Shown here: in pieces, positions 1 to 20,229 of the stretch
How positions within the stretch are numbered: position 1 is the stretch's first letter
Layout: the number at the start of each line of letters is the position of its first letter
From: a virus
Lineage: Duplodnaviria > Heunggongvirae > Uroviricota > Caudoviricetes
DNA: 20,229 nt
Virus record (IMG/VR): IMGVR_UViG_2609459769_000010
Reading direction: 5' to 3' (one strand)
Program-made: the position numbers and the translations under genes
The notes under the pieces: model-generated
Seen by the model: the letters and a program-made list of their open reading frames with translations, nothing else
Told to the model about the DNA's origin: nothing
Database searches by the model: none

Positions 1-930
1 ATGAAGATATCTCTTGTAGTTCCTGTCTTCAATGAAGAAGAAGCGATACCAATTTTTTATAAAACGGTACGTGAATTCGAAGAATTGAAGTCATATGAAG
101 TGGAAATTGTTTTCATAAATGACGGCAGCAAAGACGCTACGGAGTCAATTATTAATGCTCTGGCTGTTTCAGATCCTCTAGTTGTTCCGCTGTCATTTAC
201 ACGCAACTTTGGTAAAGAACCAGCATTGTTTGCAGGGTTAGACCATGCAACTGGCGATGCCGTGATTCCAATTGATGTTGACCTGCAAGACCCGATTGAG
301 GTTATTCCTCATCTTATTGAAAAGTGGCAGGCAGGTGCTGATATGGTACTTGCTAAGCGCTCTGACCGTTCTACAGATGGAAGACTGAAGCGCAAGACTG
401 CTGAGTGGTTCTATAAACTTCACAACAAAATAAGCAACCCAAAAATTGAGGAGAACGTCGGAGATTTCCGACTAATGTCTCGAGGAGTTGTGGAAAACAT
501 TAAATTATTACCAGAACGCAACCTGTTCATGAAAGGAGTATTAAGCTGGGTTGGTGGTCGTACAGATGTTGTTGAATATGCTCGCGCTGAGCGCGTTGCA
601 GGAACAACTAAATTTAATGGGTGGAAATTATGGAACCTGGCTCTGGAGGGTATCACTAGCTTCTCTACATTTCCTCTGCGTATGTGGACTTACATCGGTC
701 TTTTTGTTGCCGGTTTGGCATTCATTTATGGTGCATGGATGATTTTAGATAAGCTGATATTTGGAAATGATGTTCCTGGGTATCCATCAATTATTGTGTC
801 TATACTATTTTTAGGTGGTGTGCAGCTTATAGGGATCGGTGTGCTTGGAGAATACATAGGAAGAATATATATTGAGTCAAAAAACAGACCAAGGTATCTT
901 TTAAAGGAAAATGACTGTGAAAAAAAGTAA
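1..930 (+). CDS. gtrB: Bactoprenol glucosyltransferase GtrB (GT2 family, O-antigen glucosylation/seroconversion)
   Basis: 309-aa ORF starting at window position 1. Translation recalled as near-identical to E. coli K-12 YfdH/GtrB and Shigella phage GtrB ([17 protein letters not shown]..., DGSKD, C-terminal TM helices). gtrA would lie just upstream, outside the window. Confidence 0.93.
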
Positions 931-2686
931 TTTAATTATAATATCAGCATTAGCTATAGTATATTGCTTGCCAATTATTCTTGGCACATCATATTATTAT
1001 GATGATCTTTTCCGAGCCTATTCAGGCTATAGCTCATGGAGTTCAGATGGAAGACCGTTTGCTAATACCTTTTATCAAATACTGACCTTTGGTCAAATGA
1101 TGCCTGATACGTTTCCACTTGCACTTATAGTATCAATTTTTATTTTTGCATATATCGGGAGCAAGCTTGGTAGTTTCTATGGTAAGATTAATTCATACAC
1201 TTACTGTTTTGCCTATACAACGATTATAATGTCACCATTATTTATATCTAATTTATTATTTAGATATGACTCTGCATTTATGATGCTTGCTATATCGGCC
1301 TGCATTGTTCCATACGTAGTTACTTTAGATAAAAAAATAAATATAGCTTTCGGCACTTTGGCTGTTATTTTTTCATTTGGACTTTATCAAGCAGCAGTTA
1401 GTATTTTTATTGCTTTTGCTGGTATAGAGCTATTTATAAATAGTTGTTTTCATGATGCAAAAAAAACCATTAAAAACTGCCTCATTAGAATAATGCAACT
1501 AGCTGTGGCTTATGTTATTTACTCAAAAATCATACTTGGATTTTTTGTAATTAACGACTATTTCAAAGAATTTAACAAACCTATATCACTAAGTGCAGAT
1601 GGTATATCGCGGTTAATGGCAAACATATCATCTTCTATGCATAACATAATATTGATGTTGAATTCTGGATTCTTAATAGCTGTAACTCCAATAATATGTT
1701 ACTCCCTTTTTTGTATTGTAAAGCACTCTATAACCAACAAGAAACCATATTCTATAATTGGTTTTATTCTGGCATTGGTTGCTTTATCTATTGCAGTTCC
1801 GGGTATAGCGATATTTGGTGAGAAGCCAATTTTCTATCCAAGAATTTATATTGGTGTTGGTGCATGTCTTTTCTTCATATGCTTCATACCAGTTATGTTG
1901 AATGGGAATAAGAAGATAACTATTGCTGTGCAATTTATTTTCATTTTTTATCTATTTGGCATGATTAACGCAACAAGCAATGCGGTTAGATCTGACGTTG
2001 AGTTTCAAAAAGCAACGTCTCAGAGAATTATAAACATAATTGATAGCAGTTACCTTTCAATTAATCATAAAGTTGTTATTCTTGGTCAACTTCGCCAGTC
2101 TCCATTATCATACATCAACTCATTATCATATCCATTGATTAACATATTGTCGCCGCAGCACTTTATCAATGGTTATGACGGTGGTCGATTCGTACTTATG
2201 CATGAGGGGCTTGACAATATTGAATATCCGGATATTCAAGAGCAAAGCAAATACAGAGATGCAATTAAAAATTCAAAACCAATATTCTCAAACAATATTT
2301 TTTCAATATATAACATTAATTCAACTACGGTCATATCTTTTGAGAATACATTATATGACGAAGCGAATAATAAGATGATACCATATACATTTAAGAGTAA
2401 CATGGTAAGTAATGCTCATTACGGTGATAAGTATTTCTATGCTTGCATTTCAAATACAGTATCCCCTACTCTTAAAAGAAACGAGTGGTACTATCTACTT
2501 ATTCACAATAAAGATGGTTCAGTCATTAACAGAAATTTTTTCGCTCCTTATTCAATGCATAATGACGAAAGTACATGCGTTAACACTCAATGGAAGGAAC
2601 CTGTTTCGTTAGAAGATATAAACTCAATTGAGTTTGGAATTTACAACATAGAAACAATGCAAAGGCGGTTAGATCTAGGCTCATAA
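911..2686 (+). CDS. GtrC-type serotype-specific O-antigen glycosyltransferase, polytopic membrane protein with long hydrophilic C-terminal domain
   Basis: 591-aa ORF overlapping the gtrB stop by 20 nt, with AAGGAAA RBS. N-terminal ~370 aa are very hydrophobic (multiple TM helices); C-terminal ~220 aa are hydrophilic. Strongly AT-rich compared with the rest of the window. Sits where the third gtr gene is found in P22/SfX-type conversion modules. Confidence 0.6.
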
Positions 2687-2690
2687 TTTT

Positions 2691-2714
2691 AAGGCCTCTG
2701 TTGAGGCCTTTTTA
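2691..2714 (+). terminator. Rho-independent terminator of the gtr operon
   Basis: AAGGCCTC-TGTT-GAGGCCTT hairpin followed by TTTT, 5 nt after the gtrC stop. Confidence 0.6.
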
Positions 2715-2893
2715 CGTAATATTTAAATTCCTATACATTCCGTTACCATACCACGCTTGATCTGGATGCCATGGTTTCAGCGCATATGAATTCGTCTATA
2801 TTTATTAAAAATTTCTCTGGATATGCGGTAGATAGTGCTATTTATTCACATAATAAAATAAGAATAGATTTACTCGTATATAACTATGTTTGA

Positions 2894-2931
2894 TAGAATT
2901 AAGAAAACGGCTCCCTGTAGTGGAAGCCGTT
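2894..2931 (-). terminator. Possible terminator downstream of tailspike
   Basis: AACGGCT / AGCCGTT 7-bp stem (12-nt loop) followed on the - strand by TTTCTTAATTCT. About 80 nt past the tailspike stop. Confidence 0.3.
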
Positions 2932-3007
2932 ATAGTGCTGCAGTTTAAAGACAGATCAACCAATCCTTAACTGATCGGCATTGCCGGATGACCGGGCTTT
3001 TACATTT

Positions 3008-5212
3008 TTAGAATGCTTTCAATGTAGAGGCTTCTGAACCAGCACAGGTAAGAACTATCTTGTAGTACCCGGTTTTAGCCCCCCCTGAAACTCCTGACCA
3101 GTCAAAATTTAACTGCAATATAGCTCCGTTTTCATTTGGCGCACCGTAATTAACACTAGGTGCCCCTGGAGTAGAGATATCGAACATTGGCATATTTGCC
3201 GCCACTGAGTTTGCATTATACGAGTTGGTATTTCTGGCATCATTTCCTTGAGATGCAGTGATTACAGGCCATTCACCACCCAGAGCACTCTTTTGTACCA
3301 CCTCTATCGTTGCAGGTCCATTTCTCAACAACACTCCCTCGTAATACACATTTCCATGCGTACCACCGGTTCCATGTATTTGTATAGTGGCGAATCCGCA
3401 ATCAGCATAGTTGACTGATGGATCGAACGTCTGATGATACATATCAGATGGCAATGGCATAACAACTGCTGATAGTGTTGCTGGGGATGGCATTGATGTT
3501 CCTGTCCCAGTATTCATTGCAGGAACCCTGAGCTTTATTGATTCGGCTTTTCCACGAATGTTGCTGTATCCATCACCATGTGTATTGATCATATGAACAG
3601 GCCTAACAATTACTCCTTGAATAAACGCATTGCCATCAGCTATTTTTGCGAATGTAATTGTTTTCCATCCTCGACCAATCAATTGTCCGGCGTGCTTTAC
3701 CATTCCTGTGCTATTGCCGCCTCTATTACGAAGTGGCCATCCATATTGTTTTCCTTGATAACTTAGATTGCTACTAACTGGATAATTCAAATCGTAGTAT
3801 GGTGGCTTCGTTCCTGTGTAATTCTCAACTGGATGCTGAACCAGCATGCTTAAAACAACATCATCCCAACTGCCAATAACATCTATCTCAGCAGCTTCTG
3901 CATCAAGATAAAAGCTGTACGACATTACTGCGCTACCAGTTATCGGGAACTGTCCAGTTATTCGTTGTTGAGTATATGCAGCTCGATCAAAGACAATATT
4001 GAAATTGTTAGTAGGCAAGGCCATGCCAAAATGATCAGACATCATAGTGGGCCACATCATGATTTCTGATGATATTGGTTTGTACGATGGAGAAAGACCG
4101 CCAGCCATTAACATTGATGCGATTGCCTCACCCATTCGCTGATACCCCAATGAGTTAAAGTGGGTGCCGTCGCTTTGCACTACACCCTGTGGCATGTTGA
4201 ACTGAAGCTCGCCAAGGTTAATATGTGCGCAGTTATATAGTGTGGCTAAGTTTTTGACCTGAAATGCATATGACTGTTGGTAGTTAGCCAAGTTAAAATT
4301 GTACATACTAAAACTACCTGACGCAGTTTGACAAACAAGAACACCCATCCCCCAATCAATAAAGCGACGTATCAATTTTTCCATATACTCAAGGTACTCA
4401 TTGATGTCGCCCTCATTTGCATCGTTAATCGCATACATTAAAATTGCCAAGTCGCAATTAGGGTTTGTTTGCCAGTCAGGATTCTCATAGGCATTTTTTG
4501 CCGTGAAGCCTGAAATTGCCCTTACAGTTATTGATGTTGGCGCCCCTGATTGTTCCTCAAGATATGATCCAAGACGAACAGGATACGTAACTGTGGCATG
4601 AGTTGCGTTATCAGGGCTTCCTTCAACAATATCTGTTGATGAAATATCATATCCAGCAGTTATTGAATCTCCCTGACAAAGAATTTTTAATGGACTTCTT
4701 GATTTAATCAGGTAGTTTACATTAAGTAACATCCTTATATTTCTTGAACCATAGTTAGCAGAATCATTAGCAATATTACCTTTCGCATTATCATCAAGGG
4801 CTTCCTGAATCGTCTCTCCACTAACAGTGCCAATCATTCCTGCCCCAGTGCTTGATGTTAGTCTTTGTTCTAACTGATCGGGATCATACTTCAGCACATT
4901 TGGAAAATAGAACTGCTGCACACCGTACGCATCATAAACAGCCATAGAATGGCCTTGCACAGTTACGAATTTGGCAATCTGTCCGTTATATACCGGATAT
5001 CCGGCAGCATTTATAACGATTGGTTGTGACACTTGAACATGAGTGCCGTCTTCTCGTTCCAGATATACTGGAATCTGGTTTTCAGGATTTACCGGATCAG
5101 TGTCAATTTTACCGATATAAATTTTTCCATTGGCTACGGCTTTAAAAGAACGAGCCATAGTGAAGAGTTGCGAAGGCATCGATACGATCACATTGGCTGT
5201 AATGTCTGTCAT
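3008..5212 (-). CDS. Tailspike protein: P22 gp9-like N-terminal head-binding domain fused to SGNH/GDSL esterase domain and C-terminal beta-rich domain
   Basis: 734-aa ORF with GGAG RBS. First ~115 aa ([41 protein letters not shown]...VLKYDPDQ) match the P22 tailspike head-binding domain as recalled. Downstream carries SGNH hydrolase blocks: GDSIT (aa 181-185), INDAN (GxND-like), DGTHF (DxxH). Confidence 0.85.
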
Positions 5213-5270
5213 TTAATTTGCTCCAGATACAATGAATCGCCGCAGCGTGGCCACGGTGAATTTTGGGCAT

Positions 5271-5293
5271 AAAAAAACCCAGCCGAAGCTGGG
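5271..5293 (-). terminator. Rho-independent terminator between ejection-protein genes and tailspike
   Basis: On the - strand: CCCAGC-TTCG-GCTGGG followed by TTTTTTT. Confidence 0.6.
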
Positions 5294-5343
5294 TAGTTGC
5301 GTTGGTTATCTGTCAGTAGTTATGTGCTTATTTAATTATTTAT

Positions 5344-7188
5344 CTATTGTTCTGCTGTAATTTGGCTTGAAAGTATAGGGCGTATCGCATTTGCAGCATT
5401 ATTTAACGCTCTTTCATAAGCTGGCGTTCCTGCTTTGGTGTTTGCCAAACGAAGAAGCATATTCCTTGCGGCTTTGGACTCATACAAACGCATCATTGCA
5501 CCAAAACCAGCCTCAAGCCCCATTGATACACCAAGAGTCGCAGTTGCGCCAATCGTCCTTATCCTGTTGGCTTGCGATTGCCCCGTCTGAGTTACTACAT
5601 TTGCGGTGTCTGACCTTGCTGTTTGCTGTAGAACTTCATGAAGAGCATCAAGCTCTTTCATGTGCTTTCCAGAAAAAATAGTGTTGTAAATTTCACCGCC
5701 TGACTGAGATTTCAGCTTATTAACTTCAGTGATGAACTTGGCTGGAGAGTCACCGGCCTTTTCCGCTATTTTGCTGACGTAAGCTGCACGCATAGCATCT
5801 TTCCCTTTATCATCCAGTGCGCTCCAGATTCGTTTCACGTCAGATGGTTTTCTGCTTAATACAACGGTATTTATAAGTTCAGGACTGGCTTCACTGCTTG
5901 CCTTGTTGAGCTTGTTAGCAATGTTTTTATTAAGCACCTTATTATAAACGTTTGCATAATCGGAATTTGCTTTAAGGTATTTTGCTGCGTCTGATGCACC
6001 GAGGTTTTTAGCAACTGCGTTACGAAGGTCTTTTGACATTGCATTCTCTACCATATTGGTAGCTGCTTTTGCCTGGTTGGGGAAGACCATAGCATCTCCC
6101 TGAACATTAGATCTAAATGCTGTTCTGTGCTGACGCAAGAGATCAAACGTAACATCCAAATCAGTTGCAGGGTTTGCTAATTCTTCACGTAGGTTACGCA
6201 AGGATGTAAGCAGGCTTTGATTGGCAGACGTCCCAAGCCGTTCCTGTCTTGCGATCGCTGTATTCAGAGCATTCATGGTATTTGTGGTATCAACTGCGGC
6301 ATTACCCATTTTATTGGTGACGTCATTGATAACAGCGCCAGCGGCATCCTTCCGCCCCCTTAACGTGGTGGTCAGAGATTTCACCACATCATCAGGGTTA
6401 TACTCACCAAAACGGTCAAAATAATTGCTTACCAGTTTACTACGCGTTGCATATTGCTCCGCTCGCTTTGAGCCTGTCCCGAGCAAAGCACCCTCGGCAT
6501 CCTGAGTAAGGCCACGAGTGAAAGCATTTTTCGGCGGGATAACATCAGATGTCATTGGTGTCACGCCCATCGATTCTGATGTGGCAATTTTCTTCGCCAC
6601 TTCTGGCGCAATATCACCTTTTATAGCCGTTATTCCACGCCCTATTCCCTTTGCTGCTGCGGAAAGAACACCCTGAGCGGCAAGGTTAACTCCGGCATTT
6701 TTAGCTGCATTTTGTGCGAAATCGCCTTTCTGATTTGCGGCCTCTGCCAGTGAGCCAATAGCCATGCTTCCTGCCGTTCCAACTCCTGGAACTAAATACC
6801 CACCAATTGTTTCACCGGCTTGTGCGTATGGGTCTGTCGGTTTGTCTACTGGACGATAAACATCATCCAAAACTTTTGGCCCACCAAGCCCCTGACTGAT
6901 TGCATTAATCAGACTTGCGCCACCCTGCAATACGTCAAATGGTATGTTTACCAGACCACGACCAGCCTGTTCTGCAATTTGCCCTGCACTTTGACCACCA
7001 GTGAGCCAATCGCCAGCTTGTTGCATCAATGATGGTTCGTCCCGTGTTGGTGCATTATTGGACTGATTAACTGTTTGTTGCTGAACAGCCTGACCAGCAA
7101 AATACTCATCAATGGCGGTGCCAATATCTTCGGTGCTCGTACCATCAGGAAAGGTAAATGTCTTACCGTTTGCAGTTACTTTCATCAT
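5344..7188 (-). CDS. Ejection (injection) protein, P22 gp16-like
   Basis: 614 aa (P22 gp16 is ~609 aa by recollection). Last gene of the gp7-gp20-gp16 series. Start ATG overlaps the upstream stop (ATGA). Gly/Ala-rich, low-complexity composition typical of E proteins. Confidence 0.7.
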
Positions 7189-8591
7189 TCCACCGTAAAT
7201 TGAATGCCTGATTTTGAGGTATATGATCCAACCTGATTCCGTGGTTCTCCTGAAGGTGTCGAATCTTGTGCTGGCGCTGCGTCAGTATTCATTGACATAT
7301 ACCGCTTAACGGCACTCCCCAATGATTCACCTTTTTTAACATCCAACCCCAATATCTGACCGCCATTACGCGATTGTCCAGGGTTGCCATTCGCGCTCAT
7401 CCACTCGGCTTTAAACTCATTAAACTGCGCGTTTCGTCGCTCAAGGTTTGCCATTGCATCAAGCCATCTTGCGACCGTCTCAGGGTTATCCATGTCAGTT
7501 GGCGCACCCTGTCGAACGATCTCAACGTCTTTATCCGTTGCTGGGCCGGGAGGTAGGAATTTAAGAACCTGACTGTTAACAAGGGCATTTTGGCGAATGC
7601 GCAAATCACGCAATGTTGTATCGCTTCCGGTAAGTTTTGCGAACATGTTCTGTGCGTTACCGAACAAACCTGTCGTTGGTTTTTCTGCTCTGAACTGTTG
7701 AGCAAGCGCACTCATAGAATTGGCTGAGTTTGATGATGCTGTAGCATTGTTTACAGCCGTCTCGATGCCTTTTTCCATGTTTACTGACAGCTTAGGTGCT
7801 TCGCTAATCAACTGCTGAGCCTTTTCCTGCGCTTGCTGCATCTTAAACCCGAACTCTTGCTGATCCAGAGCCAAGCGTTGTGCTGCGATATTGTGCCCAG
7901 TCATTGCTGACTGATAGGAAAGGTTTTGCCCTCTCGCCTGAAGTGCTTCTCCAGCCTGATTGCTGCGGATTGTCTCTGCCAGTCTGCCTCGGTCAATTTC
8001 ACGACCAGCCATCTTGTCCTGAACATTGAAGTAATCAATCGGACCAAGAGCAGCCATCCCAAGGTGATCAACAAACTCACCAAATCCTGAAGGATTCTGC
8101 TGATACATCTGAGCAACGCTGTTAGGGTCAACACCGACGCGAGTCAGTTCCTTGGCGTTGTTTTGCAGCCATGATTGCATTGCTTCTGGAGACGATGACG
8201 CAAGGCGTGCGCCAGCCGCTAAGGTGCCGATAGAATTGCGCTGGTCTTCATCAATGAATCCCATGCCTTTACGAACGGATTCAATCTGGTCTGGATATTG
8301 AGTAGCCAACTGACGCAAAGCACCGCGATCACCAGACGCATAAGCATTAGCGTATGCCTGCTGAAATTCTTTCTGCCGCTGAGCCTGCTTTTCCTGCTGA
8401 AACACCCCCGCAATACCTGAAAGGCCTTGCAAAGCAGTCAGCCCAACATTGTTAGCGCCTGAACGCTCAATATCATTGTTCTGTCTGATAAGCTGAAGCG
8501 TATTGCCGATGTCATTTACGCTCGGAGCGTTTGAGTTGACACCACCGATACCAGCCAACAATCCGCCATTTGTTCCTTGCCAAGTAGCCAT
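7185..8591 (-). CDS. Ejection protein, P22 gp20-like
   Basis: 468 aa (P22 gp20 ~471 aa). Gene order and size match the P22 E-protein cluster. Confidence 0.7.
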
Positions 8592-8600
8592 GATTACCCC

Positions 8601-9296
8601 TTAAAACAACGATCCAAGCAGGCCAAGTCCGCCGCCAATTGCCGCACCTAATCCAGTGCCAAGTCCGGGAACAATAGAGCCAAGAGCAGCGCCAGTCATA
8701 GCCCCTGAAGCTCCACCGCTAATTGCTGTCTGAAGACCTGATGGTTTGTTGGCATTAGCAGCGGCAAGAGCTGCGCTTTGCTGTGCAATGCTGCTCATGT
8801 TGTTGGCGTACGTCTGCCCGGCGTTTGCCTGACCTTGCAGAGCACCAAGCCCAACGTTTGCCAGATTGTTGTAATTGCTCATCTGGTTTGATAACCACGA
8901 CTGACCGAGAGTCGGAGCAATCGTAGCCAGTTGATTGCTTGTGGCTGTCGAACCAAGTCCGCCAGTCGCCTCCGCAGCAGCAAGACTCTGGTAACGAGCC
9001 TGACCTGCAAGGTCTTTATACTGCTGAGAATTGTAATACTGATTAAGTGCCTGCCCCTGACCTTCTAAACTGGAAAGATTCTGAAGCTGGTTAACATACT
9101 GCTCCGCAAGCGGCGTGAACGGAGCAAGGTTTTTCATGATCGTCTGCCACTGCTGATTTTGCAGGTCTGCGGCATACTTCTGGGCTTCTGCTGCATACTT
9201 TGCGCTTTTATCAGAGCTACCACCTTTCCCGCCTTTTTCAGGGCAATAAGGTTCCTCGCCGCGCAGTTTTCTGCCCAGCTTAAATGCATATAACAT
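8601..9296 (-). CDS. Ejection protein, P22 gp7-like
   Basis: 231 aa (P22 gp7 ~229 aa), with glycine-rich C-terminus. Position between the gp14-like and gp20-like genes. Confidence 0.65.
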   Translation of the reverse strand: MLYAFKLGRKLRGEEPYCPEKGGKGGSSDKSAKYAAEAQKYAADLQNQQWQTIMKNLAPFTPLAEQYVNQLQNLSSLEGQGQALNQYYNSQQYKDLAGQARYQSLAAAEATGGLGSTATSNQLATIAPTLGQSWLSNQMSNYNNLANVGLGALQGQANAGQTYANNMSSIAQQSAALAAANANKPSGLQTAISGGASGAMTGAALGSIVPGLGTGLGAAIGGGLGLLGSLF

Positions 9297-9298
9297 GG

Positions 9299-9757
9299 CT
9301 ATCTCCCGTGATTCAGGAAGTCGATTAGTTCTTCACGTGTGGCGCTGTAAAACGTCACGTCATCCACGCCTTTGAAGTATTTCTTGATGGTTCCTACACG
9401 CTTAAGGCCAATCATCGCGCAATACATCTGACCGTGGCGGAATTTGCGTGCAGCGAACGATGTGACGCACTGAACGGTGGTGTTAGTCAGAATGTATCGC
9501 CAGAACGCCAGCCCGATTTCCTTGCTGAATCCGCGAATCTCTGGCAGGTACATGGCGTGGCAATCGAATGTCAGCGGCTGAATCTCCTGATAGTAAACAA
9601 TGCCGCCGAACTGCCCGTGCACGTTCACCTCAAAGTAACGGCAATCAGGTTTGTAGTCGTATCCATCACCGTTGTTGCTCCCGGCGATAATGTCAGGGTG
9701 ATTTCCTACTGCTTCGATCAGGTCGATGTTTCGCGTTGGTTTGAACTGAATCATCAC
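9299..9757 (-). CDS. P22 gp14-like virion protein
   Basis: 152-aa ORF between the tail needle and gp7-like genes, the position of gene 14 in P22. Start overlaps the tail-needle stop. Confidence 0.5.
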
Positions 9758-10602
9758 TGCTCCGCGATTATCTTGATGGTTGTGGCAGTAAACGCCGCAC
9801 CATTTGACTGAATGGTTAACGTGCTGCCATTTGTGGCAAGAAAGCCGTCTTTATCCACGCTGAAGAACGTAGCTAACAAGATGTTATCGGTTGTTGTCGC
9901 CGAGTTGCGACTGCTTACCAGTGTGTCAGGAACAGAACCGGAAAATGTTAGTTGCATTGACCTGTTGGCGGTTCCACTGGGCCACGTCCCGACAATCGAC
10001 AACTTGAAGAACAAGGTTTTGTTCTCGTTGAACACAACCATCTTGTTGTTAACGGTGTCGAAGAATGGTGCCAACGTGCCGGATGACGGCGTGAGCGTTT
10101 TCAGTAGGCTAACAAGGTTGGTCGGCGCTGTCGGAATGGTTACTGATACGCCAGAGTAAACAACCTCTGACTTCTTGCGCGTGGTTGCATACTCCAGAGC
10201 ATCAATGCGCGATTCATGATCTGAAACCTGCGACTCCAGCGACTGAACTCTTGTGTCAAGCGACGCAATATCGCTTTCATTCTGAGCTATTCGTGTTTCA
10301 TGTTCCTGAAGAGTTGATTCTGCCTGGCTGATTCGCTCCTCATGATTAACAAGCGTTGCTTCCGCAGCAGAAATTCGCTGCTCATGGTCAGCGAGAATCA
10401 CATCCTGCTCATCGTTCCTGACCTGTGCATCATAAGCGCCTTGTCCGGCCTCGTTGGCCTTGTTCGCCACATTACCAACATCAGCACCCTGTGCAATAAC
10501 GTAAAGCAGATACGACTGCGAGAAGATATTGCGTGGAAGGATTGATGTATCGAGCCGCGTCGCCTGAACAATAACAGGTGTATTGAGATTCGAATCCGCC
10601 AT
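9754..10602 (-). CDS. Tail needle protein (P22 gp26-like) with C-terminal knob domain
   Basis: 282 aa. N-terminus [43 protein letters not shown]...[18 protein letters not shown] matches the P22 gp26 N-terminus as recalled. Followed by a trimeric coiled-coil segment with a 14-aa periodic HExRI repeat, then a ~140-aa C-terminal domain (Sf6-type knob architecture). Confidence 0.85.
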
Positions 10603-12024
10603 TACTCAATCCTTATCTGAGCGCCAGACAGAGTGACAGGTGACTTCGTGATAACGCGCAATTTGAAGCCAACATTTTTCCTGATGCGCCCTACCCGCTT
10701 CCACAAAACGCGTTTGTCGTAAACGAACGGTTCATTCTGCTCAATCATCTGCTCACGCCCGTAATTGATGCCGTCAGTGGTTGCAGAGAGAAAAAGGCGG
10801 TCAGCATACTGCGCAACTCCAGTTGAAGATTCAACCTCAAGGTCGAACACCCGGGCGTTATCCGCTTTGAACAACGGAGTAAACAGCAGGTGTTCCTGTT
10901 GAAGCCCATACTGGCTGCTGATATCGAACTGCAATTTCCCGGTCACCGATTCCAGCTTATCGCCGCACGTTATTTGATTGCCTTCGTAAATGAAGTCGAT
11001 AGCGCGGTACACATCGTCATACAGGCCTGTTTTCAACACACACCATTGCGGACCATTGGCGCTTGAAGATGCGTCGTATACGAGGACATGGCGCGGAAGA
11101 TGGATAATCAGCAACTCATGCGCATCAAACCGCAACGATTCCATCACACCATCAGCCAGTTCATCAGCAGTGTAGGAGCGGAGGATTTTCTCAATGCTCG
11201 CGCTGGCGATTGGTGACACCTGACCGGAGCCGATGATGTATACAGATGGCGCACCCGTTGCCGGATTGCTGATGAACGCATACGAATCAGCAAACGGCGT
11301 TTTGCAGTAAGTCCCGGCGATGCCTTTTTGCACCATCAGTGATGGCTGTGCGACATACAAAGCAGCACCAACGGTGGTTGCGCCAGTCAGGGAGAAATAT
11401 TCAATAGTCGATGAACCAAAGCAGACGATGAAGTCTCGCCATGTCCCGATACCGATGATGCCGTCCGGCTGAGACTCGGCACGATATTGTGCGCTGTAAC
11501 GGTCAGGATGCGATTCGTCTTCAAGGTCAGTGATAAACCATGAATCAGTGCCGTCTTTTGACCACGCATAACGCCCACGTAAGCGCGTAATGTCACGAAC
11601 CGAACCTAACTCATACTGAGTGAATCCGCTGTCTGTAGGCCAGTTTGAGACTGTTTTAACCGTGCCATCATAGCGATACTCGACCAGTTGACCATTAACA
11701 CCTACCGCCTGTGATGTCCGACCATGCGCCATTGATACACGACCACTTCCGGCAACATCACCGACTTCACTTTCTCCTTTGTACAGCTTGCCGCCACACA
11801 CGCGATAAACAGCACTCTGCGCCATGTTGTACTCAACTCCGCGCGATACGCCGTTCACATCAGAACGTTTGGCAATGCCCGGGAATGAGCGAAGATAGTC
11901 TGTAAACACCAACAAGGCGCTCTGCGAACGCCCTGTTATTTGCTGCGGCTACCACTAATCCCTCAGGTGAATCAGGGTGTCGAATCTCTTCTTTTTCCTG
12001 GTATTTCTTACGACGTTTTGTCAT
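10602..12024 (-). pseudogene. P22 gp10-like tail hub/head-completion gene, reading frame interrupted (two frames)
   Basis: The 437-aa gp10-like frame (10602..11915) has no ATG; an in-frame TAG lies at 11949-11951. A strong AGGAG RBS plus ATG at 12024 opens a second frame (MTKRRKKYQEKEEIRHPDSPEGL...) that stops at 11860, overlapping the first. Span from 12024 to the gp10-like stop is ~473 codons, close to the P22 gp10 length (~472 aa, recalled). Frameshifted gene, sequencing indel or deletion fusion are all possible. Confidence 0.5.
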
Positions 12025-12058
12025 AATTACTCCTGTGGATTGATCCAGTCTTTCTACA

Positions 12059-12337
12059 TCAGGCCTCAAAACTGTTGCAGCAGTCTTGAGGCTTTTCTTT
12101 TGTCAGCACCATGGCTACTTTCTTTGCCAGCTCCGCTAATTCCTCGTCTTCAACACCCCACTCCAGCACAGCCAGAAGCATGGCCATCTTTGGGATAAAG
12201 CTGTCTTTCCATCGCGAAATTTGCGATTCATTAATCCCTAACGCGTCGGCAACCTTTCGCTGACCACGTACAGCAATTCGATTCAGGATGTTGCTTGTAA
12301 TTGCATTCGCTTTCTTGCGAGTACTTGTAAGTTGCAT
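12059..12337 (-). CDS. cII: Transcriptional activator CII
   Basis: 92-aa product (MQLTSTRKK...SQISRWK...MLLAVLEWGV) aligns with lambda CII (QISRWK, MLLAVLEWGV). The 5' leader ...TTATCTAAGGAAATACTTACATATG is essentially the lambda cII leader. Confidence 0.85.
   Translation of the reverse strand: MQLTSTRKKANAITSNILNRIAVRGQRKVADALGINESQISRWKDSFIPKMAMLLAVLEWGVEDEELAELAKKVAMVLTKEKPQDCCNSFEA
12291..12330 (+). promoter_or_regulatory. Candidate CII-dependent promoter (pRE-like) TTGC-N6-TTGC motifs
   Basis: On the + strand inside the 5' end of cII: TTGCTTGTAATTGC (perfect TTGC-N6-TTGC) and TTGCGAGTACTTGT. Lambda pRE sits in the same place and orientation. Confidence 0.3.
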
Positions 12338-12416
12338 ATGTAAGTATTTCCTTAGATAACAATTGATTGAATGTATGCAAATAAATGCATACACCATAGG
12401 TGTGGTTTAACTTGAT

Positions 12417-12446
12417 GCCCTTTTTCAGGGCTGGGATGTGTAAGAG
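12417..12446 (-). promoter_or_regulatory. nutR (boxA + boxB) N-utilisation site
   Basis: - strand reads GCTCTTACACATCCCA-GCCCTGAAAAAGGGC: boxA-like GCTCTTACA and a boxB hairpin identical to lambda nutR boxB. Lies between cro and cII. Confidence 0.8.
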
Positions 12447-12456
12447 CTGGAATGTC

Positions 12457-12672
12457 TTAAGCGGCTTTGTGTTCCGGCGGGAACACGTCATCAAGACTGA
12501 CTTTTGCGCCTAACTTGTTTAGGCACTCAACAAGAGCACGGCATGTTTTAAGGTCTGGGAAGCGACGACCAGATTCCCAATGTCCGATAGCTCCCTGTGT
12601 GCATCCAACTGCCTTAGCAAGTGTTGTTTGAGAGATATTCAGTGACTCTCGATATTTTCGTAGGTTGCTCAT
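12457..12672 (-). CDS. cro: Cro-like repressor (HTH, XRE family)
   Basis: 71-aa product MSNLRKYRESLNISQTTLAKAVGCTQGAIGHWESGRRFP..., with GGAGGG RBS. Divergent from cI, first gene of the pR transcript. Its recognition-helix motif TQG-IGHW..G.R.P is shared with the cI N-terminal domain. Confidence 0.75.
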   Translation of the reverse strand: MSNLRKYRESLNISQTTLAKAVGCTQGAIGHWESGRRFPDLKTCRALVECLNKLGAKVSLDDVFPPEHKAA

Positions 12673-12698
12673 ATGCCCTCCATAGTAACCATGAAGCA

Positions 12699-12727
12699 AT
12701 AATACGATATGTACTTTTAGAATGCAA
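12699..12727 (-). promoter_or_regulatory. pR promoter with embedded operator (oR1-like)
   Basis: - strand reads TTGCAT - 17 nt (TCTAAAAGTACATATCG) - TATTAT. The spacer and -10 contain AAAGTACATATCGTATTAT, almost the same as the element in pL. Confidence 0.55.
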
Positions 12728-12783
12728 ACAAAAAATACATCTTGTGCATGGATGATTTTAGTACAGAGCGTAATAATAAGGGT

Positions 12784-13443
12784 ATGAAAATGAAATGGTA
12801 TGAACTGGCTAGATCCAGAATGAAAGAGCTCGGCATAACTCAAGAGAAGTTAGCTGAAGAGCTTGGTATGACGCAGGGTGGAATTGGTCACTGGTTGCGC
12901 GGATCTCGTCATCCATCTCTTGACGAGATTGGTGTGGTGTTTAAATACCTTGGTATTGATAACGTCTCATTCAACCACGACGGTACATTTTCACCTGTTG
13001 GCGAATACTCATCTGCCCCCGTTAAAAAACAATATGAGTACCCTGTTTTTTCTCATGTTCAGGCCGGGATGTTCTCGCCTGAGCTTAGAACCTTTACCAA
13101 AGGTGATGCGGAGAGATGGGTCAGCACAACCAAAAAAGCCAGTGATTGTGCGTTCTGGCTTGAAGTTGAAGGTAATTCCATGACCGCGCCAACAGGATCC
13201 AAGCCAAGCTTTCCTGACGGGATGTTAATTCTCGTTGACCCTGAGCAGGCTGTTGAGCCAGGTGATTTCTGCATAGCCAGACTTGGTGGTGACGAGTTTA
13301 CCTTCAAGAAACTGATCAGGGATAGCGGTCAGGTGTTCCTACAGCCACTAAACCCGCAATATCCAATGATTCCATGCAATGATAGCTGTTTCGTAGTAGG
13401 GAAAGTTATCGCCAGCCAGTGGCCTGAAGAGACATTTAGTTAA
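12784..13443 (+). CDS. cI: CI repressor (S24 peptidase/LexA-like C-terminal domain; distinct N-terminal HTH domain)
   Basis: C-terminal ~130 aa ([115 protein letters not shown]...) nearly identical to lambda CI as recalled. N-terminal ~90 aa HTH domain is unlike lambda CI. Start chosen at ATG 12784 (MKMKWYEL...); the upstream TTG/ATG at 12742/12748 are alternatives. Confidence 0.85.
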
Positions 13444-13475
13444 CAGCCTCACAACTCTAAAACACACAACAATAA

Positions 13476-13505
13476 CCCGACCTTAGCGTCGGGTTTTCTT
13501 TTTCC
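13476..13505 (+). terminator. Rho-independent terminator after cI
   Basis: CCCGAC-CTTAGC-GTCGGG hairpin followed by TTTTCTTTTT. Confidence 0.55.
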
Positions 13506-13568
13506 AAAATATAAACCTATTAAATACAAAGCGTTATAAAAAACTAATTATATTTAGAACATTTTGTA

Positions 13569-13597
13569 TTGACTCGATAAAGTACAAATCGTACTAT
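13569..13597 (+). promoter_or_regulatory. pL promoter with embedded operator (oL1-like)
   Basis: TTGACT - 17 nt (CGATAAAGTACAAATCG) - TACTAT. Contains the inverted repeat AGTAC-AAATC-GTACT and matches the pR element (consensus AAGTACAWATCGTAYTAT). Confidence 0.55.
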
Positions 13598-13636
13598 TTA
13601 GCCATCAGCAGGACGTACTAACCACCATGAAGGTGA

Positions 13637-13667
13637 TGCTCTTAAAAATTTAGCCCTGAAGAAGGGC
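13637..13667 (+). promoter_or_regulatory. nutL (boxA + boxB)
   Basis: TGCTCTTAAAAATTTA-GCCCTGAAGAAGGGC: boxA-like plus the exact lambda nutL boxB hairpin, upstream of N. Confidence 0.85.
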
Positions 13668-13777
13668 AGCATTCAAAGCAGAAGGCTTTGAGTAGCGCGA
13701 AATGCAGCTGCAAGACAGCAACCGTGGAGATAAGCATCACGGCGCGTTACTCAAAGCTAACTGACAGGAGAATCCAG

Positions 13778-14104
13778 ATGGATGCACAAACACGCCGCCG
13801 CGAACGTCGCGCAGAGAAACAGGCTCAATGGAAAGCAGCAAATCCCCTGTTGGTTGGGGTAAGCGCAAAACCAGTTAACCGCCCTATTCTCTCGCTGAAT
13901 CGCAAACCGAAATCACGAGTAGAAAGCGCACTGAATCCGATAGACCTTACGGTGCTGGCTGAATACCACGAACAGATTGAAAGCAACCTGCAACGTATTG
14001 AGCGCAAGAATCAGCGCACATGGTACAGCAAGCCACGCAGTGAAATGGGGGTGACTTGTGTTGGTCGCCAGAAAATGAAATTAGGCAGCAAACCACTTAT
14101 TTGA
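13778..14104 (+). CDS. N: Antitermination protein N
   Basis: 108-aa product MDAQTRRRERRAEKQAQWKAANPLLVGVSAKPVNRPILSLNRKPKSRVESALNPIDLTVLAEYH..., near-identical to lambda N over most of its length. AGGAG RBS. Confidence 0.9.
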   Translation: MDAQTRRRERRAEKQAQWKAANPLLVGVSAKPVNRPILSLNRKPKSRVESALNPIDLTVLAEYHEQIESNLQRIERKNQRTWYSKPRSEMGVTCVGRQKMKLGSKPLI

Positions 14105-14114
14105 GGACTGATAC

Positions 14115-14357
14115 ATGAGAGTAAAAACTATGGGCGCAAGCCCATTAAGTGGTCGTATTTTTCAAGGAACATTAAACACTGAAAAAGGAATGTGGGTAGG
14201 AAAGAGAGAAGATGTCACCGATCAGGCAGTGAGGGCAGTAGCCGAACACATGATGATAAAAGACCAGAAATATGCATACGAAACGAAGGATGGCAAATGG
14301 CTGATAATAAGTCATCAACTGGTTGATAAATTACCAGAAGAGTTTGTTGATGGTTAA
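14115..14357 (+). CDS. Hypothetical protein (80 aa), early-left cargo gene
   Basis: ORF with GAGGA RBS directly after N. AT-rich. No recognisable motif. Confidence 0.5.
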   Translation: MRVKTMGASPLSGRIFQGTLNTEKGMWVGKREDVTDQAVRAVAEHMMIKDQKYAYETKDGKWLIISHQLVDKLPEEFVDG

Positions 14358-14414
14358 ATTTGCTTTGGAATAAGCAACAGAATAAACACTGCACTGAATT
14401 ATTTGAGGTGAGAT

Positions 14415-14885
14415 ATGACAAAATCATGGAGCGTACCTTTTCCTGAATCAGAAACTGAACATGATGGAATGCCTGTTTTCTGGAGATTCCAAGCGACAGT
14501 TGAAGAAGATGGAATCAAAATATTCGCACTTCAATATATAGCTTTTCATCAGACAGAGCATTATGCATGGTTGGTTCCTGCGCATTGGATTGTTGATTTT
14601 AAACCAGCACCAAATCAGTGGTTACAGGAATGGAAACAAAGGAGAAATAGATATGCAATTAAGAAAGTAGCAAAAAAGGCAGAAAGATCTTTTGCGTTCC
14701 CGACGAAGAAACTTGCCATTGAAAGTTTATTGCGCCGGAAGAAATACCATTTGATGAGAATCAAACAAGATTTGGCTGTTGTATCAACTCTTGTTGATGG
14801 GATGAAGAATATTGATACATCAACACCAGATATTGAATATAACTTTGGACACAACCAAGAAACAGAAAATTGGGTATTTTATTAG
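14415..14885 (+). CDS. Hypothetical protein (156 aa), early-left cargo gene
   Basis: ORF with GAGGTGAGAT RBS. AT-rich, basic Lys/Arg-rich central segment. Followed by a strong terminator. No recognisable motif. Confidence 0.55.
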   Translation: MTKSWSVPFPESETEHDGMPVFWRFQATVEEDGIKIFALQYIAFHQTEHYAWLVPAHWIVDFKPAPNQWLQEWKQRRNRYAIKKVAKKAERSFAFPTKKLAIESLLRRKKYHLMRIKQDLAVVSTLVDGMKNIDTSTPDIEYNFGHNQETENWVFY

Positions 14886-14989
14886 TACGAATAAGCACTG
14901 TGTATTCATTCCAACGAGTGAATACACGGAGCAATGTCGCTCGTAACTAAACAGGAGCCGACTTGTTCTGATTATTGGAAATCTTCTTT

Positions 14990-15017
14990 GCCCTCCAATG
15001 TGAGGGCAGTTTTTTTT
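14990..15017 (+). terminator. Rho-independent terminator (tL-like)
   Basis: GCCCTC-CAATGT-GAGGGC hairpin followed by AGTTTTTTTT. Confidence 0.65.
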
Positions 15018-15030
15018 GACGGAGTAAACG

Positions 15031-15279
15031 ATGATAAAAACTGATTACCCTGCAGAGCTTAAACAAAAAGTAATAACAGCAATTAAATGCTCTTTTATCT
15101 CATGTCGTACAGATGAAGAACGATATGTCGTTGAGTGTGCAATTGTCGAGTTTCTCACAGCGATGGAATTTACCGCTGCAGAATCAATAGATGTATTAAA
15201 GCAATCAGACGGAAATGATATTGAAACGGATGATGTTATTGACCGACTAATAAAATCATTCGAAGAAGAAATAGAGTAG
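15031..15279 (+). CDS. Small acidic hypothetical protein (82 aa)
   Basis: ORF with GGAG RBS. Highly acidic (many D/E, C-terminus EEEIE). Sits just upstream of the cIII-like gene. Confidence 0.5.
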   Translation: MIKTDYPAELKQKVITAIKCSFISCRTDEERYVVECAIVEFLTAMEFTAAESIDVLKQSDGNDIETDDVIDRLIKSFEEEIE

Positions 15280-15362
15280 CCGCCTGAGCGCGGCTTTACC
15301 GCATACCAATAATGCTTCACGAGAGGCATTTTCGTTATGCAATCAAATATAAGGAGTTACCC

Positions 15363-15497
15363 ATGATGCACTTTCAGCTCGCGGGTAGCGGCGTCATGTC
15401 CGCTTTCTACCCGCACGAATCTGAATTATCACGCCGAGTTAAACAATTAATCAGAGCAGCAAAGAAACAACTGGAGGCGTTATGCGCAATGAAATAG
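15363..15497 (+). CDS. cIII: CIII-like protease (FtsH) inhibitor
   Basis: 44-aa product MMHFQLAGSGVMSAFYPHESELSRRVKQLIRAAKKQLEAL... resembles lambda CIII (AIAGWPVAG...PSESLLERITRKLRDGWKRLIDIL). AAGGAG RBS. Position between N and kil. Confidence 0.55.
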   Translation: MMHFQLAGSGVMSAFYPHESELSRRVKQLIRAAKKQLEALCAMK

Positions 15498-15634
15498 CCA
15501 TCAATCACCAGATGCTTCGTGCTGCACAAAACAAAGCAGTAATAGCCAGATTTATTGGTGATTCCAAAATGTGGCTTGAAGCAAATAAAGCGATGAAATC
15601 AGCTATCAACCTTCCGTGGTATCGCAGGAAATGA
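15482..15634 (+). CDS. kil: Kil-like host-killing (FtsZ-inhibiting) protein
   Basis: 50-aa ORF overlapping the cIII-like 3' end (below the ORF-track size cutoff): MRNEIAINHQMLRAAQNKAVIARFIGDSKMW... The IA.FIGD.KM motif and the position immediately after cIII fit lambda Kil as recalled. Confidence 0.45.
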   Translation: MRNEIAINHQMLRAAQNKAVIARFIGDSKMWLEANKAMKSAINLPWYRRK

Positions 15635-15709
15635 GTTTTACAGATAACTGGTCAGACGAAGAATTCATTCGTCAGATGAAAGATTTAATCGGTAACGAAG
15701 GAGATATTC

Positions 15710-15880
15710 ATGCCACTTGCAACCACAGTGAAGGAGAGCAAGTTACAGAGACGCATGTACACGCAGCAGGCGTTAATGTATCGCAAGAAGGGAGATCGTG
15801 AAGGTGTTCGCGTATTTTTAAATGCGGCAAAGACCGAAGTATTAAACCAGCGTTATTTCCTTGGGCCATGTCCATTCTGA
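15710..15880 (+). CDS. Small basic protein (56 aa) immediately upstream of the annealing-protein gene (position analogous to P22 arf)
   Basis: ATG preceded by AAGGAG at 7-nt spacing; product MPLATTVKESKLQRRMYTQQALMYRKKGDREGVRVFLNAAKTEVLNQRYFLGPCPF. An overlapping alternative frame (15631..15801) starts as ATGA coupled to the kil stop; which one is translated cannot be resolved by eye. Confidence 0.3.
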   Translation: MPLATTVKESKLQRRMYTQQALMYRKKGDREGVRVFLNAAKTEVLNQRYFLGPCPF

Positions 15881-15888
15881 GGTGAATT

Positions 15889-16596
15889 ATGGATTTGAAC
15901 AAATTCGATGAGCCATTCAGCCCTGAAGATATCGAATGGCGAATACAGCAAAGCGGTAAAACACGCGATGGAAAGGTGTGGGCTATGGTGCTGGCTTATG
16001 TCACGAACAGAGCAATCATGAAACGCCTGGACGATGTTTGCGGCAAAGCAGGATGGCGCAATGAATACCGCGATATTCCCAACAACGGAGGCGTTGAATG
16101 CGGCATATCAATCAGGATTGATTCCGAATGGGTAACCAAATGGGATGCTGCTGAAAACACGCAGGTAGAAGCCGTCAAAGGTGGTCGTTCAGGTGCAATG
16201 AAGCGTGCTGCCGTTCAGTGGGGAATCGGTCGGTATCTGTATAACCTTGAGGAAGGTTTCGCACAAACATCTCTCGATAAAAAGCAGGGATGGCACAGGG
16301 CAAAACTCAAGGATGGAACAGGATTTTACTGGCTCCCTCCATCGCTGCCGGGATGGGCAATCCCAGCATCAGATAACAAACCATCACCAGAAAATACCAA
16401 CCAGAAATCTCCATCGGTTGACTGCGAGCAAATCCTGAAAGACTTCAGCGATTATGCATCAACAGAAACTGACAAGAAAAAACTCATCGAGCGTTATCAG
16501 CGTGACTGGCAATTAATGGCTGGCAACGAGGAGGCGCAGGCTAAATGCGTCCAGGTAATGAACATCAGAGTTAACGAACTAAAACAGGCGGCATAA
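15889..16596 (+). CDS. Rad52/Sak-type single-strand annealing protein (phage recombinase)
   Basis: 235 aa with GAGGTG RBS. Conserved core ...AMVLAYVTNRAIMKRLDDVCGKAGW...AMKRAAVQWGIGRYLYNL... typical of phage Rad52/22-family annealing proteins. Sits directly upstream of ssb. Confidence 0.75.
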   Translation: MDLNKFDEPFSPEDIEWRIQQSGKTRDGKVWAMVLAYVTNRAIMKRLDDVCGKAGWRNEYRDIPNNGGVECGISIRIDSEWVTKWDAAENTQVEAVKGGRSGAMKRAAVQWGIGRYLYNLEEGFAQTSLDKKQGWHRAKLKDGTGFYWLPPSLPGWAIPASDNKPSPENTNQKSPSVDCEQILKDFSDYASTETDKKKLIERYQRDWQLMAGNEEAQAKCVQVMNIRVNELKQAA

Positions 16597-17070
16597 ATGG
16601 GAAGTAGAGGCGTAAATAAGGTGATCATTATTGGTCGCCTTGGGCATGATCCAGAAATCAGATATTCACCATCAGGAACGGCATTTGCAAACCTTACAGT
16701 TGCTACGTCAGAACAATGGCGTGATAAGCAAACTGGAGAGCAAAAGGAGCAGACGGAGTGGCACCGTGTGGTAATGAGCGGGAAACTGGCAGAAATTGCC
16801 AGCGAATATCTGCGAAAAGGCTCTGAGGTTTATCTTGAAGGCAAATTGCGGACAAGAAAATGGCAGGATCAAAGCGGACAGGATCGGTTCACTACCGAAG
16901 TTATCGTGGGCGTTGGTGGAACCATGCAAATGCTTGGTGGCAAGCAAGGAGGCAATGAACAGTCTTCACCTCAGCGAAATAACGGCCAGCAACAAAGACA
17001 GCAATCTCAGCAGCATGGGAATCACAGCGAACCACCTATGAACTTCGACGATTCGGATATTCCGTTCTAG
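16597..17070 (+). CDS. ssb: Single-stranded DNA-binding protein
   Basis: 157 aa. OB-fold N-terminus ([36 protein letters not shown]...TEWHRVV), Gly/Gln-rich linker and acidic C-terminal tail DDSDIPF. Confidence 0.92.
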
Positions 17071-17079
17071 GAGCTGAAT

Positions 17080-17559
17080 ATGAAAATCTGCTCAAGATGC
17101 CATCAACAGAAGGAAGAAAGGGACTTTCAAATCAGAAGAGCATCCAGAGATGGATTAACTGCCGCTTGCCGGGCTTGCCTGGCTGAATACGACAAAGAAC
17201 GCGCTGGATTGCCACATCGAGTATCAGCAAGGAGAGAATATCAATCATCGGAACGCGGAAGAGAACGGTGTAACGCAGCCAAAAAGCGGTTCATTCAGAG
17301 CAACCCATGGAAAAGAAAAGCGCACATCATTGTGGGTAATTTTTTGCGCGACGGTAAGCTAATCCGACCACCACAATGTGAGTGCTGCGGATCAGAATGT
17401 AAACCACAGGCGCACCACTGCGACTACAGCAAACCAACCGATGTGATGTGGCTCTGCAAGTCATGTCATGTCGAGTGGCACAAACATAACAAACCTATCT
17501 ACCCAGACGAGGAACCAGTAACTCTCCCCTTCCCTCGTCACGCTATTCACGCAATTTAA
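17080..17559 (+). CDS. Cys-rich zinc-finger / HNH-like endonuclease family protein
   Basis: 159 aa with AGGAG RBS. CxxC...CxxC at the N-terminus and C-terminal CECCGSEC...AHHCDY...WLCKSCHVEWH (His-Asn-His-like metal-binding motif). Confidence 0.5.
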   Translation: MKICSRCHQQKEERDFQIRRASRDGLTAACRACLAEYDKERAGLPHRVSARREYQSSERGRERCNAAKKRFIQSNPWKRKAHIIVGNFLRDGKLIRPPQCECCGSECKPQAHHCDYSKPTDVMWLCKSCHVEWHKHNKPIYPDEEPVTLPFPRHAIHAI

Positions 17560-17572
17560 TCAGGAGAAAACC

Positions 17573-17869
17573 ATGCCAGCGCCTCTGTATGGTGCGGACG
17601 ACGCACGCCGCTGTTCCGGCAATTCCGTATCGGAGGTGCTGGATAAATTCAGAAAAAACTACGACCTGATAATGTCTCTACCGCAGGAAACGAAAGAGGA
17701 AAAGGAATTTCGCTATTGTATATGGCTTGCAGAGAAAGAAGAACGCGAGCGAATTTACCAGACATCAATCCGACCATTCCGCAAAGCCACATATACCCAC
17801 TTCCCTGAATATATCGACCCGCGCCTGCGTAATTACCGCTCACGCTATGGCGCTATCAGTAATGACTGA
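17573..17869 (+). CDS. Hypothetical protein (98 aa)
   Basis: ORF with AGGAG RBS. Tightly packed in the early-left operon. Confidence 0.5.
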   Translation: MPAPLYGADDARRCSGNSVSEVLDKFRKNYDLIMSLPQETKEEKEFRYCIWLAEKEERERIYQTSIRPFRKATYTHFPEYIDPRLRNYRSRYGAISND

Positions 17870-17879
17870 GGAATTAACA

Positions 17880-18170
17880 ATGAAAACAATGAAGCTAAAC
17901 ATCGACCTCGGCAAATACGTTATTACCGGAACAAAACACGACCTGATTCTTAGTGAAAGAGGAATTATCAAAGAAGGCGAGAATGCAGGGAAAGAAACAC
18001 TAAGCCGTATCGGTTATTACAGCAAGTTTGAGCATCTGGTCAAAGAGTTATGCAACCGTGAAATCCTGTTATCTCAGGCGCAGACGCTACAGGATATTCA
18101 GCAACATATCGAGACTTTAGGTGTGTCACTTAGCATGGCTATTGACCAGTTCGTGGAGAGTAAATCATGA
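17880..18170 (+). CDS. Hypothetical protein (96 aa)
   Basis: ATG at 17880 preceded by GAGGA ([14 protein letters not shown]...). The ORF-track start at 17727 overlaps the upstream gene and lacks an RBS. Confidence 0.5.
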
Positions 18171-18334
18171 GAGGACTTGCATACAATACCGGCATTCTTC
18201 CGGCAGAAATGATTATTCGCCAACGCGTAAAGCCAATGCCATCGAGAGAGGAATTGCTTAAGAGAAATTCTTTTCCGTCAGTAAATCAAAACAAATATCT
18301 GAATGCGATGTGGCGCAAAGGAGGCAAGCAGTGA
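18167..18334 (+). CDS. Small hypothetical protein (55 aa)
   Basis: ATGA overlap with the upstream stop and GTGA overlap with the downstream start (translational coupling). Below the ORF-track cutoff. Confidence 0.3.
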
Positions 18335-18630
18335 GTGTATATCTTATTGATAAACGTCGACGTGGGCAACAAATACCACCTGTAGGAATTCCGAATCACA
18401 CATGGTTTTGCGTACTTGATATCGATGGTATGGATGCGTTGGTTGACACTCTTCATTACTGCGATACCGCAACAGCTACTCCGGCGAAAGCAAAGAAAAT
18501 GGCTGCTCTGATAGAAAACTGGACTCCACCTGATGGTTGGTGCAATGGGAATGATCGAGATTGGCATGAAAAAATGAAGGGCTATATCTGCGATTTTTTA
18601 CGTAAATGCAACGGATTCAGGGTGATGTGA
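18331..18630 (+). CDS. Hypothetical protein (~99 aa)
   Basis: GTG start preceded by AAGGAGG at 6-nt spacing; [33 protein letters not shown]... Confidence 0.45.
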
Positions 18631-18631
18631 C

Positions 18632-19186
18632 ATGAGCAAAATTAACTATCAGGCACTGCGTGAGGCGGCAGAGCAGGCAATGCATGACTACTGGGGGTTT
18701 GATGCGGACCTTTTCCATGAGCTGGTAACACCATCGATTGTGCTGGCACTACTGGATGAACGGGAAAGAAACCAGCAATACATCAAACGCCGCGACCAGG
18801 AGAACGAGGATATTGCACTAACGGTTGGGAAACTGCGTGTTGAGCTGGAAGCCGCAGAGAAGCGCAACGCAAAATTACAAAGCGAGAATGCATACATCCG
18901 CAACCGGTTCAAAGAGCTGGACCTGTTAATCGGGAAAAACATTCTGGTCATGCAGGCTGCGATTATCGAATGGCAGGAAACTGGCGACGCTAAAAGCGGA
19001 CTGGCATGGATTTATAACACACTGTTTGGTCCTGGCGAATTGCCGGACGAATCTGAGAAAGATGCTCAGGCCTACTTTAATCGCAAATATGCACCGATTG
19101 ACGAAAAGCTTATGGCGCTTCACAAGTGGTTTTGGGAACAAAGTGAAGCCGAGCTCGCCGCTGGCATTCGCATCAAAGGAGAGTGA
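18632..19186 (+). CDS. Ea22-like early protein (coiled-coil)
   Basis: 184-aa ORF packed against its neighbours. Central coiled-coil (KLRVELEAAEKRNAKLQSENAYIRNRFKELD). Position and architecture resemble lambdoid ead/Ea22 proteins; assignment from recollection only. Confidence 0.4.
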   Translation: MSKINYQALREAAEQAMHDYWGFDADLFHELVTPSIVLALLDERERNQQYIKRRDQENEDIALTVGKLRVELEAAEKRNAKLQSENAYIRNRFKELDLLIGKNILVMQAAIIEWQETGDAKSGLAWIYNTLFGPGELPDESEKDAQAYFNRKYAPIDEKLMALHKWFWEQSEAELAAGIRIKGE

Positions 19187-19187
19187 T

Positions 19188-19739
19188 ATGAGCGCTATAA
19201 CCGATAAGAAACAGTATCCAGGCGAGCAATATCTTAATGAGCTAATCACCAACATAGAGTTTGCTGCAAGGGCTCCAGTTGAAGTCGTGAGAGCGATGGC
19301 AGCAGAGCTACAGAAGCGGCGCGAAGCTGATAGTGCAGAACCTGTAAGCCAAACTTACAAGTTGCCTCCCCTGTCATCCAACGAAGTAAACGACGCGGCA
19401 TGGAAATTACACAACATGCTGACTGAACACGGCCCGCTAAATGGGCGTCAGTTCAACAATCTGAAAGGTTGCTTCTATGAGGCATTAAAGGTCGCAATGC
19501 GCAACTATCCGGTAACTCCGGATGGTTGGATAAGCTGTAGTGAGCGAATGCCGGATACCAAAACAGCCGTTCTTGTTGCCGTGGAGTTTGACAGGAAAGG
19601 TGACTGGCGAATGAAATGGGCGACTTACATCCCGGGGCATCCTGACGCTAATGATGGGTGGATAATTCCTGGTGCGTCGTGGAAACCGTCACACTGGATG
19701 CCGCTACCAGAACCGCCGCAGGAGGTTAACCGTGGCTAA
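19188..19739 (+). CDS. DUF551-domain phage early protein
   Basis: 183 aa. C-terminal W.SCSERMPD...VLVAV...GW...HWMPLPEPP resembles the DUF551 signature common in lambdoid b-region proteins. Confidence 0.45.
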   Translation: MSAITDKKQYPGEQYLNELITNIEFAARAPVEVVRAMAAELQKRREADSAEPVSQTYKLPPLSSNEVNDAAWKLHNMLTEHGPLNGRQFNNLKGCFYEALKVAMRNYPVTPDGWISCSERMPDTKTAVLVAVEFDRKGDWRMKWATYIPGHPDANDGWIIPGASWKPSHWMPLPEPPQEVNRG

Positions 19740-19771
19740 CCTGCAACTTGCCGTCAAAGGTGAATAACAAT

Positions 19772-19826
19772 CCTCGCATTCGCGGGGATTTCTTTTATCT
19801 GAACTCGCTACGGCGAGTTTTATTTT
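19772..19826 (+). terminator. Tandem Rho-independent terminators
   Basis: CCTCGC-ATTC-GCGGGG + ATTTCTTTTAT, then CTCGC-TACG-GCGAG + TTTTATTTT. Confidence 0.5.
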
Positions 19827-19839
19827 ATGGAGATGATAA

Positions 19840-20007
19840 ATGCACTTCCGAGTCACAGGTGAATGGAATGGAGAACCATTCAACAGAGTTATCGAAGCAG
19901 AGGACATCAACGACTGCTATGACCACTGGATGCTATGGGCGCAGATAGCACATGCAGACGTAACCAATATTCGAATTGAAGAACTGAAAGAACACCAAGC
20001 CGCCTGA
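19840..20007 (+). CDS. Small hypothetical protein (55 aa), terminator-flanked
   Basis: GGAG RBS + ATG; MHFRVTGEWNGEPFNRVIEAEDINDCYDHWMLWAQIAHADVTNIRIEELKEHQAA. Preferred over the overlapping ORF-track call 19748..19948, which has no RBS. Confidence 0.35.
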   Translation: MHFRVTGEWNGEPFNRVIEAEDINDCYDHWMLWAQIAHADVTNIRIEELKEHQAA

Positions 20008-20025
20008 TGGCGGTTTCTTTTTTCC
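20000..20025 (+). terminator. Rho-independent terminator
   Basis: CCGCC-TGAT-GGCGG followed by TTTCTTTTTT. Confidence 0.55.
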
Positions 20026-20037
20026 TGGAGAATTAAG

Positions 20038-20229
20038 ATGACCGATACCAGCCTGATTCCTGAGAAAGAAGTGATGAACAAGCTCGGTGTTTCATCACGT
20101 CAGACAATCTGGAACTATACCAAACGGCACGGATTTCCGAAGCCAGTCAGAACCCACCCCAAATCATACCTTCGTGAAGCTGTTGAAGGGTGGATTCTTA
20201 ACGGTGGCGTTAATCAGAAATGCTCCTGA
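20038..20229 (+). CDS. xis: AlpA-family excisionase/transcriptional regulator (Xis)
   Basis: 63-aa ORF with GGAG RBS, ending exactly at the window end. Winged-helix AlpA-like sequence (...KEVMNKLGVSSRQTIWNYTKRHGFPKPV...). Last gene before the expected integrase. Confidence 0.6.
   Translation: MTDTSLIPEKEVMNKLGVSSRQTIWNYTKRHGFPKPVRTHPKSYLREAVEGWILNGGVNQKCS

What the first reader, a model, noticed from the sequence alone, without database searches (positions are those of the whole stretch)
911..2686. Unusually long, AT-rich GtrC-type glycosyltransferase suggests a distinct O-antigen modification specificity
The third gene of the gtr module encodes a 591-aa polytopic membrane protein with a ~220-aa hydrophilic C-terminal domain. 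It is markedly more AT-rich than gtrB and the rest of the prophage, consistent with separate horizontal origin. The serotype-specific Gtr proteins I recall are mostly shorter, so this may be a new specificity class. It is encoded convergently with a receptor-binding tailspike, the classic arrangement for lysogenic conversion that blocks superinfection.
Basis: partly seen in the sequence, partly recalled or inferred. Interest (0 to 1): 0.55.

Follow-up and report, generated by a model that had tools for sequence, protein, structure and literature searches.

The report
O6-linked prophage GtrC glucosyltransferase
This is an intact prophage gene for the membrane enzyme that adds a glucose side-branch to the bacterial O-antigen; it is an ordinary kind of serotype-conversion gene, but from an uncharacterised family that has an extra C-terminal domain and is found only in bacteria with the E. 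coli O6 / Salmonella O:40 type of O-antigen.

Summary
The ORF at 911-2686 is real. It is the third gene of a gtrA-gtrB-gtrC cassette in a defective P22-like prophage and lies convergent with the tailspike, as in phage P22. It matches the GtrC profiles (Pfam PF14264, PHROG 4829), and its AlphaFold model has a GT-C fold.

Its AT-richness is real but generic: 31.9% GC here, and P22 gtrC is 31.8%. The extra length is real. Residues 1-480 are a complete P22-type GtrC (27% identity). Residues ~483-591 form an extra Ig-like beta-sandwich found only in this ~589-aa subfamily.

No characterised Gtr is close to it. The main new result concerns distribution:
- All 6 of 5426 complete E. coli genomes that carry the gene are serogroup O6.
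- Its homologues in Salmonella (O:40 serovars), Citrobacter and Morganella sit in genomes whose O-antigen clusters are collinear orthologues of the O6 cluster.
- In S. bongori, published data place gtr operons only in strains with the O:1 factor, including O1,40.

Best reading: an Und-P-glucose-dependent glucosyltransferase specific for the O6/O40-type O-unit. The extra domain is possibly an acceptor-binding module. This is a new member of a known kind, of modest interest.

The parts
1..930 (+). gtrB: bactoprenol-phosphate glucosyltransferase (GT2). It makes the Und-P-glucose donor.
   Evidence: Pfam PF00535, E 1e-30. 89% identical to P22 GtrB over 302 aa. Annotated yfdH/GT2 in identical E. 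coli loci.
911..2686 (+). gtrC: serotype-specific GT-C glucosyltransferase. 591 aa from ATG 911; the probable true start is GTG 917, giving 589 aa.
989..1108 (+). First periplasmic loop (residues 27-66) with the invariant motif YY-DD-x2-R...W...GR...D. D31/D32 lie at nt 1001-1006. This is the predicted catalytic and donor-binding loop.
   Evidence: Y29, D31, D32, R35, W43, G47, R48, D66 and P69 are invariant in 28-29 homologues down to 22% identity. The position after TM1 is typical of GT-C enzymes (PMC11127046).
911..1978 (+). Membrane core, residues 1-356, about 11 transmembrane helices.
   Evidence: Hydropathy and positive-inside count. Helices in the model.
1979..2356 (+). Periplasmic alpha/beta domain (residues 357-482) shared with P22-type GtrC proteins.
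   Evidence: The alignment with P22 GtrC runs to P22's last residue, query residue 475. The 477-483-aa relatives end here.
2357..2683 (+). C-terminal extension (residues 483-591): an eight-strand Ig/FnIII-like beta-sandwich with two invariant cysteines (C512, C556). It is specific to the ~589-aa subfamily.
2691..2714 (+). Terminator-like hairpin directly after the gtrC stop codon (AAGGCCUC-UGUU-GAGGCCUU followed by U's).
   Evidence: -14 kcal/mol, z -4.3 against shuffles. The U-run is too short for the consensus scanner.
2906..2931 (-). Terminator of the convergent tailspike gene.
   Evidence: 10-bp stem followed by TTTTCTT. -16.5 kcal/mol, z -5.6.
3008..5212 (-). Convergent tailspike (734 aa): P22-type head-binding domain plus an SGNH/GDSL esterase-type receptor domain.
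   Evidence: PF09008, E 2e-64. PF13472, E 8e-12. Residues 109-720 match PDB 9d84 'Gp48', E 1e-95.

Best explanation
The gene encodes the serotype-specific third component of a phage GtrABC O-antigen glucosylation system.

Proposed mechanism:
- GtrB (1-930) charges undecaprenyl phosphate with glucose in the cytoplasm.
- GtrA, just upstream of the window, flips Und-P-Glc to the periplasm.
- This GT-C enzyme uses the acidic loop after TM1 (D31/D32) to transfer the glucose onto the O-antigen in the periplasm. This changes the cell-surface antigen and probably phage adsorption.

The acceptor is most likely the E. coli O6 / Salmonella O:40-type O-unit. The extra C-terminal Ig-like domain most likely acts as an accessory module that contacts the acceptor polysaccharide, or stabilises the periplasmic domain that does.

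Shown here: the gene structure, family membership, fold, conservation, genomic context, and co-distribution with one O-antigen cluster type.

Inferred: glucose as the sugar, the O-antigen as acceptor, the role of the extra domain, and expression.
For: Family and fold:
- PF14264 and PHROG 4829 matches.
- GT-C fold of a confident model.
- Invariant DD-containing first periplasmic loop.

Donor: GtrB is 89% identical to P22 GtrB.

Context:
- The cassette order gtrA-gtrB-gtrC convergent with the tailspike equals the P22 order.
- Homologues in Morganella and S. salamae are likewise the third gene of gtrAB cassettes, next to a tailspike or an acyltransferase.

Selection: dN/dS is about 0.2 for the whole gene and 0.26 for the extension.

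Acceptor, within E. coli:
- The gene occurs in 6 of 5426 complete E. coli genomes, even in a low-stringency search.
- All six carry O6 wzx/wzy. That is 6/154 O6 genomes against 0/5272 others, Fisher p = 5e-10.
- Judged from gene context and record coordinates, they represent at least three integration sites, with three different tailspike arrangements.

Acceptor, across genera:
- O6 Wzy relatives outside E. coli are in Salmonella (one cluster named serovar 40:z4,z23, i.e. O:40), Citrobacter, Enterobacter hormaechei and Morganella. The first, second and fourth of these genera also hold 589-aa GtrC homologues.
- Both genes occur in the same assemblies. In Morganella these are GCA_053980975.1 and GCA_050918795.1.
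- In Citrobacter and S. salamae the two genes share contig lengths and have neighbouring accession numbers, which points to the same genomes.
- The Salmonella O-antigen cluster is gene-for-gene collinear with O6, with products 55-69% identical. This resembles the 55-62% identity between the GtrC proteins.

Serology: in S. bongori, gtr operons were found only in strains with the O:1 factor (O1,40:z81, O1,40:z35, O1,13,22:i).

Precedents:
- Long periplasmic C-terminal regions of Shigella GtrI, II, V and X are thought to confer specificity (PMC3259042).
- A GT-C O-antigen side-chain transferase with a C-terminal carbohydrate-binding module that binds the unmodified backbone has been described (PMC11127046).
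Against: - No biochemical or serological data exist for this protein or any close relative.
- Salmonella GtrC families II and IV gave no detectable O-antigen change, so a gtrC gene does not guarantee O-antigen modification.
- The prophage in the window is defective, with an internal deletion, and expression is unknown.
- In the source contig the region upstream of gtrA has one GATC instead of the four in the P22 phase-variation switch.
- The O6 cluster already encodes four glycosyltransferases. As I recall the published O6 structure, its known Glc/GlcNAc side-branch is therefore already accounted for, and no additional glucosylated O6 structure is known to me.
- Co-distribution with O6-type clusters could partly reflect the host range of the carrier phages rather than enzyme specificity.
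- The O-type of the window's own source genome could not be checked.
Confidence: 0.72

Rival explanations
1. The link with O6/O40-type clusters reflects only the host range of the phages that carry the cassette. The enzyme itself is not specific for that O-unit, or modifies a residue common to many O-antigens.
For: [quoted passage not shown] All E. coli copies lie in P22-like prophages next to tailspikes.
Against: The cassette is joined to at least four unrelated receptor-binding proteins: a beta-helix tailspike with an acyltransferase, a second tailspike in E423, the SGNH type here, and Tail_spike_N types in Morganella. It also occurs in different phage backbones and in four genera, yet always with the same O-cluster type. 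GtrC divergence (55-62%) parallels divergence of the O-cluster proteins.
Confidence: 0.12
2. The gene is a silent or non-functional relic of a decayed prophage, or, like Salmonella GtrC families II and IV, does not visibly modify the O-antigen.
For: The prophage lacks its head, lysis and replication genes. The upstream region lacks the canonical four-GATC switch. Families II and IV showed no O-antigen shift.
Against: The reading frame is intact. All family-invariant residues are present. dN/dS is about 0.2. The coding sequence is identical in the complete genome JKHS016, and the exact protein is indexed in 180 blocks of the assembly collection. gtrB overlaps gtrC, and a terminator follows gtrC.
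Confidence: 0.1
3. The system transfers a sugar other than glucose, as in the three-component systems that add galactose or pentofuranoses.
For: Three-component GT-C systems for Gal, Ribf, Xylf and Araf exist.
Against: Those systems use different donor synthases and flippases. Here GtrB is 89% identical to the P22 Und-P-Glc synthase, and a GtrA-family flippase lies upstream.
Confidence: 0.04

Closest known systems
Phage P22 GtrC (Salmonella GtrC family I; O:1 factor, glucose 1->6 on galactose)
   Same: Closest characterised relative found: 27% identity end to end over the P22 protein, and the same PHROG. Same cassette order and same position convergent with the tailspike. Same GC pattern. GtrB is 89% identical.
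   Different: Far below the >96% identity seen within a GtrC family. Carries an extra 108-aa Ig-like domain. Found with O6/O40-type O-units rather than the Gal-Rha-Man units of Salmonella groups A/B/D.
Salmonella O:40 (group R) GtrC, including S. bongori 40:z35:- (one of the ten families of Davies et al. 2013)
   Same: Same ~589-aa architecture including the extension, 55-56% identity. The hosts have O-antigen clusters orthologous to E. coli O6.
   Different: Only 55-56% identical, so it is a sister group rather than the same family by the Davies criterion. No activity has been assigned. Its link to the O:1 factor is correlative.
Shigella flexneri Gtr(type) enzymes (GtrI, II, IV, V, X, Ic)
   Same: Same three-component mechanism. 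Same Pfam family name (PF14264 is 'GtrII'). A long periplasmic C-terminal region is thought to set specificity in GtrI, II, V and X.
   Different: No Shigella phage among the tblastn matches at E <= 1e-5. Different acceptor (a rhamnose-GlcNAc backbone).
Citrobacter youngae O1 ORF12 (GT136), a GT-C O-antigen side-chain transferase with a C-terminal CBM
   Same: A GT-C enzyme of a three-component periplasmic O-antigen modification system, with an added C-terminal extracytoplasmic beta-domain. In ORF12 that domain binds the unmodified backbone.
   Different: Transfers ribofuranose from a different donor pathway. No sequence relationship was tested. The domain here has only generic Ig-like similarity.

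Membership tests
GtrC / Gtr(type) serotype-converting glucosyltransferases (Pfam PF14264; PHROG 4829) | Sequence match to the family profile above the curated threshold | tested here: met
   PF14264: 86.3 bits against a cut-off of 30, residues 25-321. PHROG 4829: E 2.5e-63 over residues 3-479.
GtrC / Gtr(type) serotype-converting glucosyltransferases (Pfam PF14264; PHROG 4829) | Third gene of a gtrA-gtrB-gtr(type) cassette on a prophage | tested here: met
   gtrB overlaps its start. gtrA lies upstream in the identical source contig. P22-like virion genes are adjacent.
GtrC / Gtr(type) serotype-converting glucosyltransferases (Pfam PF14264; PHROG 4829) | Polytopic inner-membrane protein with a periplasmic loop after TM1 and a large periplasmic C-terminal region | tested here: met
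   Prediction only: about 11 hydrophobic segments, positive-inside rule satisfied, 235-aa C-terminal tail. Model.
GtrC / Gtr(type) serotype-converting glucosyltransferases (Pfam PF14264; PHROG 4829) | Transfers glucose from Und-P-Glc to a defined position of the O-antigen, changing the serotype | not testable with these tools
   Needs LPS chemistry or serology. The indirect support is 89% GtrB identity to P22 and co-distribution with one O-cluster type.
GT-C fold glycosyltransferases (lipid-phosphate-sugar dependent) | GT-C membrane fold | tested here: met
GT-C fold glycosyltransferases (lipid-phosphate-sugar dependent) | Conserved acidic residue(s) in the first extracytoplasmic loop | tested here: met
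   D31, D32 and D66 are invariant across 28-29 homologues.
Salmonella GtrC family I (P22; O:1) | More than 96% amino-acid identity within a family (Davies et al. 2013) | tested here: not met
   27% identity to P22 GtrC. Criterion.
Salmonella O:40-associated GtrC family (S. bongori / S. enterica group R) | More than 96% amino-acid identity within a family; same 589-aa architecture | tested here: not met
   The architecture is shared, but identity is only 55-56%. It is a sister lineage rather than the same family by that criterion.
CBM-bearing GT-C O-antigen modifiers (GT136 ORF12 type) | C-terminal domain binds the unmodified acceptor polysaccharide | not testable with these tools
   The domain is an Ig-like sandwich with generic matches only. 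A binding assay is required.

The most novel reading that the evidence does not exclude
The 589-aa GtrC lineage is a dedicated, co-diverging modifier of one O-antigen backbone type shared by E. coli O6, Salmonella O:40, Citrobacter and Morganella. Its lineage-specific Ig-like C-terminal domain is a previously undescribed polysaccharide-reading module that sets this specificity. Under this reading the enzyme creates the 'O:1' epitope of Salmonella group R (1,40) and a so far unrecognised glucosylated subtype of E. coli O6.
Probability: 0.3. Interest if true: 0.5.

Novelty: new member of a known kind. Interest (0 to 1): 0.33.

Why it matters
Phage-encoded side-chain glucosylation changes serotype, phage sensitivity and antibody recognition. 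O6 is, to my knowledge, a medically important E. coli serogroup and a component of candidate O-antigen vaccines. The O:1 factor of Salmonella group R has no assigned gene.

A specific, testable assignment (this GtrC family modifies the O6/O40-type O-unit) would give a genetic marker for hidden O6 heterogeneity. It would also give a candidate for O:1 in '1,40' serovars. The added Ig-like domain offers a simple system to test how GT-C side-chain transferases recognise their polysaccharide acceptor.

Tried and rejected
- Pfam on the C-terminal 112 and 235 aa gave no match, even at E 10. NCBIfam had no model for the protein.
- A PDB sequence search gave nothing at E 10. No GtrC structure is solved.
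- AT-richness as a sign of something special was rejected after comparison with P22, Morganella, S. salamae and the O6 cluster.
- Literature searches for the Salmonella O:40 structure, for glucosylated O6 and for a structural study of GtrC found nothing directly usable. The O6 repeat-unit structure could not be read from the held review.
- The Citrobacter gtrC genes used for O7/O26 typing belong to wzm (ABC-transporter) serotypes and were not pursued.
- I could not determine the O-type of the window's own source assembly, because only +/-10 kb around the gene could be fetched.
Full report
**1. The observation**

The window has an open reading frame at 911..2686 on the + strand, 591 codons from an ATG. 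It overlaps the end of an upstream 309-aa ORF (1..930). That ORF is a GT2 enzyme (PF00535), 89% identical to phage P22 GtrB.

The more likely start is the GTG at 917, giving 589 aa:
- RefSeq annotates the identical gene that way (WP_032182875.1).
- The 589-aa homologues in Morganella and S. salamae begin with an ATG at the aligned position.
- The AGGA at 903-906 is better spaced for 917.

Hydropathy gives about 11 membrane segments ending near residue 356, then 235 hydrophilic residues. An N-in/C-out model obeys the positive-inside rule.

GC content is 31.9% for gtrC, 40.5% for gtrB, 42.0% for the tailspike and 49.2% for the virion genes.

The window is 100% identical over 12,686 nt to contig JNRE01000005.1 of assembly GCA_000704525.1. 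There the order is dacD, an S24-peptidase gene, gtrA, gtrB, gtrC, then the convergent tailspike. 'Third gene of the gtr module' is therefore correct, although gtrA lies outside the window. Both convergent genes end in strong hairpins.

**2. What it is**

The protein matches Pfam PF14264 (Glucos_trans_II) at 86.3 bits against a cut-off of 30. It matches PHROG 4829, 'GtrC-like O-antigen conversion translocase', at E 2.5e-63. Residues 3-479 cover profile positions 6-482 of 485.

The best match among 50,697 phage records is P22 GtrC, at 27% identity. The pairwise alignment runs from residue 11 to 475 of the 589-aa protein and reaches the last residue of the 486-aa P22 protein.

Residues invariant across homologues down to 22% identity cluster in the loop after TM1: Y29, D31, D32, R35, W43, G47, R48, D66, P69. 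GT-C enzymes carry their catalytic acidic residues in this loop.

**3. Why it is long**

The alignment shows two length classes. Relatives of 477-524 aa (22-36% identity) end with a motif aligned to residues ~466-478 of this protein. A subfamily of 588-589 aa (46-84% identity) continues for about 108 more residues.

Properties of this extension (residues 483-591):
- It has no Pfam match.
- Modelled alone it folds confidently (pLDDT 90.3) into an eight-strand beta-sandwich.
- A full HMMER scan of 1.84 billion representative proteins found the domain in three entries. Two are 589-aa GtrC proteins and one is a 203-aa protein.
- Two cysteines (C512, C556) and an EWYYL motif are invariant. This fits a disulfide-bonded periplasmic domain.
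- It evolves under purifying selection like the rest of the protein: dN/dS 0.26 against 0.20 overall. Non-synonymous divergence from the Salmonella and Morganella homologues is equal across regions.

**4. AT-richness is generic**

gtrC and gtrB GC content:

| Source | gtrC | gtrB |
|---|---|---|
| Window | 31.9% | 40.5% |
| P22 | 31.8% | 41.8% |
| Morganella homologue | 33.2% | 45.9% |
| S. salamae homologue | 32.4% | 44.8% |

The E. coli O6 wzx and wzy genes are 31% GC. The composition is the usual signature of gtr(type) and O-unit-processing genes. It says nothing particular about this gene.

**5. Distribution and the likely acceptor**

Within E. coli:
- The gene is in only 6 of 5426 complete genomes, at 96-100% identity. 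A low-stringency search adds no more.
- All six carry O6-family wzx/wzy, in the allele shared with E. coli W (>=99.9% identical). O6 makes up 154 of 5426 genomes, so the split is 6/154 against 0/5272 (Fisher p = 5e-10).
- The copies are not one clone. The gene context and record coordinates indicate at least three insertion sites (dacD/sbcB, bio/ybhB, and a third in E423). Counting the window, there are four arrangements downstream of gtrC.

Outside E. coli:
- The 589-aa family occurs in Citrobacter freundii, C. portucalensis, C. werkmanii and C. sedlakii, in Morganella morganii, and in Salmonella.
- The named Salmonella members are serovars of group O:40: Johannesburg, Springs, subsp. VII 40:z4,z24, and S. 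bongori 40:z35.
- Searching with the O6 polymerase Wzy returned the same three genera, plus one Enterobacter hormaechei protein. Hits were Salmonella (one cluster named arizonae 40:z4,z23; also salamae and houtenae), Citrobacter and Morganella.
- Both Morganella assemblies with the GtrC homologue also hold the Wzy homologue.
- Citrobacter and S. salamae records share contig lengths and have neighbouring accession numbers for the two proteins.
- A Salmonella cluster carrying one of these Wzy homologues (from the group that includes S. salamae and S. houtenae) is collinear with O6: wzx, wzy, GT2, GT4, GT, epimerase, GT4, manC. Its products are 55-69% identical to those of O6. This is the same range as the GtrC proteins (55-62%).
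- The Morganella cluster shares six of these genes at 41-55%.

This pattern recurs across four genera, different phage types and unrelated receptor-binding proteins. The simplest explanation is that this GtrC lineage acts on the O6/O40-type O-unit.

**6. Link to serology**

Davies et al. (PMC3688519) grouped Salmonella GtrC proteins into ten families. Identity is >96% within a family and similarity <46% between families. They noted gtr operons in S. bongori of groups G and R.

Their Table S2 shows that among 28 S. bongori strains the three gtr-positive ones are exactly those whose formula includes O:1 (O1,40:z81, O1,40:z35, O1,13,22:i). The O13,22 strains without factor 1 are negative.

The 589-aa GtrC of S. 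bongori 40:z35 is therefore a good candidate for the O:1 determinant of group R. The closest characterised relative, P22 GtrC, makes O:1 in groups A/B/D. This is correlation, not proof. The E. coli protein is only 55-56% identical to the Salmonella one.

**7. Mechanism**

Established for the system (and Shigella work): GtrB makes Und-P-Glc. GtrA is the proposed flippase. The serotype-specific GT-C enzyme glucosylates the O-polysaccharide in the periplasm.

Inferred here:
- The donor is glucose, from the 89% GtrB identity.
- The acceptor is the O6-type unit, from the co-distribution.
- The Ig-like extension is an accessory acceptor-contacting module. Two precedents support this. The GT136 enzyme ORF12 has a C-terminal carbohydrate-binding module that binds the unmodified backbone. 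The periplasmic C-terminal regions of GtrI, II, V and X are thought to confer specificity.

The O6 cluster already encodes four glycosyltransferases. From memory of the published O6 structures (Jann et al. 1994; not verified here), the repeat is GalNAc-Man-Man-GlcNAc with a Glc or GlcNAc branch. This enzyme would then add a further, undescribed glucose.

**8. Caveats and rivals**

- Host range of the carrier phages may contribute to the co-distribution.
- Some GtrC families show no O-antigen effect.
- The prophage is defective, and the upstream region differs from the P22 phase-variation switch.
- The O-type of the window's source genome was not checked.
- None of this removes the basic assignment. 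It limits confidence in the specific acceptor and in expression.

**9. Verdict**

This is a bona fide GtrC-type O-antigen glucosyltransferase in the classic P22-like position. It is an ordinary kind of element.

Three things go beyond the ordinary:
- It belongs to an uncharacterised lineage.
- It carries a lineage-specific Ig-like C-terminal domain.
- It is strictly associated with one O-antigen cluster type across genera, which gives a concrete, testable specificity.

The conclusion (a distinct specificity) is likely right, but two of its arguments (AT-richness, and length as such) carry little weight. Novelty: a new member of a known kind. Interest: about 0.33.

Noticed in passing
window 3008-5212 (-): The tailspike joins a P22 head-binding domain to an SGNH/GDSL esterase-type receptor domain. 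The GDS motif ([10 protein letters not shown]) and a DxxH motif (SDGTHF) are present. Residues 109-720 match PDB 9d84 'Gp48' (E 1e-95). It is 41% identical to the tailspike of Salmonella phage g341c. It may deacetylate rather than cleave its receptor.
   Followed up: partly
window 2687-3007; L001 13777-15132; L017 12023-13126: In most other E. coli copies, gtrC is followed by a convergent acyltransferase-3 gene and a beta-helix tailspike. S. salamae also has the acyltransferase. In the window both are replaced by the SGNH tailspike, and homology to the common arrangement ends near window position 2905. E. coli E423 (O6) has a gtrC prophage and, at another locus, a 99.1% copy of this SGNH tailspike. 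This hints that an acetylating phage and a deacetylating phage target the same O-antigen.
   Followed up: partly
window 10602-12400: The prophage is defective. The gp10 homologue lacks its first ~36 profile positions and abuts the immunity region: cII 12062-12397, a Cro-like gene 12460-12843, a CI-like S24 repressor 12742-13440, and N 13688-14101. The head, portal, terminase, lysis and replication genes are missing.
   Followed up: partly
L020 8613-8725 (source contig, upstream of gtrA; outside the window): The gtrA upstream region has one GATC, against four in the P22 Dam/OxyR phase-variation switch. It contains a LexA-box-like palindrome (TACTGTATATTAATACAGTA) between a divergent S24-peptidase gene and gtrA. 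The proximal leader is conserved with P22. Regulation may differ from the classical phase-variable gtr operons.
   Followed up: no
L009 8007-9776 (E. coli E423 gtrC allele): The 96% allele in E423 is mosaic. Synonymous divergence is 0.035 in the membrane part and 0.39 in the C-terminal extension. Its end (RRVDLGS) resembles the 84% Citrobacter/E. coli allele. A different tailspike follows after 29 bp. A recombination breakpoint therefore lies inside the 3' part of gtrC.
   Followed up: partly
window 903-919: Start codon ambiguity: ATG at 911 gives 591 aa and GTG at 917 gives 589 aa. Homologue lengths, RefSeq and the Shine-Dalgarno spacing favour 917.
   Followed up: yes
protein cluster of P0010 (Salmonella O:40 GtrC): Many Salmonella Johannesburg entries of this GtrC are fragments of 140-225 aa marked partial. 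This may mean the gene is often broken at contig ends, or disrupted, in that serovar.
   Followed up: no

Follow-up and report, generated by a model that had tools for sequence, protein, structure and literature searches.

The window, by which we mean the whole 20,229-nt stretch of tailed-phage DNA analysed here, belongs to a P22-like prophage and opens with two genes of the O-antigen conversion (gtr) operon, a GT2 gtrB gene and a gtrC-type glucosyltransferase gene, which converge on a tailspike gene read from the opposite strand (Table 1). The gtrC-type ORF overlaps gtrB by 20 nt (911-930) when it is read from its first ATG (591 aa); other annotations place its start 6 nt later (589 aa). The tailspike combines a P22 head-binding domain with a GDSL/SGNH esterase receptor-binding part. 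Between the two stop codons, TAA at 2684-2686 for the gtrC-type ORF and TAA (reverse complement) at 3008-3010 for the tailspike ORF, lies the gap under study (2687-3007). The original prediction had described it as a 320-bp AT-rich spacer; the gap is real and AT-rich (36.1% GC vs. 44.6% for the window and 31.9% for gtrC), but its length is 321 nt and its AT-richness is confined to positions 2711-2899 (29.6% GC), with 44-50% GC in 2900-3007. As had also been stated, no plausible ORF was found, and the gap is non-coding today: its longest ORFs encode 40 aa (2771..2893, plus strand) and 41 aa (2838..2963, minus strand), the latter spans a recombination junction, neither has a match in Pfam, and no annotated RefSeq feature underlies the match to window positions 2687-2905 in five E. 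coli genomes that share this stretch. In two related viral contigs, L010 and L011, whose GtrC proteins are 96% and 84% identical to that of the window, gtrC and the tailspike gene are separated by 28 bp; the gap in the window is approximately 11 times longer, and is therefore an expansion that needs explanation. Comparison with relatives divides it into five pieces.

Table 1. Features at the gtrC-tailspike convergence (positions in the window).
Feature	Position	Strand	Basis or remark
GT2 gtrB gene	1-930		context of the gap
gtrC-type serotype-specific glucosyltransferase gene	911..2686	+	591-aa ORF; Pfam Glucos_trans_II, 86 bits
Predicted intrinsic terminator of the gtr operon	2691..2715 (hairpin 2691-2710)	+	inverted repeat and fold
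Decayed relic, last ~45 codons and stop of a former P22-type tailspike	2712..2831	-	DNA alignment, tblastn
AT-rich piece	2836-2899 (about 65 nt)	none	carried along with the gtr module
Transposase-proximal end of an IS4-subgroup insertion sequence (84 nt, 5' untranslated)	2900..2983	-	alignment to full copies
IS-derived hairpin, 10-bp stem, 6-nt loop, then UUUUCUUAAUU	2906..2931	-	terminator scan, fold
Terminal inverted repeat of the IS4-like element, CAATGCCGATCAGTTAAG	2966..2983	-	sole match in the window, 0.02 expected by chance
3' flank of the present tailspike with distal part of the original bidirectional terminator (CCGGATGACCGGGCTTTT)	2984..3007	none	comparison with E. coli E423
Tailspike gene	3008..5212	-	734 aa; Pfam Head_binding 215 bits, Lipase_GDSL_2 46 bits

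The terminator that the original prediction had assigned to the gtr operon is borne out as a structure, its activity being predicted. An 8-bp stem (AAGGCCTC/GAGGCCTT) with the 4-nt loop TGTT is followed by 4-5 T (U5 in the transcript); the hairpin folds with -14 kcal/mol (z -4.05), a value that none of 200 shuffles equalled, and it is kept, with a variable loop, in the window, in the prophage of E. coli JKHS016, in L010 and in L011. A terminator scan called the homologous hairpin in L010 a terminator and missed the one in the window, probably because only 4 T are left there after the maximal stem. The combination of a GC-rich stem-loop with a U-tract that defines intrinsic terminators is found both here, on the plus strand, and at 2931-2906, on the minus strand; the gtr transcript would accordingly be expected to stop at 2691-2715. 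At the other end of the gtr operon, prophages for which more context is available (L001 2453-2842; L014 9685-10074) have a small gene for an S24 peptidase (UmuD/HumD-like) that is oriented divergently to gtrA and separates it from the host gene dacD; this gene, at the edge of the prophage, may be cargo.

Immediately rightward of the gtrC hairpin that they share with the window, L010 and L011 have the 3' end of a tailspike gene: these tailspikes (732-742 aa; Pfam Head_binding, PF09008, 221 bits) end 28 bp from gtrC, and the 28 bp hold a single hairpin terminator. The window has the decayed counterpart of this gene end. Positions 2711/2712-2831 are collinear with L010 4804-4938 at 71.7% identity, with an alignment score of 26 vs. 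10.5 +/- 1.6 in 500 shuffles (z 9.9); the indels relative to L010 measure 5, 1, 5, 1, and 4 nt, and the substitutions are biased 18:9 (2:1) toward A/T. A tblastn search yielded two collinear HSPs in frames -2 and -3 that correspond to residues 687-731 of the 732-aa L010 tailspike (E 8e-5) and include the segment AWYG--NGMYRNLNI vs. AWYGLGNGTYGNLNI; the stop codon is kept as the reverse complement of 2712-2714. What is left thus matches the C-terminal 45 residues and the stop of the L010 and L011 tailspikes, is spread over two frames, and amounts to ~6% of the gene. Judged from the alignment and the tblastn matches together, the AT-rich core of the spacer reads as a pseudogene fragment, a relic and not a gene. 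With 2712-2831 homologous to coding DNA at the 3' end of the L010 and L011 tailspike genes, a large part of the "spacer" turns out to be dead coding sequence; conservation as coding sequence in relatives, which had been named as the observation that would count against a non-coding spacer, is therefore present in a historical sense, although nothing intact remains here. When the C-terminal part of the L010 tailspike was searched against phages by tblastn, only relatives with <36% identity were obtained, and the old tailspike type is thus without a close sequenced phage relative. The end of the relic reads GTTTGATAGAATTAA at the junction. The adjoining AT-rich piece (2836-2899) was found only in the lineage of the window and in the five E. 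coli genomes, and has no significant similarity to the L010 tailspike (z 1.3), so that its assignment to the old tailspike was rejected; a weak tblastn match there crosses the IS junction and is spurious. A blastn search of the spacer against the phage collection gave no match.

The fourth piece is the stump of an insertion sequence, which runs from the outer terminus of the IS to the A of the transposase ATG (the A is at 2900). It was aligned to full copies of the element, a pseudogene copy (L002) and an intact copy on plasmid NZ_CP062900 (L008), and is 91.8% identical to positions 1347-1430 of the intact 1430-bp element (E 3e-29). Insertion sequences of the IS4 subgroup are 1400-1650 bp long, have ends of the form -AATR--------WTW, and generate direct repeats of 10-13 bp (De Palmenaer et al. 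2008, PMC2266710). The terminus in the window, read inward from 2983 to 2966, shows AATG at positions 2-5 and TTA at positions 14-16 in agreement with this signature, and the outermost 34 nt of the stump are 97% identical to K-12 IS4. The parent element resembles the subgroup in its 1430-bp length, in its ends (CAATGCCG.TCA.TTAAG, of the CAATG...TTA type), in its target duplications elsewhere (11 bp, CCCGAACTGAA, in L008; 10 bp in L002), and in its single DDE transposase of 445 aa (NCBIfam NF033592, 263 bits with a cut-off of 115). Since this transposase is only 39% identical to K-12 IS4 InsG, the parent is a distinct IS and not IS4 itself. Nothing else of the element was found in the window: the transposase gene and the other end are absent. 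The window therefore holds IS positions 1347-1430 in place of a single DDE/YREK transposase gene, one terminal repeat in place of two with a 10-13-bp duplication, and 84 nt in place of 1400-1650 bp (1430 bp in the parent); with no transposase and one end it would be unable to move, and by its sequence it is an immobile fragment rather than a member of the IS4 subgroup.

Remains of this element are common in E. coli. In a blastn search of complete E. coli genomes, 2900-2983 matched thousands of places that are annotated as "IS4 family transposase" or not at all; IS4-like pieces occur in 3025 of the 5426 genomes, and at least 80% of the element is kept in 162 of them. K-12 lineages carry a 989-bp deleted copy (near 1.29 Mb) annotated "IS4 family transposase". 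Intact copies seem to survive mainly on plasmids, and the element appears to be largely extinct in chromosomal DNA. The other relics represent the same element (88-95% identity), and truncated transposase-proximal ends are common among them too; they sit in chromosomal or plasmid junk, whereas the stump in the window sits in a prophage tailspike terminator and forms a module junction. In E. coli LHM10-1, an unannotated, decayed, and internally deleted relic between a porin gene and eno (L003 2168-2585) retains IS positions 1323-1431 at 95% identity, together with fragments at 71-76%; an unannotated 87-bp match of this eno type appears in at least 10 of 30 records among the matches listed, so that this relic may be widespread and old. 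The chromosomal dsd region (L018 1960-2090) and plasmid p3PCN033 (L019 1960-2090) share the same junction on unrelated replicons, at which an IS200-like hairpin end (AGCCTAGCTGGGGG) has inserted into the IS4-like transposase gene a few nt past its start; this indicates a composite fragment that has moved between replicons. The inner edges of other solo ends consist of this IS200-like end or run into decayed IS sequence; the edge of the window stump was considered as a recurrent truncation point and rejected, as the other solo ends are a few nt longer and their boundaries differ.

Within the stump lies the hairpin that had been proposed as a candidate tailspike terminator (2906-2931). Its sequence is AACGGCTTCC-ACTACA-GGGAGCCGTT, followed by TTCTTAATTC; it was the sole terminator-like site in a scan of positions 2500-3200 (0.5 expected), has a folding energy of -16.5 kcal/mol (z -5.5), and is still present when 126 nt of context are folded with it. 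As it is situated wholly inside the IS stump, this "tailspike terminator" is IS-derived and not the tailspike's own; the native one is split at 2984-3000 and intact in E. coli E423. In the intact IS, UUUUCUU-AUG comes after the hairpin, whose 3' arm includes GGGAG; the hairpin at the same position in K-12 IS4 (-22 kcal/mol) is unrelated to it in sequence and precedes U7-AUG, and thus both elements place a strong hairpin and a U-tract directly before the transposase start codon. In IS10 and IS50, hairpins sequester the transposase start and protect against read-through from outside. The IS4-like hairpin is likewise directly upstream of the ATG and carries the Shine-Dalgarno-like motif GGGAG in its 3' arm, and by analogy the hairpin of the intact IS probably blocks outside read-through and hides the ribosome-binding site of the transposase; in the literature, no documented function was found for the hairpin of IS4 or of the IS4-like element. 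The ATG is absent from the window, so that only a terminator role could remain. Here the hairpin is the first terminator-like structure past the tailspike, about 77-105 nt after its stop codon; most likely, the late tailspike transcript would stop at the hairpin 2931-2906 and its U-tract, which would have replaced the native terminator, and a stop at this site would limit antisense transcription into gtrC.

The native terminator can be read from E. coli E423, where homology to the window begins exactly at 2984 and continues with 99.1% identity over window positions 2984-4768. The uninterrupted site in E423, AAAAAGCCCGAATGACCGGGCTTT, is a bidirectional hairpin between convergent genes (-13.2 kcal/mol, z -2.7); in the window, the IS terminus GGCATTG ends at 2983 and is followed by CCGGATGACCGGGCTTTT, the proximal A-tract and arm having been lost, and the half-hairpin that remains at 2984-3000 folds no better than shuffles (-6.1 kcal/mol, z -0.4). 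The outer IS/tailspike junction is accordingly GGCATTG/CCGGATGACCGGGC; for a full IS in the tailspike terminator, the opposite junction would be expected to read AAAAAGC-CCGGATGACC(G)-CAATGCCGTTCAC. Such targets recur among copies of the element. The L002 copy sits in the loop of AAAGCCCAC-AGAT-GTGGGCTTTTT, and the eno-downstream copy in L003 adjoins CCGC-CGAA-GCGG-TTTTT; in three of the five insertion sites read (the window, L002, and L003), the element is in a hairpin followed by a T-run. K-12 IS4 itself sits in an AAA-N20-TTT site with a 12-bp duplication, in keeping with the AAA-N20-TTT target rule for IS4, and shares with the IS4-like element the preference for A-tract...T-tract targets. 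Strong target-arm specificity is reported for some members of the IS4 subgroup (PMC2266710). Given the target sites of the other copies and this specificity, insertion into the tailspike terminator is what would be expected of such an IS.

Alignment to related prophages also located the seam between conversion and virion modules, which the original prediction had presumed within this gap, at 2902/2903. Window positions 1-2902 are 99.93% identical to gtrB-gtrC and their 3' flank in the E. coli JKHS016 prophage, and four other E. coli genomes share this block with JKHS016; in all three annotations that were read (JKHS016, VE-F10, AST198), the block is followed by an acyltransferase gene and a different tailspike. 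Positions 2984-4768 correspond, with 99.1% identity, to the E423 tail protein in its receptor-binding part together with the 3' flank, and 4872-7217 return to JKHS016 with 97.6% identity, which places a second recombination boundary inside the tailspike gene, between 4768 and 4872. The E423 tail protein (L004 6024-8402) shows a weak match to a T7 tail-fibre N-terminal domain instead of the P22 head-binding domain; one receptor-binding module thus seems to be common to two tail-attachment types. The window and the JKHS016-type prophages (L001 6216/6217) diverge at the same nucleotide, 2902/2903, within a microhomology of 3 nt, and both right-hand cassettes begin with a strong hairpin 3-4 nt past the junction. 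Genome, viral, and metagenome collections were scanned for exact matches to the IS/tailspike junction, to the 3' end of the tailspike, and to the end of the relic; apart from one chance match in an actinobacterium, only the contig of the window itself (IMGVR_UViG_2617270950_000015) came up, and the scans found neither a third partner for the 2902/2903 junction nor a copy with a complete IS at the tailspike terminator site. An identical tailspike is present in 12 contigs (NCBI and Logan assemblies), and all four of the other contigs that were read have the identical 321-nt spacer; the arrangement is therefore not an assembly artefact.

Taken together, the gap is likely to be a composite recombination scar, left by successive tailspike replacement beside the gtr operon, and not a dedicated regulatory spacer; its five-part anatomy and its three parental sequences are directly visible in the comparisons, and the order of events is a reconstruction. 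The ancestral layout would have been that of L010 and L011, where gtrC and a convergent tailspike are still 28 bp apart and separated by one hairpin terminator. An IS4-like element would have inserted into the A-tract/palindrome/T-tract terminator just 3' of a tailspike of the E423 type. An illegitimate join at the TAA microhomology (2900-2902) would then have linked the interior of the IS to the remains of the old tailspike; this join would fall exactly at the transposase start codon and would have deleted the transposase gene together with the other IS end. A second, homologous crossover within the conserved head-binding domain (4768-4872) would have completed the cassette exchange. None of the genomes found has the complete IS in this position, and the sequence of insertion and subsequent truncation, and the target duplication, are therefore deduced from one IS end. 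A single random illegitimate join does not predict the behaviour of the JKHS016-type prophages, which break at the same 2902/2903 and continue with an unrelated acyltransferase cassette; the coincidence may reflect shared descent followed by a later exact replacement, or a recombination hotspot associated with hairpins.

Other readings of the gap account for parts of the evidence. If it were an ordinary intergenic spacer, unremarkable apart from a native gtr terminator and a native tailspike terminator, the two strong hairpins with U-tracts that face the convergent genes and the lack of an intact ORF with family support would both be explained; yet the hairpin on the tailspike side is part of the 84-nt block that matches an IS4-like end at 92% identity, the native terminator is cut at 2983/2984 by comparison with E423, and 2712-2831 is homologous to tailspike coding sequence, all of which render this reading highly improbable. 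The suggestion that the gap could hold a small RNA can be framed as a 3'UTR-derived transcript that ends at the IS hairpin, or as an antisense transcript that runs from a residual transposase promoter toward gtrC. The stump does keep TTGATC-19 nt-TATAAC (TTGACC-19 nt-TATAAC in the intact IS), the strong hairpin and U-tract could set a stable 3' end, and the 126 nt of the tailspike 3' region fold more stably than shuffled sequence (z -3.0). However, the 19-nt spacer is outside the usual range, and a promoter scan returned 0 sites vs. 2.2 expected from shuffles. Rfam 15, searched at permissive and gathering thresholds, gave no family at its gathering score in the gap or in the whole window (best match 22 bits, E 0.04), and the best match within the gap, ctRNA_p42d with 20.7 bits vs. 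50 required, is simply the IS hairpin. What structure the sequence has is accounted for by the origin of the relics that make it up, and the region is kept in no diverged relatives; the small-RNA idea thus found no backing and is very unlikely.

The 40-aa ORF on the plus strand might be regarded as a real small-protein gene, as it has an ATG start and was called, without a family match, by one pipeline in GCA_000711565.1. Against this stand the lack of a Pfam match, the lack of a RefSeq feature at the homologous location in the five E. coli genomes with this DNA, the weak GGA that alone precedes the ATG, and the course of the ORF antisense through the decayed tailspike relic; the homologous DNA in L010 and L011 is tailspike coding sequence on the opposite strand. 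Synteny and relic homology therefore explain the sequence of this ORF, and a genuine gene here is extremely unlikely, close to negligible. The 84-nt IS piece could, finally, be an independently mobile miniature element or the product of one-ended transposition rather than a deletion remnant, which would accommodate the solo ends of ~85 nt at several other chromosomal and plasmid sites in E. coli. The window has a single terminal repeat, the other solo copies have different inner boundaries (the IS200-like end in L018 and L019, decayed IS in L003), and no second inverted repeat with a direct duplication around a unit of ~85 nt was seen; such an origin is exceedingly improbable. A functional elaboration of the recombination scar, in which the IS hairpin has been co-opted as a late-operon terminator that shields gtrC and 2902/2903 is a hairpin-associated recombination hotspot, is unlikely as well, if less so; were it true, the hotspot would be a favoured docking site at which receptor-binding and O-antigen-modifying cassettes are exchanged beside gtr operons.

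The recombination scar has close parallels in P22-like phages, for which exchange of the receptor-binding domain has been described in the analysis of epsilon34 (PMC2629481) and in work on tailspike modularity (PMC10408124). As in these cases, the head-binding domain is kept (the first 118 aa are ~92% identical to those of L010), the C-terminal part is unrelated, and one crossover lies just after the head-binding domain; the gtrABC operon of P22-like phages is likewise convergent with the tailspike. In contrast to typical P22-like genomes and to L010 and L011, which have a compact junction without relics, the window retains the stump of the old tailspike and an IS fragment. It thereby offers an example, at the nucleotide level, of a temperate phage that has changed its receptor specificity with both ends of the tailspike replacement still visible, one end being a classical crossover behind the head-binding domain, the other an illegitimate join via an IS fragment beside the stump of the previous tailspike. 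An element of the IS4 type appears to have targeted a phage terminator hairpin, and its own hairpin may now do the work of that terminator. For annotation, the 40-aa ORF should be labelled as a relic feature, and the apparent "tailspike terminator" as IS-derived. Each component belongs to a known kind, be it the intrinsic terminator, the IS4-subgroup fragment, or the pseudogene relic at a joint of the phage mosaic, and current understanding is unchanged by their combination. Farther along the window, the long leftward series of virion genes is over beyond ~12 kb, and the ORFs in the remainder (~12000-20229) are shorter, mostly rightward, and sparser.

Follow-up and report, generated by a model that had tools for sequence, protein, structure and literature searches.

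Gene content and insertion site of the element

The window, i.e. the whole stretch of 20,229 bp that was analyzed here, carries a P22-like prophage lying in reversed orientation. The tail, needle and ejection block is encoded on the minus strand together with cII and cro; cI, N and the early-left genes lie on the plus strand (Table 1). Membership in the P22-like group is evident from both homology and synteny. The sequence shares 92-95% DNA identity with Sf6, HK620, CUS-3 and others, and the Pfam families Phage_stabilise, Phage_tail_NK, P22_gp7, Inj_translocase, Phage_P22_gp16 and Head_binding are all represented. The nearest sequenced phage is Sf6, with about 95% identity across the common parts.

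Table 1 Features of the window (positions and strand refer to the window; aa, amino acids)
Feature	Position	Strand	Basis and remarks
gtrB, bactoprenol glucosyltransferase, 309 aa	1..930	+	PF00535; gtrA-gtrB-gtrC synteny in many loci
gtrC-type serotype-specific glucosyltransferase, 591 aa	911..2686	+	PF14264, E 2.8e-24; low-GC region, GC 0.32
Tailspike, 734 aa	3008..5212	-	P22-type head-binding domain, residues 1-113; GDSL/SGNH esterase domain, residues 177-364
Terminator-like hairpin and T-run in the gp16/tailspike gap	5277..5294	-	Consensus scan only
gp16-like ejection protein, 614 aa, full length	5344..7188	-	PF26808, tblastn
gp20-like ejection protein, 468 aa, full length	7185..8591	-	PF16928, tblastn
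gp7-like ejection protein, 231 aa	8601..9296	-	PF25688, tblastn
gp14-like protein, 151 aa	9299..9754	-	98.7% identity to the entire Sf6 gene 10 product; PF11039
gp26-like tail needle with knob, 282 aa, full length	9754..10602	-	96.8% to the Sf6 needle, residues 1-282; PF16532
Gene 10 remnant, codons 42-472	10602..11897	-	DNA homology to Sf6 6959-8456 ends at 11897
Chimeric 54-codon ORF	11860..12024	-	Gene 42 (HK97 gp53-like) codons 1-43, then 11 out-of-frame gene 10 codons
Deletion junction, TA common to both parents	11896..11897		gp10 ...AAGA-TA-TCC; gene 42 ...TGGC-TA-GTC
cII, 92 aa, intact	12059..12337	-	PF05269, E 1.9e-44
tR1-like terminator (~12367-12395) and nutR with lambda-type boxB hairpin (12417-31, GCCCTGAAAAAGGGC)	12367..12448	-	
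cro, 71 aa	12457..12672	-	HTH_3
cI repressor, 231 aa, intact	12748..13443	+	HTH PF01381 and S24 autopeptidase PF00717
N antiterminator, 108 aa	13778..14104	+	PF11438, E 1.5e-26
Early-left operon: cIII, kil, Erf/Rad52-like, SSB, Abc2, Ead/Ea22, DUF551, xis-like HTH	14115..20229	+	

The coordinates of tR1 and nutR were carried over from the Sf6 annotation via a 94% alignment, and the sequence itself was read directly. The content of the early-left operon, which has the xis-like HTH gene at the window end, was taken from the gene and Pfam table of an identical locus (L004). Among isolated phages, the best match to the tailspike is Salmonella phage g341c with 41% identity. Rfam (at gathering thresholds) and ARAGORN gave no match in the window. 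The initial annotation had described the immunity, recombination, ejection and receptor-binding genes as intact-looking. All retained genes, including int, xis and the immunity genes, are full length except gp10.

The prophage is inserted between dacD and sbcB of the E. coli/Shigella chromosome. gtrA lies near dacD, and a 392-aa integrase gene adjoins sbcB just past the window end; gtrA and the attR side are located outside the window as well. With dacD on one side and int and sbcB on the other, the element is integrated into the chromosome, as is expected of a defective prophage. A 12-bp direct repeat (TATTTGGTACGC) occurs at each end of the element, which we regard as weak evidence.

Two truncated genes abut after cII

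The initial annotation had noted a ribosome-binding site and a start codon 34 bp after the cII stop and had assigned them to a gp10-like gene. Both elements are present at this position (AGGAG and the ATG at 12024), but they open a homologue of gene 42 rather than gp10. In Sf6, gene 42 (27852-28013) is a 53-codon HK97 gp53 homologue situated between cII and the replication initiator, and residues 1-43 of the chimeric ORF are identical to its product. The gene 10 homologue of Sf6 (6836-8254) comprises 472 codons, and the window copy begins at codon 42, in a frame that differs from that of the chimeric ORF and with stop codons upstream. It has neither a start codon nor a ribosome-binding site of its own. 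The longest possible gp10 product would be a protein of 407 aa starting from an internal ATG (11825) with a poor ribosome-binding site; it spans positions 64-469 of the 469 positions of Pfam Phage_stabilise. As the start and the N-terminus are lost and the best product could only come from this weak internal ATG, gp10 is, judging from its sequence, a pseudogene.

Alignment to P22-like genomes, as the initial annotation had proposed, located the breakpoints at 11896/11897. Megablast of positions 10400-12900 gave a match to Sf6 8456-6959 that stops at window 11897, and megablast of positions 11850-12450 gave a match to Sf6 27980-27426 that begins at window 11896. A three-way alignment revealed a clean switch from one parent to the other at a common 2-bp TA microhomology. 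Only 162 bp lie between the cII stop and the start of the gp10 homology, and no repeat of 12 bp or more was found at the joint. Compared to Sf6, positions 27981-39043 and 1-6958 are absent, together 18,021 bp; the IS911 of Sf6 accounts for 1,249 bp of this length. The deletion thus measures about 18.0 kb relative to Sf6, or about 16.8 kb without IS911. Since both joint genes are truncated in the window, while their intact versions are about 18 kb apart in Sf6, the segment is missing by internal deletion.

A near-complete relative occupies the same site in E. coli JKHS016. There, cII is followed by a small ORF, the replication genes, nin, Q, the lysis genes, terminase, portal, coat, gp4 and gp10; this relative has a 1.9-kb portal-coat deletion of its own. 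The two abutting truncated genes, together with the presence of the segment in the same-site relative, indicate that essential genes were lost from a once complete phage.

Replication, lysis and head genes are absent from the window

tblastn searches with 35 Sf6 proteins gave matches exclusively to the gp10 remnant, the needle, gp14, gp7, gp20, gp16, cII, gene 42 and the head-binding domain of the tailspike. The Sf6 TerS, TerL, portal, scaffold, coat, gp4-like and gene 43 proteins had no match in the window, nor had the DnaB-like protein, the nin gene products, Q, holin, endolysin and Rz. Correspondingly, the Pfam table of L004, which covers all called genes, contains no replication, Q, lysis, terminase, portal, scaffold, coat or gp4 family. 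These results, along with the 162-bp gap to the gp10 homology, confirm what had been claimed earlier, namely that the replication-to-coat segment is absent after cII and that none of the missing genes appears elsewhere in the window. The proposed order of gp10-like, needle, gp14-, gp7-, gp20- and gp16-like genes and tailspike after cII also holds for the next recognizable genes. The full set of lytic-cycle modules is therefore not present in the window, and gp10 additionally lacks codons 1-41. With the genes for replication, packaging and lysis absent, nothing infectious is expected, and the element, unless a helper or a second copy of these genes elsewhere in the host supplied them, would be unable to replicate, package, build heads or lyse its host.

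Two other classes of elements were considered. Neither a primase, replication or helicase gene nor terS, a pac-bearing gene or capsid-remodeling genes were found among the called genes, which does not fit a phage satellite of the PICI or P4-like type. A tailocin does not fit either: lysis genes are absent, and a podovirus tail requires portal and gp4, both absent, as well as gp10, which is truncated.

The joint recurs in independent assemblies

As the window is a short predicted provirus out of draft assemblies, the joint might be an assembly chimera or a collapsed contig from a strain that truly carries a complete prophage, as the initial annotation had cautioned. However, nine contigs encode a protein identical to the 54-aa chimera; they come from NCBI submissions and from an independent Logan assembly of SRA reads. 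The joint carriers GCA_000711565.1, GCA_009767305.1 and Logan SRR1186796 have it on contigs of 162 kb upward, reaching 0.2-1 Mb; no publication on these assembly accessions was found. Two of the carrier loci match the window at 100% identity, and the third differs from it by 2 SNPs in 18,370 bp (99.989%), so that this one stems from a different isolate. An IMG/VR provirus of equal length (20,229 bp) differs by 1 base in 11,294. In addition, merely 2 bp are common to both sides of the joint, and no nearby repeat exists that an assembler could have collapsed. An artefact is thus exceedingly improbable.

A complete phage family might also naturally place gene 10 after cII and carry its head genes elsewhere, but we found no support for such a gene order. 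The joint is crossed by none of 50,697 phage records, including the 275 matching ones, and by none of 5,426 complete E. coli genomes. An exact 31-mer over the joint had no match in the GTDB representatives either, a set that is uninformative here because it holds one genome per species and therefore little E. coli strain diversity. Furthermore, both joint genes are truncated and fused out of frame, and dacD and sbcB delimit the element, leaving no room for head genes. With no phage record showing gene 10 after cII, we give this explanation practically no credence.

Hence, we conclude with a probability of about 0.93 that the window represents a defective (cryptic) prophage that arose from an Sf6/P22-like temperate podovirus (Lederbergvirus) by a single internal deletion.

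The deletion as prophage decay

Decay of prophages through deletion is well established (PMC6379469, PMC2629481), and different internal deletions are present in other P22-like prophages of E. coli. In F719, ral is joined to gp4, and in N273 an inversion is accompanied by deletions near cII, DnaB and gp4. CUVET21-147 has two deletions, and O104:H4 has an IS1-bounded loss of the immunity-to-lysis region. Gene 43 is joined to gp16 in L010 and to gp4 in L218, Q is joined to gp20 in L018, and the 5' end of O is joined to gp4 in TW14425 and L219. This variety of deletions points to ordinary prophage decay. The deletion proposed in the initial annotation is supported, but as a case of common decay it is less surprising than was thought there. 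We also considered a hot spot for the left breakpoint near cII, as shared by the window, L010, TW14425 and N273. This clustering largely reflects how the loci were located, together with constraints of viability, and the left breaks in other remnants lie in ral, N, DnaB, Q or an IS1.

For the window, we propose one RecA-independent illegitimate recombination event at the 2-bp TA, which would have joined gene 42 codon 43 to gene 10 codon 42. The deletion would have taken about 17-18 kb. Lost with it would be the replication initiator and origin, the helicase, nin, Q, the late promoter and the lysis genes, and further terminase (including pac), portal, scaffold, coat, gp4 and the 5' part of gene 10. 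Illegitimate recombination in E. coli is RecA-independent and depends on microhomology and ligase (PMC11372144). Deletions of this kind would be expected among survivors of prophage induction, as they remove lethal functions and keep the repressor; with the repressor kept, Kil would stay off.

TA at the joints of P22-like remnants

Most of the joints resolved in P22-like remnants cross at TA, and some of the breakpoints are reused. The sequence at every joint was compared with that of its two parents; the loci had been located by similarity to the window, and the sampling is biased accordingly. Among the joints for which both parents are known, TA was found in the window, TW14425, L010, F719 (TAA), N273 junction 1 (GTAA), L018, L218 (gp4 x gene 43) and L222 (TAATC). 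At N273 junction 2, CUVET gp4 and L015, TA occurs at the end of the sole known parent. Of the first seven joints that were fully resolved, six had TA within the microhomology, compared to 4.4% in a random-join simulation (p ~5e-8), and the two joints resolved later (L218 gp4 x gene 43 and L222) have TA as well. Three joints are not at TA: that of JKHS016 (GC), CUVET N'|rep' (none) and the second junction of L218 (CG). One site in gp4 (GGTTTGGA-TA-A) recurs with five different partners, and a site in gene 43 was used twice, each time with another partner. The sequence next to TA is enriched for GGN/NCC, and one of the TA-joint events is an inversion (N273).

The 2-bp TA joint of the window and the reused TA breakpoints in its relatives suggest that breaking or joining was perhaps not random. 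A sequence-specific cutting or joining activity, or TA-centred fragile sites, may have produced the deletion instead of random microhomology joining. The frequency of TA at the joints, the reuse of the gp4 and gene 43 sites, the GGN/NCC enrichment and the inversion all point in this direction. On the other hand, three joints do not cross at TA, the two sites of the window itself were not found to be reused, the choice of loci by their similarity to the window is biased, and no responsible enzyme was identified. We therefore consider such a mechanism possible but doubtful, and it is only tentatively that the TA joint of the window may be assigned to a wider phenomenon in which a specific break or join activity, or fragile sites, gut P22-like prophages at TA within GGN-TA-NCC-like sequences. 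A literature search on TA-specific illegitimate recombination in prophages returned nothing relevant. The recurrent sites were also compared with invertase hix/gix half-sites, the dif/XerC arm, targets of IS630 and IS5, secondary sites of integrons and the attP core of Sf6, and none of these fits both the crossover position and all of the sites. If true, the TA mechanism combined with selection for surviving induction would repeatedly yield remnants consisting of immunity plus tail. TA-centred reused breakpoints, if they reflect a specific mechanism, would explain a repeatable disarming of prophages by bacteria.

Predicted behavior of the remnant

In the lysogen, cI would repress pL and pR, gtrABC would alter the O antigen, and immunity would persist. 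Upon SOS cleavage of cI, a transcript from pR, antiterminated by N, is predicted to pass cro, cII and the chimeric ORF and to continue into the genes for tail, ejection proteins and tailspike, which would no longer be Q-dependent. This prediction follows from the presence of N and the conservation of nutR/boxB and tR1. Strong terminator-like hairpins on the strand of the pR transcript occur only after gp16 and after the tailspike gene. Excision by Int and Xis could still take place and would lead to loss of the element. By recombination, incoming phages could acquire the tail, tailspike, gtr and immunity modules of the remnant (PMC3945230).

That the deletion put the tail genes directly under pR/N control might also indicate a domesticated or satellite-like element that is retained for a function, e.g. 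SOS release of the tailspike esterase and the ejection proteins, or mobilization by a P22-like helper phage. The tailspike of the Salmonella prophage BTP1 is reported to be capable of acting on the O antigen of its own host (PMC4413052), and at least three further remnants with immunity, cII and the gp10-to-tailspike genes are of independent origin (TW14425, L218, N273). This recurrence, however, is explained by viability, because a deletion must abolish replication/lysis and either keep cI or also lose pL, and the gene sets of other remnants are quite different. The element also has no replication module, pac, terminase or capsid-redirecting genes, and its gp10 is broken. Moreover, the carriers are clonal and near-identical, and gene intactness says nothing on selection. 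Retention for a function is thus very unlikely. As a defective prophage, the window is better described as a cleanly mapped and very recent single-step change from a temperate phage to a harmless passenger that confers immunity and serotype. In itself this is of little consequence, and it shows that provirus catalogues contain gutted elements.

Comparison with known phages and prophage remnants

Across the gp10-gp7 block and the greater part of the early region, the DNA identity between Sf6 (NC_005344) and the window is about 95%. Both have the same order of cII-gene 42 and of gene 10-needle-gp14-gp7-gp20-gp16-tailspike, and neither has immI. Sf6 has oac and an endorhamnosidase tailspike where the window has gtrABC and a GDSL-esterase tailspike. 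The integrase and the integration site of Sf6 are also unlike those of the window, which is without Sf6 27981-39043 and 1-6958.

Independent joins of cI-cro-cII-small ORF to gp10-needle-ejection genes, again with TA at the joint, occur in E. coli TW14425 (NZ_CP127265.1) and in the IMG/VR loci L218 and L219. In TW14425, the 5' end of a replication gene abuts the final 102 bp of gp4, and because this breakpoint lies within gp4, gp10 stays intact. Its small ORF belongs to the DUF2740 family, its integrase and site are different, and its tailspike region is disrupted by IS66.

The P22-like prophage of E. coli O104:H4 2011C-3493 was likewise rendered defective by one large internal deletion. This deletion is IS1-bounded, however, and removed immunity, replication, nin and lysis while all virion genes were kept, roughly the opposite of what is seen in the window. 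A broader resemblance exists to the cryptic lambdoid prophages Rac, DLP12, Qin and e14 of K-12 and to 'grounded' prophages, in which essential lytic functions are deleted and useful or harmless genes are kept (PMC6379469). The cryptic prophages of K-12 are old and heavily eroded, whereas the remnant in the window is one step away from a functional phage and clonal among its carriers.

TA at the rearrangement junctions

Among independent P22-like prophage remnants, TA is the crossover in most deletion and inversion junctions, often surrounded by a GGN-TA-NCC-like sequence. Five unrelated partners have been joined at the gp4 site …CATACGGTTTGGA-TA-A…, and one site in gene 43 has two joining partners; three other junctions have crossovers at sequences other than TA. 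Comparison of the junctions of P22-like remnants identified no mechanism behind the TA crossovers.

Features of the window and of related loci (L-numbers; L004 is identical to the window)
Feature	Position	Strand	Remark
12-bp direct repeat TATTTGGTACGC	L017:6084-6095 and L003:619-630		outside window
S24-peptidase-family ORF, 129 aa	L017:6118-6507		between dacD and gtrA, outside window
Tailspike	window 3008-5212	-	P22 head-binding domain and GDSL/SGNH esterase domain (residues 177-364)
15-bp inverted repeat, then TTTTCTTTT	window 12063-12101	+	antisense to cII 3' end
DUF551 gene	L003:2286-2528 vs L004:2286-2837		window 19188-19739
TA-junction survey sites	window 11896-11897; L023:12385; L013:15955; L019:11534; L218:8385; L222; L010:12647; L018:10779; L014:10146 and 11980; L015:14180
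P22-like remnant, E. coli O104:H4 2011C-3493 (outbreak strain)	L021, 1575668-1600967

Prophage ends and integration site

The first base of the window (1-20229) is that of the gtrB start codon (ATG), and its last is that of the stop codon of the xis-like gene; the IMG/VR provirus IMGVR_UViG_2617270950_000015 has the same length. The window is therefore a provirus prediction trimmed at gene boundaries, which left out int, gtrA and the att sites. The two copies of TATTTGGTACGC are located in the stretch from dacD to the end of the prophage and immediately upstream of int. By chance, about 0.05 such repeats would be expected; the repeat is a candidate att core for the dacD-sbcB integration site. 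The S24-peptidase-family ORF adjoins gtrA at the attR end and is also found in E. coli JKHS016, which carries a near-complete relative at the same site.

Retained genes and carrier variation

The hairpin overlapping the cII 3' end resembles a terminator for an antisense RNA of the lambda oop type. The promoter region of this putative RNA would still be found rightward of the joint; a search against Rfam gave no match. The DUF551 gene is called at 80 aa in carrier GCA_009767305.1, versus 183 aa, and may have been truncated by one of this carrier's two SNPs.

Among isolated phages, the closest tailspike is that of Salmonella phage g341c, with only 41% identity. By analogy with phage c341, the window tailspike probably deacetylates the O antigen rather than cleaving it.

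Comparison with the O104:H4 remnant

In the remnant of the O104:H4 outbreak strain, gene retention is reversed relative to the window: all virion genes are retained, whereas an IS1-bounded deletion takes the place of the immunity, replication, nin and lysis genes.

Follow-up and report, generated by a model that had tools for sequence, protein, structure and literature searches.

An out-of-frame joint between a gene-42 homologue and gp10, the probable scar of an ~18 kb deletion in a P22-like Escherichia coli prophage

Organization of the reading frames downstream of cII

The sequence analysed is the 20,229-nt viral record IMGVR_UViG_2609459769_000010, hereafter called the window, and the features discussed in this section all lie on its minus strand. 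Downstream of an intact cII-like transcriptional activator gene of 92 codons (12059..12337; phrog_191, E=1.4e-36), which is collinear with Sf6 gene 41 and is the last complete early-right gene ahead of the region of interest, an AGGAG Shine-Dalgarno sequence at 12030..12034 is followed by the spacer TAATT and by an ATG at 12024-12022. The same Shine-Dalgarno sequence is found in Sf6 and in E. coli Ec-U18. The first-pass annotation had described this start correctly except for the spacer, which is 5 nt and not 6 nt long. The frame opened by the ATG (frame A), whose beginning reads MTKRRKKYQEKEE... / MTKRRKKYQ..., encodes a product of 54 aa, MTKRRKKYQEKEEIRHPDSPEGLVVAAANNRAFAERLVGVYRLSSLIPGHCQTF, and ends as previously noted at 11860, after 54 sense codons and a TGA at 11862-11860. 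The second frame, which carries the similarity to the P22 tail protein gp10, has the in-frame TAG already reported at 11951-11949 as well as another one at 11957-11955, and it contains no ATG before position 11825, which corresponds to gp10 codon 66. Its TTG and GTG codons are located at 11915, 11912, 11909 and 11858; the GTG at 11858 lies 1 nt past the stop of frame A. The ORF that starts at the first ATG (10602..11825) has 407 codons.

Parentage of the two sides of the joint

In order to find the origin of the two frames, we compared a 751-nt query that crosses the boundary between them with 50,697 phage records and with 5,426 complete E. coli genomes. All matches to cII and to the gene that follows it (239 phage and 1,725 E. 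coli records) end at query position 555, i.e. window position 11896, and the records in question are annotated with cII and a small hypothetical protein at this place. By megablast this arm corresponds to Sf6 27426-27980 and to E. coli prophages (identity up to 99%). A second query showed that gp10-type genes, including Sf6 gene 8 and HK620 gene 10, match from window position 11897 downward with 93-95% identity. No record in the phage set or among the complete E. coli genomes spans the joint, and none covers 80% or more of the 751-nt query.

The window was then compared in register with Sf6 gene 42, Sf6 gene 8 and E. coli Ec-U18. Over exactly 43 codons (129 nt) it tracks gene 42 (Sf6 27852-28013, annotated as an HK97 gp53 homologue of 53 aa), and residues 1-43 of frame A are identical to Sf6 gp42 at 43 of 43 positions. 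Window position 11897 equals Sf6 position 6959, which is nt 124 of gene 8 and the first base of codon 42 (TAT); from nt 124 on, the remnant is 95% identical to Sf6 gene 8. Three parts can thus be delimited on the minus strand: a segment purely of the gene-42 homologue (11898..12024; Sf6 gene 42/HK97 gp53 family, function unassigned), a 2-bp TA common to both parents (11896..11897), over which the BLAST matches of the two arms overlap, and a 5'-truncated homologue of gp10, the tail hub or "packaged DNA stabilization protein" (10602..11895). Together with the TA, the truncated gene comprises gp10 nt 124-1419, that is, codons 42-472 plus the stop codon. Since the gp10 sequence is one base out of register after the 43 gene-42 codons, translation reads SSLIPGHCQTF and then stops, so that the ORF at 11860..12024 is a chimera of 43 gene-42-homologue codons, 11 out-of-frame gp10 codons and a TGA. 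Both TAG codons of the gp10 frame lie upstream of the joint, inside the gene-42-derived DNA.

Profile searches gave the same partition. Among the PHROG families, the 54-aa product hits phrog_1331 and covers positions 1-44 of 53 (E=6.7e-31). A complete member of this family would be an ORF of ~53 aa located directly downstream of cII and overlapping the start of the replication-initiator gene; frame A has kept the position after cII and residues 1-43, but its final 10 residues are gone, as is the replication gene behind it, which makes it a truncated member. The 431-aa remnant matches Pfam PF11134 at profile positions 39-469 of 469 (E=2e-272) and is about 98% identical to Sf6 gp8 over residues 36-472. 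It therefore belongs to the gp10 family by significant similarity, as a remnant that has neither the full profile nor a start codon and ribosome-binding site of its own. The first-pass annotation had asked whether the N-terminus of frame A might be that of gp10. No frame of the window matched gp10 residues 1-45 in a tblastn search, the nucleotide similarity to gp10 halts abruptly at 11897, and window positions 11898-12020 are only 26% identical to gp10 nt 1-123. The alignment of frame A that had been proposed as a check instead revealed homology to a protein other than gp10 (Sf6 gp42/phrog_1331), a result that favours a deletion fusion over a frameshift.

Retained genes, missing block and chromosomal site

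The genes on both sides of the joint are well preserved. The immunity region (12457..14104) contains, together with cII, full-length family matches for cro (12672-12457, minus strand), a cI-type LexA-family repressor (12748-13443, plus strand) and the N antiterminator (13778-14104, plus strand), the three being assigned by PHROG matches; the gene calls in contigs identical to the window agree. On the other side of the joint, a late block on the minus strand (5344..10602), collinear with Sf6 6959-10911, encodes the tail needle (9754-10602; full-length by Pfam), a gp14-like protein (9299-9757) and the ejection proteins gp7 (8601-9296), gp20 (7185-8591) and gp16 (5344-7188), the last four with full-length family matches, as has the tailspike. 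The prophage also keeps int, the early-left recombination functions, gtr genes for O-antigen glucosylation and a tailspike of the esterase type.

A comparison of the whole window with the genome of Shigella phage Sf6 (AF547987) by blastn showed collinearity except for Sf6 27981..39043 plus 1..6958, a total of 18,021 bp. The arms are 94-95% identical to those of Sf6 and have the same gene order, with cII (gene 41) and gene 42 on one side and gene 8, the needle, the gp14-like gene and the ejection-protein genes on the other; coliphage HK620 is a further relative of this type. Apart from the 18,021 bp between the break points, Sf6 differs from the window in its tailspike, in its O-antigen modification genes (oac in Sf6, gtr in the window) and in its integration site. 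The absent interval comprises the replication initiator with the origin and a DnaB-type helicase, followed by the nin region, the Q antiterminator, the late promoter, tRNAs, holin, endolysin and Rz/Rz1, and finally both terminase subunits, portal, scaffold, coat, the gp4 homologue and the first 41 codons of gene 8.

The element is integrated in a bacterial chromosome. Contigs that carry it, some of them 160 kb long, include the integrase gene; there the element is bordered at one end by sbcB-int, and the opposite flank contains gtrA, an S24 peptidase gene, dacD, sbmC and yeeA. The gtrA-dacD flank was established by a look-up of the tailspike, a look-up of GtrB having led to unrelated prophages integrated elsewhere. 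On the sbcB-int side the flank has 100% identity with that of E. coli JKHS016, which at the same site harbours a related P22-like prophage with gene 42 and replication, nin, Q, lysis and terminase genes between cII and gp10. Both arms of the element are collinear with intact relatives, and the block of essential genes annotated between them in Sf6 and JKHS016 is gone. It is important to mention that the content and size of the missing block are deduced from these two relatives and not from a direct ancestor; a search for an intact and nearly identical ancestor was negative, and the best relatives of gp10 have ~95-98% nucleotide identity, the closest one 98% over 300 nt.

Taken together, these results make it very probable that the window is most of a defective Sf6/HK620-like (P22-like, Lederbergvirus) E. 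coli prophage and contains the scar of a deletion in which ~18 kb were lost in one event. The identities of both parents bear out one of the possibilities raised in the first-pass annotation, namely that a deletion fused a truncated gp10 to the 5' part of the gene located after cII. A single illegitimate deletion, guided by microhomology only, would have joined codon 43 of the gene-42 homologue to gp10 nt 124 (codon 42). It would have taken out the replication genes and origin, nin, Q and the late promoter, the lysis cassette, the terminases, portal, scaffold, coat and gp4, and with them the first 41 codons of gp10. Because the reading frame is not kept across the joint, ribosomes that begin at the native gene-42 ATG would read 11 nonsense codons and stop at 11860, and this would give the locus its appearance of one gene in two frames. 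That the joint arose by one event and by illegitimate recombination is inferred, the single event from the otherwise undisturbed arms and the near identity of the carriers; two or more successive deletions could leave the same end state.

Two other ways of producing or delimiting the deletion were considered and rejected. Neither an IS element nor a long repeat (direct repeats of at least ~10 bp being looked for) was found at the joint, where the parents share only the 2-bp TA, which speaks against a deletion mediated by such elements. A degradation by RecBCD limited by Chi was likewise discarded as the determinant of the end points, because no Chi site of either orientation is present in the window, in Sf6 or in the JKHS016 and O104:H4 prophages.

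It is common for lambdoid prophages to be grounded by internal deletions. The element is an undescribed example of such ordinary, deletion-derived prophage decay, and no description of this remnant or of the gp10 cassette presented below was found in the literature.

Break points near the gp4/gp10 border and a homing-endonuclease cassette

Other P22-like remnants were gathered from among the best E. coli hits of the window and from about 330 IMG/VR loci. With the window included, nine independent deletions were collected, six of which have a break point in a stretch of about 340 nt around the gp4/gp10 border. In the IMG/VR locus L088, an early-left gene is joined to gp10 nt 8; in E. coli N273, inverted replication genes are joined to a point 205 nt before the gp4 stop; and in TW14425 (as well as in locus L278), the start of a replication gene is joined to a point ~102 nt before the stop of an IME10-type gp4. 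The same gp4 break point, within 1 nt, is used in F719, where the left partner is ral, and in locus L169, where it is the portal gene at codon ~497. The three remaining deletions are located elsewhere: between portal and coat in JKHS016, at an IS1 upstream of the terminase in O104:H4, and inside the head block in locus L084. In representative species genomes, gp4-gp10 is intact in all nine flanked loci, and by a screen for early genes the region is intact in 78 of 80 IMG/VR loci, only the window and L088 having early genes close upstream of gp10.

The remnants in JKHS016, F719, N273, TW14425 and O104:H4 resemble the window in that they are integrated, have kept int, early-left, immunity and/or tail-end genes, and have lost essential blocks through illegitimate joints or IS elements; those of JKHS016 and F719 even occupy the same sbcB/dacD site. 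The joints themselves differ (portal|coat, ral|gp4, inverted replication genes|gp4, replication-gene start|gp4 and IS1, respectively). Among these loci the gene-42|gp10 joint is unique to the window, which is also the only one to cut into gp10 there, L088 in IMG/VR clipping it at nt 8.

The gp4 joint at -102, which is shared by three different left partners, borders by inspection on a small putative hairpin, CGGTT-ATCCA-AACCG, and agrees with a DnaA box in 8 of 9 positions.

A further feature of the same region is a 703-nt cassette found within gp10 of some P22-like prophages, which encodes a 194-aa endonuclease with NUMOD4 and HNH_3 domains. The cassette is arranged as native gp10 nt 1-90, the endonuclease gene, a recoded copy of gp10 nt 1-120, and native gp10 from nt 121; the recoded copy is 63% identical to the native sequence and partly overlaps the end of the endonuclease gene. 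It occurs in ~5% of P22-like prophages (5 of 80 and 6 of 119 loci) and in 28 IMG/VR contigs, two of which are cut off by the end of the locus; wherever the flanks can be read, it is placed at exactly gp10 nt 90|121. Since its copies are 99-100% identical where complete and stand at this one position behind at least four different gp4 alleles, the cassette is, judging from its sequence, a mobile one, with the same-position pattern that is expected of a homing element. The closest copy of the enzyme, with 98.5% identity, is ORF SPUPF_00057 of Salmonella phage UPF_BP1; we found no published work on the biochemistry of this enzyme.

The gp10 sequence of the window begins at nt 124, which is 3-5 nt past the right boundary of the cassette (nt 120|121) and 33-35 nt past the insertion site (90|91), so that the break point of the window coincides with the place where the cassette inserts. 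This raises the possibility that a site-specific nick or break, introduced by the HNH homing endonuclease at the 5' end of gp10 in a cassette-free prophage, initiated the deletion, a proposal that would refine the deletion explanation and not replace it. The enzyme would have been supplied by a superinfecting or co-resident cassette-bearing P22-like phage, a transient superinfector leaving no trace, and mis-repair, for example by fork collapse and microhomology-mediated rejoining, would have fixed the right deletion end at the target site. The apparent mobility of the cassette and its fixed position at nt 90|121, the recoded nt 1-120 that it brings along, the distance of 3-5 nt and the nearby breaks in L088, N273, TW14425, F719 and L169 all point in this direction.

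Nevertheless, we consider such seeding unlikely. The target of the enzyme at gp10 is only presumed and its activity putative, and the presumed target is still intact in the other remnants that break nearby, whose end points the enzyme cannot account for. The window contains no endonuclease gene, and none of the 28 cassette-bearing IMG/VR contigs comes from its genome. The loss would have been very asymmetric, with 18 kb removed on one side and ~30 nt on the other, and an explanation by asymmetric degradation finds no Chi sites in these phage genomes to rest on. To our knowledge, moreover, classical end joining is absent from E. coli. The coincidence was also spotted post hoc, and, as far as the free-standing phage HNH homing endonucleases of the NUMOD4 + HNH_3 (I-HmuI-like) type are concerned, the window joint abuts the cassette site and the link is a positional one. 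The wider proposal, in which the enzyme, targeting gp10 codons ~30-40, set the right deletion end and the last ~200 nt of gp4 with the first ~125 nt of gp10 form a hot spot at which P22-like prophages are trimmed to tail-end remnants, is put forward as a doubtful one. Should it hold, nucleases that competing phages direct against one another would directly cause prophages of enterobacteria to decay. More broadly, one may ask if the places where P22-like prophages break are shaped by homing endonucleases or by some other site-specific process at the gp4/gp10 border, and the proximity of the cassette and the clustering of the break points are the sole parts of this analysis that deserve follow-up.

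Fate of the products and possible function

Irrespective of what placed its right end, a deletion of this extent would leave a prophage unable to replicate, to activate late transcription, to lyse the cell or to make heads, as we infer from its gene content and from established lambdoid and P22 biology. The gp10 remnant is most likely a pseudogene, because the start codon, the ribosome-binding site and the N-terminal extension are lost. Structures are available for the P22 gp10/Sf6 gp8 tail hub (PF11134; PDB 7SG7, 8TVR, 8EAP), one of them with the complete 472-residue chain of Sf6 gp8; the remnant in the window is about 98% identical to this protein over residues 42-472 and is without the first 41 residues. 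The N-terminal extension of Sf6 gp8 contributes to the apical insertion domain (PMC9728967). The 54-aa ORF or an N-terminally truncated gp10 may still be expressed, the GTG at 11858 and the ATG at 11825 being the candidate restart codons for the latter, and presumably neither product is functional.

A selected fusion would require that the element had been domesticated, with the needle, ejection and tailspike genes placed as a module under the early promoter PR, and that the 54-aa peptide or the truncated gp10 had acquired a role in the host. The full-length family matches of every late gene past the joint and the conservation of the same gp10-to-tailspike block in several independent remnants would fit such a scenario. 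The carriers, however, are only 0-2 SNPs apart over 18.4 kb, so intact ORFs are to be expected from recency alone; gp10 has lost its start codon and the extension that in Sf6 gp8 forms part of the apical insertion domain; and portal and gp4 are absent. Both proteins are required for the assembly of P22-type tails. In addition, the ~200 nt around the joint contain no sigma-70-type promoter-like match. A scan of the region 9600-13000 gave three promoter-like matches, which do not exceed chance expectation, and the same holds for the terminator counts around the joint. A functional fusion of this kind is very improbable.

Authenticity of the joint

The exact 54-aa chimeric protein is encoded on nine contigs from several assemblies, including at least two NCBI assemblies (GCA_009767305.1 and GCA_000711565.1) and the Logan assemblies of SRR1186796. 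Over 18.4 kb, 0-2 SNPs separate the carrier contigs from the window (2 SNPs in GCA_009767305.1), and those of GCA_000711565.1 and GCA_009767305.1 are 160 kb long. A 25-mer across the joint was absent from the GTDB representative genomes and from the JGI metagenomes, and in IMG/VR it was present in the window itself only. This rarity, together with the absence of the joint from every complete E. coli genome, is what might be expected if an assembler had wrongly joined two separate parts of an intact prophage. Such a chimera is nonetheless extremely unlikely: the 2 bp common to both sides are insufficient for a k-mer or overlap misjoin, the joint recurs in assemblies made by different groups with different pipelines (GCA_000711565.1, GCA_009767305.1 and Logan SRR1186796), and in the 160-kb contigs it is embedded between normal host flanks on both sides. 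Since independent assemblies agree and the 2-bp overlap is too small for a misjoin, the joint is real and vertically inherited in a clonal E. coli group, a conclusion drawn at the level of assemblies.

The remaining explanation, in which gp10 is one continuous gene carrying a simple +/-1 frameshift or a homopolymer sequencing error, had been suggested by the summed length of ~473 codons, close to the 472 aa of gp10, and agrees with the overlap of ~36 nt between the two frames, but it can practically be dismissed: the frames are not consecutive parts of one family, frame A being Sf6 gp42 over 43 of 43 residues and a phrog_1331 member, the DNA upstream of 11897 is not that of gp10, gp10 residues 1-41 are coded in no frame of the window, the PF11134 match starts at profile position 39, and the identical sequence is found in several independent assemblies. 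The agreement in length is accidental, because 43 foreign codons stand in for the 41 lost gp10 codons. Programmed frameshifting was rejected for the same reasons, frame A being the Sf6 gp42 homologue and the gp10 N-terminus being encoded nowhere in the window.

For annotation this means that the two ORFs, 11860-12024 and 10602-11825/11915, should be kept separate and not "repaired" into a frameshifted gp10, the first being a chimeric leftover and the second, most likely, a 5'-truncated pseudogene. Gene callers report the latter from its first in-frame ATG, and the resulting 407-aa Phage_stabilise protein is called in both GCA_000711565.1 and SRR1186796.

Recurrent break points near the gp4/gp10 border

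A single nucleotide (+/-1), located approximately 102 nt before the stop codon of the IME10-type gp4, was found joined to three different left partners, namely the beginning of a replication gene, an oppositely oriented ral fragment, and codon ~497 of the portal gene, the last of these in frame. This break point is present in the prophages of E. coli TW14425 (L020, ~16177) and E. coli F719 (L017, ~15955), and in the IMG/VR contigs L169 (~7431) and L278. The backgrounds of the loci that share it are 4-5% diverged, and the same position is unbroken in 126 other IMG/VR loci. It looks like a site-specific break point.

Two more independent P22-like remnants are also broken near the gp4/gp10 border. 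In the contig L088 (IMGVR_UViG_2698536590_000008), an early-left gene homologous to Sf6 gene 33 is joined to nt 8 of gp10 at ~5496-5500, and in the prophage of E. coli N273 (L018), inverted replication genes are joined to nt 279 of gp4 at ~10146. The Chi sequence (GCTGGTGG) was absent from both strands of the window, Sf6, and the prophages of E. coli JKHS016 (L009) and O104:H4 C227-11 (L019).

An endonuclease cassette at the 5' end of gp10

The beginning of gp10 is interrupted by a 703-nt mobile cassette in about 5% of P22-like prophages, as exemplified by the copy at 8998-9700 in L050 (IMGVR_UViG_2737471865_000001); further copies were found in L091 and in 26 other IMG/VR contigs. Besides the gene for a NUMOD4+HNH_3 endonuclease (194 aa), the cassette contains a recoded version of gp10 codons 1-40, and the first 90 nt of the native gene are stranded upstream. 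Its position is invariant (gp10 nt 90|121), and at least four gp4 alleles were found ahead of it. A counterpart is located at 20433-21014 in Salmonella phage UPF_BP1. No published description of this cassette was found in our literature search.

Related prophages at sbcB/dacD and in O104:H4

In E. coli JKHS016 (NZ_CP147059.1), the insertion site of the window, sbcB/dacD, is occupied by a related prophage of the P22-like type. This prophage has an internal deletion of its own, which differs from that of the window and links part of the portal gene to part of the coat gene (L009, 21255-23857); this site therefore repeatedly hosts decaying P22-like prophages. It is also occupied by the F719 prophage. 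In the P22-like prophage of E. coli O104:H4 C227-11 (2011 outbreak lineage), an IS1 (L019, 19339-20036) is flanked by an early-left fragment and by the DUF2560/small-terminase genes; all the head and tail genes are kept, and the immunity, replication and lysis regions are missing.

Limits, tailspike and carriers of the window

At the prophage end, the window contains gtrB (1-930, plus strand) and a gene for a GtrC-type glucosyltransferase of 591 aa (911-2686, plus strand). Since its first base coincides exactly with the gtrB ATG and its last with the end of a stop codon, the limits were set by the provirus caller, which trimmed the window at gene boundaries; gtrA and int are situated immediately beyond them.

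The tailspike (734 aa; 3008-5212, minus strand) contains a head-binding domain of the P22 type and an esterase domain of the GDSL/SGNH class (Pfam PF13472, PF00657), a domain content that suggests a deacetylating, not glycosidic, receptor-destroying enzyme. An identical protein is encoded on 12 contigs; those reaching the joint represent the deleted prophage, and no intact version was found among the 12.

The early-left DUF551 gene was called with different lengths in the two NCBI assemblies that carry the deletion, 80 aa in L006 (2286-2528) vs 183 aa in L007 (2286-2837), which is consistent either with a stop codon created by one of the two SNPs or with a difference in gene calling. Finally, two 1.6-kb contigs of a 'Collinsella sp.' MAG (JAIHTM010000369/370; L023 and L024) carry a gp10 that is 98-99% identical to that of the window, almost certainly enterobacterial phage DNA introduced by binning contamination.

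Follow-up and report, generated by a model that had tools for sequence, protein, structure and literature searches.

In lambda imm434 and imm21, and in the switch of phage 434, a heterologous cassette made up of the DNA-binding part of cI, cro and the operators sits within lambda-type flanks, and the repressor and Cro of 434 share the start of their recognition helices as well as their operators. Both features recur in the region described here. In contrast to 434, which has a complete cI of its own, the joint in this region falls inside cI at the interdomain linker (~13033), and the C-terminal domain is that of lambda.

The immunity of the Stx phage VT2-Sakai (Sp5) is the other system to be considered. 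Phages of this type were sequenced and their operators predicted between 2000 and 2003; the type is annotated in GenBank and has a place in published classifications of the CI proteins of Stx phages, where the Sakai-type CI belongs to clade I and is 61% identical to lambda CI (PMC8951638). Operators OL1-3 and OR1-3 are listed for Sakai after Fattah et al. 2000 (PMC4587872). As summarised in PMC10742460, the same authors reported that VT2-Sa CI is highly homologous to lambda CI in its C-terminal part but only weakly so in its N-terminal part, and they described cross-immunity. The published Sakai-type operators are sequence predictions combined with genetic immunity data; the literature searched yielded no footprint or gel shift for a Sakai-type repressor with its cognate operators, and according to PMC9803871 no VT2-Sakai CI-DNA structure has been published.

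We analyzed a 20,229-nucleotide stretch of viral DNA (IMG/VR record IMGVR_UViG_2609459769_000010), called the window below. Positions 12457-13597 had been predicted from the letters alone to hold a hybrid immunity region, in which a different DNA-binding specificity with matching operators occupies a lambda regulatory scaffold. Alignments bore this out: the specificity determinants (cI N-terminal HTH, Cro, OR and OL) are non-lambda and the flanks lambda-like, and every sequence quoted in the original prediction (the pL and pR elements, the third copy, and the cI and Cro motifs) was found in its place. Very probably the region governs the choice between lysis and lysogeny in a lambdoid (Sf6/P22-like) prophage with the immunity specificity of VT2-Sakai (Sp5). 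This immunity type is already known, not new, and its operator sequences are the same as those found here.

Gene Order and Mosaic Borders

Within the window the genes are drawn in the opposite orientation to the customary lambda map (Table 1). As in lambda, the order is N-nutL-pL/OL-cI-OR/pR-cro-nutR-cII, three operators stand on each side of cI, and the early promoters coincide with OR1 and OL1. Unlike lambda, the region has no rexAB; a terminator and OL come immediately after cI, and this terminator is related to the one that lies downstream of rexB in lambda. A search of the entire window against Rfam, run at gathering thresholds, gave zero hits.

Table 1. Coordinates of genes, regulatory sites and mosaic segments in and around the immunity region.
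Feature	Position	Strand	Description	Basis or score
cII	12059-12337	-	92 aa, CII-family activator	Pfam Phage_CII, E=2e-44
CII box of pRE (putative)	12315-12328	+	TTGCGAGTACTTGT (TTGC-N6-TTGT); cII nucleotides 10-23	Regex scan
nutR	12417-12448	-		Alignment to lambda 38225-38365
nutR boxB	12417-12431		GCCCTGAAAAAGGGC	Identical to lambda
nutR boxA	12441-12448		AGCTCTTA	One mismatch to lambda CGCTCTTA
cro	12457-12672	-	71 aa	Pfam HTH_3, E=1.4e-12
Right operator and pR	12699-12775
pR	12699-12727	-	-35 TTGCAT (12722-12727), 17-bp spacer, -10 TATTAT (12699-12704)	Consensus scan
pR element	12699-12718		AAAAGTACATATCGTATTAT (reverse complement)
OR1 (candidate)	12701-12715		AGTACATATCGTATT on minus strand; spans pR spacer and 4 bp of -10	0 mismatches; matrix rank 2; homologous to operator annotated in Stx1 phage AP005153
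OR2 (candidate)	12734-12748		AATACATCTTGTGCA	Weakest site: 2 mismatches; matrix rank 8; at position of annotated/published OR2
OR3 (candidate)	12760-12774		AGTACAGAGCGTAAT	1 mismatch; matrix rank 4; identical to Sakai site
cI	12790-13443	+	217 aa; alternative in-frame ATG at 12784
Intrinsic terminator after cI	13474-13495	+		Terminator scan
Left operator and pL	13523-13597
OL3 (candidate)	13523-13537		AATACAAAGCGTTAT	Matrix rank 5; homologous sites in 2B8, VT2-Sakai and AP005153
OL2 (candidate)	13556-13570		AGAACATTTTGTATT; abuts and overlaps pL -35	Matrix rank 3; homologous annotated site
pL	13569-13597	+	TTGACT, 17-bp spacer, TACTAT	Consensus scan
pL element	13579-13597		AAAGTACAAATCGTACTAT
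OL1 (candidate)	13581-13595		AGTACAAATCGTACT, perfect palindrome; spans pL spacer and 4 bp of -10	0 mismatches; matrix rank 1
nutL	13637-13667	+		Alignment to lambda
nutL boxA	13637-13644		TGCTCTTA	One mismatch to lambda CGCTCTTA
nutL boxB	13653-13667		GCCCTGAAGAAGGGC	Identical to lambda
N antiterminator	13778-14104	+	108 aa	Pfam N36, E=1.5e-26
Lambda-like segment	12335-12450		nutR, tR1 region, cII leader up to cII ATG	97.4%
Non-lambda segment	12451-13032		cro, OR, cI N-terminal domain
Lambda-like segment	13033-13437		cI C-terminal domain	93.6% nt, 97.1% aa
Lambda-like segment	13466-13501		Terminator that in lambda follows rexB (lambda 35799-35834)	88.9%
Non-lambda segment	13502-13602		OL and pL
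Lambda-like segment	13603-13690		pL transcript start through nutL	95.5%
Lambda-like segment	13752-14079		N	93.9%

The mosaic borders were located by BLAST of positions 11800-14500 against lambda and VT2-Sakai. They are sharp, in that lambda homology ends exactly at the edges of the two non-lambda segments; homology to VT2-Sakai covers 12457-13443 at 92.5% and 13506-13615 at 79%. The joints coincide with the linker between the two cI domains, with the start of the pL transcript and with the cro stop, which indicates that only the specificity determinants were swapped. Judged from these alignments, the scaffold around them is lambda-like, with the cII coding sequence as the one exception.

The cI Repressor and Cro

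Pfam searches resolved cI into an HTH_3 domain (residues 9-56, E=8.3e-11) and a Peptidase_S24 domain (E=4.4e-28), and the protein matched the lambda repressor structure 3bdn in the PDB (E=1e-95). The N-terminal domain (residues 1-81) is of the VT2-Sakai type, with 95.1% amino acid identity to that phage and ~20% to lambda, whereas the C-terminal domain (residues 82-217) is of the lambda type, as had been predicted. It retains the A92-G93 cleavage site as well as Ser130 and Lys173, and these align with lambda A111-G112, S149 and K192; the protein thus combines the HTH, the LexA/S24 self-cleaving domain, the Ala-Gly site and the Ser/Lys dyad of a lambdoid CI repressor.

The N-terminal HTH domain had been called different from that of lambda. 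This holds for its identity level, but the domain is a distant homologue and not an unrelated one, since HMMER aligned its helices 2 and 3 with those of lambda. Acidic residues of helix 2 are kept, with E and E at the positions of lambda E34 and D38; unlike lambda cI, the domain has no N-terminal arm. Comparison with the cI of Stx phages disclosed three differences in this domain (D45S, E46D and V59I), all of them outside helices 2 and 3, and the recognition helix (T28-G38) is identical in the Stx-phage proteins, as is that of Cro.

Cro is an all-helical, HTH_3-type protein, 98.6% identical in amino acids to VT2-Sakai Cro. Its Pfam matches were HTH_3, HTH_31 and HTH_19, and the lambda-type Cro family was not among them. 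Relatives in the PDB are the P22 C2 N-terminal domain and 28tn, and a forced global alignment with lambda Cro, which has a different fold, gave 18 identities over 60 aligned residues and no sign of relationship. A recognition-helix motif common to cI and Cro, part of the original prediction, was recovered: the cI motif (residues 26-42) and the Cro motif GCTQGAIGHWESGRRFP (residues 23-39) share 11 of 17 residues. At the start of the recognition helix, seven of eight residues are shared (TQGGIGHW in cI, TQGAIGHW in Cro), compared with 35% identity over the HTH domains as a whole.

Operators and Promoters

Six 15-bp palindromic candidate operators of the form ARTACR-N3-YGTAYT were identified, divided equally between OR and OL. 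With arms of just 5-6 bp they escaped an inverted-repeat finder with a seed of 6, and they were sought by pattern and by matrix. With up to one mismatch, ARTACRNNNYGTAYT was matched four times in the 20,229 bases, each time in OR or OL; with up to two mismatches there were 13 matches, six in OR/OL and seven elsewhere, the latter in agreement with chance (6.85 expected). The matrix was symmetric and was built solely from the six published Sakai/PST1 operators (Table S5, PMC4587872), which avoids circularity. The five best of 20,213 window positions were OL1, OR1, OL2, OR3 and OL3, and the two highest scores (19.8 and 17.7) exceeded the best score of all 200 shuffles. OR2 ranked eighth and is not significant alone.

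The record of the Stx1 phage AP005153 annotates three putative OR and three putative OL operators, which correspond one-to-one in position to the six sites found here, and the pR promoter is likewise homologous to the pR annotated there. The repeats that had been predicted as operators are real and coincide with the operators annotated or published for homologous Stx phages. Their description needed two corrections. The same element does occur at pL and pR, with agreement at 17 of 19 positions, but it does not lie strictly between -35 and -10, as it overlaps the -10 hexamers by 4 bp. The third copy toward cI is present as OR3, but the total is six sites and not three; the search for further copies added OR2, OL2 and OL3, which had been overlooked, all within OR/OL.

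Measured between centres, neighbouring sites are separated by 33 and 26 bp in OR and by 25 and 33 bp in OL, compared with 24/23 and 24/20 bp in lambda. With OR1-OR2 and OL2-OL3 lying 33 bp apart (20-24 bp in lambda), cooperativity between adjacent pairs in the manner of lambda cannot simply be assumed. In the Sakai-type phages OR1 and OR2 are 32 bp apart. OR3 overlaps the predicted PRM -10. Counted from its centre, OR2 lies ~43 bp upstream of both the cI ATG (12784) and the predicted PRM start, close to the 42 bp of lambda, where OR2 is likewise ~42-43 bp upstream of the cI start.

N, nut Sites and cII

The N gene, nutL, the boxB of nutR and the cII leader had been described as essentially those of lambda, and the alignments agree (Table 1). 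At the protein level N is 91.6% identical to lambda N; residues 1-86 differ by a single substitution (K65E), and the C-terminal ~22 residues diverge. With the N36 arginine-rich peptide found by Pfam and with nut sites of the lambda type, both elements of lambda N/nut antitermination are present, and antitermination is expected to be lambda-like.

The description of a lambda cII backbone stood for the leader and failed for the protein, as the cII product shows 47.8% amino acid identity to lambda CII. A CII-family protein is nonetheless accompanied by a box of the form TTGC-N6-TTGC/T at the start of cII. Comparison of the sequences with lambda pRE leads us to take the location of this putative pRE box as equivalent to that in lambda, and a TAAGTAT identical to that of lambda comes after it.

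Comparison with Known Phages

The closest relatives are isolated P22-like phages (Lederbergvirus). Over its full 1,251 bp the region shows 99% identity to Dewey, Louie, vB_EcoP-720R6 and vB_EcoP-683R2 and 97% identity to phi458, and the lambda-like flanks are also common to these phages and the window. vB_EcoP-720R6 matches the window at 99.2% between the cII start and nutL and at 100% over 283 bp of N; its cII gene differs from that of the window, with no match over 12050-12334. Among 5,426 complete E. coli genomes, 1,391 (about a quarter) contain a match, and 220 contain nearly the whole region including the flanks.

At 92.5-93.9% nucleotide identity, the cro-cI core is also found in VT2-Sakai, AP005153, Stx2 phage II, 1717, YYZ-2008, Nil2 and 2851, in the PST1 phages of PA strains, and in the non-Stx lambdoid phage 2B8. 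The Stx phages of the Sakai type and 2B8 resemble the window in Cro (98.6%), in the N-terminal domain of cI (95-96% in amino acids), in the lambda-like C-terminal domain, and in having six operators with the same half-sites and the same pR/pL architecture. Assignment to VT2-Sakai immunity follows from this near-identity of the cI domain and Cro, from the recognition helices and from operators at homologous positions. In contrast, the Sakai-type phages do not resemble lambda in N, nut, cII or the cI-OL interval, whereas the window has lambda-type flanks; VT2-Sakai N is only 37% identical, and in that phage cI and OL are separated by 1.5 kb with extra ORFs.

Other systems are more distant. Lambda differs in its operator, TATCACCGCCAGTGGTA. 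The cI and Cro proteins of the Salmonella P22-like phages SPN9CC and g341c have the same domain design, with an N-terminal domain 54% identical to that of the window, related recognition helices (TKGAVSHWLNG) and palindromes of the ATACA...TGTAT type in OR; their specificity is probably different, though related. Two candidates among Stx phages were rejected. The repressor of the O104:H4 Stx2 phage (strain BAA2326), with an OR1 ending in GCGTAATG, has operators (ATAACTGTGCGTAATG and others) and a protein of another type, and the Phi24B/933W immunity has two OL sites and a different CI, ~19% identical to Sp5 CI.

Prophage Context and Alternative Explanations

The window as a whole represents an Sf6/P22-like prophage. 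Positions 1-2686 contain gtrB and a GtrII-type glucosyltransferase gene, and the other prophage genes include those for a tailspike that has a GDSL esterase domain, for ejection proteins and the tail needle, and gp10. The last of these is without its first ~36 codons and is joined at 11896/11897 to a small ORF after cII; the match on the left of the joint ends at 11897 and that on the right starts at 11896. This arrangement means that a large internal deletion has removed the genes for replication, lysis and the head, so the switch no longer controls a viable phage, in contrast to the Lederbergvirus relatives, which are complete. Among the complete E. coli genomes searched none spanned the junction, and an exact 28-mer across it was absent from the GTDB representative genomes.

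Such a deletion, which removes everything from the small ORF after cII to gp10 codon ~37, could mean that the prophage is an inert relic, with cI, cro and the operators in decay and the switch no longer functional. Inactivation of this kind does occur, as the public VT2-Sakai record has a TAG at cI codon 29. We nevertheless consider a decayed switch improbable, because cI, cro, cII and N are full length without stops, no damage is seen in the six operators, the two promoters or the catalytic residues, and the region is almost unchanged from that of the isolated phages, with cI residues 1-81 100% identical in phi458 and vB_EcoP-720R6. It is less probable still, and in our view very unlikely, that the three N-terminal substitutions and the operator differences have created a new specificity, heteroimmune to VT2-Sakai. 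The intergenic DNA of OR is indeed only 84.5% identical to VT2-Sakai, compared with 98.1% for cro, and OR1, OR2, OL1, OL2 and OL3 are each one to three bases off the Sakai sites. Despite this divergence the ARTAC/GTAYT half-sites are retained, operator substitutions among the window, VT2-Sakai, the Stx1 phage and 2B8 affect central bases or degenerate positions, and the recognition helices of both proteins are identical to those of the Stx phages.

The least credible explanation, which we regard as extremely improbable, is that the repeated 15-mers are palindromes that go with the promoters or occur by chance, and are not repressor sites. They are A+T-rich and overlap -10 regions, and the score of OR2 falls below the mean best score of shuffled sequence. 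A chance origin, however, does not agree with five of the six sites being the five best hits in 20 kb of a matrix taken from another phage, or with the confinement of all four matches at up to one mismatch to OR/OL. OR3, OL2 and OL3 are moreover not at the -10 hexamers of pR or pL, and the half-sites are conserved among diverged relatives (four compared). A switch of VT2-Sakai specificity in a lambda-like scaffold is the reading we retain.

Proposed Mechanism of the Switch

Anatomy, homologies, and the enrichment and conservation of the sites are as observed above; for binding, order of occupancy, PRM activation and cleavage, the lambda, 434 and P22 switches serve as models. By this analogy, cI dimers would bind the six 15-bp operators through the HTH_3 N-terminal domain, and repressor on OR1 and OL1, in the spacer and -10 of pR and pL, would block both early promoters. 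From OR2, placed as in lambda, cI may activate PRM; the placement of this operator, together with E and E at the helix-2 positions that contact sigma-70 in lambda, makes such activation plausible. Overlap of OR3 with PRM would give autorepression.

Cro, with a recognition helix (TQGAIGHWESG) nearly the same as that of cI, likely reads the same operators and would shut off PRM. The lambda-type C-terminal domain of cI is predicted to provide dimerization, cooperativity and RecA-stimulated self-cleavage, and with A92-G93, Ser130 and Lys173 intact, SOS induction should work as in lambda.

Implications

The region is a clean textbook case of modular exchange in lambdoid phages and carries little weight as a discovery. 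We can suggest only tentatively, as a reading that is rather unlikely when taken jointly with its consequences, that a deleted, non-inducible Sf6-like prophage still expresses a working Sakai-type repressor. If so, the host would be immune to Stx phages of the Sp5/VT2-Sakai type, or the repressor would contribute to silencing a co-resident phage of this type. Mixed oligomers with lambda-type repressors might also form, because the C-terminal domain is 97% that of lambda, and the unusual 33-bp OR1-OR2 and OL2-OL3 spacings would then imply a cooperative pairing unlike that of lambda. Non-Stx P22-like prophages share their immunity type with clinically important Stx2 phages, and this could affect the establishment or induction of Stx phages in such hosts.

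Operator Spacing and the DNA Between cI and OL

Centre-to-centre distances between the predicted 15-bp cI/Cro operators were 33 bp (OR1-OR2) and 26 bp (OR2-OR3) on the right (12701-12774), and 25 bp (OL1-OL2) and 33 bp (OL2-OL3) on the left (13523-13595). This asymmetric arrangement differs from that of lambda. In the Stx phages of the VT2-Sakai immunity type, the corresponding spacings are 32/26 (OR) and 25/33 (OL). The 33-bp spacings coexist with a cI C-terminal domain that is 97% identical to that of lambda.

Neither rexA nor rexB was found between cI and OL (13444-13522). A terminator lies 30 bp past cI and is directly followed by OL3; positions 13466-13501 are 88.9% identical to the terminator located downstream of rexB in lambda.

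Inspection of the public VT2-Sakai record (AP000363) revealed a TAG at cI codon 29 (2585-2587), within the recognition helix, and the record therefore annotates a truncated cI of 170 aa. The window and an Stx1 phage, in contrast, both encode Gln at this codon.

TTGC-N6-TTGY Boxes and Mosaic Joints

Two TTGC-N6-TTGY boxes were located within the 5' end of cII. The second is placed exactly at the position of lambda pRE, even though CII shares no more than 48% identity with its lambda counterpart.

Coordinates of the TTGC-N6-TTGY boxes and the O-antigen modification genes
Feature	Position	Strand
Family-2 glycosyltransferase, gtrB-like	1-930	
GtrII-type glucosyltransferase	911-2686	
TTGC-N6-TTGY box, first	12291-12304	plus
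TTGC-N6-TTGY box, second	12315-12328	plus

An additional mosaic joint lies inside N (14035-14117). Nucleotide homology to lambda stops at 14079 and the final ~22 residues differ from lambda N. Positions 14052-14117 instead match VT2-Sakai, with 95% identity to the 3' end of its N gene and the region downstream.

At 11896/11897 (window 11890-11900), gp10 is joined to a small ORF downstream of cII, with the flank matches ending at 11897 on one side and starting at 11896 on the other. Missing across this joint are the genes for replication, lysis, terminase, and head together with nin and Q, and the Phage_stabilise profile match of gp10 begins only at position 37 of 469. None of the complete E. 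coli genomes or GTDB representatives searched spanned the joint, which could be a real internal deletion of the prophage or an assembly artefact.

The prophage end (1-5212) bears O-antigen modification genes with the tailspike adjoining them. This 734-aa tailspike has a P22-type head-binding domain, but where an endoglycosidase would normally be found it carries an esterase domain of the GDSL/SGNH type.

A Possible Wider cI/Cro Family

Salmonella phage SPN9CC (locus L007, 1885-2010) encodes a related cI/Cro pair with 54% N-terminal-domain identity, whose recognition helices read TKGAVSHWLNG and TRGAVCHYETG, and its OR contains palindromes of the ATACA-N-TGTAT type. Taken with these palindromes, the SPN9CC pair suggests a broader family of kindred specificities carried on one lambda-like C-terminal domain.

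Follow-up and report, generated by a model that had tools for sequence, protein, structure and literature searches.

What does a small, strongly acidic protein encoded immediately upstream of cIII contribute to a lambdoid phage? This question is raised by ORF82, an open reading frame of 82 codons in a 20,229-nucleotide stretch of viral DNA (IMG/VR record IMGVR_UViG_2609459769_000010; hereafter, the window). The initial annotation of this stretch described a small, strongly acidic early protein encoded before cIII in the early-left operon, compared its position with that of lambda ral, and proposed that it could act as a DNA mimic or an anti-restriction factor. The description was borne out by our analysis, in which the product is 82 amino acids long, has a net charge of -11 and a pI of 4.27, and is encoded at that position in the operon. 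The proposed function is considered below, together with the genomic setting of the gene, its family, and its predicted structure.

ORF82 and its protein family

The ORF82 product (MIKTDYPAELKQKVITAIKCSFISCRTDEERYVVECAIVEFLTAMEFTAAESIDVLKQSDGNDIETDDVIDRLIKSFEEEIE) contains 20 acidic residues (D/E; 24% of the sequence) versus 9 basic residues (K/R) and ends in EEEIE. The GC content of the gene is 34.9%, compared with 44.6% for the window. ORF82 is a real gene, not a chance ORF, based on its identical copies in phages HK446, Kapi1, and ECP1 (Table 1), on homologs that keep its length and helix pattern, and on a confidently predicted structure (pLDDT 90.7).

Table 1. Coordinates of features in the window and at the loci compared with it
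Feature	Source	Position	Strand	Details
cI-like repressor	Window	12742-13443	+	
N	Window	13778-14104	+	
orf80	Window	14115-14357	+	80-aa DUF7446 protein
orf156	Window	14415-14885	+	156-aa protein, phrog_1636
Intrinsic terminator, tL2A type, strong	Window	14988-15017	+	Stem TTGCCCTC/GAGGGCAG at 14988-15009, then T8; terminator scan
Shine-Dalgarno GGAG	Window	15019-15022	+	8 nt 5' of ATG; read from sequence
ORF82	Window	15031-15279	+	ATG start, 82 codons plus stop; PHROG 14587; protein 100% identical to HK446 gp36, Kapi1_017, and ECP1_057
Cassette right edge and spacer to cIII	Window	15278-15330	+	Hairpin scan
cIII	Window	15363-15497	+	Pfam PF08134, E 2e-30; conserved 3' neighbor of ORF82
kil	Window	15482-15634	+	Pfam PF06301
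gp33-like protein	Window	15631-15801	+	56 aa, net charge -9; 91% identical to HK446 gp33
Rad52/Erf-like annealase	Window	15889-16596	+	
SSB	Window	16597-17070	+	
Abc2	Window	17573-17866	+	98% identical
Slot allele: ORF82	Window	15025-15277		Net charge -11
Slot allele: ea10	mEpX2 (L040)	2137-2505		DUF2528, Pfam PF10800; 122 aa, net charge -14
Slot allele: gene 17	P22 (L045)	863-1174		Pfam PF17420; 103 aa, net charge -17
Slot allele: gene 33	Sf6 and HK544	2630-3598 (Sf6 copy, L039)		322 aa
phrog_8760	L003	4264-4455		Bas77_0046
phrog_8760	L006	3781-3960		
phrog_8760	L037	3107-3334		

ORF82 DNA is present in 58 of 5,426 complete E. coli genomes (~1%), on the chromosome every time, and the exact protein sequence occurs on at least 1,000 contigs. 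We used phmmer to search 1.84 billion representatives exhaustively, and this search identified 17 family representatives at 50% identity; a profile search of 5.8 billion entries identified 52 clusters at 90% identity, with members ranging from 72 to 122 aa. None of the 52 clusters had a Pfam domain; wherever a name was assigned, it was “hypothetical.” Members occur exclusively in phages and prophages hosted by Enterobacterales (Escherichia, Salmonella, Pantoea, and Citrobacter); the carriers include many phages of Salmonella and Escherichia that serve as model systems or in biocontrol. Homologs with 30-68% aa identity keep the length and the helix pattern of ORF82. Within a 15-sequence alignment, A17 and C25 are invariant, E40 is nearly so, and hydrophobic positions show helical periodicity.

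Searches of Pfam, NCBIfam, and PADLOC with ORF82 returned no significant match. A match to DUF366 was rejected as noise (E 0.017; 15 bits vs a cut-off of 29.9). A lead to the colicin E7 immunity protein Im7, in which residues 45-78 of ORF82 aligned weakly to Im7 residues 8-42, was also rejected: the single-sequence phmmer hit (E 0.23) was non-collinear and disappeared with the family profile, and there was no Pfam hit, including to PF01320. The colicin DNase immunity proteins Im7 and Im9, which are stoichiometric nuclease inhibitors, resemble ORF82 in general form (~85 aa, four helices, pI ~4.4). The ORF82 family is already a PHROG but has no Pfam entry, and it is not related to any of the anti-restriction or DNA-mimic families described so far.

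Based on the 15-sequence alignment, AlphaFold2 predicted a compact four-helix bundle (pLDDT 90.7, pTM 0.79), with alpha-helices at residues 7-21, 28-44, 49-58, and 64-81; this model superseded the one predicted from the single sequence (pLDDT 59). Foldseek alignment of the model to the PDB identified nothing at E ≤0.001, and the matches were generic helical bundles. A search of BFVD identified only the protein’s own family.

Acidity is a trait of the whole family: among the full-length sequences aligned, pI values range from 4.05 to 4.31 and net charges from -7 to -17. The initial annotation had emphasized clusters of D and E together with the C-terminal EEEIE; the acidity does extend across the family, whereas EEEIE itself is not conserved, most homologs stopping at about residue 79. 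Conserved acidic columns occur at D5, E9, E30, E40, 49-51, D54, D63, E65, D67, D68, D71, and E79, and when the alignment is combined with the helix positions, the conserved acidic residues cluster on helices 3 and 4. Both of these helices are amphipathic, with most acidic residues ≥90 degrees off the hydrophobic face. ORF82 is also dipolar, as residues 1-27 include 2 acidic and 5 basic residues, whereas residues 49-82 include 12 acidic and 3 basic residues. The N-terminal helix is mildly basic, and strong, conserved acidity marks the C-terminal half (helix 3, loop, and helix 4).

With this composition, ORF82 falls within the range used to recognize DNA mimics, namely, small acidic proteins with a pI of 3-5 and at least ~20% D/E. 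The DNA mimics T7 Ocr, ArdA, T4 Arn, T7 gp5.9, and lambda Gam are likewise small, early proteins with similar D/E content and pI and with acidic residues on exposed helix faces; however, they share no sequence or fold match with ORF82. More generally, no match to ORF82, by sequence or by fold, was identified among solved anti-restriction or DNA-mimic proteins. Charge alone is weakly specific, because acidity is common in this operon: the gp33-like protein has a net charge of -9, and two neighbors of the ORF82 homolog in a P22-like phage (L037) have net charges of -12 and -18.

The slot upstream of cIII

On the plus strand of the window, genes encoding a cI-like repressor, N, orf80, and orf156 are followed by a terminator and then by ORF82, cIII, and kil. 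Homology with phages Sf6, HK544, and mEpX2 ends at 15015-15024, just past the tL2A/bsq4 terminator, and for mEpX2 it picks up again precisely at 15278, within the stop codon of ORF82. Based on these exact boundaries and the low GC content, ORF82 is a precise, swappable, low-GC accessory cassette. Its left edge is the terminator at 14988-15017, and the same sequence in Sf6 is annotated as both “terminator, tL2A” and “bsq4 boundary sequence.” At its right edge, a GC-rich hairpin (15278-15295) overlaps the ORF82 stop, and a weak terminator-like hairpin follows at 15311-15330. In the synteny table, cIII is ≥98% identical (mostly 100%) in all loci with near-identical ORF82.

Four alleles of this slot were compared (Table 1), and three of them (ORF82, Ea10, and gp17) encode small, strongly acidic proteins, with net charges of -11, -14, and -17, respectively. 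This pattern suggests that the slot 5' of cIII is a hotspot for one functional class. On the lambda map, ea10 occupies the same slot just 5' of cIII. The Pfam family of P22 gp17 (PF17420) is named “superinfection exclusion gene product 17.” Like ORF82, P22 gp17 and lambda Ea10 are small, strongly acidic, and non-essential, and they are encoded in the same slot directly 5' of cIII or c3, with a spacer of ~85 bp; however, their sequences are unrelated to that of ORF82, making them positional analogs rather than homologs. Homology of ORF82 to gp17 or Ea10 was rejected (hhalign probability of 0.1% for gp17; no Pfam or PHROG cross-hits). With its unrelated alleles, and with small, strongly acidic products from ea10, gene 17, and ORF82, the slot offers a compact place to seek counter-defense genes of lambdoid phages.

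The placement of ORF82 in the lambda ral region by the initial annotation did not hold. In Sf6 and HK544, ral lies 5' of tL2A, whereas ORF82 lies 3' of tL2A, in the slot of ea10, gene 17, and gene 33. Because the true ral is 5' of the terminator in these phages and because no Ral homolog was found anywhere in the window, ORF82 corresponds in position to ea10 and gene 17 rather than to ral. The ral-equivalent position in the window, from N to the tL2 terminator (14115-14885), is occupied by two low-GC genes (37-40%) that encode the 80-aa DUF7446 protein and the 156-aa phrog_1636 protein. At another locus (L008), a DUF7446 homolog lies directly 5' of the ORF82 homolog.

In temperate phages, ORF82 homologs were always located in the cI-proximal leftward operon. 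Distant homologs (37-47% aa identity) occur at differing positions within the leftward early operons of these phages, one of them between an N-like gene and recT/exo and others between erf-ssb and xis-int. Homologs also occur in virulent Skatevirus-like siphoviruses, including Bas77 (42% aa identity to ORF82), LPST10, 64795_sal3, and metagenomic relatives. In these phages, the homolog opens a short operon and precedes a small ORF and a gene for a ParB-HTH protein, with Bas77 adding genes for a C5 methylase and RusA. ORF82 therefore belongs to a mobile set of accessory early genes that temperate and virulent phages alike carry, and the homologs in virulent phages argue against a lysogeny-specific role. 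In phage 6947, the ORF82 homolog is replaced by an unrelated gene encoding 207 aa, for which our searches gave no known function.

A second small acidic family, phrog_8760, with the N-terminal motif MSYCRFRNT, adjoins ORF82 homologs or lies near them (Table 1). This 63-aa acidic protein is encoded in a virulent Skatevirus and in two temperate phages, contexts that are otherwise dissimilar, and it is absent from the window. Our search for a conserved partner gene found that, beyond phrog_8760, the neighbors of ORF82 homologs are mutually unrelated. In the P22-like phage (L037), the early-left region 5' of the ORF82 homolog (3107-3850) also specifies two further small, highly acidic proteins, one of 75 aa ending in DDEEYDDEDGDD (net charge -18) and one of 59 aa ending in DDDDDD (net charge -12).

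Overall, the window appears to be a P22/Sf6-like prophage that has undergone deletion or rearrangement. On the minus strand, a head-closure gene similar to P22 gp10 (10602-11915) matches its profile only from position 41 onward, with the N-terminus missing, and it lies ~150 bp from a cII-like gene (12059-12397, minus strand). The usual replication, nin, lysis, terminase, portal, and coat genes are absent between these two genes, and the arrangement at 10602-12400 marks a prophage that is defective or else a join made during assembly. At 17080-17559, the window encodes a 159-aa Cys-rich protein that matches a PHROG “endonuclease” family (E 3e-47), with no Pfam match; its first 70 residues match a PHROG labeled “Lar-like restriction alleviation protein” weakly (E 7.5e-7). 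HK446 gp33, the close relative of the gp33-like protein in the window, is reported in a preprint to trigger the P2 OLD abortive-infection tRNase and is hypothesized there to manipulate RecBCD (10.64898/2026.07.10.737580). No homolog of the OLD inhibitor Oad2 (gp27) was found in the window.

Candidate functions of ORF82

The copy of ORF82 in a Kapi1 lysogen is unexpressed, as are kil and cIII (PMC12922286). A protein that is small, conservedly acidic, early, swappable, and silent in the lysogen has the profile of an inhibitor involved in host takeover or counter-defense. We tentatively prefer the reading that ORF82 is a delayed-early stoichiometric inhibitor, with its conserved acidic face directed against a basic surface of a host or prophage protein. 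If it proves to be a counter-defense inhibitor, ORF82 would join a known class of small acidic early inhibitors.

Under this preferred reading, the early-left operon carries ORF82 as a dispensable accessory gene. Because a tL2-type terminator lies 5' of the gene, expression would, by analogy with lambda, occur only after N antitermination; N-mediated readthrough of this terminator would result in delayed-early synthesis, and the gene would be silent in the lysogen. The acidic face may then dock on a basic surface, one that probably binds nucleic acid, on a protein of the host or of a resident prophage. The putative target would be a defense, exclusion, or DNA-processing protein that otherwise hinders phage development, and it is unlikely to be a restriction enzyme of the classical types I, II, or III. 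Such a design would be akin to that of other small acidic inhibitors, namely, colicin immunity proteins and DNA-mimic anti-defense proteins.

A broader proposal, which we consider doubtful, is that ORF82 founds an unrecognized counter-defense family of acidic four-helix inhibitors, directed at an Enterobacterales defense or prophage-exclusion system outside those tested. The family would move as a cassette between temperate (lambdoid or P22-like) and virulent (Skatevirus-like) phages, at times accompanied by phrog_8760. Identification of the target would add the family to the small inhibitors as a new one and would probably point to the defense or exclusion system that it counters. It counts against the preferred inhibitor reading that Bas77 has no standout phenotype when challenged with RexAB, PifA, Fun/Z, Old, or six restriction systems. 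As described in the text of the preprint, a screen of an HK446 library for OLD inhibitors recovered gp27, with no mention there of gp36 (bioRxiv 10.64898/2026.07.10.737580).

ORF82 could instead be a DNA mimic, similar to Gam or gp5.9, that inhibits or modulates a host protein of DNA repair, recombination, or the nucleoid, such as RecBCD, H-NS, or another DNA end-binding factor, and that aids the adjacent recombination module; we regard this as unlikely. Such a role would be consistent with the conserved acidic surface of ORF82, with the Erf/Rad52-like, SSB, and Abc2 genes of its operon, and with the ParB-HTH neighbor in Skatevirus-like phages, joined in Bas77 by the methylase and RusA. However, Abc2 and a gp33-like protein (the proposed RecBCD manipulator) are already among the products of the phage, and no fold similarity to Gam or gp5.9 appeared among the matches listed. 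The OLD toxicity assays described in the preprint text covered gp33, Erf, gp31, and Abc2, with gp36 unmentioned (10.64898/2026.07.10.737580).

A partnership with cIII and kil, in which ORF82 would modulate the lysis-lysogeny decision or host physiology (FtsH, CII stability, or cell division), is quite unlikely. A constant block of ORF82, cIII, and kil, with 98-100% identity, recurs in ~30 prophage loci of E. coli, despite variation in the upstream N, cI, and intervening genes, and this pattern fits a regulatory role; a homolog with 67% aa identity is likewise located directly 5' of a P22-type c3. However, the virulent Skatevirus-like phages carry homologs without cIII, and some temperate homologs are far from cIII, near xis-int or beside recT-exo. 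In addition, unrelated genes fill the slot in phages that have the same cIII-kil.

The anti-restriction label

The PHROG 14587 profile, labeled “anti-restriction protein,” aligned to ORF82 over its full length (1-82 of 82; E 2.2e-48). As a profile match, this result indicates membership in the cluster, not the labeled function. Among the deposits examined, only that of ECP1 uses such a name (“antirestriction protein ral”); the other original deposits examined, UniProt, and PGAP use “hypothetical,” and RefSeq and pharokka-style records repeat the anti-restriction label. The label looks to be positional in origin and then propagated. Our search for an experimental or homology basis for the PHROG 14587 label found none; in the literature searched, the protein is mentioned only as “putative.” We found no literature treating HK446 gp36, Kapi1_017, or ECP1_057 functionally, and none of the sequence motifs searched for was found in the accessible supplement text of the accessory-gene screen by Silas et al.

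ORF82 was rejected as a homolog of Ral based on BLASTP (E 16), hhalign (probability of 0.1%), and the Pfam Ral family PF11058, to which it had no hit at E ≤1; lambda Ral, used as a positive control for PF11058, matched with E 1.6e-48. Lambda Ral, whose family is represented in lambda, P22, and Sf6, shares with ORF82 its small size, its non-essentiality, and its location between N and cIII in the early-left operon. The two proteins differ in character, however, as Ral is basic (pI 8.8, net charge +3) and Cys-rich, whereas ORF82 is acidic, and their genes lie on opposite sides of tL2A.

We obtained efficiencies of plating for Bas77 from the raw BASEL data. Bas77 has one EcoKI site and plated on EcoKI with an efficiency of 0.04-0.1; it has two EcoCFT_I sites, and the corresponding efficiency was 6e-4 to 1e-3. 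Efficiencies were lower with EcoRI and EcoPI (1e-5 to 5e-5 for each), EcoCFT_II (1e-6 to 7.5e-6), and EcoRV (about 1e-7 to 2e-6). Phages Bas78-80 gave the same plating values as Bas77 on the six type I-III systems, and TBLASTN identified no match to ORF82 in Bas78-80; all eight Escherichia records that matched were other phages. The BASEL authors describe the Bas77 group as “markedly sensitive to RM systems.” These data argue against strong anti-restriction activity of the ORF82 homolog, although they concern the homolog rather than ORF82 itself and may be compatible with a mild, Ral-like effect or with action on other enzymes.

We consider it decidedly unlikely that ORF82 modulates type I enzymes as Ral does or mimics DNA in the manner of Ocr or ArdA to block type I restriction-modification or BREX. 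The PHROG 14587 label and the ECP1 “ral” name point in this direction, as do the early position of ORF82, the C5 DNA methylase in the Bas77 operon, and a composition (24% D/E, pI 4.27) near that computed for T7 Ocr (29% D/E, pI 4.05). These points are set against the null comparisons with Ral, the location in the ea10/gene 17 slot, the lack of any match to solved anti-restriction proteins, and the finding that Bas77, with a homolog, plates like Bas78-80, without one. The analogy with Ral and anti-restriction proteins made at the outset was not upheld, given the dissimilarity to Ral, the position outside the ral slot, the absence of a match to known anti-restriction proteins, and the restriction of Bas77. 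The anti-restriction/Ral label thus has no support, and the plating data for the Bas77 homolog contradict it indirectly. Pharokka/PHROG annotation spreads this unsupported label, and its correction avoids false inferences about the fate of phages under restriction.

That ORF82 is a chance ORF or a decaying, functionless gene is extremely improbable and, judged by sequence conservation, effectively refuted: it has no Pfam family and is silent in the lysogen, but it has a good ribosome-binding site and a confidently predicted fold, its length, helix pattern, A17, C25, and E40 are kept down to ~30% identity, and the cassette edges coincide with the gene, which has spread across several phage lineages and genera. 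A 94-aa antisense ORF on the minus strand (15045-15329) lies almost wholly inside ORF82; it shows no gene-like signs and probably arises from the low GC content of the sequence.
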